From: Candidatus Cloacimonadales bacterium | GTDB lineage: Bacteria; Cloacimonadota; Cloacimonadia; Cloacimonadales; JAIOQZ01 | Direction of reading: 5' to 3' | Length of the DNA stretch: 64,000 nucleotides | NCBI GenBank assembly: GCA_963662655.2 | Contig: CAXXTU010000002.1 | Coordinates: 1,024,001-1,088,000 of the forward strand | In this document: one piece after another, positions 1 to 64,000 of the stretch | Numbering within the stretch: position 1 is the first letter of the stretch | How the letters are laid out: the number at the start of each line of letters is the position of its first letter | Made by a program: the position numbers and the translations under genes | Notes under the pieces: model-generated | What the model was told of the DNA's origin: nothing | The model's input: the letters and a program-made list of their open reading frames with translations, nothing else | Databases searched by the model: none

Positions 1-207
1 AGGTATCGTTGAAATCGGGGTGGGATTCATCAGGTCCGTGACATCGTAGAGGATTAATGCTCCATCAAGGTTGTTTGCCACCAGCAAATCGCCACTTCTT
101 GAAAGCAACGTCATCATTTCCGTTTCGGAACTGCCGGAGATATGGATTACCCCCAGCAAGCAATAACAAAACGACACCAGTAATACGATTAACAATGCCC
201 TTCTCAT
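1..207 (-). CDS. 5' part of a secreted protein (runs off the window edge), possibly LVIVD-repeat-like
   Basis: Hand translation from ATG at 207, preceded by CAGGAG: MRRALLIVLLVSFCYCLLG...LLVANNLDGALILYDVTDLMNPTPISTIP; signal peptide plus LVIVD-like YDVTD..NP motif. Confidence 0.6.
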   Translation of the reverse strand, partial: MRRALLIVLLVSFCYCLLGVIHISGSSETEMMTLLSRSGDLLVANNLDGALILYDVTDLMNPTPISTIP

Positions 208-395
208 CGCCTATCTCCTGAATGATTGTGTAAGTAGTATGAGATGGCGTTAAAAGCTGTCAAGATTTTAATTATAAAATATCTGGAATCATTCGATTCT
301 TTAGATTTCATACGTCTTGTTTCCCTAACTTGATCCAGCACGGAATCGATTGCAGACTGTGTGGATCGTGTAGAAACCGCAAAATCATTCCTTCA

Positions 396-424
396 TTGAC
401 ACAAATGAATCCGATTCTCATTCT
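396..424 (+). promoter_or_regulatory. Putative sigma70 promoter of the hyp operon
   Basis: TTGACA (396-401), 17 nt, CATTCT (419-424); ATG follows 6 nt later. Confidence 0.45.
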
Positions 425-430
425 CGGAGC

Positions 431-2644
431 ATGAACAACCAGACATGGCATCGAATTACCGTTTGCGGCATCGTGCAGGGGGTGGGATTCCGTCCGTTCG
501 TCTATCGGATTGCGCACGAGATGGGGCTTCACGGGGAGGTGAAGAACTCTCCCGGCGGCGTCATCATCCATGTGCAGTGTACGCCAGGCGAGGTGGAGAG
601 ATTTATAGCGCGTATCCGGTCGGAAGCGCCGGTGGCGTCCCGTGTGGAGGATGTTCGCATCGAGCCGGCTGAAGCTCGCGACGCGGCGGGATTTCGCATA
701 GTTCCCAGCGGCAATGACCACGGGATTACGCTCATCTCGCCCGATCTGGCCACGTGCGATGCCTGCCTGAAAGAGATGCTTGATCCCAAGGATCCCCGCT
801 ATCGATACGCATTCATCAACTGCACCCACTGTGGCCCGCGCTATTCCATCATCCGCGATATCCCCTACGACAGACCGCTCACGACCATGCAGCCATTCGC
901 TATGTGCGATTACTGCAACAGTGAGTACACCGATCCGCTCAACCGCAGATTCCACGCGCAGCCTGTGGCGTGCCCGGAGTGCGGCCCCGCGCTACAACTG
1001 ATAAGCGAGGATGGAGATAAAATCGACGGAGATCCCGTCGAGAAAACGATCGAGCTGATTCTGGAGGGGAGAATCGTCGCGATCAAGGGAATCGGGGGCT
1101 TCCACCTTGCGTGCGATGCGCGCAACGAGCATGCTGTCAGGCGACTCCGCACGATGAAGCAGCGTCCCCACAAACCTTTTGCGGTGATGGCTCTGCCGGA
1201 ATGGGCGGGTAACGTCGCTGTGATCGATGAAGAGGCCGACAAACTGCTTCGCTCGACGCCTGCTCCAATTGTCATTCTCCCCAAGACGGATCGCTGCAAG
1301 CTGGCGGTAACGGTGGCGCCCGGATATCCCAACGTGGCTTTACTCTTTCCTTACGCTCCGGTTCACTGGCTGCTGCTGAACGACGACAATCCCTGCATGG
1401 TGATGACATCCGCCAACCGTAAGGGAGAACCCATCGCGAAAGAGGAGCGGGAAATCGCGGGTCTCTACGACGCATGCCTGACGCACGACCGCGCCATCCT
1501 AAATCCCTGCGACGACTCGGTTGTACGCCCCTATTCGAGTGGAACAACGCTCTTGAGAAGATCACGCGGCTATATTCCCGAACCGCTCGACATCCCCTTC
1601 GACATCCCGCCTGCCCTCGCCGTTGGCGCGGAGTTGAAAGCCGCCTTCGCGATTGGCAGCGGAAGGCGAGTTTTTCTGTCACCTTATCTGGGGAATGGGG
1701 CCAGTCGCGGTATGGAAAGATTTTTTGTGGAAACGCTGGAGAATTACAAACGCTGGTTTCGCGTGGTGCCGGAGATTGTCGTTTGCGACCGCCACCCTGA
1801 CTATTTCAGCAGTCGCTTTGCGCGCGAGACGGGACTACCGCACATCGAGGTGCAGCATCACCATGCCCATATCGCGGCAGTCATGGCGGAGCACGGTCTG
1901 GACGAATCGGTGATTGGCGTCGTTTACGACGGCACCGGCCTCGGTGACGACGGAACGATCTGGGGCGGCGAGATCATGCTGGCCGATTATTCGCAGTGCG
2001 AGAGGAAGTTTCACTTGATTCCCATGCCCCTCCCCGGGGGCGACGCTTCGGTCTTACGCCCTCAGCGAGCCGCGTTCGCCTGGCTGGATGGAGCGGATGA
2101 TTTCGGGCTGAGCGAAACGGAACGCAGAGTCGTCGAGCGACAGATCGCATCTGGATTCAACACGCCGCTATCCAGCGGAATGGGCAGGCTCTTCGATGTG
2201 GCCTCCGTTCTTCTGGGCTTTCGCGAGGCGATAACATTCGAAGCGCAGGCGGCAATGCAGTTGGAGAACCTCTGCAACAATGCCCTGCTCGAAACGGAGC
2301 CATACGACTACGGAATCGATTCGGGCGTTATCGATCATCGCAACATGCTTCATCAAATCCAGGTCGATGCTCGGGAGGGAGTCGCTAAAAACGTCATCGC
2401 CAGCCGGATGCATCGCACGATCGTTCACTGGACGCTCGAAGCGGTGAAACGTGTATACGTCGAATCGAGCGTACGGAAGATCGTCCTCTGCGGAGGCGTG
2501 ATGCAGAACAGGATTTTAATGGAAGGCTTGACAACTGAATTGTTTTCAGCAGGATTTGACGTATATCGCTCAGAGAAATATCCTTCGAACGATGGCGCGA
2601 TCGCCTTGGGGCAGATCGCCATCGCTGGAAAAGCAAAGAGGTAA
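431..2644 (+). CDS. hypF: Carbamoyltransferase HypF
   Basis: Acylphosphatase N-terminus (GIVQGVGFRPF), two CxxC zinc fingers, KGIGGFHL, QHHHAH and DGTGLG motifs, NDGAIALGQ. Confidence 0.97.
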   Translation: MNNQTWHRITVCGIVQGVGFRPFVYRIAHEMGLHGEVKNSPGGVIIHVQCTPGEVERFIARIRSEAPVASRVEDVRIEPAEARDAAGFRIVPSGNDHGITLISPDLATCDACLKEMLDPKDPRYRYAFINCTHCGPRYSIIRDIPYDRPLTTMQPFAMCDYCNSEYTDPLNRRFHAQPVACPECGPALQLISEDGDKIDGDPVEKTIELILEGRIVAIKGIGGFHLACDARNEHAVRRLRTMKQRPHKPFAVMALPEWAGNVAVIDEEADKLLRSTPAPIVILPKTDRCKLAVTVAPGYPNVALLFPYAPVHWLLLNDDNPCMVMTSANRKGEPIAKEEREIAGLYDACLTHDRAILNPCDDSVVRPYSSGTTLLRRSRGYIPEPLDIPFDIPPALAVGAELKAAFAIGSGRRVFLSPYLGNGASRGMERFFVETLENYKRWFRVVPEIVVCDRHPDYFSSRFARETGLPHIEVQHHHAHIAAVMAEHGLDESVIGVVYDGTGLGDDGTIWGGEIMLADYSQCERKFHLIPMPLPGGDASVLRPQRAAFAWLDGADDFGLSETERRVVERQIASGFNTPLSSGMGRLFDVASVLLGFREAITFEAQAAMQLENLCNNALLETEPYDYGIDSGVIDHRNMLHQIQVDAREGVAKNVIASRMHRTIVHWTLEAVKRVYVESSVRKIVLCGGVMQNRILMEGLTTELFSAGFDVYRSEKYPSNDGAIALGQIAIAGKAKR

Positions 2645-2646
2645 CC

Positions 2647-2874
2647 ATGTGTCTGGCAATTCCAGGTAAAATCGTCGCAACCGGTGCCGAAAGCGGCACC
2701 GTAGATTTCGGAGGCGTTCATCGCGAAATCTCGCTGGTCTTCGTCCCGGAAGCAGTAACCGGCGACTGGGTGCTGGTGCACACCGGCTACGCCATGAGCA
2801 TCCTCTCCGAGCAGGAGGCCCTCGAAACCATTAGCCTGATCGAAGCGCGCTATGGAACAGCCTCCCTTTCCTGA
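2647..2874 (+). CDS. hypC: Hydrogenase maturation chaperone HypC
   Basis: MCLAIPGK start, GDWVLVHTGYA. Confidence 0.96.
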   Translation: MCLAIPGKIVATGAESGTVDFGGVHREISLVFVPEAVTGDWVLVHTGYAMSILSEQEALETISLIEARYGTASLS

Positions 2875-3919
2875 GAAAGCATTCCGCGATCCCGCGAAGG
2901 TACGTGCTGTTGTAAATCAGCTTCACAAGAATCAAGTTTCCGCGCGCATCATGGAAGTGTGCGGAACGCATACCATGTCAATAGGCAAATGGGGGTTACG
3001 TAAAATGCTCCCCGATTCGATCCGGCTCATCTCCGGCCCGGGCTGCCCCGTCTGCGTTACACCATCATCTTTTATCGACGCGCTGGCCGGAATATCGGGG
3101 GCGACAATATGCGTGTTCGGCGACCTGATGCGCGTGCCGGGTAACCTTGGAACGATCGAGGACGCGCGCTCCCGTGGAAGAGACATCCGTATGATCTATT
3201 CTCCGCTGCAAGCGCTCGAGATCGCCCGTGAAAGGGAGGTCATGCTGGCTGCCATTGGATTCGAGACAACCATTCCCGGAATCGCCCACACGATTGTCTC
3301 CGCTGCGGAAGAGGGGATCGAAAACTTCTCCGTGCTGTGCTCGCTCAAGCAGATTCCACCGGCGTTGAATGCCTTGCTGCGAAGCGAGGAGGTCCGGGTG
3401 GACGGATTCATTCTGCCCGGTCATGTCTGCACCGTCCTGGGCGTTGAGCCTTTTGAATTCCTACCCGAGGAGTTCGGCGTGGGGGGCGTTATCACCGGCT
3501 TCGAGCCGCTGGATATTCTCGATTCGATTTCCCTAATCATCGGCATGCGAGAATCTCCCGGGATTCACAACCGATATACAAGAGTCGTTTCGTCGGCTGG
3601 AAATCCCCACGCGAGGAGGATGATCGACGAGGTCTTCGAGACGGACGACGCGCTCTGGCGCGGCTTGGGGATGATTGAGAATTCAGGCTACTCGCTCCGA
3701 GAGAAGTACAGCAGATTCGATGCACGACGCAAGTACAACATCGCGATTACCGAAGCAAGCGAACCCGTTGGCTGCCGTTGCGCCGATGTCCTGAAGGGAA
3801 TCATAACACCGGAGCAATGCCCGTTGTTCGCGAAAACCTGCTCGCCGCAAAATCCGGTGGGACCGTGCATGGTCTCCTCCGAAGGAAGCTGCGCAGCCTA
3901 TTACCGCTATGAAAGATGA
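2852..3919 (+). CDS. hypD: Hydrogenase maturation protein HypD
   Basis: MEVCGTHT, GPGCPVC, PGHV, GFEP, GPCMVSSEGSC. Confidence 0.97.
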   Translation: MEQPPFPEKAFRDPAKVRAVVNQLHKNQVSARIMEVCGTHTMSIGKWGLRKMLPDSIRLISGPGCPVCVTPSSFIDALAGISGATICVFGDLMRVPGNLGTIEDARSRGRDIRMIYSPLQALEIAREREVMLAAIGFETTIPGIAHTIVSAAEEGIENFSVLCSLKQIPPALNALLRSEEVRVDGFILPGHVCTVLGVEPFEFLPEEFGVGGVITGFEPLDILDSISLIIGMRESPGIHNRYTRVVSSAGNPHARRMIDEVFETDDALWRGLGMIENSGYSLREKYSRFDARRKYNIAITEASEPVGCRCADVLKGIITPEQCPLFAKTCSPQNPVGPCMVSSEGSCAAYYRYER

Positions 3920-4892
3920 TACGATAAAACTCAGCCACGGAAGCGGCGGCAACATGACGCGTCGGCTGATCGACGAAGTGATGAACGACCGCTTTCAGAT
4001 GCCGTCCCTCAGCGATTCCGCGCTGATCGGCGGAAGAATGGTCTCCACCATTGACGCCCATGTCGTCAAACCGCTCTTCTTCCCCGGAGGCGATATTGGC
4101 CGCCTCAGCGTGACCGGAACCGTTAACGACCTCGCCGTTGCAGGCGCAAAACCGCTCTCGATCTTCATCGCGTACATCATCGAGGAAGGATTTCCCATCG
4201 AGCAGCTCCGTAGGATCACCGATTCGGTACAAAGAGCCGCACTGGAGGCCGGTGTCAAAATACTCGGCGGAGACACCAAGGTGGTGGAACACGGCAAGGC
4301 GGACGGGCTCTATCTCATCACCTCCGGAATCGGAATGCTACACGAAGGCTACCACCCGAACGGTTGCACGATTCGCGATGGCGACCACGTCATCGTCAGC
4401 GGAACGCTGGGCGACCACGCGATTGCGGTAATCAACGAGCGGGAATCCCTCGGACTAACCCCACCGCCCGAGAGCGATTGCGCGCCGCTCAATCACCTGA
4501 TATCCACGATGCTTGAATGCGCCGACATCCGGTTCATGCGAGATCCCACGCGCGGTGGACTCGCCACCGTACTCAACGAAATCGCTCAAGACCAGCATCA
4601 GGGATTCCTACTGCGAGAGGACGCCATTCCCTTCAAACCATCGATCCGAGCAGCCTCGGGACTCCTGGGCATCGATCCGCTCTACCTGGCCAACGAGGGC
4701 AAGGTCGTCGCGATCGTTCGCGGCGAGGTGGACAAGCTCATCGCCCGGATGCGCAAGCACCCATTGGGGAAAGACGCCGCGGTCATCGGGGCGGTGACCG
4801 GCGAGGCCGGGAGAGTGTATCTCGAAACGGCGATCGGGAGCGTTCGTCAGCTCCCCATGCTGGAATCGGATCCCCTGCCGAGGATTTGCTGA
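3909..4892 (+). CDS. hypE: Hydrogenase maturation protein HypE
   Basis: HGSGG, GDTKVV, RDPTRGG, C-terminal LPRIC. Confidence 0.97.
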   Translation: MKDDTIKLSHGSGGNMTRRLIDEVMNDRFQMPSLSDSALIGGRMVSTIDAHVVKPLFFPGGDIGRLSVTGTVNDLAVAGAKPLSIFIAYIIEEGFPIEQLRRITDSVQRAALEAGVKILGGDTKVVEHGKADGLYLITSGIGMLHEGYHPNGCTIRDGDHVIVSGTLGDHAIAVINERESLGLTPPPESDCAPLNHLISTMLECADIRFMRDPTRGGLATVLNEIAQDQHQGFLLREDAIPFKPSIRAASGLLGIDPLYLANEGKVVAIVRGEVDKLIARMRKHPLGKDAAVIGAVTGEAGRVYLETAIGSVRQLPMLESDPLPRIC

Positions 4893-5242
4893 TGCACGAG
4901 GCTTCCATCGTTCAATCCATCTTCGAATCGACTGCCGAAAGCATGAGGAAGGAGGGATTATCCCGCGTGACACGCATCAAAATCGCTGTCGGCGGAATGC
5001 ACCACCTCGTGCCGGAGGTCATGAACCACTACTTTGACCTGATGAAGCAGGAGTGGAGCGGCTTCGAAACCGCAATACTGGTTATGGATATCATCGATGT
5101 GAAGGTGCGTTGCAGAAAATGCGGATGGTTTGGCCCGGTGGAACCTCCCATCTTCATGTGCGAACATTGCAATTCATTCGAAACAGACATGATACAGGGG
5201 AAGGAGCTGCTCATCGAGTCCATCCGGGGCGAGGCAGACTAA
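4892..5242 (+). CDS. hypA: Hydrogenase nickel insertion protein HypA
   Basis: Start reassigned to ATG 4892 overlapping the hypE stop (TGATG); MHEASI start, two CxxC pairs, GKELLIESI. Confidence 0.93.
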   Translation: MHEASIVQSIFESTAESMRKEGLSRVTRIKIAVGGMHHLVPEVMNHYFDLMKQEWSGFETAILVMDIIDVKVRCRKCGWFGPVEPPIFMCEHCNSFETDMIQGKELLIESIRGEAD

Positions 5243-5332
5243 CATCTTTTTAACTTTTGCGCAATTCGCTCAAATAACTTTACAACTCTGCGTCGTTTGC
5301 CAATATGGCATTCTTGAGTAAATCAAAATCAA

Positions 5333-6814
5333 ATGGAGGTACTTGTGAAATACCATTGGTCAGATACCTATAAGGATCAGGAAGTCATGGTTGTTTTCGG
5401 GTTTAACGATTACCGCCTGGATACAACGAACTTTCCCGAATCTCTCATGAAAGCCATCAATCGTCTCGCGGCAGATAAGGACTGGAAGTGGGACGCAGGC
5501 GAAACGAAAACGTTCAATCTTATCGATCCGGCAATAACCATCCATGCGATCGGCTTGGGTAAAAAGGAAGAAACAAACGGTTTCAAGCTCCGTAAAGCCG
5601 CGGCCCATCTCGCGAAGAGACTGAAGAAAGAGCGGAACGCGTCCGCAGCGATTTTCCTCAATAATCTCTCAGTGAAAAGCCCGGCAGCCGAAGCAGCACG
5701 TCTGATCGCCGAGTCGATGGGAATCGCCGTATATGAGTTCAAGAAATACAAGACCAAGAAAGATGACGAAAAGAAAGCCAAGGCTTGCGATGTCACCTTC
5801 GTCAGCAGTGAGAAGATTCCAGCGACTGTTCTGAAGGAAGCCGAGATCGCTGTCAAGGCGACCAATCTTGCTCGCGATCTCGTGAACGAACCCGCGAATG
5901 AACTTCTGCCGGTCGAGCTGGCGGATCGCGCTGTGAAAGCGGGAAAGGATCACGGATTCGAGGTTGCTGTTTTCGACGAAAAGGAAATCCGGAAAATGAA
6001 GATGGACGCCTTCTGGTCGGTAGCGATGGGCTCGGACAATCCCCCGCGCCTCATCGTCATGCGCTGGCTGGGCAACGACAAGGATAAAGAAAACATCACC
6101 GCGCTGGTGGGAAAAGGTCTCACCTACGATAGCGGCGGATACGCGTTGAAGCCTGCTACCGGAATGGTCACGATGAAAGGCGACATGGGCGGATCGGCCT
6201 CGGTCATCGGCGCGATGTGCATGATCGCCAAGCTCAAGCTCAAGATTAACGTCGTCGGCGTTGTCGCAGCATGCGAGAACATGGTTTCGGGCCGCGCATA
6301 CCGCAATGGCGACATCATCGGCTCCATGGCAGGGAAGACAATCGAAGTCGGCAACACGGACGCCGAAGGGCGCCTCACGCTGGTTGATGCCGTTACGTAC
6401 GCCATCGAGAAAGAGAAGGCCACGCGCGTTGTTGACATCGCGACCCTCACCGGCGCTGCCGTCATCGCGTTGGGCAACATTCGCATCGGCGTTCTCAGCA
6501 ACAACGACGAGCTCTACCAGACGCTCGAAAAAGCCTCCGATTTCAGTGGAGAACGCATCTGGCGTCTCCCCCACGACGACGAATATCGCGATCAGCTCAA
6601 GTCCGATATCGCCGACCTCAAGAACGTCGGAGGTCGCGGAGCAGGAACCGTCACCGCGGGGCTCTTCATCCGCGATTTCGTGCAGGACAAGCCCTGGCTC
6701 CATCTGGATATCGCCGGGAAAGCCTTCGCCGACAACGATAACACGTTCGGACCCGCCGGCGGAACAGGAAGCGGCGTGCGCTTGCTGTATTCCCTGGTGA
6801 AAAATCTCGTATAA
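5333..6814 (+). CDS. pepA: Leucyl aminopeptidase (M17); true start may be GTG 5345 after GGAGG
   Basis: GKGLTYDSGG, MKGDMGG, NTDAEGRL, DIATLTGA, WLHLDIAG. Confidence 0.96.
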   Translation: MEVLVKYHWSDTYKDQEVMVVFGFNDYRLDTTNFPESLMKAINRLAADKDWKWDAGETKTFNLIDPAITIHAIGLGKKEETNGFKLRKAAAHLAKRLKKERNASAAIFLNNLSVKSPAAEAARLIAESMGIAVYEFKKYKTKKDDEKKAKACDVTFVSSEKIPATVLKEAEIAVKATNLARDLVNEPANELLPVELADRAVKAGKDHGFEVAVFDEKEIRKMKMDAFWSVAMGSDNPPRLIVMRWLGNDKDKENITALVGKGLTYDSGGYALKPATGMVTMKGDMGGSASVIGAMCMIAKLKLKINVVGVVAACENMVSGRAYRNGDIIGSMAGKTIEVGNTDAEGRLTLVDAVTYAIEKEKATRVVDIATLTGAAVIALGNIRIGVLSNNDELYQTLEKASDFSGERIWRLPHDDEYRDQLKSDIADLKNVGGRGAGTVTAGLFIRDFVQDKPWLHLDIAGKAFADNDNTFGPAGGTGSGVRLLYSLVKNLV

Positions 6815-6875
6815 TCTACAATAACTTAAATATATTAAAACCTGCCGTAGTTGCTGCGGCAGGTTTTTTCAATCT
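6775..6875 (+). repeat. Direct repeat copy 1: pepA 3' end plus terminator
   Basis: About 100-bp imperfect direct repeat of 11516-11612. Confidence 0.9.
6837..6869 (+). terminator. Intrinsic terminator of pepA
   Basis: AAAACCTGCCGTAG-TTG-CTGCGGCAGGTTTTTT. Confidence 0.85.
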
Positions 6876-6917
6876 ATTGATGTCCCTGAACAGTTAGCAT
6901 CGAGTTTCGTCAACGAG

Positions 6918-6950
6918 TGAAAAGGCTCCGAGTCACTTCGGAGCCTTTCA
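6918..6950 (-). terminator. Intrinsic terminator of the CTD gene ending at 6985
   Basis: AAAGGCTCCGA/TCGGAGCCTTT hairpin with a U-tract on the minus strand. Confidence 0.7.
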
Positions 6951-6984
6951 TTATGTCCAGGTTATCGATGAAGATATCCTGGGT

Positions 6985-9077
6985 CTATTTCAATAGCAGC
7001 ATCTTCTGTGCCTTCGATTTTCCGCAGGACTCCAGCCGGTACAGATAGATGCCCGACGACACGTTTTTGCCGCACTCGTTGTCGCCGTTCCAGATGGCCT
7101 TGTGCGATCCGGCTTCGAGGTGATCGTTCACCAACGTTTTCACCAATTGACCTTTGATGTTATACACCTTCAACACGACTTTGTCGTCCTTCGGGATCGA
7201 GAACGAGATCGTCGTGGTAGGATTGAAGGGGTTGGGGAAATTCTGCGCCATGGTGATGGTGTATTGCTGGATGAGGTTGTCGTAGTCGTGCGCGTCAAGG
7301 CTTTGCATGGCGATGTCGCGGTAGGTCGGAGAACCTTGTTCGACCACGATGCCGCTGAACTGCTGGTCTTCGTAATAAAAGCGTTCAACGTTGAGCGTGA
7401 AGACGCCCGGCCCGGTCAGGATTCGGAACCAGCCGGTGCTGTCGCTCCACTCGGGGAACTGCACGCCATCGACGGTGATCTTCGCGATATCCAGCGGCGT
7501 AACGCCGTCTTCCTCGTACACGTAGCCTTCGATACCGCCCCAGAAGGGTGCGCCGTACTCGTAAGCGCCAATATCGATGGTGGCCACGCCGTCGCCGTCG
7601 CCGTCCCATACGCGCACGTTGCCCAGAATATCCGTGGGCGGATAATTCCCGTCCGGCATACCGGCGTCGATGCACGGACTGCCCTCCGCCAGGCTGTAGT
7701 CGCCGTTCAGCGTATCCGCGAACATCGGATCGTCCCCGATGATGTTGCCGCCGCCGTCGGTGACGAAATCAGGGAATGGATGGTTCATGAAATTATAGCT
7801 CAGGATCGTCTCTGGACCACCCCACGCCATTGTTTCTGCTGTGGCGCATAGAATATTATTGTACACTAAGTAATCGTAGGACTCGGTTCCGAAACAGGAT
7901 GTATAATTGGTGTTATATGTGTTATTAAACATAGTGCAGTCGGCAAAAGTTGGATACAAAAACGAATAACCGGTGAACAGATTATTGTATATAACATTGG
8001 GATTTTCTGGTTGATAAAATGTATCGCTGGACGATGTATACACCACATTGTTACACACAATCGTCGAATCGGCATTGCGATCGTTAATATCGACATTTCC
8101 ATAGAAGATATTGTCGGAAATGACGTGATTATCTGTACATGAAGTCGTCATGGGATTACCGGTAGATGTGTCGTAAATGTAATTCTTCCTGGAGTAGCTC
8201 ATATTATCTGGATACCCACCACCTCCACATGCGCTCCAGTTAATGAACACTCCGCCATATACGCACCTGAACGATTGATTTCTTTGGGAATCCTCCTCTT
8301 CCGGAAGAACCAAGTCGTAATCTTCGTAATTGTTGTGGTAATTAAAAACCAGCTGATTGATTAGCCCCCCCCCTGAAATGATCCTGCTCCAAAAGGAAAA
8401 GAAATGTTTACAAAGCGACACCTGGCAGCAATAAGTTGCGGTCTTATTTCGGTATCCGAAACGCCATTAGCAATGATTCCTAAATAACAGCTATCATCGG
8501 CGAATTGAGCTTCTTCGGTTGCCTCGAATGCACATCTATAAATCATGGTATCGTTGTGAAGATCATAACAATAAATACCTGTCTGGCAATTCGTGAAGGA
8601 GCAGTACTCAATTCGAGGGTCACCGGAATCGACACAAATTGCACCAACCGAATCCAAACCTCCAGGAACGACATTTTGGTAAGCGCTATAAAAATCACAA
8701 TACTTGAAAACAGGAGCTTCTGCGCCTTCAAGAATAAAGATACCGCCCCATGCATAACCTTCTGTATCGGGGTATCGTGTGAATGTTATCGGTTCTTCTT
8801 CGGTACCGATCGCTACGATCTTACCGGTGATATAGAATATCTTCGCTTCCGCCTCTCCGCTATTGTCAACTCTGAATTCTTGATAGTTTTGTGCCGGCCT
8901 GGCCCTCATTTGAATATCGCATCCAGGAAGAATTGTAAGGGTTGCGTTTGAATGGACATAGACGTTTTCTTCGAAGATATACGGATTGCTTCTGCGATCC
9001 CAAACGGTGTCCTCGTAGATGTGAAGCGCGTGCAGGAGTGTGATTGAGAGCAGGAAGAGTAGCAGTGTGCGTTTCAT
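6985..9077 (-). CDS. Secreted surface protein (beta-helix-like region, carboxypeptidase-regulatory-like Ig domain, FlgD-Ig CTD) split by a frameshift at a G9 tract
   Basis: ORF 8361-9077 has a signal peptide (MKRTLLLFLLSITLLHA) and GGAGG RBS; ORF 6985-8421 has DPMF..GDYSLAEGSPCIDAG...DIGAYEY and the CTD; frames join at the C9 run 8365-8373. Confidence 0.8.
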
Positions 9078-9087
9078 TGGGGCCTCC

Positions 9088-9223
9088 AAACTCCCCCAAA
9101 CCCCCTCTTGGAATCAAGAGGGGGCTTAAGGAAGGTTTTCACGTCGTTAACAGTTTATCGTCAAACATCTTACCCTTGCCAAGTCCCTCTCTTCATTCGA
9201 AGAGAGGGATTTAGGGTGAGTTT
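9088..9223. repeat. Inverted pair of BoxC/REP-like palindromic units
   Basis: AAACTCCCCCAAACCCCCTCTTG-GAAT-CAAGAGGGGGCTT (9088-9127) and its inverted homologue AAGTCCCTCTCTT-CATTCG-AAGAGAGGGATTTAGGGTGAGTTT (9181-9223). Confidence 0.65.
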
Positions 9224-9225
9224 CT

Positions 9226-11238
9226 CTATTTCAATAGCAGCATCTTCTGTGCCTTCGATTTTCCGCAGGACTCCAGCCGGTACAGGTAGATGCCCGACGA
9301 TACGTTCTTGCCGGATTGGTTATCGCCATTCCAGACAGCCTTATGCGTTCCGGCTTCGAGGTGATCATTTACCAGTGTTTTCACGAGCTGCCCTTTGATG
9401 TTATAGACCTTCAAGACGACTTTGTCGTCCTTCGGGATCGAGAACGAGATCGTCGTAGATGGATTGAACGGATTGGGGACATTCGGGAAGAGCATGGAAA
9501 CCTCTGAAGGTTCGGGTATCACATCGGTCTTATTGTACGACACAAAGTCAATGTCCAGTGCCATATAACAGACCGTTCCACCCAAGGTGAGTGAGCCAGG
9601 ATAAACGTTTTCGTCGCGATACAGGATATGTAGTTTTCCGTGACCGTTGCCCATATCCTCGATCTTGTTTCCAAGATAGGCGTGCGACGGAATCTGCCCG
9701 TCGAGCTGTGCTACGTAATTGCTGTCCTGAGGATTTGCGTTCATGACGATGGGAGGTGACCATGTATCACCGTGATCATTTGAAATGCTGATCATGATCT
9801 CCGGGTGACCACTCCAGCCGGGCCATTGCGATCCTCCGTAATTCGAACATAAGTGTGCGTACAATCCTTCCGACCATATACTTGCCATCCATCCGAGTTC
9901 TTCGTTATTACATGAGCGGTTGTTGGCGGAGATGGAATAGCGTTCAGAGTGCATTGCGTAATAAAGTAGCGCCATTTGAGGCTCAACCTGTCCGGTCTCT
10001 TCGTCGAATCGATCCACTTCGCCATCTTCATCGATATCCCAAGGAAGAACGGGCAGCCCGTCATCGACCGTAAGGCTCTGAGGATACATGTCGGAGGTTG
10101 TGAATTCTTCGCTTTGAGGGTCGAAAACAACGTCCCTGAGTTGGGAATAGTAAGGAGAAGAATCAAATCCATCTTCGGTTGTCCAGCTAAAGGTTAAATG
10201 TATCGGTAGGTGCAGTCTGCCCTGCGAGTCCCTCAATAAATTCGGAAAACCTATGAAGCCACCTGAAAAATGTCCTTCGATCGCGCCAGTCGGCCAGTTG
10301 CTTCCATCCTGATTTTGGGAAACATCAACGGTGAACGATATTGGGTTGGTCGAAAAAGTCCACTCTCCTTCGCCGTAGTTCGTATTGGTCATTGCAAAAT
10401 AGTTAACGGCTCTTTGGTAGGTATATATACGCCCGAAAACAGAAAATACGCCATCCCAATTACAGTCGAATAGATAGGTGAAATTACCTAAATTTTGATC
10501 TGAATCGAGGACGATTTCATCCAGTTGAGGAATGGAGACATACTGCCACTCCACCGATTCGAATCCGTCTTCGATATCTGTAGTCGAAAAATCGCAGAAA
10601 GCGATACGCGGTTCTAAATAACTGCCGGATCCACCATTGAGCACGCTACACGTAGTTATATAGAGTCTTCTTTTACCATCGGATTCGTAAGAAGGAGCTT
10701 TGCTGATGAAAATATTCGGATTCATGTAGATTTCATCTTCGACGAGCGGTTCAAACGGCAAGTTCTCCGGATTGGCGTTGTCGAATACAGTTATGGGTGT
10801 TAGCAAATTCTCTTCGCTTTCTCCCTGGTGGTATGCCGCGATCCCCAGCTGGATGTTGACGAGTCCCCAGTTATCTTGAGCATCCTCCCATACGTAGAAG
10901 GGATCCTGCGTATCCGGATCGATGCAAATGCTTCCATCGTAGTGACCGATCTCGGCAGGCAAAATAGCTTCCATCGAAATCAGATTGCCATTTGAATCGA
11001 GATGAACGAGATGTTGGGTTCGCGTAGTGTTAATTGTATCACTAACGCAGAAGAACATGTAGCACTCGCCATTGTCCAACACCTGAAGAGGCGTATTGTT
11101 CAGGCCAGCGAAGTTAGTGGACAAATTCGAGCATACAATCGGTACGCTTTCCATGTTAAAAGTCCATTCCGGTGTCGTGCCGCTAAGTGATGCGACGACT
11201 CCCATGAAAACGACGCAGGAAAGTATCCATTTCCGCAT
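9226..11238 (-). CDS. Secreted protein with FlgD-Ig CTD and a BNR/Asp-box-like motif
   Basis: Signal peptide, SNDHGDTW Asp-box, C-terminal NVPNPFNP...KMLLLK, GGAGG RBS. Confidence 0.85.
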   Translation of the reverse strand: MRKWILSCVVFMGVVASLSGTTPEWTFNMESVPIVCSNLSTNFAGLNNTPLQVLDNGECYMFFCVSDTINTTRTQHLVHLDSNGNLISMEAILPAEIGHYDGSICIDPDTQDPFYVWEDAQDNWGLVNIQLGIAAYHQGESEENLLTPITVFDNANPENLPFEPLVEDEIYMNPNIFISKAPSYESDGKRRLYITTCSVLNGGSGSYLEPRIAFCDFSTTDIEDGFESVEWQYVSIPQLDEIVLDSDQNLGNFTYLFDCNWDGVFSVFGRIYTYQRAVNYFAMTNTNYGEGEWTFSTNPISFTVDVSQNQDGSNWPTGAIEGHFSGGFIGFPNLLRDSQGRLHLPIHLTFSWTTEDGFDSSPYYSQLRDVVFDPQSEEFTTSDMYPQSLTVDDGLPVLPWDIDEDGEVDRFDEETGQVEPQMALLYYAMHSERYSISANNRSCNNEELGWMASIWSEGLYAHLCSNYGGSQWPGWSGHPEIMISISNDHGDTWSPPIVMNANPQDSNYVAQLDGQIPSHAYLGNKIEDMGNGHGKLHILYRDENVYPGSLTLGGTVCYMALDIDFVSYNKTDVIPEPSEVSMLFPNVPNPFNPSTTISFSIPKDDKVVLKVYNIKGQLVKTLVNDHLEAGTHKAVWNGDNQSGKNVSSGIYLYRLESCGKSKAQKMLLLK

Positions 11239-11366
11239 AAGCTCCTCCCAATATTGAGGTGATACATATTATTGTTAATAAGAGTGTAACGTCAACCAGA
11301 AAAGTGTCAATCATTGGATTTTTGTAATACTCGACTCAAAATCATTCTATTGCGCCATTCACACAG

Positions 11367-11394
11367 AAACGGGAGAGCGTTATCGCTCTCCCGT
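11367..11394 (-). terminator. Terminator downstream of the CTD remnant
   Basis: ACGGGAGAGCG-TTAT-CGCTCTCCCGT hairpin. Confidence 0.65.
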
Positions 11395-11414
11395 AAAATC
11401 GTGAAAATCGGAAT

Positions 11415-11520
11415 CTACTTCAGCAGAAGCATTTTCTTCACGGAGGTCTGCTCTCCGGCTTTCAGGCGATAGAAATACACTCCGGACGCCACCGGTTTTC
11501 CGTTTGCATCATCGCCGTGC
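11415..11520 (-). pseudogene. C-terminal remnant of a third FlgD-Ig CTD gene
   Basis: Hand translation HGDDANGKPVASGVYFYRLKAGEQTSVKKMLLLK*, truncated exactly at the second pepA-end repeat. Confidence 0.88.
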
Positions 11521-11612
11521 ACTTGCTGTATTCCCTGGTAAAAATCTCGTATAATCTACAATAACTAATGTATAAAAACCTGCCGTAGTTGCTGCGGCAG
11601 GTTTTTCAATCT
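11516..11612 (+). repeat. Direct repeat copy 2: orphan pepA 3' end plus terminator
   Basis: Matches 6775-6875; has a 1-nt deletion in the coding part (GGTAAAAA vs GGTGAAAAA) and an identical terminator stem-loop. Confidence 0.9.
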
Positions 11613-11619
11613 GTTATCA

Positions 11620-11654
11620 AACCTGATCGAGCGAATCGGTCAGGTTCTTTTTTT
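11620..11654 (+). terminator. Hairpin with T-tract between the island and glycerate kinase
   Basis: AACCTGATCGA-GCGAA-TCGGTCAGGTT followed by CTTTTTTT. Confidence 0.6.
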
Positions 11655-11687
11655 GACTCCACGGCAGGTTTCCTTACCGCAGAATCC

Positions 11688-13037
11688 TCAAGGTTCGATC
11701 AGCAATAGCTGGATGTCCCCCACATTGGTGCGCGTTGGTCCGGTTTTGTATAACTCGCCGATTTTATCGAAGAAGTGGTAAGCGTCATGGCGAGCGATGT
11801 ACTGAACCGGTGAGATTTGAGCTTCCTCCGCCTTCTTCAGGATGTTGAGCGACGCCCATGCACCCGCCGCGTCGGTGGGGCCGTCGTTGCCGTCGGTGGA
11901 AGCTGCCAGAAGGATAACGTTCTCCATTCCCTTTCCGGCCCGTTTAAGCTCATTGAGGAATGCAAGCGCTATCTCCTGATTTCGTCCGCCCTTGCCGTGA
12001 TCCTGCGAAAGCGTAACCGTCGTCTCCCCACCAAAGATGAGCAGCGTCGGTTTTTCCACACCATACCGGCTTCGGAACCGCGCCATCGAGAAGAGCGAAC
12101 GCGCGGTTTCCTTCGCCTCTCCCTCGAGGCAGTCAGTGTGAATGAACGGCTCCATGCCCAATTCGCGTGCCTTTCGCGCCGCCGCAAGCAATGACTGGTA
12201 ATTCGTGCCGATCAGGAAATTATAGACCTTCGCGAAGGCCTCGCTGTCCGGCGAAGGCGTATCGGGGGCGTCGCCGGCGAGTCCTCGCTCGAGGAGCAAG
12301 CGAACGGGTGACGGGAGCTCCTCGCGGATGTCGTACTTTCGAATGATCGCGTCCGCAAGCTCGAAGGTCGATTGATCCGGCGCGGTGGGTCCGGAAGCGA
12401 TCGAATCGAGACTGTCCCCCACGACGTCGGACAGTATCAGGCAGATTGTCGTAGCAGGATACAACAATCCCGCCAGCCTCCCGCCCTTTATCAGCGAGAG
12501 GTGCTTCCGGAGACAATTGATCTCCGTGATGTCAGTGCCGCAAGCCAAAAGCGTCCTGGTCACGTTCTGCTTGTCCGCAAGCGTGAGTCGTGTACGTTCA
12601 TCCTCGTAGGGGGCAGCCATCAGGGCGGAACCGCCGCCGGAGATTAGGCAGATCACTAACGTCTTTGCATCCGCCTGCCTGGCAAGCCGGGCGATTTGCT
12701 GCGCTGCCTTGACGCTGTTGTCGTCCGGAACCGGATGCCCGGCCTCGATGATCTCGATCTTGCGAAGCTCCTGCCCGAATCCGTACTTTGTGCTGATGAC
12801 ACCCTCGGTGAGTCGATCTCCGAGAACATCCTCCATCGCGTGCGCCATCACGGCAGAGGCTTTCCCCGTGCCGATGACCGCAATCCGATCGAAGTCCCTC
12901 AGATCAAACGTTTTCTCACTGTGTTCCGTAGAAACGCAGAGCGTGTTGTCTTCTATCGTCAAGCCGCGTTTCAGCATGAGATACGGGTCCACGCGATCCA
13001 GTGCGGCCCGGAATACGGCATCGAGTTTCGTGTTCAT
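11688..13037 (-). CDS. Glycerate 2-kinase (GckA/TtuD, MOFRL family)
   Basis: GTGKAS, ISGGGSAL, KGGRLA, SDVVGD, GGETTV, GGRNQE, TDGNDG, TGPTRTNVGD. Confidence 0.92.
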   Translation of the reverse strand: MNTKLDAVFRAALDRVDPYLMLKRGLTIEDNTLCVSTEHSEKTFDLRDFDRIAVIGTGKASAVMAHAMEDVLGDRLTEGVISTKYGFGQELRKIEIIEAGHPVPDDNSVKAAQQIARLARQADAKTLVICLISGGGSALMAAPYEDERTRLTLADKQNVTRTLLACGTDITEINCLRKHLSLIKGGRLAGLLYPATTICLILSDVVGDSLDSIASGPTAPDQSTFELADAIIRKYDIREELPSPVRLLLERGLAGDAPDTPSPDSEAFAKVYNFLIGTNYQSLLAAARKARELGMEPFIHTDCLEGEAKETARSLFSMARFRSRYGVEKPTLLIFGGETTVTLSQDHGKGGRNQEIALAFLNELKRAGKGMENVILLAASTDGNDGPTDAAGAWASLNILKKAEEAQISPVQYIARHDAYHFFDKIGELYKTGPTRTNVGDIQLLLIEP

Positions 13038-13690
13038 GATTTCTCCAATATTTGTTGCAGTTTGTGAATGTTAGCCCTTACAACCGGATGCTCGGCCAGC
13101 TTGTCGGCCTGTTTGAAAAATCGTAGCGCCCGGTTGTAATCGCCCTTCACATTCATGAGGTAACCACCGAGATTGTTCGCTGCGATGAAATTTGTATTGT
13201 CCAGCGAAAACGCCTGTTCGTAGACTTTTGCCGCCGAATCGTGATCCCTTTCCCGCTCCAGTTGCAGCGCTGTATCCAATAGCCGCCACGACTGCATCGC
13301 CGTGCTGTAGTCTGTGTCGTTCGAGCAAATTTCGAGACGCCGCAGAATCACGTTCTTGTCCCGAATCGCCGGGGCGTCTTCCAGCGCTTGCTTGTACGAA
13401 TTCCGGGCGTCCTCGATCCGACCCGCCAGATAGAACGTATCGGCAAGCGCACGCCGTATCGGGTAGGAGGAATCGTAAACCAGCGCGCATCGCAGGAAAT
13501 TCTCGGCTTCGTTGTAGCGTTTGAGCGCAAGGGCGGTGAGGCCGAGATTGTAGTCGATCCCGGGGAAATCCTGCCAGCGCTGCTTGATTCGCGAAAAGCA
13601 GCTATACGCCGTTTCGAACTGGCCGCTTACAAAGGCGTTCAGCGCGCGCCGCTTCCAGAAGAAGAGACGGATTCGGTCAAGAATGTTCAT
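13034..13690 (-). CDS. Tetratricopeptide repeat protein
   Basis: TPR-like helices (YNLGLTALALKRYNEA, ANNLGGYL); start set to ATG 13690. Confidence 0.75.
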   Translation of the reverse strand: MNILDRIRLFFWKRRALNAFVSGQFETAYSCFSRIKQRWQDFPGIDYNLGLTALALKRYNEAENFLRCALVYDSSYPIRRALADTFYLAGRIEDARNSYKQALEDAPAIRDKNVILRRLEICSNDTDYSTAMQSWRLLDTALQLERERDHDSAAKVYEQAFSLDNTNFIAANNLGGYLMNVKGDYNRALRFFKQADKLAEHPVVRANIHKLQQILEKS

Positions 13691-13735
13691 GATGAAAAGG
13701 AAGCCCCGCAAACAAACGCCTGCGGGGCCAATCGA

Positions 13736-15070
13736 TTAGTGAATGAATATGGAAAGGATCGCAACAACGATGATGGAGACCAGTCCCAACACAAGCGTTG
13801 CGGACGTATAAGCCCGATAGGCGACGGAGACTTTCATATCGCTGAACTGGCTTACGACCCAGAAGTAAGAGTCATTCGCGTGGCTGACGGTCATCGCGCC
13901 GGCGCCGATCGCCAGAACGGTCAGTGCCGGATGCAGCCCCAGGCTTGCCATCAGCGGAGCCATGATGGAGGAGGTGGTAATGATCGCCACAGTCGATGAT
14001 CCTTGCGCGGTCTTGAGCGCCGCGGCGATGATAAACGGCAGGAAAATGCCCAGATTCCACCCCGACATGGTGTCGCCGAGGAAACCGGCCATAGGCGACG
14101 CCTTGAGAATCGCGCCGAAGGCTCCGCCTGCGCCGGTAATCGCAAGGATAAGCGCGGCATTCTTGACACCTGTACCCATCCATTCGTTTACAGCAGCGCC
14201 CAAATCTTCCTTCTTCACCAGGAGAAGAGCCAGGAACACGCCGATCAACAGCGCTGTCACCGGATCGCCGATGAAGTTGAGAAAATTGGAGAAAGCACCC
14301 TCTTCCATGATGCCCAGCTTGGGATTTGCAAGCGACTTGAGAAGGATCAGAATGATGGGTATCAATAGCGGCATGAACGAGAGGAACGCGTTCGGGAGTT
14401 TGCCGTATTTGGTCATCAGGCTATCGTAGGATTCCTCGAGCACGGGCTCGATCTCGAAACGTTTTGCCACGGTTATCGCCCAGATGTAACCGGCGATCAT
14501 GCCCGGAATGGAGACAACCAGTCCCCACAGAATCACCTGGCCGAGTTCAGCGCCGAGAATACCCGCCGCGGCGATCGGTCCCGGCGTGGGAGGCACCAGG
14601 CAATGCGTTGCGTAAAGCCCAGTAGAAAGCGCTACCGCCATGACAGCCATCGAGCGGCCTGTCTTCTGCGCTAGCGCTTTATTCAGTGGCGTTAGAATAA
14701 CATACCCCGAGTCGCAGAATACAGGAATGGAGACAACGTATCCCGCGATGCTCATAGCCAGGGGAGAATTTTTTTTACCGACAACCTTCAAAATGGCGTT
14801 TGTCATCGAAATTGCAGCGCCGGTTTTCTCCAGAATCGTACCGATAATCGTGCCTGCAACGATGACAATACCGATGTAGCCCAGCGTTCCGCCGAACCCA
14901 TTTCGAACTTGCGATATGATGTCCGAAAGCGGCATGCCCACGAACAAACCGTACAGTATTGCGACAAGAAGCAGCACAACAAACGCATTCATTTTCGCTG
15001 TGCTGGTCAGTACAATGATCAAAATAATGGCGACGAGTAAAAAAAGTAGTGCGAGTCCGCCTGAGACCAT
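13736..15070 (-). CDS. GntP family permease (probable glycerate/gluconate:H+ symporter)
   Basis: IPVFCDSG, PPTPGP, AQGSSTVA, HANDSYFW; start reassigned to ATG 15070 after GGAGG. Confidence 0.92.
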   Translation of the reverse strand: MVSGGLALLFLLVAIILIIVLTSTAKMNAFVVLLLVAILYGLFVGMPLSDIISQVRNGFGGTLGYIGIVIVAGTIIGTILEKTGAAISMTNAILKVVGKKNSPLAMSIAGYVVSIPVFCDSGYVILTPLNKALAQKTGRSMAVMAVALSTGLYATHCLVPPTPGPIAAAGILGAELGQVILWGLVVSIPGMIAGYIWAITVAKRFEIEPVLEESYDSLMTKYGKLPNAFLSFMPLLIPIILILLKSLANPKLGIMEEGAFSNFLNFIGDPVTALLIGVFLALLLVKKEDLGAAVNEWMGTGVKNAALILAITGAGGAFGAILKASPMAGFLGDTMSGWNLGIFLPFIIAAALKTAQGSSTVAIITTSSIMAPLMASLGLHPALTVLAIGAGAMTVSHANDSYFWVVSQFSDMKVSVAYRAYTSATLVLGLVSIIVVAILSIFIH

Positions 15071-15384
15071 GACAACCTCCTTGTAATTGATAAAGATAAC
15101 GTAAAATCTAATCATAAGAATGAGATACGTCAAGAAAAACATTATTCGGGATCGTGTCGCTCCGGGAATTGCAGATTTGTTTGTTAAACATGATAAAATC
15201 ATTAAAAAATCTTGCAATATTGGAACTGAACTTGCAATAATGCGTCGTAGCGAGGGATCGACAATGAAGAACAATGACTTTGGTAGATTTTTTGTGCATT
15301 TCATTCCCGGAAGACGGAATAAGACAGGCATCGACTACTTACAATGCTTTGACAGCCTCCGGATAACCGGAAAGAAGTGACGCT

Positions 15385-16680
15385 ATGGAAAAATCGATTT
15401 TACAACTCCCCCTGCGCGTTCTGAAATGCTGGTTGTTCTACCGAAAATCACAGTTCTTCACTCGTGAAGCGTTGTACGGGTGGCAGAACGAGCGGATCAA
15501 GCACCTGGTTCGATATGCCGGAACGCATGTTCCATACTACCGCAACCTCTTCAGGGAAATCGGCCTGGATACGGCTTCCTTCCGGGGAATCGAGGATCTG
15601 CAAAAGATACCGCTTCTCGATAAGGAAATCGTGCGCACAAAGCGCGAGGAACTGATGTCCGATCAAGCGCTGGGATACGGCATTACCTGGGATTCGACCA
15701 GCGGTTCCACGGGTACGCCGCTCCATTTCGCCCTCAGCGACGAAGTCCAGGCCAACAAGATCGCCGCGTTCCTGCGCAGCCTGGGATGGGCCGGATATCG
15801 CTTGGGTGCGAGATCGCTCCTGGTGCAGAGCTACTATTTCAAGGATTACGATTTCATATACAAACCCATATACAATATCGTACGCTTCGATTCAAACCGT
15901 CTCAGGAAGGAATCCGCGCTCAAGCTTGCCGAATACCTGATCGAGAAACCGGTCAAGGTTATCATTGGGTTTCCGTTCGACATCATGATGATCGGACGGT
16001 TCGCGCAGGACGCAGGGCTGAAAATCCCCTCGCCCAATACGATAATCTCCTACGGCGAGAAGCTGTCGCGGCACAGGCGCGAGCAAATCGAAGCCATATA
16101 CGGCTGCAAGGTGTACGATTACCACTCCATGCACGAGTTGAGCGCAATGGTTGCCGAGTGCGAGCACGGATCGTTGCACCTGGTGGAAGACTCGGCCTAC
16201 ATGGAGGTCCTTGACGAAAACGGAACCCCCGCCCGGGAAGGCTCCATGATAGGAACCAGCTACTACAATTACACCATGCCCCTGATTCGCTACAACACGC
16301 GCGACCTGGTTTCCCTTTCGGGAGACGAATGTCCATGCGGGAGGCGCTTCCGGCGCGTGGAAGAGATTCACGGCAAGGCCTGCGATCACATCGTTACACC
16401 GGATGGCCGCATTCTCGGCGCGGTGATGTCTCACTCCGTGGACCAGGCGAAGGGTGTTATCGTATCGCAGTGCGTTCAAGACGAGCTGGATCACATCACA
16501 TTCCGCATCGTTGTCGACTCGGAGTACAACAATCACTCGCAGATCGAGCTGGAGAAGGGACTTCGCAAAAGACTCGGGCATGAGATGAAAATCGATTTTG
16601 AGATCGTGGAAGAGCTGGAAAAAGCGCGCGGCGGAAAAACGCCTTTCATACGATCGACAATAGGAAATCAATTTGAATAA
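15385..16680 (+). CDS. Phenylacetate-CoA ligase-like (PaaK/CapK-type) adenylate-forming enzyme
   Basis: TSGSTGTP, YGE, MPLIRYNTRD, CPCGR motifs. Confidence 0.85.
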   Translation: MEKSILQLPLRVLKCWLFYRKSQFFTREALYGWQNERIKHLVRYAGTHVPYYRNLFREIGLDTASFRGIEDLQKIPLLDKEIVRTKREELMSDQALGYGITWDSTSGSTGTPLHFALSDEVQANKIAAFLRSLGWAGYRLGARSLLVQSYYFKDYDFIYKPIYNIVRFDSNRLRKESALKLAEYLIEKPVKVIIGFPFDIMMIGRFAQDAGLKIPSPNTIISYGEKLSRHRREQIEAIYGCKVYDYHSMHELSAMVAECEHGSLHLVEDSAYMEVLDENGTPAREGSMIGTSYYNYTMPLIRYNTRDLVSLSGDECPCGRRFRRVEEIHGKACDHIVTPDGRILGAVMSHSVDQAKGVIVSQCVQDELDHITFRIVVDSEYNNHSQIELEKGLRKRLGHEMKIDFEIVEELEKARGGKTPFIRSTIGNQFE

Positions 16681-16685
16681 TAAAG

Positions 16686-17612
16686 GTGGATACGAAGATG
16701 AAAAGAGACAAGCAATACTACCAACAACGAATCCTGGAACTGAAGAAAGAGAAAGACTGCTTCGTCATGTCGCACAACTACGTGGACTATGACCTGCAGG
16801 AAGTATCCGACTACGTGGGCGATTCCCTCCAAATGGCAAAAGTGGCGGCTACGAAGGATCACAAGATGCTGCTCGTGTGCAGCATACGCATCATGGGCGA
16901 AACCGCCAAGCTGCTCAATCCCGAAAAGAAAGTCCTCATGGCGCACCCGACTGCCGATTGTCGCCTGGCGAACATGCAGAATCCACAAAGCTTACGTGAT
17001 TTGCGCCAGGAACATCCCGACGCCGAGGTCGTCTGCTACGTCAACTCACCCGCCTCGCTGAAAGCGGAGAGCACCATCACCTGTACCTCCGCCAACTGCA
17101 TCGACGTGGTCAATTCAATATCCGAGGACAGGGAAGTCATCTTCGTGCCCGACTGCAACATTGGGAAATGGGTCGAATTCAAGACGGGTAGAAAGCTGAT
17201 CATGTTCGATAGCTACTGCTATGTTCATCACAAAATCGAGTTGGAAGAAGCGCAGGCGATCAAGAAGAAGTACCCGAACTATACCCTGCTCGTTCATCCC
17301 GAGTGCGGTCTCGAAGTGTGCAAATTCGCCGATAAGGTATGCTCGACAAGCCAGATGATCGATTTCACGAGGGAGAACGACAAGGTTATCATCGGTACGG
17401 AGACGGGATTATTCGAACAACTGCGTCATCGCTTCCCCGAGAAGAAGCTGGTGGCGATGAGTCCGCGCATGGTTTGCGAGGACATGAAGCTGAACACGCT
17501 CGAACTGGCGTGCCACGCGCTGGAGAACGAACATAACGAAGTCGTGCTCGACGATGATACCACTGAAAGGATGGGGAAATCTCTGGAGCGCATGATGGAG
17601 CTCTTCCGATAA
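16686..17612 (+). CDS. nadA: Quinolinate synthase A
   Basis: HNY, GDS, three Fe-S cysteines (ADC, YCYVH, VCEDMK), YVNS, CTSAN, HPEC, GTE. Confidence 0.9.
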   Translation: MDTKMKRDKQYYQQRILELKKEKDCFVMSHNYVDYDLQEVSDYVGDSLQMAKVAATKDHKMLLVCSIRIMGETAKLLNPEKKVLMAHPTADCRLANMQNPQSLRDLRQEHPDAEVVCYVNSPASLKAESTITCTSANCIDVVNSISEDREVIFVPDCNIGKWVEFKTGRKLIMFDSYCYVHHKIELEEAQAIKKKYPNYTLLVHPECGLEVCKFADKVCSTSQMIDFTRENDKVIIGTETGLFEQLRHRFPEKKLVAMSPRMVCEDMKLNTLELACHALENEHNEVVLDDDTTERMGKSLERMMELFR

Positions 17613-18601
17613 TGACTCGCCTTAGAAAGGGATTCAAGGTTTTACAGCTTGTGATCTCTATCGCTTTGCTGGGGTATCTGCTCAGGAAATACCATTATTC
17701 GCTACACTCGCTCGAGTTCAGGCATGAAAGCGCGTACTGGTTCATCCCTTGCGTGCTGATCGCGGTTGCACTGATCCCGCTCCTGGCGGGGCTACGCTGG
17801 AGGATGATGCTGCAATCCCTGGGTAAAACCTACCCGGTCAAATCATTGATCCACATCAATTTCGTTTCCATCTTCTGGGGCGTTTTTCTGCCCTCGGCTG
17901 ATGGGTTCGCTATCATCCGCGCGATTCTCCTGATGCGGAAGATCGACCGGAAGATCGCCGTCAGCTCGGTGCTTCTCGAGAAATTCATCGGGATTTTCTG
18001 CCTCTTCACCATCGCACTGGCAGCGAGCTATTCGTTCGAGGCAACGCCTTCAATCAAAACCCTGCGGCTGATTCTGGTGGGAGTCATCATTCTGCTGGCA
18101 GGCGTCACACTGGTTGTCAGGAAAATACCGCCGAAAGAAGGTAATCGAGCTTCCATCATCGCCAAACTGCTCCAGAAAATGCGCGAAGTTGCGGTTATTC
18201 TGGCAAATTCGCGGAAGAATCCCCTGATGTTGGGGATTCTGCTGGTGCTGGCGGTGCAGATGATGAGCATTCTCAATATCCATTTCCTGTTCAGGGTGCT
18301 GGGATATCAGATTCCGCTGCTGAATCACATCTGCTTTGTGCCGGTGATACAGACGATCTCGCTCATCCCGCTCACCATCAGTGGATTCGGAATTCGCGAA
18401 GGCGCGTTTGTTTATTTCTATCAGCATCTTGGCGTTCACGCGGACGATGCGATCACGGTATCGATCTTGCATTTCATTATTATAACCGGCATTCAAGCCC
18501 TCATCGGGGGAATCCTCTCGATCTATTCCCACATCGGGAGAGCGGATGTCTCCCTAGAAAACGAGAACTCACCCCGGTTACCCGAAGGAGTGGTATCATG
18601 A
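17612..18601 (+). CDS. Lysylphosphatidylglycerol synthase TM-domain / flippase-like protein
   Basis: Multi-TM, LRWR, FLPS, IPLTISGFGIREG. Confidence 0.85.
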   Translation: MTRLRKGFKVLQLVISIALLGYLLRKYHYSLHSLEFRHESAYWFIPCVLIAVALIPLLAGLRWRMMLQSLGKTYPVKSLIHINFVSIFWGVFLPSADGFAIIRAILLMRKIDRKIAVSSVLLEKFIGIFCLFTIALAASYSFEATPSIKTLRLILVGVIILLAGVTLVVRKIPPKEGNRASIIAKLLQKMREVAVILANSRKNPLMLGILLVLAVQMMSILNIHFLFRVLGYQIPLLNHICFVPVIQTISLIPLTISGFGIREGAFVYFYQHLGVHADDAITVSILHFIIITGIQALIGGILSIYSHIGRADVSLENENSPRLPEGVVS

Positions 18602-19488
18602 CACGTCCAATGATATCTGTCGTCGCTCCGGTCTTCAACGGCTCGGACACGATTATCGAATACATGCACAGAACCTGGGACACGCTCCAAGCGTTGAACG
18701 TTCCCTTTGAAGTCCTCCTCGTCGACGATGGCAGCACGGATGGCTCACTGATCGCCATGAAGCGCTCGCTCGAACGCTACCCGGGCTCGAAGATCGTCAT
18801 GCTGGATAAGAACTACGGGCAGTCGAACGCCATTGCCGCTGGACTTTCACAAGCCAGAGGCGAGTTCTGCGTCGTGATGGACAGCGACCTCCAGGACAAG
18901 CCGGAGGACATCCCCACCCTTTATCAAAACATACTCGAATCGGACCTGGACATGGTGATTGCCTCGCGCTCGCAGTCGAATTCGAGCGCTAAGCGCAATT
19001 TATTATCGATCGCGTTCTATCTTGCCGCCAACCGCCTGACGACCATCAAGAATCCGCCTTGCGCAGGCGTGTTTCGCATCATTCGAAGCAGGTGTATGAA
19101 GCCTATATTTTCCATGCCCCGGCAACCCGGGACGTTGCTGAGCCAGCTTCATGCCCGTGGATGCTCGTGGAAAACCGTTCACCTCGAAAGGGAAAACCGT
19201 GTCGAACACCAGAGCAGCTATACGCTCTGCAAGCTCCTCACGCTCGCCTTCACGCGAATTCTCGTGTTCGGTAAAATCCCTGCGGGACAAATGGGAAACA
19301 TCGGGATCCTCAAAGCGCTGTTTTTCTACGGAGCGGGAGTGAAGCGCAACAGCTTCTGCCTGAAACTGTTTGCCGGCTTCATCCTGATTGTGTCGCTCCT
19401 GATGAGGGATAAAAATTTTCTGTACCGTTTCAAGCCGAAGTTCAAAATCCAGAGCGTCATCACGGAGAACACATGCAACGGAGAGTGA
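18598..19488 (+). CDS. GT2 glycosyltransferase (polyprenol-phosphate glycosyltransferase-like)
   Basis: VAPVFN, VDDGSTDGS, NYGQSNAI, MDSDLQD. Confidence 0.9.
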   Translation: MTRPMISVVAPVFNGSDTIIEYMHRTWDTLQALNVPFEVLLVDDGSTDGSLIAMKRSLERYPGSKIVMLDKNYGQSNAIAAGLSQARGEFCVVMDSDLQDKPEDIPTLYQNILESDLDMVIASRSQSNSSAKRNLLSIAFYLAANRLTTIKNPPCAGVFRIIRSRCMKPIFSMPRQPGTLLSQLHARGCSWKTVHLERENRVEHQSSYTLCKLLTLAFTRILVFGKIPAGQMGNIGILKALFFYGAGVKRNSFCLKLFAGFILIVSLLMRDKNFLYRFKPKFKIQSVITENTCNGE

Positions 19489-20129
19489 TCATCATTGGCG
19501 GTCTCGGGAACGGTACCGTCATCGCGGATGCGATTGCGCATGCCGCGGGATCGGATCGCGATCCACTTGTTGCGGGATTCCTCAACGATCACACACTGGT
19601 GGGAGACATGATCGGTTCCTACCCCGTGCTCGGCGGAACATGCGACATCGCCGGATTCATAAAAGATAACTACAGTTTTGTCTATACCATCCTGCGCATC
19701 GATGGACAGGACGAGCGCCTGCGGTTGTTTGACAGCCTGAATATACCAGACGAGCAGCTTTTTACCTTCGTGCATCCCAAGGCTTACGTCGCGCCAGGCG
19801 TGAAAATCGGCTGTGGAACGGTTATAATGCCGAACGCGTCCATCTCCTCCGATACAATCCTCGGCAAAGGGTGCCTGGTGATGGTCAATGCAAGCATCGG
19901 GCATAACACGCACATCGGCGATTTCTGCCACTTCGCGGCCCAAAGTTGCATCAGCTCGTGCGTGAAGATCGAGACTGGCGTGCACATCGGACTCAATGCC
20001 ACCGTGCGCGAAGGCCTCCACCTGAAAGCCTTCTCGACGCTCGGAATGGGTTCGGTTCTGCTTAAAAACATGGACGAGCGCGAAATCTGGGTGGGATATC
20101 CGGCAAAGTTCCTCCGCGAAGCGGAATGA
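19473..20129 (+). CDS. Sugar acyltransferase, PglD/NeuD-like hexapeptide repeat
   Basis: N-terminal IIGGLGNG Rossmann-like fold and a left-handed beta-helix; GYPAK. Confidence 0.85.
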   Translation: MQRRVIIIGGLGNGTVIADAIAHAAGSDRDPLVAGFLNDHTLVGDMIGSYPVLGGTCDIAGFIKDNYSFVYTILRIDGQDERLRLFDSLNIPDEQLFTFVHPKAYVAPGVKIGCGTVIMPNASISSDTILGKGCLVMVNASIGHNTHIGDFCHFAAQSCISSCVKIETGVHIGLNATVREGLHLKAFSTLGMGSVLLKNMDEREIWVGYPAKFLREAE

Positions 20130-20141
20130 TCGGAGACTTTC

Positions 20142-20831
20142 ATGAGCAGCGCGGCAATCATTCAGTCCAATTACATCTCGTGGAAGGGATACTTCCACAT
20201 CATCCAGTCGGTGGACCACTTTGTATTCCTCGATTCGGTGCAATACACGTCAAGGGACTGGCGGAACCGAAATCGCATCAAGACCCAGAGCGGACTCCGG
20301 TGGCTCACCGTACCGGTCATATCAAAACGCAACACATTGATCAAAGACGTTCGCATCGACGGAACATGCTGGCAGAAGAAGCACCTGGAAAGCCTGCGAC
20401 ACGCCTACGGGAAGTGCCCCCATTTCGAGAAGTACCACGATCTGCTAAGCGATATCTACGAGAAGCGGCACTGGACGTATCTCTCGGAATTGAACCACTT
20501 CATCACGGCGCTAATCTGCGAGAACCTATCCATCGAGACAAAGCTCCACGCGGATACGGAATTCTCGGCCCCTATCGGGAAAAACACGCGTCTGCTGCAC
20601 ATCCTCAAGGAACTGGATGTGAAGAAATACGTCACCGGGCCTTCCGCAAAGGCGTATATGGATATCGATCTATATCGCAACACGGGAATCGACGTGGAGT
20701 TCTTCGACTACCCCGACTACCCGCAATATCAGCAACTCCACGGTGATTTCTATCAAAAAGTCACCATACTCGATCTACTATTCCATACGGGAGAAGACAG
20801 CGCAAAATTCATCTGGGATAACGAGAAATGA
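20142..20831 (+). CDS. WbqC family protein
   Basis: QSNYISWKGYF, DSVQY, WRNRNRIKT, WLTVP, ILDLLF. Confidence 0.9.
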   Translation: MSSAAIIQSNYISWKGYFHIIQSVDHFVFLDSVQYTSRDWRNRNRIKTQSGLRWLTVPVISKRNTLIKDVRIDGTCWQKKHLESLRHAYGKCPHFEKYHDLLSDIYEKRHWTYLSELNHFITALICENLSIETKLHADTEFSAPIGKNTRLLHILKELDVKKYVTGPSAKAYMDIDLYRNTGIDVEFFDYPDYPQYQQLHGDFYQKVTILDLLFHTGEDSAKFIWDNEK

Positions 20832-20901
20832 ACCGGATAGACACTTGAATTGTCACTGAAACGCATGGGGATTGATCCCCCGCTCAACCCAAGGAGATGC
20901 C

Positions 20902-22608
20902 ATGACCGATTACTCGAAAGACAAACTACTGAGCCGCCTCGACTCCCCGCGCATCGTTTTTATCTTTGTCACAATCATGTTTCTTCTGTTCGTATCGCCC
21001 TACATCATCAAGGGATGGGACGTGTGGATCAACCAGTTCGACAACCTCGATCAAATCAGCTACATCGGCATTTTCGACGGCGCTTTTCGCGGACAATTCA
21101 CGCCCAGCGACGACATGCCCGAGAATTTCCTGCCCGGAATGGAGCCCATCTTCCGCGTCTCGATTCTATCGGTGCAAAAGCTGTTCTGGCAGTTCGGATT
21201 CTTCCCCGGGTTCGTCATCAACGAGATGGTTTACCGGATCCTCGGATTCATCGGCTTCTACCTGCTTCTTCGCCGACTCTTCATGCGGGACATGCCACGC
21301 ATCTTCCCCGCAATCCTGGCGCTCTCCTACAGCTTCCTGCCCTTCTGGCCGCAGGGCGGGTTATCTATCGCCGGGCTTCCGCTCCTTACCTGGACGCTTC
21401 TGCTCATCGTGAATAAAGAGCGACTTCCGCTCGCATACTTCTTGATCGTCCTGTACACACTCTACTCGGGATTCTTCCTTACCGGGATATTCGTCATCAT
21501 GGCGCTGTTCGTGATCACCATGCTTATGATGATCAGGCGAAAACCGTTCTGGCGGCTGGCGATCCCGATGATTCTCATGACGGCCATCTACGTGGCGGTT
21601 TATTACTCGTTCTTCGTAATCGTCTTCATCGAGAAGATACCCACCAACCGCTCGCAGATTCTACTCGCCTCCGAGAATCTGGTGAAAATCCTGAACGAGT
21701 TCTTCCTCGCTTTTTTCACGAAATCCCACCTGCACGCCCACTCGTACCAGAAGTACCTGTTACTGCCGGTTTCGATCATCGGGCTTATCGCGATGTTTCG
21801 CAGGAGGGATTATCCCTGGCGCTGGCTGATGTTCCTCTTGGCCGGCTTCATCCTGTTCTGCGCGACAATCTTCTCGCTGTATCGCTACCAGCCGTTCAAC
21901 GACTTTTATGCCAGCCTTAACTTCGGATTCGACTACTCCCGCTTCTATTTCCTTACCCCGCCCGTATGGTACATGATGGCCGGTATTACCGTGGCCTTTT
22001 TTATCGGGACATTACGCTGGAAAAGAACCGTTACAATCATCTGCCTGACGCTGCTGCTGGCGCAACTCGGGATCAATTACTCGAAATCGAGCTGGAAAGC
22101 CTGGGTGAAGAAGCCCTCGCTTCGGGAAGTGATGTCGACCGAACAATTCGACCGCATCACAAGCTTTCTGGAGGAGAACGAGCCCGGCTTCAGCAAGGAA
22201 TCCTCGCGCATCGGCTGCGTGGGTTTCGCCCCGGCGATCGCGAATTTCAACGGCTTCAAGACGCTGGGGGCCTACTGCCCGTCATATCCCCTGCATCTCA
22301 AAGACGATTTTCTGGAAATACTCGCCGGGGACATGGAGAAGAACAAGATTCTGAAGCAGTACATGGAAAAATGGGGCTCGCAGTTGTATCTGTTCGATCA
22401 CAGGATTTTCATCAACATGATCGATCAGCGTGCCTTGAGGAAACGTTATCCCTTTACCACCTGTGAATGGAATCTGGAGATATTGAGGGAAAAGGGCGTC
22501 GATCTTCTCTTCAGCACAACGCCGATCACGAACGCCCGGGAAGCGGGATTAACTCCGGTGGCGAAAGATGTCGACGATTACTACCATTTCTATATCTATC
22601 GCCTGTAA
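20902..22608 (+). CDS. Polytopic membrane protein, DUF6044/GT-C-like
   Basis: About 10-12 hydrophobic segments, FDNLDQ near the N-terminus, RFYFL; ATG 20902 after AAGGAG; family recalled from memory. Confidence 0.6.
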   Translation: MTDYSKDKLLSRLDSPRIVFIFVTIMFLLFVSPYIIKGWDVWINQFDNLDQISYIGIFDGAFRGQFTPSDDMPENFLPGMEPIFRVSILSVQKLFWQFGFFPGFVINEMVYRILGFIGFYLLLRRLFMRDMPRIFPAILALSYSFLPFWPQGGLSIAGLPLLTWTLLLIVNKERLPLAYFLIVLYTLYSGFFLTGIFVIMALFVITMLMMIRRKPFWRLAIPMILMTAIYVAVYYSFFVIVFIEKIPTNRSQILLASENLVKILNEFFLAFFTKSHLHAHSYQKYLLLPVSIIGLIAMFRRRDYPWRWLMFLLAGFILFCATIFSLYRYQPFNDFYASLNFGFDYSRFYFLTPPVWYMMAGITVAFFIGTLRWKRTVTIICLTLLLAQLGINYSKSSWKAWVKKPSLREVMSTEQFDRITSFLEENEPGFSKESSRIGCVGFAPAIANFNGFKTLGAYCPSYPLHLKDDFLEILAGDMEKNKILKQYMEKWGSQLYLFDHRIFINMIDQRALRKRYPFTTCEWNLEILREKGVDLLFSTTPITNAREAGLTPVAKDVDDYYHFYIYRL

Positions 22609-22610
22609 GG

Positions 22611-23336
22611 TTATAAATTGCATCTGTGGGAGATGATCTCCATCTGGTCGTGATAGGTTCCCGAGATAACCTCCGCGTTGATCTCAGAGGTCTCGTGAAC
22701 CACGATTTTGCGGTTCAGGCAACCTACGCGATCCGAATACGAAGAAACGAAACCGATATCGTGCGTCACCAGCACGATCGTCTTCCCGATCTCCTTGAGC
22801 AGCTTGAAGATGCCAAGTTCCATCCGCATATCGACACTCGCGGTGGGCTCGTCGAGGAAGAGAATCTCCGGTTCCGTCATCAGCGCACGCGCAATGAGGG
22901 TTCGCTGCTTCTGTCCGCCGGAGAGATCGCCGTAACGCTGGTTGGCGAGATCGCCGATTTCCATTTTATCGAGCATCTCGGCAGCTTTCAACTTCTGCTG
23001 CTTTGGCCAGAAAGGAAGCATCGAACTCGCGCTCAGGCTCCCCATCAGGACAACCTCTCGTACACGCACCGGAAAATCTTCGTATTTCACGCCATACTGC
23101 GGCACGTAACCGATGTAGCGATGCGCCCGTGACGGTGCCACGCCCATGACGGATATCCTCCCCCTTCCAGGCTTGAGCAGGCCGAGCATCAACTTGAGCA
23201 GCGTCGTTTTCCCGCCGCCGTTGGGACCCACAATCGCGATGAACTCGCCGCGCCTCACCTGCAGGTCGATGCCGTCCAGCACAGGCTGGTTGTTGTACGC
23301 AAACGAGACATTCTCCACGCGGATCGCATCGTTCAT
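22611..23336 (-). CDS. znuC: Zn/Mn ABC transporter ATPase
   Basis: GPNGGGKTT, GYVPQ, LSGGQKQR, LDEP. Confidence 0.85.
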   Translation of the reverse strand: MNDAIRVENVSFAYNNQPVLDGIDLQVRRGEFIAIVGPNGGGKTTLLKLMLGLLKPGRGRISVMGVAPSRAHRYIGYVPQYGVKYEDFPVRVREVVLMGSLSASSMLPFWPKQQKLKAAEMLDKMEIGDLANQRYGDLSGGQKQRTLIARALMTEPEILFLDEPTASVDMRMELGIFKLLKEIGKTIVLVTHDIGFVSSYSDRVGCLNRKIVVHETSEINAEVISGTYHDQMEIISHRCNL

Positions 23337-24295
23337 CGAAGACTCTCGGCCAATGATGTTGCAATGCTTTTCATGTTATTCATGTAATCCTCCGCGAGCG
23401 GGTCAATACCGACAACGCTCCCGCCGATCTCCTGCGCGATGCTTGTCGCGACATTCTCGTCAAATTGCTTTTGCACGAAGATCACCTTGATTCCCTTCTC
23501 CTTTGCAAAGCGTACGATCTCGACCGTGTGCTTTCCAAGGGGTTCCTTCCCTTCTACCTCGATGGGAATCTGCCGTAAACCGAATTGCTCGCAGAAATAG
23601 CCCCACGCGGGATGGAATACGAGGATGTCGCGCGTCTCGAGCGGCTCGAGAATCTCCTCCACCTGCTTCGAGAGCCCGTCCAGATCAAGGGAGAATTCAC
23701 GGAGGTTTTGCTCGATCTCGGCCGCGTGGTCCGGTAATATCTTCTTCATCGCATCGGCGATGGTTCCGGCCTGTTTCTTCACCAGATCGGGTGAGAGCCA
23801 GATATGCGGATCCTTACCCGTGTGTTCATGGTCGTGCCCATGATGCTCGTGTTCCTCTTCCATATCGTGGTGTTCGTGGTCGTGCTCCATATCCTGATGC
23901 CCCAATTCAAGCGCGATCTCGTCAAACGACTCCACGTCGCGTAGGGTAAGCCCCTTGCGTGTGTCGATGATGGTGACACCCGATGCGCTCTCCTGGATCG
24001 CCGGTAGAAACGATTCCTCGAACGGAACGCCGATCCTGAAATAGACCTGCGCGTCTTTCAGCTCGACCTGCTGCTTGATGGAGGGCTCGTACGTTACCGG
24101 ACTCGAGTTCGGTGGAAGCATCAGCCTTACATCGACGAAGTCACCCGCGATTCGCTCCACGAAATACTTTTGCGGCGCGATGCTCACGAAAACCACCGGC
24201 TTGTCCGACACCTTTTGCGCCTCTTTCGGCGCGCAGGACATCAAAAGTCCCGCAACAATAAATAATGCTATGATTGCTTTGCGCATTGTTTGCAT
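23333..24295 (-). CDS. znuA: Zn ABC transporter substrate-binding lipoprotein with a His-rich loop
   Basis: Lipobox LLMSC, HDHEHH-rich loop, DPHIWLSP, FHPAWGYF. Confidence 0.9.
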   Translation of the reverse strand: MQTMRKAIIALFIVAGLLMSCAPKEAQKVSDKPVVFVSIAPQKYFVERIAGDFVDVRLMLPPNSSPVTYEPSIKQQVELKDAQVYFRIGVPFEESFLPAIQESASGVTIIDTRKGLTLRDVESFDEIALELGHQDMEHDHEHHDMEEEHEHHGHDHEHTGKDPHIWLSPDLVKKQAGTIADAMKKILPDHAAEIEQNLREFSLDLDGLSKQVEEILEPLETRDILVFHPAWGYFCEQFGLRQIPIEVEGKEPLGKHTVEIVRFAKEKGIKVIFVQKQFDENVATSIAQEIGGSVVGIDPLAEDYMNNMKSIATSLAESLR

Positions 24296-24684
24296 ACTCC
24301 TTTCATGACCAGCGATATCTGGTCGATCCGGTGCATCTCGGCGTTGCGAATCAGAACGCTGCTCTGATCGAAATCGAGCGGCGCGAGGCAGAACAGCCGC
24401 TCGCAGTGCTCGCAGTAGAAATGCCCGTGCGGCGGATGATGCTCGCAGACGTACTCGTAGAACTGATGGCCGTCCAGAAACGCGATTTCGCGCACGATGC
24501 CCTTCTCGAGCAGCAAGTGGATGAATCGGTAGATGGTCGCAAGGTCAATGTCAGCCATCTCTTTCTGCAATTGCTTTGCAGAAAACGAAACCTCGTGGAT
24601 CATCTTCGAGAGCAACTCGATTCGCTGCCTTGTCTTCCTTATCTTGCTCCTCTGGAGCACATTTCCCGGATCGCATTTTTTCAT
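24268..24684 (-). CDS. zur: Fur-family regulator, probably Zur
   Basis: TRQR, DLATIYR, HGHFYCEHC, GVCKQC; start set to ATG 24684; upstream of znuA. Confidence 0.85.
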   Translation of the reverse strand: MKKCDPGNVLQRSKIRKTRQRIELLSKMIHEVSFSAKQLQKEMADIDLATIYRFIHLLLEKGIVREIAFLDGHQFYEYVCEHHPPHGHFYCEHCERLFCLAPLDFDQSSVLIRNAEMHRIDQISLVMKGVCKQCAKQS

Positions 24685-24702
24685 GACACCAAGATACAAT
24701 AG

Positions 24703-24719
24703 TTGCAAATGATTTGCAA
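24703..24719. promoter_or_regulatory. Putative Zur/Fur operator overlapping the -35 of the zur promoter
   Basis: Perfect 8-1-8 palindrome TTGCAAAT-G-ATTTGCAA; minus-strand TTGCAA-17nt-TATCTT promoter. Confidence 0.75.
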
Positions 24720-24767
24720 GAAGAAAATACGATTCCCGTGACTTTTATTATCTCGAAGACTTGAAAC

Positions 24768-24901
24768 ATCGTGAGCAGATTCGCTTCTTTCCTGCCTGAA
24801 GCCGTGTTGTTACACGTTGAGCGCTTTCACGATACATTGACTCTTTGCGACAACGTGTTATATACACGGTGGAAGGCAGGATGGAGCGAAGATGCCACGA
24901 T
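24768..24901 (+). repeat. Structured hairpin element, copy 1
   Basis: AGCAGATTCG...GCGAAGATGC long imperfect inverted repeat, homologous to copies at 29820 and 35814. Confidence 0.8.
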
Positions 24902-24917
24902 TGAGGAAGGGGAATCG

Positions 24918-25502
24918 CTATTCTTGAGAGGTCTGCGAAATCCTGATGGCGATGCGCCCCGTCGACTCCCAGGAGGATTCGAAATCGTCAAAGGGAATTC
25001 GCACCGGAAGTTCTCCGCCGGTGTGCGCGATCACATACCGGTGTACGCTCGAGTAACCCGTTACCAGCAGATAATGCCTTGGCGACTTGTAGTCCGAGAC
25101 AATCTTGCGCACCCCGTCAAACGGATTAGCCGAGTCCATCTCGACCATCGCAATCAGTGGGATTCCCGCATCGATGCATTGCTTCAAATCATCCAGTGAA
25201 CTCCGGTAGAGCCTCGCGTCCAGACCCCGGGATTTCGCGTAGACAACCATGTCCAGCGTCAGAGTTCCCTCGAGAGCGTCCCTGCGAACTGCCGTGGCGA
25301 CGGAATCCATTCTTACGGCTATCCCGTAATAGTTCAGAACGGAAGTCAACGTCGCGGGACCGCAATCCACTCCGTTTTGTGGGTTGACCGGAATTCCGTC
25401 GATCACATGCTCGACTTCGTAGTTGTACGAGAAGCGAACGCACGAAAAAAAAGCCAGCGAACACAGGCTGGCAAGTATCAGAAGCTTGGTTTTCACTTTC
25501 AT
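24918..25502 (-). CDS. C39-family cysteine peptidase lipoprotein (PA2778-like, no TPR)
   Basis: Lipobox AFFSC, QNGVDCGPA catalytic Cys, HYLLVTGY catalytic His. Confidence 0.8.
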   Translation of the reverse strand: MKVKTKLLILASLCSLAFFSCVRFSYNYEVEHVIDGIPVNPQNGVDCGPATLTSVLNYYGIAVRMDSVATAVRRDALEGTLTLDMVVYAKSRGLDARLYRSSLDDLKQCIDAGIPLIAMVEMDSANPFDGVRKIVSDYKSPRHYLLVTGYSSVHRYVIAHTGGELPVRIPFDDFESSWESTGRIAIRISQTSQE

Positions 25503-25858
25503 GGCGCAAATACGTTCGATTCGGTTCCGGTATCTTCCGCGAGCATGAGCGTTGCGGCGGCTGCGGCAGCCATCAAGCCGATAATGACGAACGTAACGAC
25601 ATACTTCCCGCGCATTCCGCCGGCGTCGATCAAGCCCTCGTCTTCCACCAGTCCTGCAACTTCCACATCACTCAGATCGGCCACCAGGTCGGCGGCTTCT
25701 TCGGCATCCAGACCCTTCTCGACAAGCGCTTCAACCAGTCGCGTGCGGTATTGAACAGCCTGGGCCGCATCCGTTTGGGCAGGAGAAATCCCACTCAGGG
25801 ATGTTCGTGCAAAAAGCAGAATCGCAATGAATAAAAGAAAGTAGCGAGATCGAGCCAT
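25499..25858 (-). CDS. Small exported protein, PA2779-like, with DAGG and a hydrophobic tail
   Basis: Start at ATG 25858 (TGATG overlap); signal peptide, GLDAEEAADLVADLSDVEV, IDAGG, TM tail. Confidence 0.7.
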   Translation of the reverse strand: MARSRYFLLFIAILLFARTSLSGISPAQTDAAQAVQYRTRLVEALVEKGLDAEEAADLVADLSDVEVAGLVEDEGLIDAGGMRGKYVVTFVIIGLMAAAAAATLMLAEDTGTESNVFAP

Positions 25859-26202
25859 CAGTTGTTCGCGTCCACGATCAGCCAGGCGATGATCCCCAGT
25901 GTGAGAGACCAGACAGCTACTTGCGTCCACATTCTTTTACTTCTGCGGCTTCCGGCCTCGTCGATCTGATCCAGATCCGCAGCGATGTCACCCAACTGCG
26001 TGTCATCGATGTTCTCGAGAAGCGCCGTGATCTCCTCATCGGTCAGTTGTTTGTCCTGCAGAGCGCAGCGAACAAACGCCTCGTTCTGTGCTCTCTCGAG
26101 TGTTACGGGACCTTCCGCTTTCGCGTTCGTTACGGTTTCGGCGAAGACAACTCCTACCGAAAGCAGCATGATGATGATTAAGATGCTGGCAATACGCCTC
26201 AT
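25858..26202 (-). CDS. Small exported protein, PA2779-like paralogue, with EAGS and a hydrophobic tail
   Basis: Signal peptide, LTDEEITALLENIDDTQL, DEAGS, TM tail; GGGAG RBS. Confidence 0.7.
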   Translation of the reverse strand: MRRIASILIIIMLLSVGVVFAETVTNAKAEGPVTLERAQNEAFVRCALQDKQLTDEEITALLENIDDTQLGDIAADLDQIDEAGSRRSKRMWTQVAVWSLTLGIIAWLIVDANN

Positions 26203-26266
26203 ATTCGCTCTCCCATATTTTTTCTACGAAATTCACCGGTCAGGGCTTATTTGTCCAGCGATTTTT

Positions 26267-27130
26267 CTACCACTCGTAATCGGGATCGTACATGATGTCG
26301 CCGTAGCCCCATTGAGATTGATTTCCATTTGTATCGAGGATACGGTAGAAGATACGGTAGAGACCGGGAACAAATGAATAATCTCCCGCATTGAACTCGA
26401 TCGATGATTTCCCCGAAAGAACATCATCTGATAAAACTAAGAAATCATCTCCGGTGGCATTGTAAAGAACTACGTCAGCAGTGAATCCTTGCTTGATATT
26501 GTATAGAAATTCTCCCTTTCCATCGAATGGATTTGCGAAAAATCTAAATGCGTTTGTGTCGAGATCCGACAGATTCTCCGGACTGACTATAATTGACAGT
26601 GGGCCAGCAACGTGGACTACATCATTGTTGTGAACCATTTTAACAAAATAGAAGGACGTGGCATCAACGTATGGATAATAGTCATAATACTTATAATCCA
26701 TGTGGTTCGGAGTATTCGTCGCTGGGATAATCTCAAGATTAACATTCTCTGTTATAATATAATCAGGGTCTATACTTCTGAGACAGTAAAATCCCATGAC
26801 ATCTGTTTCAGTTTCTGTTGTCCATTCGATGCAAACGATTTCGAAACCGATGTCGGTAACTTTCAGTGAGGGAAACCAGTAATCGTTGAGTGTGTTTTTC
26901 GAAGTTCGATACGAATAGACTTGCCAGTCGCGCGTATCGACTTCTCCGATCTCACCTTCATCCGAAATAATCGTGTATCCATCGAAATCACCGACATAAA
27001 CAGGAAATTCCGCACCCTCAGGAGTTACCCAGTCTTCATTTCCCGATGACGGCGACGAAAAAAACGAATGGCAACCGCCTAAGAATAACGCGGCGAGAAC
27101 CAGCGCGGTAAGAATGATAAATCTGCCCAT
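26267..27130 (-). CDS. Hypothetical lipoprotein
   Basis: Lipobox FLGGC, GGAGG RBS, Ig-like WTTETETDVMGFY segment. Confidence 0.7.
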   Translation of the reverse strand: MGRFIILTALVLAALFLGGCHSFFSSPSSGNEDWVTPEGAEFPVYVGDFDGYTIISDEGEIGEVDTRDWQVYSYRTSKNTLNDYWFPSLKVTDIGFEIVCIEWTTETETDVMGFYCLRSIDPDYIITENVNLEIIPATNTPNHMDYKYYDYYPYVDATSFYFVKMVHNNDVVHVAGPLSIIVSPENLSDLDTNAFRFFANPFDGKGEFLYNIKQGFTADVVLYNATGDDFLVLSDDVLSGKSSIEFNAGDYSFVPGLYRIFYRILDTNGNQSQWGYGDIMYDPDYEW

Positions 27131-27437
27131 GAAACCCTCCTGCCGGAAAAATGATCTGGAGCACCTTCATTATCGTTATTTCATGCGGTTTGACGTCAAG
27201 TTTTTTCTCTTAACGAAATTACCGCACAAGAATGTACATATCACCATGATATATCCTGGATCGATACGGATATAATTGCATTGTCCAACAGGTTCCGGCG
27301 ATGTTCCGGAAAACATTTTTCACGCGGCGGATTCCGTGTTATGAGATACATCGCAACGACTTATGCTGAAAGTACAACTTTTTCGGCATAAATAATGTAA
27401 CCATAGCGAGGTAAATCCATTTATTCAGTGAAAGCGT

Positions 27438-27971
27438 ATGGAACGGGAAGAAGAAAAAATCAGGGATGCCCGAAAGGACATTAAGTGCTTCGATGCACTG
27501 TATAGCGAATATTATCCGCTCATTGACAGGTTTGTATTCCATAGAGTGAGTGATACGCAGACACGCCACGAGATTGTATCAGATGTCTTTTTCTGCGCAA
27601 TGAACAAGTTGAACATGTTCCGCTGGTTTGGTAAAGGATCATTCCAGGCCTGGTTGATACGAATCGCCATGAATGAGGTAAACGGCTATTATCGCCGGGC
27701 AAAGCGGGATAAAAGAATAATGGAGAAACTCGAGTGGGAGTCGGACGCCTGCAATGGGGATATGCAGGACGACGACGGCTTCGACTACGGGAAAATCCGC
27801 AGCGCGCTTGAAGAGCTTCCCTTGAAGGATCAGAACCTTATCAGTCTCAGGTTCTTCAACAAGCTCAAGCATCAGGAGATTGCGGAAGTTTTCAAGACGA
27901 CCGAGGGAGCTGTAAAAGTGAGGCTTCACAGAGCAATGGACAAGCTCCGCAAGATTGTCGAGGGGGATTAG
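27438..27971 (+). CDS. ECF RNA polymerase sigma factor
   Basis: Region 2 (EIVSDVF, FQAWLIRIAMN) and region 4 (EIAEVFKTTEGAVKVRLHRA). Confidence 0.92.
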   Translation: MEREEEKIRDARKDIKCFDALYSEYYPLIDRFVFHRVSDTQTRHEIVSDVFFCAMNKLNMFRWFGKGSFQAWLIRIAMNEVNGYYRRAKRDKRIMEKLEWESDACNGDMQDDDGFDYGKIRSALEELPLKDQNLISLRFFNKLKHQEIAEVFKTTEGAVKVRLHRAMDKLRKIVEGD

Positions 27972-27973
27972 AA

Positions 27974-28441
27974 ATGGATTTTGAAAACAAATTGAACGCG
28001 ATGAATGTACCCGGGCCCGAAAACGACGGGTATGATATTCAGTTGAGAGCCGCTCTGAAAGAACATTACTTTGGACGTGAGAAAAAATACCAATACCGTT
28101 TTCGTCTATCGGTGGGATTTGCCTCAGCGCTTCTAATGATACTGTTCGTTTTTATCTGGAATCCCGAACTTGCCATCCGGGCGAACCAGATTGCATTCCG
28201 AAGTAATGCACCGGAGCGGCTCGATTCTTCAGCGGATAACGCGGACGAGGAATACGTGGATTATACATCACTGTACAATCCCGAGCTTTATCCGATTTTC
28301 CATGAAGAAAACTACGAAGAAGAAAAGGCATACGTGATTCGAAAGTACAAATCATCCGAAAAGGGTGAATTGATGATCGTATCCGAATTTGATCCGGTCG
28401 ATACCATACCTGTCGGGAAAAATCTGCCCGGCAGTATATAG
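27974..28441 (+). CDS. Putative anti-sigma factor (single TM)
   Basis: Directly after the ECF sigma; short cytoplasmic N-terminus and one TM helix. Confidence 0.65.
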   Translation: MDFENKLNAMNVPGPENDGYDIQLRAALKEHYFGREKKYQYRFRLSVGFASALLMILFVFIWNPELAIRANQIAFRSNAPERLDSSADNADEEYVDYTSLYNPELYPIFHEENYEEEKAYVIRKYKSSEKGELMIVSEFDPVDTIPVGKNLPGSI

Positions 28442-28480
28442 TAAAGCCTTTATAAGTTGAAGATCGTATAGGAGGTAACA

Positions 28481-29719
28481 ATGAAACGATTCATGCTGCT
28501 ACTGCTGATCCTTGCTGTCGCGGGATTCGCAACGCTTTCGGCGAAATCCTTTATGGGGGTATTCACGAGCACGCTCGATGAAGATGATTATGAGGAACTG
28601 GGCGTCAAGGGACAATACGGCATTCTCATCGAAGAGGTGATCGACGATACACCCGCCGACAAAGCTGGCTTCGAAGATGGAGACGTGCTGCTCGAAATGA
28701 ACGGCGACAAAATCTACACAAGCGATCAACTGACCAAGATGCTCACGATGATCGATCCGGGCACGAAGGTTAAATGCCAAATCGTCCGCGACAAGAAAGA
28801 ACAAACTCTCAAACTCGAGATCGGTGAACGCAGCGATTACACTGCCAAGAAGCCTTTCATCGGGATCAACATGAGCAATCTCAAGGCCTCAACGCTGGAG
28901 AAAAAAGGCGTCACAGAAGGCTACGGCATCCTTCTCACCGGCATCGTCGAAGACTCGGCGGCTGAAGAAGCCGGCCTCATGAAAGACGATGTCCTGCTCA
29001 AGATCGATGACAACAAGATATACACGATCGACCAGCTTGGAAAAATCGTCGACCAGATGAAGATCGGACAAAAATCGAAGTTTCAGGTCTACCGCGATGG
29101 CGACCGCAAGACGCTCGATGTTACCATTGGCGAGAAAGAGCTCGGATTCAGTCGCAAGAACCTGTGGTTCAATAACATCCCGAAATCCATCAAGATATTC
29201 AAGGATTTCGACAAGCACCCAAATGCGATCGGATTCACGCTGCAGAGCGAAAACGTGAAAGACGGTAAGGCCGAAAGCGTGACCATCACACGAATCGAGA
29301 AAGATTCCCCGGCGGATAAAGCTGGCCTGAAGGTCGATGACATGATTCTCAGCATCGAAGGCAAGTCCGTGAACGAAATCGACGATATCCACAACGTACT
29401 CGACGACAAGAAGCCCGGCGACATGGTCGAGCTGAAAATCAAGCGTGACGGAACTGAAATGACCCTGAAAGCTGAGGTGAAAACCCGCAAAGATATCTAC
29501 GGCGATGACGATATCCAGATTTTCTACGATGACGGCGAAATGATCATCGAGCGAAACGGTGAGAAGATCGAAGTTGATAGCTCCGAATATATCAAGAAGA
29601 TCCAGGGAATCGAAAACCTCGAAGGTAATCTCAAGAACCTCGAGAAGATTCAGAAATTTGAGAACATAGATTTCGATTTCGACTTTGATTTCGAGTATGT
29701 GGATTCCGGTGTTATATAA
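28481..29719 (+). CDS. Exported protein with three PDZ domains
   Basis: Signal peptide; three PDZ repeats (FMGV/FIGI/AIGF ... PADKAG/AAEEAG ... DVLL/DMIL). Confidence 0.85.
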   Translation: MKRFMLLLLILAVAGFATLSAKSFMGVFTSTLDEDDYEELGVKGQYGILIEEVIDDTPADKAGFEDGDVLLEMNGDKIYTSDQLTKMLTMIDPGTKVKCQIVRDKKEQTLKLEIGERSDYTAKKPFIGINMSNLKASTLEKKGVTEGYGILLTGIVEDSAAEEAGLMKDDVLLKIDDNKIYTIDQLGKIVDQMKIGQKSKFQVYRDGDRKTLDVTIGEKELGFSRKNLWFNNIPKSIKIFKDFDKHPNAIGFTLQSENVKDGKAESVTITRIEKDSPADKAGLKVDDMILSIEGKSVNEIDDIHNVLDDKKPGDMVELKIKRDGTEMTLKAEVKTRKDIYGDDDIQIFYDDGEMIIERNGEKIEVDSSEYIKKIQGIENLEGNLKNLEKIQKFENIDFDFDFDFEYVDSGVI

Positions 29720-29782
29720 CCGCCTGAAGGCTCTTTGGACGGTTGAATAAATCCTCCCTCTCCAAATGCATATCCAAATGAT

Positions 29783-29809
29783 AGCCGGCTCCCCGCCGGC
29801 TTTTTCTTT
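29783..29809 (+). terminator. Intrinsic terminator
   Basis: AGCCGGC-TCCCC-GCCGGCT followed by TTTTCTTT. Confidence 0.75.
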
Positions 29810-29819
29810 GCCCGTACAA

Positions 29820-30094
29820 ATTCGGAAGCAGATTCGCTCGCTCCGACGAGAAGACGTGGTGTTATACGGTTTTTCGTTTGAAGTGCCAAAAATTCTTCTG
29901 GCACTTCAAACGGAAAATCCTCTCTGAGAACAATTTCCGCCTCTACTGATTTTCAAGTTTGTGGTCCATCGAAGCGGAAATTGTATTACACATCGTGAAG
30001 CGCGTGTATGTTTATTTTCCTGAGTGAGAAAATGTCGCGCTGACCGATGTGTTATATCCACGGCGGAGCAAGGTCGGGCGAAGATGCGACGAAT
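29820..30094 (+). repeat. Structured hairpin element, copy 2 (expanded with nested hairpins)
   Basis: Same AGCAGATTCG / GCGAAGATGC ends; about 170-nt multi-hairpin insert. Confidence 0.7.
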
Positions 30095-30126
30095 GCCAAG
30101 GCTTGGAAACGCCTTGCTTCAAGTAC

Positions 30127-32400
30127 CTAGCGGAAATCGCTACCGATCTGCACATACCACTCCATCTTTCCGGAGTCCGAAGTGCCGTCCATTATCATGA
30201 GTTCAACCGGCCCGATGGGCGTTTTCGCCCCGATGCTCAAGCCGTATCCCGCCAGATATCCATCCGCTTTGGTAAACAGGTGGGTGTATTCGTTACACGC
30301 CTTTCCGGCCCCAATACGTCCAGCAAGGAAAATATTCTTCCAAGCCTCGTAGCGGATGCCCATATCGTACGAAAGTGCGCACTTTCCCACCTTGTGCATC
30401 CAATCAAGACCGAGCATGGGAATGAAGCGCGACTCGTGGTAGTGCTGCCCACCCAGGAAGAAATCGAACTCGTCCGGAACCTGATCGCCAACTACGCCCC
30501 CGCTGTATGCGTTGAGCAGGAACGACCATTTCTCCTTGATCGGAAAGATGTTCCTCGTTCGCCCATAGTAACGCTTGAAATGGAACTGCTCATCTTCAGA
30601 ACCAGAGCCATAATCCATTATTCCATAGTATCCACGCGCTTCGATGTAAAACTCGATGCCATCGCGGGGAAAAACCGAACGATCATACGTATCCGCATTG
30701 AGGAATCCAAAGTAATCGATGAAAGACGACTTAATCTCGTCGGGGAAATACTCAACCGTCCTCGCCTTCAAATCCATCTCGGACTGAAACAGCTCGATTC
30801 CCAGTCCCGCAGTAATCCTGTTGTCGTTCACAGTTTGCACCGTAAACTGTTGGCCATACATCTCGTAATCGTAGAACGCGTATCGCTGCCCGTCCTCTCC
30901 ATACAGCCAGATATCAAACGATTCCCCGTTTATGGACCCCTTGAGGCCAAGTCCGGGCTCCCATCCAGGATAATAGAAATATTCCGTGTTCCAGGCGTAG
31001 TTGTCGCTCAGCTTCAGATCGAACGAAAGCCGCGATCCATCCAGCAATAGGTTCTTGAACGACAAATTCAGCATCAATGCCGCCTTCAGATCGCTGTTGT
31101 AATTGACCCCTGCGCGTAATTCACCACTCTTCTTCTCGATCGCCTTGATGATTAGCACCACTCCGTCCTCAGCAGGTGAAAGCCGGTAGTTCACCAGCTC
31201 GAAGTATCTCGTTCCATACAATCGATCGATCGCCTCCTCGATGTCCTTCGTCGTAACCCACGTATCCGGCTCAATCTGGAGACTCGCCAGCACGACCTTC
31301 TCCGATATCTGATCCAGCCCTTCCGAGGTTATCTCCGAGATGTAGATAGCGTCCGGCACCACGAGCTTTTCCTGCTCGGGGGGAGCGGGATACTTCTTCT
31401 GCTCTTCGACAATCGCCTTCAATTCGGAGTATTGCTCGAATACCGCATTGATGCCATGCGCGATCAGCGAATCGGACTTCTGGAAGTCCATGAAATTGTA
31501 TCCCGGTAGCTTGGGCTCGATATAAACATCGACGTATGGCAATTGCTCGTCCAGGCAGTTGATACTGTGAAAGGATATTGTTTGCGCAAGAATATTCAGG
31601 AACGAGTCCAACTCGTCCTCAGTCGCCATGTTGCCGCTCACATCCACGGCGATCACGATATCCGCTCCCATCGCGGAAACGTACTCGGCCGGAAGATTGC
31701 AAGAGAGCCCCCCATCCACCAAGGTTTTCCCGTTCAGCTTGATCGGTATGAACATGGATGGGATCGACATGCTGGCTCGCATCGCGTCGGGAAGGTATCC
31801 CTTGTCCAGGATCACCGGCTTGCCCGATTCAATGTCGGTCGCGATGCATAAAAACGGTATGGGGAGTTGATTGAAATCGCTGATATGGTGCGTCGCGACG
31901 GTTAGTCGAGTCAGGATTTCATATAGCTTTTGCCCGGTGAGGAGTCCCTGCGGAAGCTTGATACCGAAACCTTCGATCGGGAATACAAATGGAAACGCCG
32001 CGTCGATCGATTTTTCTTCGAAAGGAACGCTCGACCGCGGAATTTCGTCGGATAGCGCGGCGTCCCAATCGATGTCGTAGGAGAGTTGCTCGAGCTGGTA
32101 GGGATCATATCCGATGGCGTACAACCCGCCGATGATCGCGCCCATGCTCGTTCCGGTGACATAATCCGGCTTGATTCCTATCTCTTCCAGCGCTTGCAGC
32201 ACGCCGATATGAGCGAGCCCGAGAGCTCCGCCGCCACTCAGTACCAGCCCGATGCGAGGACGGGCGTCATCCTTATCAACCTTTTCCACGTTCCTGAATC
32301 GCTTCAGCAGGCGTATCGGATCTTCCCCGTTCTTCGGAGAGATCGCAACAAGCATTTGCCCAAGAATCAGCAAAAGGATCATCAAACAGCATTTCCGCAT
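30127..32400 (-). CDS. Patatin-like phospholipase with POTRA and BamA/TamA-like barrel (PlpD-type)
   Basis: Signal peptide, SGGGALG, GTSMG, DGG, POTRA-like segment, C-terminal TPIGPVE..Y.QIGSDFR. Confidence 0.88.
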   Translation of the reverse strand: MRKCCLMILLLILGQMLVAISPKNGEDPIRLLKRFRNVEKVDKDDARPRIGLVLSGGGALGLAHIGVLQALEEIGIKPDYVTGTSMGAIIGGLYAIGYDPYQLEQLSYDIDWDAALSDEIPRSSVPFEEKSIDAAFPFVFPIEGFGIKLPQGLLTGQKLYEILTRLTVATHHISDFNQLPIPFLCIATDIESGKPVILDKGYLPDAMRASMSIPSMFIPIKLNGKTLVDGGLSCNLPAEYVSAMGADIVIAVDVSGNMATEDELDSFLNILAQTISFHSINCLDEQLPYVDVYIEPKLPGYNFMDFQKSDSLIAHGINAVFEQYSELKAIVEEQKKYPAPPEQEKLVVPDAIYISEITSEGLDQISEKVVLASLQIEPDTWVTTKDIEEAIDRLYGTRYFELVNYRLSPAEDGVVLIIKAIEKKSGELRAGVNYNSDLKAALMLNLSFKNLLLDGSRLSFDLKLSDNYAWNTEYFYYPGWEPGLGLKGSINGESFDIWLYGEDGQRYAFYDYEMYGQQFTVQTVNDNRITAGLGIELFQSEMDLKARTVEYFPDEIKSSFIDYFGFLNADTYDRSVFPRDGIEFYIEARGYYGIMDYGSGSEDEQFHFKRYYGRTRNIFPIKEKWSFLLNAYSGGVVGDQVPDEFDFFLGGQHYHESRFIPMLGLDWMHKVGKCALSYDMGIRYEAWKNIFLAGRIGAGKACNEYTHLFTKADGYLAGYGLSIGAKTPIGPVELMIMDGTSDSGKMEWYVQIGSDFR

Positions 32401-32402
32401 TC

Positions 32403-34715
32403 TTAGAACCTGTATCCAATATTCACGTATGAAGTTCCGTTTTTATCTACATTACCTGTCATCCAGGTATATTCGACCGGCCCGATCGGCGTATCGGCAC
32501 CCAAAGTAAAACCATAGCCCCATACATAGTGTTTCTTGTACCAGAGATCGTCGTAATCGTCCGTCGCCTTACCCAGACCGGCAGTTACCGTAGCGTATAC
32601 ATCGTCGAGGACTTCATATTGAAATGCCGACATCATCGACATAACGTTCTTTCCATAGCGCTTCATTTCCCCCAACCCAATGAGCGGGACGAACCGGGGA
32701 TCGTTGTTGTACTTGAGCCCACCCAGGAAAAACTGGAACTCGGGATACTGGTACTCCGTGGAGCGGATGAAGCCATAATATCCCCTGAACTGAAGGGCTG
32801 TTCGTTCCCAGAGGGGTATCGCCCGAAAATACCGGAAGAAATAACGCTCGAAATCCTCATTGACCTCTGCCTTTTGCCCGGTGGTTATTTCGGCCTCCAT
32901 CACACCGGTAAAAGATCTGAACTCGGCATAAAGGTTACCGCCTTTTCGCGGGTAGTTCAATTTTTCGAGCGTATCAGTCTCCAGCTTGAGAAAGTAATCG
33001 ACCATCACAGTAGATATCCTCTTACCGTCGACCTCCATGGTCGTCGCTTTCAGCTTCACTTCCGAGGCAAGTAGTTCAGCCCCAGCCCCAATCGACAGGA
33101 AATTGTCCACCAGCGTTTCCGCCATCAGGGATATTCCTCCCTGATAGTAGTCCCAATAAGACTCGCGTTCGTTATCCTTGTTGTACGCCCAGATATCCAT
33201 TTTGCTCTCGAAGTATTTCGCTTCAAAACCCACACCCGGGTGGCGACCCGTCAACAGGTAGTATCGCAAATCCCAACCGTACTGATCGCCGAGTTTAACA
33301 TTGGCCGAAAATTTACTGCCTTCAAGGAGAAGGTTTCTGAATGTACCATTGAACAGGAGAGCAGACTTCGATACGCTATCGTAATGCAAACCTACCTTGA
33401 ATAGGTTCGAGCTCTTCTCTTTCACCTTCACGATGAGCTTCACCCCACCTGCCACAGGCACCAGGCGGTACATCGCCAGGTCGAAATACTGGCTGCCGTA
33501 CAATCTCTCGATGCCCTGCTGAATCTCTTCGGGACGTACCCACCCCTGCTGGGGAATCGTCAGCTTGCTGTAAACCAGATCGCGAGAAACGTTTTTCAGG
33601 CCTTCGATGCCGATATCGAGGATGTACACCGAATCGATCATCGTTTTCGGCTCAGGGAGATCGATCTGGGGATACATCTCCATGTAATCGCTGAGCGCAG
33701 TCAATTCATCAAAGCGATCCATTGCCGCCCTGTAGCCGCTGGCGATCAGCGTGTCGGCGGCATCGAAATCCATGATACTGTAGTTACCGGTCTCGGGGCT
33801 TATATAGATATCCACCAGCCTTTTCTGCTCTGCGGTGCTTCGATAACCGGAGAAGCTTATCGCCTGGCTGAGGATGCTGATGATGCTGTCGAGCTTGTCG
33901 CGCTTGGACGGAGTCCCCGCAACGTTCACCCCGATGATGATATCCGCGCCCATATCCAGCGCGTCGACAACCGGGAAGTTCCTCACCAGACCGCCGTCAA
34001 CCAGCAGCCTTCCCTCTATCTCAAACGGTATGAACATGGAGGGTATCGACATGCTTGCCCGGATCGCGTCGGGGAGATAACCGTGATCCAGCACCACGGC
34101 TTCGCCCGTCTCGATGTCAGTCGCGATACAACGGAACGGAATGGGCAGTTTATTGAAATCGTTGATATGGTGAATCGACATGGTTAGCTGGGAAAGATAC
34201 GCGTAGAAATTCTGCCCCGCCAGCAGTCCCGAAGGCAACGAGATATCCAGGCCGCGGATTGCGAACGAAAGCGGGTATTTATCCACATCGAGCTTCTCTT
34301 CCAGGGCGATCTGATGCCGGGGGATTTTATCCATGAGCAGAGTGTCCCAGTCCTGATGCGCGACCATCTCTTCAATCTGGTCGGCGCTGTAACCAACGGA
34401 ATAGAGGCAGCCCATGATGCTCCCCATGCTGGTTCCCGTGATGTAATCCACCTTGATCCCGGCTTCTTCCAGCACTTTGAGCACACCGATATGCGTTAGA
34501 CCAAGCGCTCCGCCGCCGCTAAGGACCAGGCCGATTCGCGGTTTTCGCCCAAGCGTATCGAGACTCGTATGCTTGAGGTGCTGCAGAATCTCCTTCCCGT
34601 AGTCGGGAAAAAGGAGGCTGTCCGGGATTTCCTCGATCGCGTGAACGATACATGCGACCAGTAAAAGGATAAAAAAGAGAAACATCCTGCTCTTCGCAGG
34701 TGGAAAAATCCGCAT
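32403..34715 (-). CDS. Patatin-like phospholipase with POTRA and BamA/TamA-like barrel (PlpD-type), paralogue
   Basis: SGGGALG, GTSMG, DGG, C-terminal TPIGPVE...YVNIGYRF. Confidence 0.88.
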   Translation of the reverse strand: MRIFPPAKSRMFLFFILLLVACIVHAIEEIPDSLLFPDYGKEILQHLKHTSLDTLGRKPRIGLVLSGGGALGLTHIGVLKVLEEAGIKVDYITGTSMGSIMGCLYSVGYSADQIEEMVAHQDWDTLLMDKIPRHQIALEEKLDVDKYPLSFAIRGLDISLPSGLLAGQNFYAYLSQLTMSIHHINDFNKLPIPFRCIATDIETGEAVVLDHGYLPDAIRASMSIPSMFIPFEIEGRLLVDGGLVRNFPVVDALDMGADIIIGVNVAGTPSKRDKLDSIISILSQAISFSGYRSTAEQKRLVDIYISPETGNYSIMDFDAADTLIASGYRAAMDRFDELTALSDYMEMYPQIDLPEPKTMIDSVYILDIGIEGLKNVSRDLVYSKLTIPQQGWVRPEEIQQGIERLYGSQYFDLAMYRLVPVAGGVKLIVKVKEKSSNLFKVGLHYDSVSKSALLFNGTFRNLLLEGSKFSANVKLGDQYGWDLRYYLLTGRHPGVGFEAKYFESKMDIWAYNKDNERESYWDYYQGGISLMAETLVDNFLSIGAGAELLASEVKLKATTMEVDGKRISTVMVDYFLKLETDTLEKLNYPRKGGNLYAEFRSFTGVMEAEITTGQKAEVNEDFERYFFRYFRAIPLWERTALQFRGYYGFIRSTEYQYPEFQFFLGGLKYNNDPRFVPLIGLGEMKRYGKNVMSMMSAFQYEVLDDVYATVTAGLGKATDDYDDLWYKKHYVWGYGFTLGADTPIGPVEYTWMTGNVDKNGTSYVNIGYRF

Positions 34716-34781
34716 ACGAAACTCCGGGGATAGATTATATCAGGTGACGGTTGGGATACCCTTCACATCATCATACAAAAC

Positions 34782-35429
34782 TTATGGCTCGCGGGGATAG
34801 CGTTCCAGAAAATCAAGCGCCTCTCGAAGTCCTTTGTTGGCTGCGCCTTCAACCAGATCGTACCCCTCGTCTGCTCTTCCGAGCTGAACATAGACGACGC
34901 CAAGCGCGCTTTGGGATTTCAGGTGTTCCGGGCTGACCTTCAGCGCCCTTTCCAGGTGAATCTGCGCTTCCGGCAGATTTCCTTGCTCCAGCGAGATGAG
35001 GCCCAGGCTGTAAAATGTTTCGACGTTGGTGGAGTCTAGCTCTGCGGAACGTTTAAGAGAGCGAACGGCATTCCCGAAATCCTTGCGAAAATAGTACGTG
35101 ACGCCCATGTCGTACCAGGTCTGGTCGTCATCCGGCGTGCTTTCTACCTGATTCTTGAAATGCTCCAGGGCGAGCTCGTAATTTCCCATTTTCTGATAGC
35201 ACAGCCCGATGTTGAACTCGATCCCGGGATGATCAGGGTTGAGCTCTCTCACTTTCTCGAAAGCCTGTATCGATTGCTCGTATGCTCCCGAACCGAACAG
35301 CTCCACCGCCTGGGAAAACAACTGCTTTGCCTCGGCAAGCTTGGGATCTTCCTCACGACGATACGTCTCCTTGGCTGCCAGTGTCCCGGCAAGAATAAGC
35401 AATATCAGAAGCAATGCAATATTCCTCAA
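34782..35429 (-). CDS. Exported TPR protein
   Basis: Probable TTG start at 35429 after AGGA; signal peptide; about 5 TPRs. Confidence 0.8.
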   Translation of the reverse strand: MRNIALLLILLILAGTLAAKETYRREEDPKLAEAKQLFSQAVELFGSGAYEQSIQAFEKVRELNPDHPGIEFNIGLCYQKMGNYELALEHFKNQVESTPDDDQTWYDMGVTYYFRKDFGNAVRSLKRSAELDSTNVETFYSLGLISLEQGNLPEAQIHLERALKVSPEHLKSQSALGVVYVQLGRADEGYDLVEGAANKGLREALDFLERYPREP

Positions 35430-35541
35430 AATGCAATCCTTTACGATTTTTGCCCAGTTTTGAAGATTGTTCAAGTTTGTCAATGAAAGCATTTTCGCTT
35501 GACAGGAAACACACGCCTTTTAAGCATGAATCAATTCACGT

Positions 35542-35617
35542 GGGGCTATAGCTCAGTTGGGAGAGCGCATCGTTCGCAATGATGAGGCCAGGGGTTCGAA
35601 TCCCCTTAGCTCCACCA
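35542..35617 (+). tRNA. tRNA-Ala (anticodon CGC)
   Basis: GGGGCTA acceptor stem with G3:U70, D-loop AGTTGGGA, anticodon loop TTCGCAA, GGTTCGAATCC, encoded CCA; 76 nt. Confidence 0.97.
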
Positions 35618-35696
35618 TATTTTTGTTCACCATCTTCTACAGTGCGCCCATTATCATTGCCTTCAATACGCGTGGGATGAGAACCGTTGCCTTAAG

Positions 35697-35732
35697 TCGA
35701 ATCCCCTTAGCTCCACCATATTTTTGTTCACC
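35697..35732 (+). repeat. 36-bp perfect duplicate of the tRNA-Ala 3' end (att-like)
   Basis: TCGAATCCCCTTAGCTCCACCATATTTTTGTTCACC also at 35596-35631. Confidence 0.92.
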
Positions 35733-35813
35733 TTCTTGTATAGTACACGAATGGATATTCTTCATCGTTTCCACTTCACCTCAATGGAAATAATCGAAAA
35801 ACAAACACTTCAA

Positions 35814-35941
35814 GTCGTTAGCAGATTCGTTTGATCTCCCCACGGAGCCGTATCGTTACACGCCTTTTTATCTCGTGTCCGGTAGTCTCGAAGGCGTGTC
35901 GTTATACGGTGGAGTGGGAGATCGGGCGAAGATGCAACGAC
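35814..35941 (+). repeat. Structured hairpin element, copy 3
   Basis: GTCGTT-A-GCA-GA-TTCG...CGAA-GA-TGC-AACGAC long hairpin. Confidence 0.8.
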
Positions 35942-35947
35942 GGTCGG

Positions 35948-37033
35948 TTACTTCCCAACCATCTCCAGATATAGCTTATAATTGCGTCGCGCCATGTTTT
36001 GCATGCTGTGTTTCGCGGAATCCTGTCGGGCTTTCTCTCCGAGGGTAGTGGCAAACCGTGGATCGTCGAGCAGCGTCTGAATCCCCTTTGCAAGTTCTTG
36101 CGAGTTCTGGCGTGGAACCAAAAGACCGTTATCGCGATCCTGGATCAGTTCGGGAATCCCTCCGGCGTCCGTTGCAACGATGGGAAGTCCCTGCGCCATG
36201 GCATCGATAATGGATGTTCCCAATCCCTCTTTACGCGACGACATCACGAAGATGTCGAACGACTTTAATATGCCGCCAACATCGTTGCGATGCCCGAGGA
36301 ATATGAAGCGATTTCTCAATGGAGCTTTCCCAGCCAGTGCATTAACCTTCTCACGCTCGGGGCCATCGCCAAGCGAAACAAAAATCACATCGGGATTGTT
36401 CTTCAAGATGATCTCCGCTGCACCAATCAGATTCGGGTAATCCTTGTGCCCCGCCAACGCTGCAACGATTCCAACAATCCGTTTGCCTCTCAGATTCTCA
36501 GGCAAGTACGATCGATCCGCCTCACTCGCGGAAAACCGTTCCAGATCCACCCCGCTGTGAATCACCGTCAGCTTCCTCTGCGGAATCCCGCAATCAAGCA
36601 TGACCCGTTCAATTTCCTGCGAGATACATACGATCCGGTCCGCTTTGTTGTATTTCACGCGACTCAGGCCCCCGTGAATGCGAAAATCCACCCTGCGCGA
36701 TGCGATCACCTTGCAATGCGGATAGAACAATCTAGTTAGAAGCGCAACGGATAGCGCGTGTCCGCTATGGGCGTGCAAAATGTTAATCTGATGTTTCCTG
36801 GCAAATAGTGCAAGTCGGTAACCGCTTAAGAAATCCAGCTCATTTCGGTATTGATAGGCACACGAGTTCGCTCTATCGAGCTTCGGTTCCAGGAGTGAAT
36901 CCTTCGGATAGGCGAAATAGCTCCGGTATCCTTGCCTCAGTAATTCCGTGTGGAGATACAACGCTTGCTGCTGTCCGCCCCTGAATCCCTTTTCCGTATC
37001 GATATGGAGAACTACCGGCGGCATTTTTCCCAC
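35948..37033 (-). CDS. GT4 glycosyltransferase
   Basis: RGGQQQ, HAHS, EGLGTSIIDAMAQG, GGIPE. Confidence 0.9.
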   Translation of the reverse strand: MGKMPPVVLHIDTEKGFRGGQQQALYLHTELLRQGYRSYFAYPKDSLLEPKLDRANSCAYQYRNELDFLSGYRLALFARKHQINILHAHSGHALSVALLTRLFYPHCKVIASRRVDFRIHGGLSRVKYNKADRIVCISQEIERVMLDCGIPQRKLTVIHSGVDLERFSASEADRSYLPENLRGKRIVGIVAALAGHKDYPNLIGAAEIILKNNPDVIFVSLGDGPEREKVNALAGKAPLRNRFIFLGHRNDVGGILKSFDIFVMSSRKEGLGTSIIDAMAQGLPIVATDAGGIPELIQDRDNGLLVPRQNSQELAKGIQTLLDDPRFATTLGEKARQDSAKHSMQNMARRNYKLYLEMVGK

Positions 37034-37755
37034 AGCCTGATGTATTTCAGGAAAACACCGAAGGAACTGAGAAGAGCGAGGACAAATCCCTCTTTCCCAT
37101 CCAGAAATCCCTGCTTGACCAGATACATCTTGAAGAATTTTGAAATCCCATGAAAAACGGCCTTGCCTATCGAGCCCCTCTTCCCTCTCTTAAATGCCTC
37201 TTCAGCACCAAGCTTACCGTACAACAGCATTTTATCAAGATGGCTTTGTAGAGTTGGATACGTATAGTGTAAAAAGGGGATATCGATTGTTCCAATTGGA
37301 TCGTCCGTCTCGACGTTCTCGTGGACTTCTTTTTCATTGAAGGCAGCTCTCCTGCGGTCGAAGAGCCGTAGCGTGTAGTCCGTTTGCCAACCGCTGTATC
37401 GGATCAGACGTCCCAAGTAATAGGATCGACGCAAAATTCTATACGCGGAAAATCGAGGATTAACCAGTATCTTCCCGATCTCGTCGCGCAACGCTGGCGT
37501 TATCTCCTCATCCGCGTCCACGACAAGTACCCAGTCATTGACGGCTTGTTCCACCGCGTATTGCTTCGATCGACCGAAACCCATCCACTCGATCGTTTCA
37601 ACGCGACACTGGTGGGATTTCGCAATCTCGATCGTGTTGTCCGTGGAGCCGGTGTCGACAACAACAATCTCGTCCGCCCACTGTAACGACGCAAGACATC
37701 TGGGAAGGTTATTCGCCTCGTTCTTCACGATCATTACAGCGGACAGTTTAGTCAT
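37012..37755 (-). CDS. GT2 glycosyltransferase (KdtX/WaaE-like)
   Basis: IVKNEA, VDTGSTD, VDADE, VHE, GFLDG. Confidence 0.9.
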   Translation of the reverse strand: MTKLSAVMIVKNEANNLPRCLASLQWADEIVVVDTGSTDNTIEIAKSHQCRVETIEWMGFGRSKQYAVEQAVNDWVLVVDADEEITPALRDEIGKILVNPRFSAYRILRRSYYLGRLIRYSGWQTDYTLRLFDRRRAAFNEKEVHENVETDDPIGTIDIPFLHYTYPTLQSHLDKMLLYGKLGAEEAFKRGKRGSIGKAVFHGISKFFKMYLVKQGFLDGKEGFVLALLSSFGVFLKYIRLWEKCRR

Positions 37756-37796
37756 TCTTCTCGCCCATCGACATCAGAAATCTATGATGTTCGATA

Positions 37797-38903
37797 TTAA
37801 TTGCTGAAATAGTCCTTGAGGCACCCAACCGTGTACCGGATCATCTCTTCCGTCAGTTCGGGAAACATCGGTAAGCTGAGTACCCTGTTCTGAAGACTGT
37901 ATGTCACCGGGAAATCTTCCGGTGTGTGGTTCAATCTTTCGTACGCTTTCAAGTACGGAATCCCGATCGGATAGTGGACGCCAGTAGCGATACCTTTTTC
38001 TTTCAGGTATTCCATTAAATTCTCTCGTCCGTCAACCTGGATCACATAAAGGTGATAAACCGGCTGGCAAAGAGGATGTACCTTGGGGGTCACGATCTGC
38101 GGGATTTCAGAAAGCAGTTCATCGTAAAGCCTGGCATTCTCCCTGCGCTTCGCGTTCCATGAATCGATATACTTAAGTTTCACGGAAAGGACAGCGGCTT
38201 GTATGCCGTCCAACCGGGAATTGTATCCTTCAAACTCGTGATCGTATTTGCTTGTTCTACCATGATTCGATATCTTAGTGCTGTGACTCGCAACGTAATC
38301 ATCGTTTGTGATGATTGCTCCCGCATCTCCGTATGCTCCGAGGTTTTTCCCGGGGTAGAAGCTGAATGTAGCTCCATCCCCAAAATTACCTATTTTCTTC
38401 CCGTCATAAAGCGCTCCGTGCGCCTGCGCAGAGTCTTCGATCACCTTAAGATTATACTTCTGTGCTATCGCAAGTATCGGGTTCATGTCGGCAGGTTGCC
38501 CATAGAGATGAACAGCGATGATTGCCTTCGTACGCGGTGTTATCTTCTCTTCGATCAGGGATGCATCGATATTGTAATAATCAGGATGTACGTCAACCAG
38601 AACGACGTCCGCTCCCACGGCAGCGACGGCCTCCGTTGTAGCTATAAATGTAAACGCCGGAGCGATAACCTCGTCTCCTTTTCCAATGCCGAGCGCTTTC
38701 AAGAGGAAAACGATCGCATCGGTTCCATTGCCAACACCGATACTGTACTTTGTTCCTATGTATCGAGCAAAATCCTGATTGAACTGATTCATTGCGAATC
38801 CGCCAATGAATGCCGTCTGATCGATAACGTCCTGGATCGCCCGATCCATTTCGTTCTTTATACTGTCGTACTGCGCTTTTAAATCTACAAAAGGAATGTT
38901 CAT
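37797..38903 (-). CDS. DegT/DnrJ/EryC1/StrS aminotransferase (WbpE-like)
   Basis: [28 protein letters not shown]. Confidence 0.93.
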
Positions 38904-38921
38904 ATTCTCCTCTGAATTCGG

Positions 38922-39389
38922 TTACTTCATTTGCTTTGCTGGATTTCCAATATAAACGCCAGGTTCCGTTATATCTTTCGTTACAACGGCTCCTGCTCCG
39001 ATGACGACATCGTCACAGATGTTCACCGGTAAAATGGTAGCGTTCGAACCGATCGAAACACGGTTGCCAATGTGTGTGGAGCGCCAGTAGTCTTTATCGC
39101 CACGAGCCGGGCCACCCTTGATGAAGGGATCGTTTATAAACATCACGCCGTGCGCGATGAAACAATCGTCACCGATTTGGACCAATTCACAAATAAACGT
39201 GTGGGACTGGATTTTAGACCGCTTACCGATTGTTACATCCTTCTGGATTTCAACAAAAGGTCCGATGAAACAATCATCGCCAATCTCACAGCCGTATAAG
39301 TTCGCCGGGGCGACAACGGTGACGTTCTCACCGAACTTCACATCCGACTTGATCTGGACCTCGTACAACCTGGCTGGTTTATTACTCAT
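38922..39389 (-). CDS. Sugar N-acetyltransferase (WbpD/FdtC-like)
   Basis: Hexapeptide repeats, HGVMFIND, GNPAK. Confidence 0.85.
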   Translation of the reverse strand: MSNKPARLYEVQIKSDVKFGENVTVVAPANLYGCEIGDDCFIGPFVEIQKDVTIGKRSKIQSHTFICELVQIGDDCFIAHGVMFINDPFIKGGPARGDKDYWRSTHIGNRVSIGSNATILPVNICDDVVIGAGAVVTKDITEPGVYIGNPAKQMK

Positions 39390-40467
39390 GGTGTCCATTC
39401 TTCCTGCCAAGACGGCATTTTTCAGGACGGAATCTCAGAAAAACTTCTCTGCCGGTCTCAATCGATTCGTATATGGCGTTGATCAACTCGAGCGATTTCC
39501 GCCCCTCGAGCCCATCCACGAGAGCTTGTTTGTCCTGCATGATCGAGTCGCAGACATTTTCCAGATACTTGTTGTGCCCATAGCCATAAACGTTTGGCGG
39601 AGCTTCCTTATACTCGGAAAGCACCTGCTCCGAATCGTTGACGCCATCGGCAAAGTTCCACAGGCTCATCTCGTTGACCGCGAAACCTCCGATTTCGACA
39701 GTTCCATGCTCACCCATGATTGTCAGCGACCCCTCGATATCCTTGGGGCGCGTTGCCGTCGTTGCTTCCACAACGCCAATCACACCGTTACGGAACTGAA
39801 TGATGGCAACGCCGGTATCTTCGGTTTCAATATTCACCAGCGCTGTCCGGCTCTTTGCAAAAACAGAAATGGGTTCGCCCAGCATCCATTCAAGCAGGTC
39901 TATATGGTGGGACGCCTGATTGGTGAACACACCGCCATCCATACTCCATGTACCCCGCCATGCGTCCTGATCGTAATAGGCCTGGGGGCGGCACCAGCGA
40001 ACGCGAACGGTACCCATGACAAGTTTCCCGAACCGCCCGGCTTCAAGCGCTTCCCGAAGCTTCATCACGGGGACATTGTATCGGTTCTGCTTCACGACAA
40101 ACAGCTTCACGCGGTGTGCGTCGCATACGCGTATCATCTCATCGGCATCTTCAAGTGTGAGGGCCATTGGTTTTTCAACCACGATATGCTTTTTGTACTT
40201 ACTTGCAATGTCGATCGTATGGCGAGCGTGGTTTCCGCTTTCGGTGAGGATATTGACAACATCGATATCTCCATGCTTCTCAAGCATTTCATCATAACTT
40301 GTATAGTACGGAACACCGAACTCTTTGCCAGCCTTTTCCGCTCGTTCCTTTTTCACATCACAAACTGCTACAAGCTCGGTTTTCTCAGACAAAAACCCGG
40401 TGAGGGTCTGTGCATGCTTCTTGAAAATTCTGCCGCAACCGACAATCCCAAACTTCAGTTTTTTCAT
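39382..40467 (-). CDS. Gfo/Idh/MocA oxidoreductase (WbpB/WlbA-like)
   Basis: GCGRI, EKPMA, QNRYN, GGVFTNQASH. Confidence 0.9.
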   Translation of the reverse strand: MKKLKFGIVGCGRIFKKHAQTLTGFLSEKTELVAVCDVKKERAEKAGKEFGVPYYTSYDEMLEKHGDIDVVNILTESGNHARHTIDIASKYKKHIVVEKPMALTLEDADEMIRVCDAHRVKLFVVKQNRYNVPVMKLREALEAGRFGKLVMGTVRVRWCRPQAYYDQDAWRGTWSMDGGVFTNQASHHIDLLEWMLGEPISVFAKSRTALVNIETEDTGVAIIQFRNGVIGVVEATTATRPKDIEGSLTIMGEHGTVEIGGFAVNEMSLWNFADGVNDSEQVLSEYKEAPPNVYGYGHNKYLENVCDSIMQDKQALVDGLEGRKSLELINAIYESIETGREVFLRFRPEKCRLGRKNGHHE

Positions 40468-40501
40468 TTGAAATCCCTTATGGTATTATTTTGTGAGTCA
40501 G

Positions 40502-42607
40502 TTACTCACTACGTATCCGATTTGTCAAAATATTATATATCGCCCAAAAGAAATACTTGATATCCGTAAGAATCGGGTGCGAACGCTTATCTTCGAGATA
40601 TATCTTCTCTGAAATCAGATAATCCTCAACCCTTTGCATCTTCAATGCAACGTACGGAGGAATGCAGCCCGGTTTGTATTTGAAGCGCTCCTCTCGCAAC
40701 TCTTCAGGATACTCCTTCAGGAAACGGTCGCTCAGTGGACGCACGCCGACAAGAGCGAGATCGCCCTTGAGCCAATTCAGAATTTGCGGGAGTTCATCGA
40801 GCCAAAGCTTGCGGATGATCTTCCCCCAATCGGTTACCCTAAAGTCGTCTTCGATCTTGCCTTTTTCCCCATATCCGTATCTCTCGACCATGTAATGCTG
40901 AAGGTATTCCGAGTATGGGTGCATCGTACGGAACTTGTACACGTATATGTTCTTCCCGTGTTTACCTCGTCGCCTCATGCGAAACAACGGGCCGTAGGAA
41001 GGATTGGTGTCTCTGCTTGGCTCAGTGACTTTTTTAACAATGTAGACCAGCGAGTTGCCGATCTCTTTCTCATCGATAATCTCGAATCCGCAGAACGTGA
41101 GCCTTCCAAGTATCTCACACTTTGACAGCGCTCGATTTTTCCCTTTCGTAATCGCGAAATAAATCCCCTGCAGGAAATAGATTTTGGGGAAAATGCGGTT
41201 CAGAATAAAGTCAGCAAGCACCAGGGGAATGGCAATGATTCTGGGGAATCTGCTTCTAATGATACGTCTGCGCTCCACGTTGGTCTTGCCAATTCCAATA
41301 AAAACCGCCCCTGCTTTTAGCTTTTTGTTCACTTGAATGAAATACTTGTTGAGGCGACGCATGTCATTGACTTTGTGTAAATTGAGAAGCAATTCCAGCG
41401 AATTGTCGTCTTCAACCTCGATGTTGTACAAGGTTGTTGTATTCAGAACCCGGCATAGACTTTTATGGAAATTTTCAAGTGCAACGATATCATTGATGAA
41501 TTCAAAAAGATTGGGGTAGTCATTCAAATACTTGTTCAACATTTTTATCAGCACAGATTCATCGAGTTTATCATCCGACGCAAATCCGGGATTGTACCTC
41601 ACGGGTTCCCAGCGGGAAACATGTGATTTTTCATAAACGATCTCCGCAGATTCCTCAAGCTCATCAGAGTCGGATATCAAGGAGGTTTTTGCGTAATCTG
41701 GATTCTCGCGATAGAATACCGTTGTGAAGAAATATGCCCACGCCAGAATGATTTCCAGAACCGTTGTAACGACCGTTGTCCCAAACACAATGAGCCGCGA
41801 AAAATGAAAGGCTTTGAAAGCAAACACAAGAATCGCGATTATTGAAATGATGATCAGGTTTGTTACAAGGATGATTGATAGGACAGAGGAGAACTTCTTC
41901 TTCTCGCGCAAGTAATACTTCTCACTGAAAAAAGAGAAAAACACCCAAATAACGGCAGCGAGCACCATCGGCTTCCAGTACATTGGGATAACCATCCGTT
42001 GCATTGCATTCTTGAACCAGGCAACGAAGAAAAAGGAAAACACAAAAATGATCAGATCGAAGACGATGATTTCAATCAACTCGTAAGTGATTTTAGGAGC
42101 CTTCTCTTGTTTCAGCTTTTTTAGGCCTTCCGTGGTGTGTACGTCGATCTCTTCAGAAAAATCATCCGCCTCCTCGATCTCGACTGCTTCAAATGCATTC
42201 TTTTTCCCGCTGATAAACCAGTAAATTCCATAAATGAGAAACTCGACAACGAATGTTGCAACCGTTGTTCCGATTATGATCATTCGAGACAACTCGATTT
42301 TGGCAGCTACCACAAAAACAGACACGATCGCCATCATGAAGAAATCATTAAAGAAAAGTATGGAGATTATCTTTCTGAACGAGTTCTTTGAATGAATCTT
42401 GTATTTCCCGCCCAACGCCGAAGCAACAACCCAAAAGGAAGCGAAAAGCAACATCGGACGCCAGTAAACAGGAATTACATAGTGGCGTGTTGCTGGTTTG
42501 ATCCATGCGACAAGCAGGAACATGGCAAGCACGACAATCAGGTTGATGAAGCAAGCGAGCACTATATTGATTCTACGTTTCAAAACGCCAATCTCCTGTA
42601 AGATCAT
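40502..42607 (-). CDS. Polyprenyl-phosphate sugar transferase with a duplicated N-terminal membrane module
   Basis: C-terminal YKFRTM, RVT.WGKIIRKLWLDELPQ, LVGVRP, KPG. Confidence 0.85.
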   Translation of the reverse strand: MILQEIGVLKRRINIVLACFINLIVVLAMFLLVAWIKPATRHYVIPVYWRPMLLFASFWVVASALGGKYKIHSKNSFRKIISILFFNDFFMMAIVSVFVVAAKIELSRMIIIGTTVATFVVEFLIYGIYWFISGKKNAFEAVEIEEADDFSEEIDVHTTEGLKKLKQEKAPKITYELIEIIVFDLIIFVFSFFFVAWFKNAMQRMVIPMYWKPMVLAAVIWVFFSFFSEKYYLREKKKFSSVLSIILVTNLIIISIIAILVFAFKAFHFSRLIVFGTTVVTTVLEIILAWAYFFTTVFYRENPDYAKTSLISDSDELEESAEIVYEKSHVSRWEPVRYNPGFASDDKLDESVLIKMLNKYLNDYPNLFEFINDIVALENFHKSLCRVLNTTTLYNIEVEDDNSLELLLNLHKVNDMRRLNKYFIQVNKKLKAGAVFIGIGKTNVERRRIIRSRFPRIIAIPLVLADFILNRIFPKIYFLQGIYFAITKGKNRALSKCEILGRLTFCGFEIIDEKEIGNSLVYIVKKVTEPSRDTNPSYGPLFRMRRRGKHGKNIYVYKFRTMHPYSEYLQHYMVERYGYGEKGKIEDDFRVTDWGKIIRKLWLDELPQILNWLKGDLALVGVRPLSDRFLKEYPEELREERFKYKPGCIPPYVALKMQRVEDYLISEKIYLEDKRSHPILTDIKYFFWAIYNILTNRIRSE

Positions 42608-43454
42608 TGGACAAGAGATATGCTAACAAGCTCTCCTGCCAATGCGGCATGATATCACAACTTTCTTGTTGCAATACCGAATTTATTAAAACCGAGTATA
42701 GCGGTTTCCGTAAGTTTTGGTTGAATTCCGCTGACGATATCTCGTCTACTTTCACCGAAATCCCTAACTGGTGATAGAGAAACTTCCCGAAATCAAGCCA
42801 ACTGCATTCCCCATTGCTGGAGGCGTGAATGATACCCGCCAATCTTCTATCGAGAATAACACAGATTTGCTTTGCCAAATCCTTCGCATAAGTCGGCGAG
42901 GCAACCTCGTCGGAAACAAGCTGTAAGCGATCTCGGGATTTCCCAAGGCGAATCAGTTTATCGACGATGTTGTCGCTTCCGATTTTACTTGCGCCGTACA
43001 ATCCAGCCGTCCTGACGATGGCGTACTCACCGGCATATTGCCGGACAAGCATTTCGCCAAGCAGTTTCGACATGCCGTAAACGTTTACAGGATTGGGGAC
43101 ATCCGTCTCGTAATACGGCGAGCCTTTCAAGCCGTCAAAAACATAATCCGTACTCACGTGGCAAAGAAATATATCGCGCTCTTTGCATATCCCCGCGATT
43201 CTCTTCATGGCAACGCCATTGATCTGAACCGCGGCGTCAGCATCGATTTCGGCCTGAGGCACATTTGTATATGCTGCGCAGTTTACCACCGCCTCAAAGT
43301 TTCCATCGCGCAGAATGTCGATTAACATATCAGGCTCACGCAAGTTGAAATCAGGCATATCCAGCGCAACAAAATCCCGACCCAGATTCTCCATTTCAAT
43401 CTGGAGTGCCGTTCCCAACTGCCCATTGGCCCCGAGAATGACGATTCTATTCAT
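42573..43454 (-). CDS. rfbD: dTDP-4-dehydrorhamnose reductase
   Basis: Start set to ATG 43454; GANGQLG, AAYT, STDYVFDG, YGMSK. Confidence 0.93.
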   Translation of the reverse strand: MNRIVILGANGQLGTALQIEMENLGRDFVALDMPDFNLREPDMLIDILRDGNFEAVVNCAAYTNVPQAEIDADAAVQINGVAMKRIAGICKERDIFLCHVSTDYVFDGLKGSPYYETDVPNPVNVYGMSKLLGEMLVRQYAGEYAIVRTAGLYGASKIGSDNIVDKLIRLGKSRDRLQLVSDEVASPTYAKDLAKQICVILDRRLAGIIHASSNGECSWLDFGKFLYHQLGISVKVDEISSAEFNQNLRKPLYSVLINSVLQQESCDIMPHWQESLLAYLLSNDLTGDWRFET

Positions 43455-44004
43455 TGTTGTAAACGAAACCCATCTCCGCATCCTTGAACTGCGGCAACAC
43501 GATATCTTTTTCCGATACGATTGGATCTTCGACACCCCAATCGATGCCCAGAGCCGGATCGTCAAAACGAATTCCCCGCTCATGAGACTTTGAATAGAAG
43601 GCCGTACATTTATAGAGGATCACTGCCTGCTCCGAGAGAACCGAGAACCCATGCGCGAATCCTGGAGGAATCCATATCTGTGTATGGCTTTCAGCGGTGA
43701 TGTCGATCGAGAAATGCTTTCCGAAAGTGGGTGATCCCTTACGGATATCCAACGCGATATCGCGAATGGCGCCTTCAAGAACCCGCAGTAGCTTTCCCTG
43801 CGTGAACGGTTGGGCCTGGTAGTGCAATCCCCTGATGGTGTTCTTCATTGATTTCGACTGATTATCCTGAATAAACTCATATTCAATGCCGAACGCGTTA
43901 AACTTCTCCTTGTGATACACTTCGAAGAAGTATCCGCGCGCATCGTTGAACACGTCAGGCTGGATAATCAATACATCGTCGATATATGCTTTCTCTGCTT
44001 TCAT
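43447..44004 (-). CDS. rfbC: dTDP-4-dehydrorhamnose 3,5-epimerase
   Basis: Start set to ATG 44004; DARGYF, QDNQS, RGLHYQ, GFAHGF. Confidence 0.94.
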   Translation of the reverse strand: MKAEKAYIDDVLIIQPDVFNDARGYFFEVYHKEKFNAFGIEYEFIQDNQSKSMKNTIRGLHYQAQPFTQGKLLRVLEGAIRDIALDIRKGSPTFGKHFSIDITAESHTQIWIPPGFAHGFSVLSEQAVILYKCTAFYSKSHERGIRFDDPALGIDWGVEDPIVSEKDIVLPQFKDAEMGFVYNNE

Positions 44005-44096
44005 AAATATTCCCGGCAAATCTATTAGGCAGGCATCGTAAATTGCCAATCTCTATTTTTTTCATACCGTTCACTTTTGTCTATAAAAAAACGATT

Positions 44097-44786
44097 TCAA
44101 GCGGGAGCGCTCAGGTGATTCAATGCCTTGCTGTAGTCTTCCGGTATTCCAATATCGATAAATAGGCCATCGTACTGAAACATCTTCATGAAATATTTTT
44201 CTGCGTTGCGATCGAGGAAGTCGTTCTCGAAGGAGAACTTCTTCCGATTTCCTAAAGGCAAATCGCGCTTGAGAACGTAAACACCCGCGTTGATGTATCC
44301 GCTACAGCCGGCTTGTTTTTCCCGGAATGACACAACGCGTTTGTCGTCGTCCACTTCGAGGATTCCGTATCGGCTGCAATCGTCCATCCATTTCCCGGCG
44401 ATGGTGACATCCGAATCTCCCACAACATGCTGCCGCATCATGGATTGAAAGGGGATTTCCACCATCGTATCGCCGTTGAGAACAACAACATTTTCTTGTA
44501 TGCAGAATTGGAGCGCGTTGCAGATCGCTCCACCAGTCCCCAGCGGTTCGGTTTCGATCGCGTACGAAAGGTTCATCCTGTAGCGCTCATCTCCGAAGAA
44601 CTCCCGGATCGTCTCCCATCGATAGCCGACAGCAAGCACAACATGCTTGAACCCACTTTTTGCAAGCGACTCAAGCATCCAGTCCAGAAATGGACGACCA
44701 TTGACATCGACCATCGGCTTGGGGAGATCGCCCGTGATCTCTTTCAGGCGAGTTCCCATGCCTCCGCAGAGGATAACGGCTTCCAT
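44097..44786 (-). CDS. hddC: D-glycero-alpha-D-manno-heptose 1-phosphate guanylyltransferase-like
   Basis: GGMGTRL, PKPM, LGTGG, NGDT, DIGIPEDY; adjacent to gmhA and hddA. Confidence 0.8.
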   Translation of the reverse strand: MEAVILCGGMGTRLKEITGDLPKPMVDVNGRPFLDWMLESLAKSGFKHVVLAVGYRWETIREFFGDERYRMNLSYAIETEPLGTGGAICNALQFCIQENVVVLNGDTMVEIPFQSMMRQHVVGDSDVTIAGKWMDDCSRYGILEVDDDKRVVSFREKQAGCSGYINAGVYVLKRDLPLGNRKKFSFENDFLDRNAEKYFMKMFQYDGLFIDIGIPEDYSKALNHLSAPA

Positions 44787-44789
44787 CGT

Positions 44790-45371
44790 TTATTCTTTCG
44801 GGAAGATAACGGCCTCGATGAGTTCGCACAGAATATGACCGATGAGGATGTGCGCTTCCTGGATCCGCGGCGTGCAGTCGGAAGGCACAATAAGATTGAC
44901 GGTGCACATCTGTTTCATCTCTCCCCCACCTTTGCCGGTCATGCCGATCGTGGTCATGCCGATCTCATGCGCCTTCTCGATCGCGCGCATCACATTGGGA
45001 GAATTACCGGAAGTGGAAAGCCCCACCAGCACGTCGCCTATGCGACCCTTCGCCTGGGTCAATCGTGCAAAAATCTCGTCGTACGAGTAGTCGTTTGCGA
45101 CGGCAGTCAGATAGGATGTATTGACGTGAAGCGCTTCACCGTCGAGCGGCGGCCTGTCGTAATAGAAGCGCCCGGAGAGTTCCGCGGCCAGGTGCTGGGC
45201 GTCTGCAGCGCTTCCGCCGTTTCCGCAGAAGAGAACGCGCCCCCCGTTTTTCAGGCTTTCGATACAAAGCTCTGACGCCTTTTCAATCGCTTGGCAAAGC
45301 TCTGCGTCCTCGAATATTCTTCGTTTTACTTCAATCGATTCATAGATCGCTTGGGTAATCTTTTTTTCCAT
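44790..45371 (-). CDS. gmhA: Phosphoheptose isomerase
   Basis: CGNGGSAADAQH, ANDY, STSGNS, RIQEAH. Confidence 0.95.
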   Translation of the reverse strand: MEKKITQAIYESIEVKRRIFEDAELCQAIEKASELCIESLKNGGRVLFCGNGGSAADAQHLAAELSGRFYYDRPPLDGEALHVNTSYLTAVANDYSYDEIFARLTQAKGRIGDVLVGLSTSGNSPNVMRAIEKAHEIGMTTIGMTGKGGGEMKQMCTVNLIVPSDCTPRIQEAHILIGHILCELIEAVIFPKE

Positions 45372-45385
45372 GATATCCTCAATTT

Positions 45386-46372
45386 CTATGGTTCGTAGGC
45401 GATGATACGGCTTCCGCCCGTCTCGAATTTGACCGGCACGTAGAGTAGCCGGTCAAGCGCTTTCTTTACGGCATCCTGCCTGGATGGCTCGACGATAAAC
45501 ATCATGAATCCGCCGCCACCGGCTCCGATCAGCTTTCCGCCCGTTGCGCCAGCTTCAAGCGCTTTCCGGTAAAATTCGTCAATCGCGGGATTCGTTATCC
45601 GGTCCGTTAGAGAGCGTTTGATTTCCCAGGCTTGATGAAGCAGCTTTCCGAAAGCCTCCAGAGGCGTTCTCTCATCGATGAGAATCTCCAGCGCTTCGTC
45701 GACCATCTCCCGCATACGGTGCAGCTCGTTTTCCTTCTTCGGGGTGTTCTCGATCTGCTTTTCGGCAATCTCGGACGCCTGCCGGGAAAATCCCGTGAAG
45801 AAAAACATGATGCGGTCCTGCAATTCGAGCCGCCGCTTTTCGGGAAGAATAACGGGCTCAACCTCGAAATCGCCGTCCTGCTTGAACCGTACAAGGTTCA
45901 AGCCGCCGTGTGCGGCCGCGATTTGATCCTGCGAGCCGACATTTTCACCGATCAGGTTCTGTTCGACGTGGATCGCCTCCCGCGAAAGCTGCCGCTTGCT
46001 CACCATCTTCCCCTGCAACGCGTAGATCGATTGCAGGAGCCCCACGGTAAACGCGGAACTGGAGCCGAGACCGGATCTGGCGGGTAAATCCCCGTCGTGG
46101 TGAATCTCGAGTCCGCGATCGATCTCCATAAAGCGCATCACTTCGCGTACGGCGGGATGCTCGATCTGGTCGATCTCCAGCACGTTTTCCATACGTGAAT
46201 AGACGATACGATGCTTGTGCGGGAAGAAGGGCGGAAGGTACCGGCATGTGATGTAGCAATATTTATCAATCGTGGTGGAAAGCACTGCGCCACCGTGCTT
46301 CCCGTACCATACGGGATAGTCGGTGCCGCCACCGAAGAAAGATATCCTGAACGGCGTTCTGCTAATTATCAT
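45386..46372 (-). CDS. hddA: D-glycero-alpha-D-manno-heptose 7-phosphate kinase (GHMP)
   Basis: RISFFGGGTD, SGLGSSS, GSQDQ, GAGGGGF. Confidence 0.88.
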   Translation of the reverse strand: MIISRTPFRISFFGGGTDYPVWYGKHGGAVLSTTIDKYCYITCRYLPPFFPHKHRIVYSRMENVLEIDQIEHPAVREVMRFMEIDRGLEIHHDGDLPARSGLGSSSAFTVGLLQSIYALQGKMVSKRQLSREAIHVEQNLIGENVGSQDQIAAAHGGLNLVRFKQDGDFEVEPVILPEKRRLELQDRIMFFFTGFSRQASEIAEKQIENTPKKENELHRMREMVDEALEILIDERTPLEAFGKLLHQAWEIKRSLTDRITNPAIDEFYRKALEAGATGGKLIGAGGGGFMMFIVEPSRQDAVKKALDRLLYVPVKFETGGSRIIAYEP

Positions 46373-46488
46373 GCTAATCCTTTCATCGTATTTTCATTTC
46401 GGATAAGGATGCAATACAAAAGAAATATGTCAACGAAAAAGCAAGTTTCTTTTGACAAGTACAGACCTGTTTCGATAATCCTTCATCG

Positions 46489-48150
46489 ATGGAAAAGAAT
46501 AACAGCAATACACGTTGGCTCTTTTTTGTAGAGCGCGAATTTCATATCGGCCTCTTTGCCGGATTGATCCACCATATCCATGAAAATCAATGGGGCCGGA
46601 TTGGCATTTACTCCTTTGGATACCAGCCGAGCAAGAGCGGCCACCGGGGCCGGGGAGCAAGGCCGGAGGCGATCCGGCAGACAATCGACGTTCCCTTCGA
46701 AGTCGTCAACAATCCTTATGCGTTCAATCCCGAATACACATTCCTTGCCGATTCCGGCTACGAATGGGTCGAGGGGGCGGGGAAGCTGATCAACATTGGT
46801 CATGGGACCATCTGCAAGGGCAGCTTCTATACGCGCAAACCCATCAGCAGGCGCGAGAATTGCGCCGATCTGCTGTGCGTACCGGGATCGATTCACCGTA
46901 GCGAGCTGTTTCACCAGGTGTATCAACCGATTTCCGTAACCGGAATGCCCAAGCTCGATCCTATGTTCAACGGCTCGTTGAAGCGTGAAGAATTGCTTTC
47001 CGGCTGGGGTCTCGATCCGGAGAAGAAAACCGTTCTTTTCGCGCCGACATTCAACCATGAATACAGCCTGATTCCACACCTGCAAATCGAGCTGGAGAAC
47101 TATTTCCCCGCGGAGTACAATCTGCTTTTCAAGCTGCACTCCATCACGCCCGAGGAATGGCGCGAACCTTTCATCCGCTATGCGGACAAGCATCCTCACG
47201 CCGTGTTCATCGATCAGGCGGACATCACACCGGCGCTCGCTGCCGCCGATCTCCTGATCACCGACATCTCATCGGTGATCTACGAATTCGGCGCAACCGG
47301 GAAGCCGGTGCTGCTTTTCGACAGCCCGGACTACAAAACCAAATTCGATGAGAACGATCTGGAGCATCGCTTCCGGGACATCGGAACGCGGTTCACCGAT
47401 CCCGGGAGTTTGTTCGGCCTGATTCAATCGACGATAATCCGAAACGATTCCACAGAAACCAGGGATATCGCGCGGAAATTCGTGAGTGTAACGGACGGAA
47501 GCGCCACGCAACGCGTCTTTCAATCCATCGCGAGTCTAAACGATCGTAAGCAGGCGACCATCGTGATCGGGAACGCCCGGGCCGAAGAGGTTGAATTCTA
47601 TCAGAAGCGTTACGGAAACCGTTTTGATCTGATCTTCACAGCTCCCTATTTCACATCACAACATGAAAAGGCGCACATGATCGCGCTGCCCGATTATCAG
47701 GAAAGATTCGGGATCGCACAATCGCTTCAAGCAGTGCAATCCAAACTGGCGACAGAGCTTGTCATATACCTGGATTCGGAGTGGAACGCGTCCAGTCTGC
47801 TGCCATTGATGCTGTGCGGACAGTTTCACTTCAATAAGGATGTTGATGTTTTTGTCCCGATGGTATCCAATCAAGTCGAATCCCCGGAACAAAAAATCGG
47901 TACTCATTTCGCGCAGACATACCGGCTGCCGGACGAGCGGATCAACGGACCTCTGACCTATTACAAGCCCGGTTTCAGCGCGAAAATCGAAGAGGGACTT
48001 CCTTTCTGCTTCATCACACGGAAAGAAAATCTCGGGAACTTATCAAAATACAATCGAATTGAGAACGGCGAGATACTGCGTTCACTGGGGCCGAATCACC
48101 ACGTAGCGTTCGACGCGTTTGTCTGGAAAAAGGACAGGCTTCTCTCATGA
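46489..48150 (+). CDS. CDP-glycerol glycerophosphotransferase (TagB/F-like) family protein with a degenerate GT2-like C-terminus
   Basis: IGHG, TGMPKLD, LFAPTF, KLH, LITDISSVIYEF. Confidence 0.78.
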   Translation: MEKNNSNTRWLFFVEREFHIGLFAGLIHHIHENQWGRIGIYSFGYQPSKSGHRGRGARPEAIRQTIDVPFEVVNNPYAFNPEYTFLADSGYEWVEGAGKLINIGHGTICKGSFYTRKPISRRENCADLLCVPGSIHRSELFHQVYQPISVTGMPKLDPMFNGSLKREELLSGWGLDPEKKTVLFAPTFNHEYSLIPHLQIELENYFPAEYNLLFKLHSITPEEWREPFIRYADKHPHAVFIDQADITPALAAADLLITDISSVIYEFGATGKPVLLFDSPDYKTKFDENDLEHRFRDIGTRFTDPGSLFGLIQSTIIRNDSTETRDIARKFVSVTDGSATQRVFQSIASLNDRKQATIVIGNARAEEVEFYQKRYGNRFDLIFTAPYFTSQHEKAHMIALPDYQERFGIAQSLQAVQSKLATELVIYLDSEWNASSLLPLMLCGQFHFNKDVDVFVPMVSNQVESPEQKIGTHFAQTYRLPDERINGPLTYYKPGFSAKIEEGLPFCFITRKENLGNLSKYNRIENGEILRSLGPNHHVAFDAFVWKKDRLLS

Positions 48151-49025
48151 ATATCGTGATCAAAATCTGTTCCCCAACACGCGAAGAGATCGGATGGGGC
48201 GACACATGTTTCGCGGACAGCCTCGCAGCGGCCTTCAAGAAGCTGGGGCATCGTGCGGAGGTACGTTGTTACGATCGATGGAACGATGACGACAACGCAT
48301 TCGACACATGCATTTTCATTACCGGACTATTGCAATACCAACCCAGGCCCTATCACCAGAACCTGCTCTGGTGCATCAGCCACCCGGAGATTCGCACGCC
48401 CCGGGAATTGAGTGCTTTCGACCGGGTTTTCATCGCGTCGGAAGCTTTCGCGGACACGGTTCGCAAGGATATTCTCGTACCTGTTCATGTCTTACAGCAA
48501 GCTTACGATCCCACATACATCTATCCGCGCGAGCGCAGGATCGAGCACGAGATTCTGTTTGTGGGAAACAACTATTACCATCACTTCAAGTACCGGAAGA
48601 TCATCGAAGACATTCTGCAAACCTGCTTCGCGAAACGATTCAAGGTTATCGGATCGGGGTGGGACGATGTGTTGCCGAAGAATCAGGTTATTGCCGGGTT
48701 CGTATCGAGCGATCGGCTTCCCGAAGTATACGGCTCTGCGAAGATCAATCTGAACGATCATCATGCCGCCATGCTGAAGTACGGCTTTATCAACAATCGC
48801 ACGTACGATCTGGCAGCGCTGGGTTGCCTTCAGATCAGCGACGCGATTGCAGGTCTGGATAAGCTGGGTGTTCCCGTGTACCACACGCCGGAAGAACTCG
48901 AGAACCTGCTCTACGTATTCCTCAACGACAGCTTCCACGCCGGGCGAACGGCAAAGATATCGCAAATGCTTTGCAAAGAAGCAACGTTCGAGAAGCGCGC
49001 ATTGGAAATTCTTGAGAAGTTATGA
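48147..49025 (+). CDS. Glycosyltransferase (CgeB/YkvP-like)
   Basis: WGD, FVGN, AKINLNDHH, NNRTYD. Confidence 0.75.
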   Translation: MNIVIKICSPTREEIGWGDTCFADSLAAAFKKLGHRAEVRCYDRWNDDDNAFDTCIFITGLLQYQPRPYHQNLLWCISHPEIRTPRELSAFDRVFIASEAFADTVRKDILVPVHVLQQAYDPTYIYPRERRIEHEILFVGNNYYHHFKYRKIIEDILQTCFAKRFKVIGSGWDDVLPKNQVIAGFVSSDRLPEVYGSAKINLNDHHAAMLKYGFINNRTYDLAALGCLQISDAIAGLDKLGVPVYHTPEELENLLYVFLNDSFHAGRTAKISQMLCKEATFEKRALEILEKL

Positions 49026-49049
49026 AGAAACAGAAAGGAATGATTCAAG

Positions 49050-49712
49050 ATGGATTTCGATATTGTCTATCATAAGCTCGAAGAGCATTTTCAGACGGTT
49101 CAGGCTCCGGTTATCGACTTGATTGAAGCGCAGACGAGCGACCCGTTCAAGGTGCTTGTAGGCACGCTTCTCAGCGCGCGAACCAAGGACGAGACAACAA
49201 CGATGGTCACGAAGAAGCTCTTCACGGAAGTCGACACCCCCCAGGATTTACAGAATTTGAGCGTTGAGGAGATCGAGGAACTGATATTTCCCGCCGGATT
49301 CTACCACAACAAGGCCAAGCATCTCAAAGGATTGGCGGATAGGCTGATCGAAGTTTTCGGCGGTGTTGTCCCCGATACGATCGAGGAGTTGGTCACGCTC
49401 CCGGGCGTTGGCAGAAAAACCGCGAACCTCGTGCTGGCCATTGCATTCAGGAAGCCTGCCGTATGTGTTGACGTGCATGTGCATCGCATCATGAACCGGC
49501 TTGGCTACCTCAAGACGAAAGATCCGCTCGAGACTGAGATGGCCTTGCGTAAGAAGATGCCCGAGAAGTATTGGCTGTCGTTCAATTCATACTTCGTCGC
49601 GTTTGGCCAGAACCTGTGCAAGCCGCTCAATCCACGATGCGACCGATGCCCGATTCACGATCAATGTCCGCGCATCGGCGTTCAAACAAAATACCCCCGC
49701 AAGGAGCAGTAG
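49050..49712 (+). CDS. nth: Endonuclease III
   Basis: LLSART, HhH LPGVGRKTA, VDVHVHR, C-x6-C-x2-C-x5-C. Confidence 0.94.
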   Translation: MDFDIVYHKLEEHFQTVQAPVIDLIEAQTSDPFKVLVGTLLSARTKDETTTMVTKKLFTEVDTPQDLQNLSVEEIEELIFPAGFYHNKAKHLKGLADRLIEVFGGVVPDTIEELVTLPGVGRKTANLVLAIAFRKPAVCVDVHVHRIMNRLGYLKTKDPLETEMALRKKMPEKYWLSFNSYFVAFGQNLCKPLNPRCDRCPIHDQCPRIGVQTKYPRKEQ

Positions 49713-50474
49713 ATGATCATACTTTCATGGAACGTTAACGGACTGAGGGCCGTATTGAAAAAAGGATTTCTCGAATTCATCGACAGGGAGCAACCGGACA
49801 TCCTCTGCTTGCAAGAAACCAAGCTGCAAGAGCCCCAAATCCCTACGGAAATCAAAGGTCTTCCTGGCTATCACAAGTATTGGAGTCACGCCGAAAAGAA
49901 AGGCTACTCAGGCGTATGCGTCCTTTCAAAGGAGGAGCCGCTTTCCGTTTCATACTCTATCGGCGAGGAACGATTCGACCGTGAGGGACGCGTGATCCGC
50001 GCCGAGTATCCCGACTTCGTTCTGTTCAACGTCTATTTCCCCAACGGGAAGATGAACGACGACCGGCTGCAATACAAGCTCGATTTCTACGATCGCTTCC
50101 TCGATGTCATGAATGAAGCTGTCAAAACGGGCAAGAACGTTGTTGTCTGCGGCGATTACAACACCGCCCACAAGCCCATCGACCTCGCCAGACCCAAGGC
50201 CAACGAAGAGGTCTCGGGCTTCCTGCCGATCGAGCGGGAATGGATGGACAAGCTCGTCGAGCACGGCTACGTAGACACATTTCGCGCTTTCAACGAGAAA
50301 CCCGAGAAGTATTCTTGGTGGTCGTACATCGGAAACGCACGGTCAAGAAACACGGGCTGGAGAATCGATTACTTCTTCGCCAATCAGGGATTTATGAAGC
50401 ATGTCAGGGACGGTTTTATCCGGCAGGATGTCATGGGCTCCGACCATTGTCCGGTAGGTATCTCTATCGAATAG
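49713..50474 (+). CDS. xth: Exodeoxyribonuclease III / AP endonuclease
   Basis: [29 protein letters not shown]. Confidence 0.95.
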
Positions 50475-50511
50475 TGGAGCGACCTCGCTCTTGAAGTTTT
50501 CCACCAACCCA

Positions 50512-50687
50512 GCGGCGGGGCGGCGGGTGTGCTACGCACACAATAGAATCGCTCATTCAAACCACTGTTTGAATGAGCGATTCTATCCAGAAGCCCATAG
50601 AAAAATCCAGCAGCGTGCTTTCCATCGACCTCCGACCGATAAAAGCATGCTGCTGGATTCAAAGGGCTTCTGCCGCCGCCCCGCCGC
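50512..50687. other. Four-way-junction structured non-coding element
   Basis: 15-bp GC-only closing stem enclosing 6-bp, 20-bp and 9+18-bp hairpins. Confidence 0.75.
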
Positions 50688-50704
50688 GTAGATAGCGCAC
50701 CGAA

Positions 50705-51709
50705 TCAACGTCCGCTATCTTCCTCCGATTGCTTTTCGAAGAGAGACATTCCCGTGAAACTGAGAACCGTCGTGCCGATAATCACAATCAGCAGCCCCGT
50801 CATGATGTGCCCGAAAGCCATGACAGCGCTCACCAGATTGCGGTCGAGCCCGAAACCGATGCTGAAGATGAGTACCATCAGCAGTTCGTGACTTCCGATC
50901 TGAGCCGGAGGATGCGGCAAAACGTACGAAAGATAGATCAGCGTATAACCGAACAGAATCACCCAGAAACTGACATTCACGCCAAAGGCCCAGTAGAGCA
51001 ACAGAATGAACAGGCTCTCCGTGACTACAGGCAACACGGTCAATACCGCTATCTCAGGCAACAGCTTAAGATGATGGCGGAAGAGACCGATCCCCTCCAC
51101 GAACAGGCTCGACATGTCCTGCATTTTCTCGTTGTACTTCTTCGGGACAAAGAAAAGCAGCTTCATGATGAAGCGCGTCGTTTTCTCATGCGCGATCGTA
51201 GCCGCGACCATGATCCCGATTCCGAAAGCGACGATCGCCAGAATCAGGTAGATCAGCATCCACAAGGAACGATTCAGATTGATCGGCAGAAATGGGATAA
51301 GCGCCAACACCATGAAGATCGCCATCGAATCGAAGATTTTATCGATAAAGACCGTTGGAAAGGTCTGAGAAACCTTCATATCGTATTTCTTCTTGAGAAA
51401 AAGACATTTTGTGAGTTCCCCGGCACGAATGGGGATCAGGTAGTTGAGGAAATTGCTGGCCATGTAATATCCGAAGACCGGTACAGGAGGAACCTTCTTG
51501 ATGGTTGACAGGATCGTGTTCCAGCGCATCGCGCGAAGGAAATAGGAGACCAGGTACACAAGCGCTGAAAGCCCTGCCAGGCGGATATCGACCTTTTTCA
51601 GGTACGAAAGGAAGATCGAGATATCGATAACATGGAACCACACAGCAAGAAACACGATTCCCAGCGCCAGACTCAATATCGTGCGTAACGTTTTACTTTT
51701 CATCAGCAT
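50705..51709 (-). CDS. Lysylphosphatidylglycerol synthase TM-domain / flippase-like protein
   Basis: RAMRW, NYLIPIRAGE, PHPPAQIGSHE, multi-TM. Confidence 0.85.
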   Translation of the reverse strand: MLMKSKTLRTILSLALGIVFLAVWFHVIDISIFLSYLKKVDIRLAGLSALVYLVSYFLRAMRWNTILSTIKKVPPVPVFGYYMASNFLNYLIPIRAGELTKCLFLKKKYDMKVSQTFPTVFIDKIFDSMAIFMVLALIPFLPINLNRSLWMLIYLILAIVAFGIGIMVAATIAHEKTTRFIMKLLFFVPKKYNEKMQDMSSLFVEGIGLFRHHLKLLPEIAVLTVLPVVTESLFILLLYWAFGVNVSFWVILFGYTLIYLSYVLPHPPAQIGSHELLMVLIFSIGFGLDRNLVSAVMAFGHIMTGLLIVIIGTTVLSFTGMSLFEKQSEEDSGR

Positions 51710-52811
51710 AATTTTCCGGATTCGAGAAACCTTTCACGTGTATTCGATTATTAGGACATCCATCAAAACAGCGCAAACACCGCAAGCATTTTTTCGCATC
51801 GATACGCCAATCCTCTCGAATCGCGCTGACCGGACAACCTTCGAGGCACTTACGGCATTCCGCACATGCTGGAAACGGATTGATGTAGGGGTGCGTTCCA
51901 AACTTTCCCGACTTGTAGAGAAATTCGTTGAAGTGCACCCTGAAAATCTTCTCCCACAGCAAATCCACCACATACAACCCACGATAGAACATACGGTACA
52001 CCACTCCCTGCTGCGGTAACAGGAATTTTCGTGGTCGGATGTCGCCTTTTACCTCAATGTCCTCTGGAGGTTCGGCCATTCGAATGTAATCGATCGATCG
52101 CCAGTCAATCCCCATGGAATCGCAGAGAACCTTGTCCAAAGCTTTCTGGTTCGTCGAGGCGAACAGCATGTTCGTCCGGACAACCGTGCCGTAAACCGCA
52201 CCGTCACCTTCCATGCTGTTGATTGCATCGCAGATCGTGAGCTCGGGCTGAATGAGCCTGACAAGGTCTGCGATGCACGCATGGATTCCCCGTATGTGCA
52301 TCTGCTTGCGGGTTCTGTTGTTGATAAGCCCCATCAGGTTCTTCATTCCGGTCGTGACACCGGTGATAACATGGGTTTTCAGCACAGGGAGGTTGATTAG
52401 CTTCGCGTCCATCAATACCGGATTCACGTATGCCCGTTTCAGCAGCTTCGCACCAGGGATCCTCTTGCAAACATACTCTTTCTCGCCAGGAGTGACAATC
52501 TCCAGCACTCCCTCTTCGAAGAGCTTCTCCAAGCCGAGAAATGCGAACACTTCCTCCGTCCGGAACTCCATCCCGGGAAGTTCGGTGAGGATTGGCCTCG
52601 CTCCAAGCTTCTTCAGGCGCAGCGCTATCACTCGGATCAAATCGAGATTGGTGGTCGCGCCGGAAGAATTCTCTCGGGGAGCAACGAAATTCGGCTTGAG
52701 AACAACGTTGTCGCCATATCCGAATAGCGAATCGAATCCGATTTCATCCAGAAATCGCTCGCTATCGGTATGAATATCTTTGATTCGACTGGCGTATACA
52801 ACGGGCTTCAT
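51693..52811 (-). CDS. DUF362 protein with C-terminal 2x[4Fe-4S] ferredoxin domain
   Basis: VLKPNFV, NLPVLKTH, GMKNLMG, MEGDG, two CxxCxxCxxxCP. Confidence 0.85.
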   Translation of the reverse strand: MKPVVYASRIKDIHTDSERFLDEIGFDSLFGYGDNVVLKPNFVAPRENSSGATTNLDLIRVIALRLKKLGARPILTELPGMEFRTEEVFAFLGLEKLFEEGVLEIVTPGEKEYVCKRIPGAKLLKRAYVNPVLMDAKLINLPVLKTHVITGVTTGMKNLMGLINNRTRKQMHIRGIHACIADLVRLIQPELTICDAINSMEGDGAVYGTVVRTNMLFASTNQKALDKVLCDSMGIDWRSIDYIRMAEPPEDIEVKGDIRPRKFLLPQQGVVYRMFYRGLYVVDLLWEKIFRVHFNEFLYKSGKFGTHPYINPFPACAECRKCLEGCPVSAIREDWRIDAKKCLRCLRCFDGCPNNRIHVKGFSNPENYADEK

Positions 52812-52928
52812 GGGTGCTCCTGATCTAGATTGTAGCTTATCAAAACTTCGATACCCTACAGGTCAAGGATTTTGTGCTAAACGCAGATATGTGTTCTTTA
52901 TTCGCATGGTTCATGCATCTTCCCCATG

Positions 52929-53711
52929 TTAGGAAACCGATTCTGCGGAATCCTCTTCATTTGAATTGGTCAAAGCCTGCATTTTCGTCGCATCGAGTTT
53001 CATCCGGGACTTTCTTTTCACCGCCCGGGATGCCAGAGGTAGCGTAACAGGTAAAGTGATATAGAGGAACCCTGCGGCGAACGCAGCGTAGAAAGGCAAC
53101 AACCATGCCATGATCGCAGAAGTCAAGCCGGTTCCCGCGGAAACGAGGAAACGCACCATCACGGCAAGCGTAGCGATTTGCTCGTTCTCATCGAGTAAAA
53201 GCTCTTTCCGATTCCGGTATGCTTGCAGGTAAAGCATCGCCATCATGAAAGTTAGTGATGCGAATGCCAAACCATAGCTGATGAACAAACCGAATAGCTC
53301 ATCAACGGTTTGAAGGCGGAACTCGGCAGGCAACCAACCGCCGCTAATCCATGCAAACAGAGCAGAGAACATTAACCGTAACGGATAGATGCAAACCAGC
53401 AGGATGAAAACGAGCATGATGCTGATGAACGTCGTGAATCCGTCTTCGAGCCCGTACCTCCGGCTCCAGTTACGGTGCGCCAGCCAGAACGATATGATCA
53501 CGGCGAAACTCGCCCCGAATGTGGGAACGCTCTTGAGCGCCAGCATCATCTCGCTGTAGCTTTGCGGAATTTTATCCACGGAAATCACCATCATGGTGAG
53601 TGCGAACGCAAAGGCCGCGTCTACAAACGTTTCCAGACGGGTCATATCCAAACCGCGCTGTCGAAATCCGTCTTTAACCGGCAACTCCCTCAATACTTCT
53701 TCAGTCAACAC
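52929..53711 (-). CDS. TMEM175/DUF1211 potassium channel-like protein
   Basis: RLETFVDAAFAFALTMMV, FWLAH, 6 TM. Confidence 0.8.
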   Translation of the reverse strand: MLTEEVLRELPVKDGFRQRGLDMTRLETFVDAAFAFALTMMVISVDKIPQSYSEMMLALKSVPTFGASFAVIISFWLAHRNWSRRYGLEDGFTTFISIMLVFILLVCIYPLRLMFSALFAWISGGWLPAEFRLQTVDELFGLFISYGLAFASLTFMMAMLYLQAYRNRKELLLDENEQIATLAVMVRFLVSAGTGLTSAIMAWLLPFYAAFAAGFLYITLPVTLPLASRAVKRKSRMKLDATKMQALTNSNEEDSAESVS

Positions 53712-55071
53712 GCATCGCTCCCTGTTGCCCCTCTCTCATGAGCCAGAAGGGGATAACCTGAACGCTCTCCATGCTACCTTTTCCGATTGTCACTTCATGC
53801 AAGCCATTGGGAATGCCCGAAAGCGGTATATAAGTAAGAAACCCTATCTCCTGCTCGTTAGGAAACCGATAGTACCTGAACTCGCAATCGCAATGAATCG
53901 TGTCGTCGATCGTTACCTGATAAAGCCTCTCGAAGAAATCAAGCACAGCCTTGTGCGGCTTCCTGCCCTGAGATAGATTAATGCTGATATACTCCATGAA
54001 AATCGACTTATGGAATGGCTCGACACCAGGAAGCGAATCGGCGATGCTCTGATCATCTTCAAGCGAGTAGGGAATGTACAAACGCAAATACGGTTCCGTG
54101 ATCAGCTCCGATTGAATCGTGGCCAGAGTCCACATTCGAAGCCTTCCGTCACTCGAACTACCTTCGGCTCCCCCACGCGTGACCTGATCCTCGTATTCGT
54201 TTGGATTAATCATATACTGGTTTCCGCTGATCGGGAAAAAGGTGCGGTTGTCGACCCGAATCCCGGCGAAAATAACGACGATCACAACGATGTAAAGAAT
54301 CAATATTGCCCTGAATCGCTTGTTTGGCAGAGAGCGTTTCAATAACTCGTAAATCTGACGTGCAAGAAAACCGAGCGTGAGATACCCCATCCAGCGCGAC
54401 ACGAAATGAAACGGTACCGAGAACCAATTCCTCTTGATTTCACCTACCTTTCCCAGCGTCAGAAAATCAACTGCCTTAAGGACACCGAAGATGGTGATCA
54501 GAATGAAAAGGGTAACCGAGATGACTCTATATGGTATCACCATGAAAGCTGGTACCGGGATATTGACGACTACAGCAAGAAGCGACCAATAGATCATGAA
54601 AACACTGCTCGCGATGGTGATGAAAACGATCAGGAACGTCAGCGCAAACATGACGCTGCACACGTCATCCAGCTTCCGAATGCTACGTTGCAGCCTCCGA
54701 CCGGCACTACGATCACTCTTGTCTCGCAACGTCGAATCAAGCCCGATCATCCCAACCCAGTATCCGCGCAGAATCAACTGGAGCACGAGATTGATGATGA
54801 TCACCTTTACACTGGTGTCCAGCATCCGCCAGATCGCGCCTACAGAATTGCGAGCGAAGCTGGACAGCACCTGTAATCCCATCATCGATTTAAGGTTAAC
54901 GAGCAAATCCGGTACCTGGAAAAGTCCCACCAGCACAAATCCGGTGATGAGCAATTCCATCTCCCAGCTATTGTTGCGTAGATGGTCGAGCCAGTTCCGC
55001 CCGAAAAGCTCATTGTCTGATGACGAATATCTGTTGGAATTCAAATTCTCTCCCCATGAGGTTTTCTGCAC
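53701..55071 (-). CDS. Hypothetical membrane protein (start uncertain)
   Basis: Long ORF; SWEMELLITG, LRGYWVGMIGL, several TMs plus a soluble C-terminus. Confidence 0.7.
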   Translation of the reverse strand: MQKTSWGENLNSNRYSSSDNELFGRNWLDHLRNNSWEMELLITGFVLVGLFQVPDLLVNLKSMMGLQVLSSFARNSVGAIWRMLDTSVKVIIINLVLQLILRGYWVGMIGLDSTLRDKSDRSAGRRLQRSIRKLDDVCSVMFALTFLIVFITIASSVFMIYWSLLAVVVNIPVPAFMVIPYRVISVTLFILITIFGVLKAVDFLTLGKVGEIKRNWFSVPFHFVSRWMGYLTLGFLARQIYELLKRSLPNKRFRAILILYIVVIVVIFAGIRVDNRTFFPISGNQYMINPNEYEDQVTRGGAEGSSSDGRLRMWTLATIQSELITEPYLRLYIPYSLEDDQSIADSLPGVEPFHKSIFMEYISINLSQGRKPHKAVLDFFERLYQVTIDDTIHCDCEFRYYRFPNEQEIGFLTYIPLSGIPNGLHEVTIGKGSMESVQVIPFWLMREGQQGAMRVD

Positions 55072-55321
55072 TGATGAAACACAAAATCAATATGTCAAGA
55101 TTTTTTAAACTCCACTCCCAATCCAAGTTGAGATCACTTCCTCGAATTCATTTTTCCTATCGATTCTTCCAGGTATAAAGTCTCGCCCCACTTGGCAGAA
55201 ATTACGATCGATCAGGGGGACGGGACATTATAAACAATCCGAATTTACTTGACGGGTATCAATCGATAATTCAATTTTAAACAACATACGTACTTCAAAC
55301 CAATCCACTGAAGGAGTTGTC

Positions 55322-58300
55322 ATGAAAAACCTTTCCATGATCATTTTTTTCTTCTTGATAATCATTCCATTGCTCTCGACATCGTACGTTGTTGCACCGG
55401 GCACCACCTCGTCACCGTACAGCCCCTTCTCCATAGCGTACGAGTACGGGTGGTCCCGAATGTTCTACACTGCAACGGACCTGGCTGAAGCAGGCTTGAC
55501 CAGGCCTGCGGATATCATCGCACTGGGATTCGATGTCAACTACTGCAACGACAACATAATTAGAACCAATCAATCGATATACATGAAACACACCCAATCG
55601 ACGCTCGACACCTCCTACCCCGGCACGAGCGGTTATACAAGCGTGTTCTCGGGAACGGTTCGAGCCCATGAAACGGGCTGGATCACCATCATCCTCGATG
55701 CCCCATTCGCTTGGAACGGCTCCGATAATATTGAAATTCTATGGGAAAATCACTCTGGCGCATCGATCAACATCAGTTTCGGATTCAGCGCAGAATATCT
55801 ACCCTACAACGCATACCAATCATCATACAAACGGCAAAACGGCTCGTTTCCGACAAGCGCCGGATCAAGCCATCAGGCGTTGCCGACCGTAAAAATGTTC
55901 ACGAGCATCGACGCGATACCGGATATACCGGCTTTCGAATACCCGGAAGACGGTAAACTCGCCGTTCCGGACCCCATGATGCTCTGGCACAGCCAGGGCG
56001 AAAACCCGCCCACATCCTGGGATGTCTATTTCGGAACGACCAATCCTCCCGCCTTCAGCCACAATCAGACAAATGACTTCTACCAACCTTCGTGCGTCGC
56101 GGGGCAGGAATACTTCTGGCAAATTGTCCCTCAGAATGCCCATGGCAGCCCGTCCGGCAGCCCGATTATGTCCTTCACCATACCGGACGAATCCATGAAT
56201 TTCGTGGGATTCGAGGATACGACATTTCCACCGGCCGGTTGGATTTTCAACGGCAATGTTACCCGGCAATACCACAGCTTCAATCCATTCCTGAACGGAA
56301 ATTATTACGCACATGCGTACTCGCCGAGCTACCTCGTCAGCCCTAAAGTAACCGTTTCACAGGGAGCCGCTTTCGACTTCTCTCTCATGGGCTTACCGAG
56401 CAATGAAGTCGACCTGTTGATTTCCTCGAACGCCATTGACTGGACGGACTCCGGGCTGTCTTTCAGCACAACCGAGGATCTCGTCTGGACGCAAGCACAC
56501 GTGGTTTTGAGTGATTTCCTGTCACCCGGAGACTACTACCTGCGCTTGAATGTGGACAATCAGGAATACACGTATTGCAGGCTGGACAATATCTTCTACC
56601 CTGAAATAGCACCGTCGCCACCGGCTCCAGCGGCGAATCTTGCTCCCGAGGTTGGCGAAACCATCTTCGGACTCGGCTCCGAAACGCTCTCCTGGGAACC
56701 GACCGCCGGACTTGTCGAAAGCTACGACATCTATTTTGGAACCGAGAACCCGCCGCCGTTCCTGGTGAATCAAACCGCCGCAAGCTATACCTGCACCGAC
56801 CTCGCGGCAAATCAGACCTACTACTGGAAAGTCCTTCCCCGCAACGAATACGGAGTAGCGGAGGATTGTCCGGTGTGGCTTTTCCACACGCCGAGCGCAA
56901 CCCAGATACAGGAGGGATTCGAAAGTACAACGTTCCCCCCAGCCGGGTGGAATTTCTCTGGCACGTTCAACCGAGCGTACTTCACCAATATTGAAGGATC
57001 GTATTGTGCGCAACTTCAAGCATTACCAAGCAACACCGGAATCATGACAACCCCACGGGTTGAAATCACGGAAAACTCGGTGTTCGATTTCATGGCGCAC
57101 AAACAAAACTCTTCGACTCCGGCAATGCTGCAAGTCCAGTATTCACTCGACGGCTCACAGTGGGATGTTCTCGGCGAATTCGAGGATTTCAATTCTTCGG
57201 CATACAATCCGACAAGGATTCAGGTGGATTTGTCGTCGATATTCGATCCGGGGACCCAACTCTTCCTGATGATCAAAGGGATCCCCACGGGGACTTCCAC
57301 CACCAGCTTCTATATTGACCGCATCATCGGCCCGGAAGTCGTGGGCGGTGTGCCCGGCGCGCCATCAATCATCGGCCCGGCAGACAGAGGCTGGCTGCTC
57401 ACGAACGAAACGCTTCGCTGGACATCACTCGCCGGAGTAACGGACAGCTACGATGTCTATTTTGGGACAACCGATCCGCCGCCGTTTATCCAGAATCAAA
57501 CCGGAACGAGCTATCTGCCGACCGTCGAGGCCGGGGAGCAGTACTATTGGAAAGTCGTTCCCCGCAACAGCGAAGGCGAGTTACTCAATTGCCCGGTATA
57601 TTCCGTTCGAACGCCAACTGCAAGTCAACTGGCAGAAAGCTTCGAGAATTATCCGCCGTTCCCACCGGATGGATGGATAAACCAGAGCGCTTTTCAGATT
57701 TGGTCCAATCCCAGCTATGCTTATCATGGGGCATTCATAACGGCAATAAGGAACAACACAGGAATACTGATCACTCCCAAGCTGGACATTACCGCCACAA
57801 CGGAATTCGAGTTTTACGCCAAAAACCACACCCCTGGCGGTGAGAAGAGCATCCAGTTAAAATGGACCGTCAACGGCAGCGACTGGTATCCCCTCGGCGA
57901 CGAGATCGATATCAGCTATCAATATGAATGGAAGCGATTCACCTTCGATCTCGCGGAGGCGGCTCAATCACATGATGCCTGCTACGTAGGAATTGAAGTT
58001 GATCCCGATTACAACTGCGGATATGTTATGCTCGATCATATCGTTGGGCCGGAGCGTGTAATGGACCCCGTGCCGGAACCTGCTGTTCGCATGTTCCCCC
58101 AAGAGAACGGTTGGATGTTTACGGACGAATCGCTGGAGTGGAAGAGCCTCATCAACGTATGCACCAGCTATGACGTATATTTTGGAACCGACAATCCGCC
58201 TCCGTTTATCCAGAATCAAACGGAAACCAGCTTCAGCCCGACACTTGATGCAGGGGAAACCTATTACTGGAAAATCGTCCCCTACAACGAGAACGGACCA

Positions 58301-61300
58301 GCGGAGGACTGCCCCATCTGGACATTCGGAACGCCTTCAGAAAACCAACTTGCCGAGCGCTTCGACGATTCGACATATCCGGACGGCTGGGGCAATCTGG
58401 GCGATTACCTAATCTCCAACACATCCTATCCTGAATCCGGATATTCGGTAGCAGTGGTTTCCGCGTCAATTCCCTTAAGTATCGTTGCGCCAAGGCTTTC
58501 CTTCGACGCGGCCTCGAATCTCGAATTGTACAACAAATCCTACCTGGAGTCCCCCGATCACCGGATTCAGGTCAAATACTCGGCAGACGGCCTGAATTGG
58601 GCCAACGTCGGAGCGGAGATTCAGCTTCCGTCAGGTACGGACTGGCAAGGCCACTGCATCGATCTCCAATCCCTCGACGGGCAGACCGGTTTCCTGGCGA
58701 TCGAGCACTATTCGGTCGGAGATGTCGGCGGGAATTACATCGACCACATCGTCGGGCCGGAACTCGACGACGGCGCTCCGGCAGTTGCGCATCGATTCTT
58801 CCCCGCGGATGGAGGCTATGCCTTTATCGACGACGTCCTGAGCTGGGAACCCGTTGCCGGCATCGTGGATAGCTACGACGTCTATTTCGGCACTACCGAC
58901 CCGCCTCCATTTGTGCAGAACCAGATCGAAACGTCGTTCGATCCCGATCTGTCTTACGGCCAGGAGTACTTCTGGAAGATCGTACCGAAAAACACTTCAG
59001 GTGAAGCACAGAATTGTCCGATCAAATCCTTCACAACCGTCTCCGAAGGCGCACTGACCGAGGATTTCGAATCGACGACATTCCCACCGCCAGGATGGGC
59101 TTCAAGTGGCTCCGCGTCAAGGGTGACATATTCGAGCTATGTGATTCACGGCATTGCTTCCGGTGGGTTAAACTCGAACCAGAACGGTATGATCATTTCG
59201 CCCAAAGTCCTGATAGAGGAGGACTCGTCTTTCGATTTCTACCTCTATAGCAATGATTATACATCTTCGCAGAAGTTGCTGATCTGTTATTCAGATGACA
59301 TGACAACCTGGCACACACTGGGTGACACAATCCATGTCGAATGGTCCGTGAATTCTAAAAATCCCCATCATATGAATTTTGCTCTTGGATCACTTGCAGA
59401 TTCAATGCCCGGAATATATCTGGCGTTCAAGACCCAAGCGGCGATTCAAACTGCCTATACAATATTCGACCACATCGCTCTACCGAATCCATTCCCGATT
59501 ATACCAGGCGTATCGACCCTCCAACTACCATCGGACATGGCAACGGAGATAAACGAACTCGCCACCTTCTCGTGGAGCGTCGCCACCGGTGGCGGTATCC
59601 CGGAAACCTACAAGCTCTACTGCGATACTTCGCCCGATCCATCGACGCTGATCGCGACCACCGAAGAGCTGTCCTGGACGATGTCCGAGCCGCTGGACTA
59701 TGGCGTGACCTACTACTGGAAGGTCGTGGCGTGCAACATCGCCGGCGAGGGCGAAGACAGCGCAATCCGATCCTTTACCGTGCGAGAAGATCCCACGATC
59801 ACATCCTACCCTTGGACGGAAGATTTCGATACATCTTCGTCGGACTTTCCACCAACCAACTGGACGATGCATAGCGGAGTTCTGGGAAATCCAACCGTTT
59901 TGGGGCAGGACCCGAGCGGCGACTGGGCCAGTCGTGCATGGCTCAACTCAGTCAACGAAAACTTCTACTCCGCCTATGCCTGCATGTACCGCGACACCAA
60001 CGGCTGGCTCATTTCCCCGCCGCTGCAGATCGATAGCGGCGACTACCGAATCAGCTTCGATATGGCCGTGGATATCGAGGGCAATCCCTTCGACGATACC
60101 TGCGTTTTCGCGGTTCTGGTTGGTGACGGAATCTCTTGGTCGACTGCAAACGTCGTGCGACGCTGGGACAATCAGGGCTCGCCCTACAAGTTCTCCGATA
60201 TTACCAATTCGCCGCAGAGCGTTTATCTGCCCATGGGCGAACCCGGCACGAAGCGAATTGCGCTGTATTTCGAATCGGCGAATGATCCCACGAACATTTA
60301 TCTTCGTAACAAGCTCTTCGTCGATAACCTTACCGTGATGGAGAATCCATCCGTGTCACAAACGTACGTATGGCCCGATGAACTGGACCTCGGTTTTGGT
60401 CTGTATGCCCAACCGACTCCAGTGCAGACCGTCACGCTGACCAATACCGGAGGCGTTACGCTCGATATCGCTGCTGAACAGGTATCGTTTACCGGGCTCA
60501 GCGCCAGCCAGTTCCAGCTTGTAACGGGGACGCTGCCAGTCTCTCTGGAGCCATGCCAGAGCGTCGACCTGGAAATCCGTTTGAACTCGACGCAAGCCGG
60601 AGTGAAAACCGCGACGCTGCAAGTTGCCATACCTTCTGAAACGATCGAAATCCCTCTCACAGGAGAAGGGCTCGAATACGGTTTCTCGCGGGTCGGTTCC
60701 GGAACTGATTGGGACGATATTAATCCCATCAATTGTTACAGAAACTTCAATCTGCACGAATGTATCTACTATCCGTCCGAGATTCAAATCGCCAACAAGC
60801 AGATCGAGAAGATCAGCTACTACTGGAACGGCGGTTTGAATGCGGATGATTCCGATGAATGGACAATCTACATGGGTTACACCGACATGGATGCGTTCGA
60901 ATTGTATAATGAGTGGGTATCTTCGGACAGCCTGACACAGGTGTTCACCGGGGAAGTAACTCTTCCAGCGCAGGAAGGCTGGATCGAAATCACGCTCGAT
61001 CAGCCGTTCCTTTACAACAACCAGGACAATCTGATGATTTGTCTGCACGAGCACGCAGAGGGGCACGACTACGCTGGCGGAGGATTTCAGACATCCGAAT
61101 CCAGAACCCGTCGAAGCGTGCACTATGGCCGGGACTACGAAATCGATCCGGCGAACGATATCAGCGGCGACGACTACTACTGGTCCTATCCCAATATCCG
61201 GTTCGAGTTCGAGAGCCCGACGTGCGACACCATCGAACCCGAAATCTCTCATTTCCCCGTTCTGAATACCCCAGTCACCGATCAACCCTACACTGTCTAT

Positions 61301-62386
61301 GCGACCATCGTGGACGATGCGGAATGGAACAGCGGTATCGCGCAAGCGACACTCATGTACCGGACTAACGAATCCGGGTTTACCGCCGTTCCCATGACAC
61401 TGGTGCGCGACGGTTATATAGCCGAGATACCGGCTCAGGCATTGGGAACAGTGGTCGAATACCTGATTGAAGCCATCGACGCCTCTCCCCAGGCCAACAT
61501 GACGATTACCGACACCTACCGGTTTGAGATATCGGATCCATTCGATCTCTTCTACTTCACGGAGACGAATCCCAACTATATCGGCTCCGGCACGGTCGAA
61601 TGGGGCGCTGCGTCCATTTTCGGGAACCCTCTGTACGACACGGGAGTCGCGCTGAAACTCAATGCCGTGGAAGGAGCCAGTTACTATCCCACATCCGGGT
61701 ATCTCAAACTGTACGAGATGGATAGCGAAGGCACTCTGACGTCGATAACCTCACCGATCCCGATCACCTTCAATCAGGGAACCGTACCGCAGTCGTTCCC
61801 GCTCGAATCGATCCAGATCACATCGCCTTACTTGATGGTGATGTTCCAGCTTCCTGCAGTTAACTACTTCCCCATGGATAGATCCGTGTATTACCCGAAC
61901 AACAACTACTTCTACAACGCCTCTTCGGGGACTTTGTACGAACTGGGGGTCATTGGGTACGAGGGTGTCTGGAAAACGACCGTCACGGCCGAAACGGGAG
62001 AAGCGCTGGTCCTGGAAGCGCCAGTGGCATGTATCCAGAGAATGGGCGATGATGTACTGCTTTCGTGGGAACAGGTGATCAACGCTAATTCCTACTGCAT
62101 CTATGCAACGGAGCAACCCGCTATATCCGGGACATGGACGCTGTCCGGTCAAACGGAGTCGATGGAATACCTTTTCTCTGGACTTGCGGAAAGGATGTTT
62201 TTCAAGGTGACAGCATCAAGCGCGTCGCTCGGTAATCGTTATAGAGATACCGGTCTTCGTAAAGCGCACTTTTTACCATCGCTCAATACTCGAGAAGCAT
62301 TACAAACCAGCAATCGAAATAATGAGAATCCAGGGATACAGGAACTCATTATCGGAAGATCTAAATTGAAAAAATCGACGAGATAG
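55322..62386 (+). CDS. Large repetitive secreted surface protein (FN3-like plus cleaved-adhesin/MAM-like tandem modules, ASH/PapD-like domain)
   Basis: Signal peptide, AAGGAG RBS, six repeats of W..SYDVYFGT.NPP..YYWK.VP.N...E.FE...FPP.GW. Confidence 0.85.
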   Translation: MKNLSMIIFFFLIIIPLLSTSYVVAPGTTSSPYSPFSIAYEYGWSRMFYTATDLAEAGLTRPADIIALGFDVNYCNDNIIRTNQSIYMKHTQSTLDTSYPGTSGYTSVFSGTVRAHETGWITIILDAPFAWNGSDNIEILWENHSGASINISFGFSAEYLPYNAYQSSYKRQNGSFPTSAGSSHQALPTVKMFTSIDAIPDIPAFEYPEDGKLAVPDPMMLWHSQGENPPTSWDVYFGTTNPPAFSHNQTNDFYQPSCVAGQEYFWQIVPQNAHGSPSGSPIMSFTIPDESMNFVGFEDTTFPPAGWIFNGNVTRQYHSFNPFLNGNYYAHAYSPSYLVSPKVTVSQGAAFDFSLMGLPSNEVDLLISSNAIDWTDSGLSFSTTEDLVWTQAHVVLSDFLSPGDYYLRLNVDNQEYTYCRLDNIFYPEIAPSPPAPAANLAPEVGETIFGLGSETLSWEPTAGLVESYDIYFGTENPPPFLVNQTAASYTCTDLAANQTYYWKVLPRNEYGVAEDCPVWLFHTPSATQIQEGFESTTFPPAGWNFSGTFNRAYFTNIEGSYCAQLQALPSNTGIMTTPRVEITENSVFDFMAHKQNSSTPAMLQVQYSLDGSQWDVLGEFEDFNSSAYNPTRIQVDLSSIFDPGTQLFLMIKGIPTGTSTTSFYIDRIIGPEVVGGVPGAPSIIGPADRGWLLTNETLRWTSLAGVTDSYDVYFGTTDPPPFIQNQTGTSYLPTVEAGEQYYWKVVPRNSEGELLNCPVYSVRTPTASQLAESFENYPPFPPDGWINQSAFQIWSNPSYAYHGAFITAIRNNTGILITPKLDITATTEFEFYAKNHTPGGEKSIQLKWTVNGSDWYPLGDEIDISYQYEWKRFTFDLAEAAQSHDACYVGIEVDPDYNCGYVMLDHIVGPERVMDPVPEPAVRMFPQENGWMFTDESLEWKSLINVCTSYDVYFGTDNPPPFIQNQTETSFSPTLDAGETYYWKIVPYNENGPAEDCPIWTFGTPSENQLAERFDDSTYPDGWGNLGDYLISNTSYPESGYSVAVVSASIPLSIVAPRLSFDAASNLELYNKSYLESPDHRIQVKYSADGLNWANVGAEIQLPSGTDWQGHCIDLQSLDGQTGFLAIEHYSVGDVGGNYIDHIVGPELDDGAPAVAHRFFPADGGYAFIDDVLSWEPVAGIVDSYDVYFGTTDPPPFVQNQIETSFDPDLSYGQEYFWKIVPKNTSGEAQNCPIKSFTTVSEGALTEDFESTTFPPPGWASSGSASRVTYSSYVIHGIASGGLNSNQNGMIISPKVLIEEDSSFDFYLYSNDYTSSQKLLICYSDDMTTWHTLGDTIHVEWSVNSKNPHHMNFALGSLADSMPGIYLAFKTQAAIQTAYTIFDHIALPNPFPIIPGVSTLQLPSDMATEINELATFSWSVATGGGIPETYKLYCDTSPDPSTLIATTEELSWTMSEPLDYGVTYYWKVVACNIAGEGEDSAIRSFTVREDPTITSYPWTEDFDTSSSDFPPTNWTMHSGVLGNPTVLGQDPSGDWASRAWLNSVNENFYSAYACMYRDTNGWLISPPLQIDSGDYRISFDMAVDIEGNPFDDTCVFAVLVGDGISWSTANVVRRWDNQGSPYKFSDITNSPQSVYLPMGEPGTKRIALYFESANDPTNIYLRNKLFVDNLTVMENPSVSQTYVWPDELDLGFGLYAQPTPVQTVTLTNTGGVTLDIAAEQVSFTGLSASQFQLVTGTLPVSLEPCQSVDLEIRLNSTQAGVKTATLQVAIPSETIEIPLTGEGLEYGFSRVGSGTDWDDINPINCYRNFNLHECIYYPSEIQIANKQIEKISYYWNGGLNADDSDEWTIYMGYTDMDAFELYNEWVSSDSLTQVFTGEVTLPAQEGWIEITLDQPFLYNNQDNLMICLHEHAEGHDYAGGGFQTSESRTRRSVHYGRDYEIDPANDISGDDYYWSYPNIRFEFESPTCDTIEPEISHFPVLNTPVTDQPYTVYATIVDDAEWNSGIAQATLMYRTNESGFTAVPMTLVRDGYIAEIPAQALGTVVEYLIEAIDASPQANMTITDTYRFEISDPFDLFYFTETNPNYIGSGTVEWGAASIFGNPLYDTGVALKLNAVEGASYYPTSGYLKLYEMDSEGTLTSITSPIPITFNQGTVPQSFPLESIQITSPYLMVMFQLPAVNYFPMDRSVYYPNNNYFYNASSGTLYELGVIGYEGVWKTTVTAETGEALVLEAPVACIQRMGDDVLLSWEQVINANSYCIYATEQPAISGTWTLSGQTESMEYLFSGLAERMFFKVTASSASLGNRYRDTGLRKAHFLPSLNTREALQTSNRNNENPGIQELIIGRSKLKKSTR

Positions 62387-62398
62387 ATACGCATCATC

Positions 62399-62424
62399 CA
62401 GCCTGCTCCTCACGGGGCAGGCTG
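62399..62424. terminator. Hairpin between convergent surface-protein genes
   Basis: CAGCCTGCTCC-TCAC-GGGGCAGGCTG; no clear U-tract. Confidence 0.45.
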
Positions 62425-62518
62425 ACAGTCTCGCCCAAGGGCGTCAAACGCCTGAAAGGCAAGATCAAGAAAGAGGCGGAGAAAAATCCTCCCTCCGCTT
62501 AAATAACACACCAGTGCG

Positions 62519-64000
62519 TTAGCGTGTTATCAGGTTCCTGACATCGCCCCAGCGTGTACCACGAAGCGTTTCAACGTCTCGAAGACTTCCAGCTGCACCG
62601 GTGTCGATCACGGTTTCGACCATGTAGAACATGTTGTCGCTGTATTGAACCACCCTGGCGTGCGTGAACGCGCTTTCGGTGGTGAACGTCAGAAAGAGGT
62701 AGTCGCCCTCGGTAGCCTCGGGAGTTTCGCTGTAGAGGATCACGTATCCGTCGGGCGTAATGTTCTGTCCGGCTTCGTTCCGCGTCACCGCGTCCCAAGT
62801 AACCACAGCGTCGTTGCCCTGTAGAGCGAGCTCTACGTTCTGTGGCTCGAGCGGAGCGCTGGAGGTACCGGAGCCAGTCAGGGAAATGTTGAGCGACGGG
62901 GTGTTGTCGGCGTTGGATTCGATAATAATGGCATCCGATTTATCGCCTGTCGAGAGGACGTCGAAAGAGATCAGGATGGAACAGGCTTGATTCGGTTCCA
63001 GCAGCAAAGGCAGACTTACCGCGCCTATGCCGAATCCCCGGTTGCCGTACTGCAAACCAAGCTGATTGATGGTCAAATCGGACGTGCCGGTATTTGAAAT
63101 AATCAACGTGGAAGTCAGTGGCGCTTGCCCGATGTACATGGCGCCGAAGTCGAACTCGATGTCCGAAAAAGAGATCATGCGGATGAACTCCTGCCAGGAG
63201 AGGTAGGGATACCCGTCGTTGAGTGAGCTATCGATGGTCCAGATGTCTTCGGAGCCGTTTACCGTTTCGCCGACGAAATCCCATCCGGCGCTGGTGAAGG
63301 TCGATTGCGTTCTCATCTGGGCGGTTGTTTTCCCGGTACCGCCCTCGCTCGAAGATTGTCCGCTGGTCGTTACATCCCAAAAACTGTTGGTGACATCACA
63401 TTCCAGATTTTCACTAAGCAATCCGCCGATGTAGAAAGTCCCGTCAACTGCTCCGGTCGAATAGCAATCAGTGATCCCGCCGTTGGTAATTGAACCGACC
63501 AATCCACCGGCATAACCGATGCCATCGACATCGGAGGCGGAGTAGCAATTGTCGATGTCAGCGCCCAGCGACCGACCGACCAAGCCGCCGCAGATATATT
63601 CGGCAGAGACAGCGCCCGAAGTGAAGCATTCGCTGATCGTGCCACCCAAGTAGGTCAAGCCGATTAGTCCGCCGACAAGCTCGCTTCCCTCCACATCGCT
63701 TATGGAATGGGAACCGGTCACCTGGCAGTTATCTTCCGCCATCCCCACAAGACCACCGCTGTCTTCACCGCCATGTATGCAGCACATGGAATGGCACTCC
63801 GTTATACTTGTATGGTTGTACGCTTTGCCCAGTAAGCCGCCGCAGTACTGCCCGCCGGTAATCGCTCCGGTAATGTGACAGTTTTGAATGGAGGAATTAC
63901 TGGCATATCCCGCTAGGCCTCCCGTACAATTAGCGCCCGTAATTTGTGCATCCGTCACCCCGAGATTGGTAATACTCGCTCCGTTCAACTTGCCGAACAG
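62519..64000 (-). CDS. GLUG-repeat surface protein with an ASH/PapD-like domain (5' end outside window)
   Basis: Repeated GGLVG/GGLAG motifs, NSFWD..TSGQ..S.GG.GKTTAQM, WDF...NDGYPYL. Confidence 0.85.
   Translation of the reverse strand: MFGKLNGASITNLGVTDAQITGANCTGGLAGYASNSSIQNCHITGAITGGQYCGGLLGKAYNHTSITECHSMCCIHGGEDSGGLVGMAEDNCQVTGSHSISDVEGSELVGGLIGLTYLGGTISECFTSGAVSAEYICGGLVGRSLGADIDNCYSASDVDGIGYAGGLVGSITNGGITDCYSTGAVDGTFYIGGLLSENLECDVTNSFWDVTTSGQSSSEGGTGKTTAQMRTQSTFTSAGWDFVGETVNGSEDIWTIDSSLNDGYPYLSWQEFIRMISFSDIEFDFGAMYIGQAPLTSTLIISNTGTSDLTINQLGLQYGNRGFGIGAVSLPLLLEPNQACSILISFDVLSTGDKSDAIIIESNADNTPSLNISLTGSGTSSAPLEPQNVELALQGNDAVVTWDAVTRNEAGQNITPDGYVILYSETPEATEGDYLFLTFTTESAFTHARVVQYSDNMFYMVETVIDTGAAGSLRDVETLRGTRWGDVRNLITR

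Follow-up and report, generated by a model that had tools for sequence, protein, structure and literature searches.

Fork-oriented, covarying hairpins in a Cloacimonadales genus: possible single-strand DNA mobile elements

What kind of element is a long hairpin that recurs between genes with changing stems and unchanging mismatches? Three such hairpins lie in the window analyzed here, a 64,000-nucleotide stretch of a Candidatus Cloacimonadales bacterium genome. The original prediction offered two readings, a protein-binding RNA motif or a single-stranded DNA (ssDNA) substrate of recombination or transposition (attC- or REP-like). The second is also our best reading: we posit that the hairpins are non-autonomous single-strand DNA mobile elements, REPIN- and attC-like in behavior and moved by an enzyme not yet found, and we give this reading a probability of roughly 0.45.

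On re-examination of the sequence, the coordinates and both anchor motifs of all three hairpins (Table 1) were as first reported, as were the outer stems, the bulged A, the GCA/TGC pairing, the tandem GA, the three consecutive G·U pairs of copy 3, and the gaps of 16, 32, and 6 nt to the next stop codons. In copy 1, the outer stem is followed by the bulged A (24774), GCA/TGC, the tandem GA (24778-79 with 24891-92), and a long stem; the interior has a GNA/GNA loop, then a TGTT/TATAT loop, an inner stem, and an apical loop. TGTT/TATAT is the usual form of the inner loop that had been described as YGUU-containing, and copy 3 carries a rare symmetric form (CGTT/CGTT) together with an apical GTCCGGTAG motif that is frequent in congeners. 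Copy 2 had been called more degenerate; it is instead an ordinary copy with a nested 121-nt repeat, B. TTA lies on both sides of this insert (29862-29864 and 29986-29988); repeat B is probably a MITE that duplicated a 3-bp target. It has ~20 related places in the source genome, stands alone in two congeners (G002/G003; L054, L055, and L057), and is nested in the opposite orientation in a third (G001; L056, L059, and L062).

Table 1. Features of the three hairpin loci in the window
Feature	Position	Strand	Basis or score
Hairpin element copy 1	24768..24901	+	model R1, 101.8 bits
Copy 2, left arm, as far as the repeat B insertion	29820..29864	+	
Repeat B, nested within copy 2; double hairpin, ends TAC...GTA	29865..29985	+	
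Copy 2, inner stem-loop and right arm (a standard copy once the insert is removed)	29986..30094	+	
Hairpin element copy 3	35814..35941	+	model R1, 120 bits
Intrinsic-terminator-like site of the upstream PDZ gene, before copy 2	29783..29811	+	consensus scan; outside the element

How large is the family? What had been described as a three-copy family is a set of ~130 copies in the same genome (G000, the source genome of the window), with 129 to 133 intergenic copies counted and 131/131 intergenic by our own gene calls. Nearly all copies are intact, fragments are few, no two copies are identical (129/129 distinct), and no autonomous copy was found among unpaired arms. Each of the three congeners (G001, G002, and G003) has at least 33 to 59 copies, and copy number varies ~4-fold. 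The spread is otherwise patchy, at one genus of the 66 in the phylum: none of the phylum's 228 other genomes has a multi-copy family, and the hairpins are absent from the three other genera of the same taxonomic family. The absence of a known family also stands, as Rfam at gathering thresholds returned only tRNA and generic hairpin models for the window, and loose E-values gave the same for 20 genome copies and 16 metagenome loci. Flavo-1 (RF01705) was rejected, with a best score of 18.4 of 42 bits in a match not at any copy. Plasmid and phage BLAST gave no meaningful match; in viral contigs, two strict patterns gave 0 matches, and none of 23 loose matches was a rod hairpin. The same terminal module does close unrelated hairpin families on 16 metagenome contigs of other bacteria. 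In 11 of 14 contigs, the end of one of these, a second family, coincides precisely with a TAA stop codon; TA-targeting MITEs end in the same way.

What is conserved in these hairpins? RNA folding z-scores of the window copies are -8.8, -7.4, and -7.9 (copies 1 to 3), and 0/200 shuffles folded as well. The proposed preference for the plus strand amounts to 12 to 14 kcal/mol with RNA energies and shrinks to ~2.5 kcal/mol with DNA energies; overall, the strand difference is 14 versus 4 kcal/mol with RNA and DNA energies, i.e., threefold. Covariation is also evident: in a 30-sequence alignment, 93% of cells are paired, compared with 74.9% in shuffles (0/500 as high) and 34 to 46% in slid controls, and 31 of 41 pairs have changes on both sides. 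While the stems covary, the bulged A, the tandem G·A, the tandem G·T, and the TGTT/TATAT loop stay non-canonical or unpaired. Across 112 standard copies, the tandem GA positions are Watson-Crick in just 5 of 224 instances, and stem mismatches are lopsided (G·T 76 versus A·C 37, A·G 57 versus C·T 15, and G·G 32 versus C·C 8). The unpaired positions are kept, as the original prediction held, but the terminal paired bases are conserved as well, and the supposedly invariant GRAG/YGGA loop is a plain closed stem in 69 of 117 classified copies.

Does covariation imply selection on structure plus loop identity, as had been argued? Only in part. The structure and a few non-canonical positions are kept, but double changes come in blocks (23 observed versus 3.9 expected in nine orthologous pairs), and because block-wise double changes are also produced by arm-to-arm repair, covariation is no proof of selection on each pair. 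The covariation may stem from such repair, and an RNA function is hence unproven by it. That very strong covariation can arise in a multi-copy repeat by block repair of its arms is a caution for RNA-motif discovery in general.

Could the folding strand nevertheless be an RNA, whether a small non-coding RNA or one whose spread goes through an RNA intermediate? The G·U pairs, the tandem GA, and the T-loop-like apical motif (G(T/C)(T/C)CG(A/G)TAG, in 46/129 copies) are typical of RNA and count against our best reading; every non-canonical pair favors the one strand, which is the better RNA fold in 127 of 129 copies. The terminal module is common to several lineages, and mosaic copies are compatible with an error-prone reverse transcriptase (RT). 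The genes that such a route would call for fit less well, since RTs occur in three of the four genomes as different genes, that of G000 being broken and G001 having none. Nor do the flanks hold a conserved promoter or terminator (<0.25 bits of information beyond position -10), and terminators precede the element alike on both sides (17/74 versus 23/97).

The orientation of the copies bears on this question more directly. The origin of the source genome was placed where a DnaA-box cluster coincides with the skew minimum, and the terminus was placed at the skew maximum. On this map, the C-rich leading-strand template carries the better-folding strand in 92 of 125 copies (p 1e-7), and the bias recurs in two congeners (31/33 in G001 and 49/57 in G003). 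It reaches 94%, is even along both replichores, does not depend on apparent age (33/44, 34/44, and 32/43), and, in the source genome, holds in both gene contexts, at 37:15 where the neighboring genes converge and 10:0 where they diverge; for comparison, gene 3' ends lie in the same strand sense in 474 of 851 cases (56%). Three other repeat types of the congener tiles lack the bias (6:6, 9:9, and 6:10), and the octamers of the element are not polarized elsewhere in the source genome. A gene ends antisense on the 3' side of the element in 99 of 131 copies; in the source genome, replication direction accounts for most of the reported antisense pattern. Fork-linked orientation favors a DNA-level process over an mRNA motif. 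Priming of cDNA at the fork would also put the complement on the G-rich strand, matching what is seen, but the 10 copies between divergent genes and a folding strand that is mostly antisense to read-through speak against a transcript. We therefore hold an RNA element to be unlikely, and the RNA branch of the original prediction is weakened, staying on as a rival.

Two other replication-related readings were rejected. Against a Xer/dif (IMEX) reading, the dif-like site (C2:796.6 kb, 12 kb from the skew-maximum terminus) has only TTAT in common with the element, and the copies are genome-wide; a KOPS-like reading was set aside as well. Are the hairpins instead host-functional DNA sites, oriented and bound by a host replication or nucleoid protein, which selection maintains locus by locus and which gene conversion, rather than a dedicated transposase, spreads? 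The strength and evenness of the bias, the near absence of fragments, the presence of the module in distant bacteria, and the lack of a mobile enzyme common to the four genomes would all suit such sites. A host function is harder to reconcile with absence from the three other genera of the taxonomic family and from 228 genomes of the phylum, with ~4-fold variation in copy number, and with the turnover of sites between species, and we judge it improbable.

This turnover is apparent at orthologous loci, where copies come and go between species. G000 carries a copy in three of eight syntenic intervals that have one in a congener, and at window sites 1 and 2 the congeners have opposite-facing copies of another subtype or none. 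The inner part can be swapped at the same site under the same outer stem (L222/L139 and L218/L240). One G002 copy joins flanks that each bear a copy in G003, and one G003 copy occupies the spot of a small ferredoxin-like gene present in three genomes. Synteny breaks fall in 38 of 46 element intervals versus 57 of 109 controls (p 5e-4; controls not matched for gap length), a link that makes hairpin copies a possible cause of the heavy gene-order shuffling in the genus. No clean empty site aligned that would define the ends and target of the candidate element. As to the fixed 4- to 5-nt target expected beside an end of the IS200/IS605 type, the element has a weakly conserved (C/A)AT 8 to 15 nt beyond the 3' foot. 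Contigs of the same study had no joint that left out a copy, and there was no sign of a recent jump (no identical copies and a bias flat with apparent age). Among neighboring gene families, only secreted FlgD/T9SS-type proteins stand out (21/116).

Might the family be an ordinary double-stranded MITE, its arms the imperfect terminal repeats of a lost insertion sequence (IS), its inner stems made by template switching, and its orientation left by hairpin purging? The arms are readable as a pair of imperfect inverted repeats, the end of the second family falls at stop codons as noted, and template switching can, according to PMC8794818, yield multi-base compensatory changes in one step. Such an origin sits poorly with an outermost stem that varies yet pairs (117/129 at one position versus 45 expected), unlike transposase-bound ends, and with GA and GT mismatches that persist though repair would remove them. 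Across 129 copies, the sequence beyond the outer stem showed no direct repeat at a fixed offset, although shifting ends could mask one. Moreover, both strands fold near-equally as DNA, so that purging alone would hardly yield a 94% bias. We consider a classical MITE quite unlikely.

What enzyme, then, could move the hairpins? The partner search covered Y1 transposases, RTs, IS110, TnpB, and tyrosine recombinases and found no HUH enzyme, integrase, or RT common to all four genomes, the co-occurrence that the original prediction had suggested looking for. There is no Y1 transposase in G000 (7 candidates scored; motif scan empty), though it has the most copies. Of the 17 Y1 loci in five relatives, none has the element at its flanks and most have different repeats there, and congener TnpA flanks do not match the arms of the element. 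TnpB is absent from the four genomes of the genus, IS110 occurs only in G002, and an integron integrase (TIGR02249) stays below cut-off in G000. The only tyrosine recombinases common to the four genomes are those we take, from gene context, to be XerC- and XerD-like. As for a match to IS terminal repeats, a 12-copy ISL3-like element has different ends, and no copy lies at the ends of the IS3-like element of the source genome. In congeners, a repeat of the type found beside a subclass-1.2-like HUH gene (L024) is present on the 5' side of the element in 34/90 copies and on the 3' side in 3/90, a link absent in the source genome (9 versus 8 of 129). Three apparent clues were rejected: a copy that starts 7 bp past xerD and the three copies found at gene ends that carry a Y1 gene in congeners (3/8 sites) both fit chance at such copy density, and a Cas12f-like gene beside L287 is unrelated, having its own CRISPR array.

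Failure to find the partner, even in the genome richest in copies, counts against the single-strand mobile element that we favor, as does the folding strand itself: known HUH elements have their active strand on the lagging template (PMC6006769), and here it is on the leading template. In our model, the terminal module (bulged A, tandem G·A, and G·T pairs) would be recognized in the folded strand by an enzyme acting in trans, for which the HUH type (RAYT/TnpA-like) is the most plausible. Pasting would be coupled to ssDNA at the fork and tolerated chiefly beside gene ends. The bias could be set at insertion, with the complement entering the lagging-strand template, or could arise if copies with an exposed folding strand are lost, as in sedentary attC arrays. 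Stems would be rewritten in blocks, by template switching or by conversion, among copies as well as from arm to arm, which would be why every copy differs yet stays paired. We speculate that only module-keeping copies are recopied and that recombination between copies leads to neighboring deletions and rearrangements. Can the model be generalized? A cross-phylum class of fork-oriented hairpin elements is conceivable, if rather doubtful. Its members would be defined by a common terminal module (a bulged base, then 3 bp, the tandem G·A, 4 bp, and G·T) and would differ by lineage in their inner loops; an enzyme class so far linked to no repeat would move or recombine them, and they would serve as gene-order shuffling joints.

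How do the hairpins compare with known systems? Like REPINs and their RAYTs (PMC3116915; PMC6006769), they are ~100 dispersed extragenic hairpins with conserved ends and a variable spacer with compensatory changes, clustering with other repeats. In contrast to REPINs, their arms differ at fixed positions rather than being two inverted copies of one palindromic REP, their outer ends lack a GTAG/GTGG foot (further in, GTGG...CCAC is present, with GTAG...CTAC as a variant, but GGGG/CCCC occurs there too), no Y1 gene is flanked by the element, with none at all in the source genome, and they have fixed non-canonical mismatches and a fork-linked orientation. With integron attC sites (PMC5371416) they share structure over sequence, unpaired determinants, a variable apical part, a favored strand antisense to the upstream gene, and, as in sedentary arrays, placement on the leading-strand template. 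However, the RYYYAAC/GTTRRRY boxes are missing from the consensus of both strands (read from logos), there are no cassette arrays, copies are dispersed singly with housekeeping genes among their neighbors, G000 has no integron integrase, terminal sequence is far more conserved, and lengths reach 381 nt. The ends of IS200/IS605 elements and their non-autonomous derivatives likewise combine a strand-specific hairpin, replication-linked orientation, and no target duplication, but the element is one long hairpin rather than two subterminal ones, its folding strand is on the leading template, and it lives in a source genome without TnpA and a genus without TnpB. ERIC/IRU and BIME-type repeats include ~130-nt rod hairpins near stop codons, much like the element. 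As judged by Rfam and pattern scans, the element resembles these repeats in forming ordered mosaics with other repeats in congeners and differs from them in having no visible target duplication, copies that are all different, unrelated motifs, and another phylum. Unlike a classical MITE, it shares no terminal repeats with the ISL3-like IS of its genome. Rfam structured RNAs, including Flavo-1, offer a covarying rod with tandem GA and GU, but no family reaches cut-off, and the weak matches are generic hairpin models. Only a few classes of short bacterial repeats (REP/RAYT, IS-derived MITEs, and attC) have a known driver; the hairpins behave like those classes yet have the full membership traits of none, combining strict fork orientation with no driver in the copy-richest genome. 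If they are indeed single-strand mobile elements, the conserved module would be bait for a new DNA-processing enzyme.

The three window hairpins exist as described in the original prediction, and their folding beats that of shuffled sequences by far (z of -7.4 to -8.8); Rfam returned one tRNA on the window and nothing else. They are not, as had been supposed, a three-copy family: a profile search of both arms found 133 arm pairs in the source genome (G000, 3.81 Mb; the window spans C2:1024001-1088000), with 131 past the score filter and 129 carrying both anchors, and about ten additional partial or flipped copies were observed. All 131 copies are intergenic (genes from our own simple gene caller), all 129 are distinct in sequence, and core length ranges from 67 to 381 nt, with 82 cores at 110 to 119 nt. 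The 381-nt copy (contig C2:1736705-1737085) has an apical 68-nt unit repeated about four times and adjoins terminase-like phage genes. On the window, a 30-copy model gave copy 1 a score of 102 bits and copy 3 one of 120 bits, matched copy 2 partially and found no further element. Copy 2 had been called more degenerate; instead, it carries a second repeat, B, nested within and with TTA on either side. The insertion point of B in the main element is TG-TTA-CAC, with both orientations seen; about 20 places in G000 are related to B, which in congeners also stands alone and is nested in reversed orientation.

Features by location
Feature	Location	Description
tRNA-Ala(CGC)	window 35542-35617	
Repeat B, nested in copy 2	window 29865-29985	covarying double hairpin, TAC...GTA ends, TTA/TGA flanks
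Second hairpin family, gut-type metagenome contigs	L280, L281, L283, L286-L291, L293-L297	shared terminal module
Two lone hairpins	L282:3001-3087, L292:707-794	terminal module and common TGC/AAA inner loop

Read from the outside inward, the folding strand has an outer stem that is variable and roughly 6 bp long, a bulged A (99/112 copies), GCA/TGC and tandem GA/GA; then TTCG/CGAA, two G·T pairs, CGATC/GATCG and a variable stem that in some copies contains a GNA/GNA loop; and finally CGTGG/CCACG, a TGTT/TATAT loop (flipped in some copies, with TCAT preceding TGTT), an inner stem and an apical loop, for which several subtypes exist, followed by a weak 3' tail. Every combination of middle-stem and apical type was observed. 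In the variable stems, 3109 of 3360 cells are Watson-Crick, and the remainder favour the folding strand (G·T 76 versus A·C 37; A·G 57 versus C·T 15). A Watson-Crick state is reached in 5/224 cells at the tandem GA positions and 28/224 at the GT positions.

Among congeners, the model found at least 33 primary copies in G001, 33 in G002 and 59 in G003 (150 candidates scored per genome; 6, 9 and 9 antisense duplicate rows removed, respectively). With strict filters, it found none in 37 other relatives and 148 other genomes of the phylum. Loose patterns across all 232 phylum genomes gave three lone matches outside the genus, whose starts look unlike the element, and a strict left-arm pattern against 185,579 species genomes gave 14 matches, all within three Candidatus Cloacimonadales bacterium records. 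One G002 contig (C10, L236) bears a G000-type element and genes duplicated elsewhere in G002 at 71-80% identity; it is possibly a contaminant. No description of the family was found in open-access literature, and subscription papers or supplements of RNA-motif surveys could hold one. The family is real, apparently undescribed, and has an unusual fork rule.

That rule concerns replication. Using skew together with DnaA-box and dif motifs, we placed the G000 origin at a DnaA-box cluster, where skew reaches its minimum (2.768 Mb). The terminus falls at the skew maximum (0.809 Mb), and a dif-like site lies at 0.797 Mb. In 92/125 copies on C2, the strand that folds is the C-rich one, which is the leading-strand template. 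The bias persists between convergent (37:15) and divergent genes (10:0), intervals in which gene direction does not explain it. The bias recurs in G001 (31/33) and G003 (49/57), where replichores were assigned from skew over 20 tiles each with no origin check; two G003 copies in a zero-skew region were excluded. Repeat B shows no overall bias (12:8), nor do three other repeat types in congener tiles (small counts). Of the predicted antisense placement to neighbouring mRNA, a residual tendency does stand in co-directional intervals (45 versus 22) in addition to the fork bias, but it splits by replichore into 33:7 and 10:15.

Sites are shared between species in part only. At window site 1, G001 and G003 hold an opposite-facing copy of another subtype and G002 lacks one; the G003 copy at site 2 also points the opposite way. 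Synteny breaks affect 38/46 element intervals versus 57/109 control intervals. Neither a clean empty allele on aligning sites between species nor a target duplication at element copies was found. One G002 copy combines parts of two G003 sites: its 5' flank corresponds to one of them, its interior and 3' flank to the other. Across nine orthologous G002/G003 pairs (excluding one with its interior wholly replaced, one paralogous and one further pair), 23/450 stem pairs are altered on both sides versus 3.9 expected; 18 are still paired, 10 of them within one copy. Template switching or conversion is compatible with such block-wise double changes and would account for copies that differ while staying paired. 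The predicted selection on structure and loops is upheld in part: the paired changes fit rewriting, whereas the GA, GT and bulge positions have outlasted such repair, and this is the real sign of selection. That the element acts through RNA, or that it serves as a host site, is unlikely, with about equal weight for each.

Unlike in G000, the element in congeners forms ordered mosaics together with two further repeats; intergenic mosaics around it in G001-G003 (e.g., L240, L243, L247) hold REP-like, BoxC-like and CAGGAT-rich types, and ERIC, BIME and BoxC repeats were further points of comparison. The 5' mosaic repeat is present, too, on the flank of an HUH gene whose Y---Q-HH signature is that of subclass 1.2 (PMC6006769). 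Subclass-1.2-like HUH genes, which are reported to lack REPs, are flanked at L024, L019 and L020 by palindromic repeats recurring across congener genomes. A 1.35-kb ISL3-like element occupies 12-13 sites on G000 C2 (e.g., 1506261, 1950515, 3484904), targeting A/T runs; three copies stand 4-54 bp from a hairpin element. The sole RT gene of G000 (L017:1141-2700) is TGA-interrupted and lies beside a SatD-like gene. Elsewhere, window 7078-8133 and 8695-9478 match C2:2850051-2852457 at 92-95% identity (duplicated parts of secreted FlgD-domain genes), window 30127-34715 holds a tandem pair of patatin-Omp85 genes (757 and 770 aa), and window 55322-62386 encodes a 2354-aa protein with matches limited to fibronectin-III and reelin-like ones.

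Outside the genus, a loose terminal-module pattern gave 19 metagenome matches: 3 are chance matches within coding sequence, 14 belong to a second hairpin family, and the other 2 are lone hairpins. In all 16 non-chance matches, pairing extends inside the pattern (5-6/6) and an outer stem lies beyond a one-base bulge (2-4/4), neither being required by the pattern; identity of the module letters across lineages is partly by construction, as the pattern sets them, and three lineages are a small sample. The 12 tested of these 16 score 40-51 bits against the model. The second family possesses a distinct covarying middle stem (10/48 pairs). In 11/14 contigs its hairpin ends on an antisense gene's TAA stop codon, and in some cases a degenerate tandem copy comes before it; the L292 lone hairpin directly follows an ssb gene. 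Neighbouring proteins match G000 at 28-75%, and from them we read the hosts as putatively Bacteroidales-like and alphaproteobacterial-like. L287:531-1994 encodes a 488-aa Cas12f/TnpB-like protein, followed by a CRISPR-like array of ~36-nt repeats.

In total, fork-linked orientation, strand-specific structure, site turnover and patchy distribution suggest that the element is non-autonomous and is processed in single-stranded DNA form by an enzyme, for which no candidate was found. As an IS200/IS605 derivative, a classical MITE or a Xer-exploiting element, it failed the defining tests. Template switching can produce compensatory changes of several bases at once (PMC8794818). Set against PMC3116915, PMC6006769 and PMC5371416, the element also fails the defining tests of REPINs and attC sites, but it is like REPINs in its spread and like attC in its structure-first conservation and strand placement.
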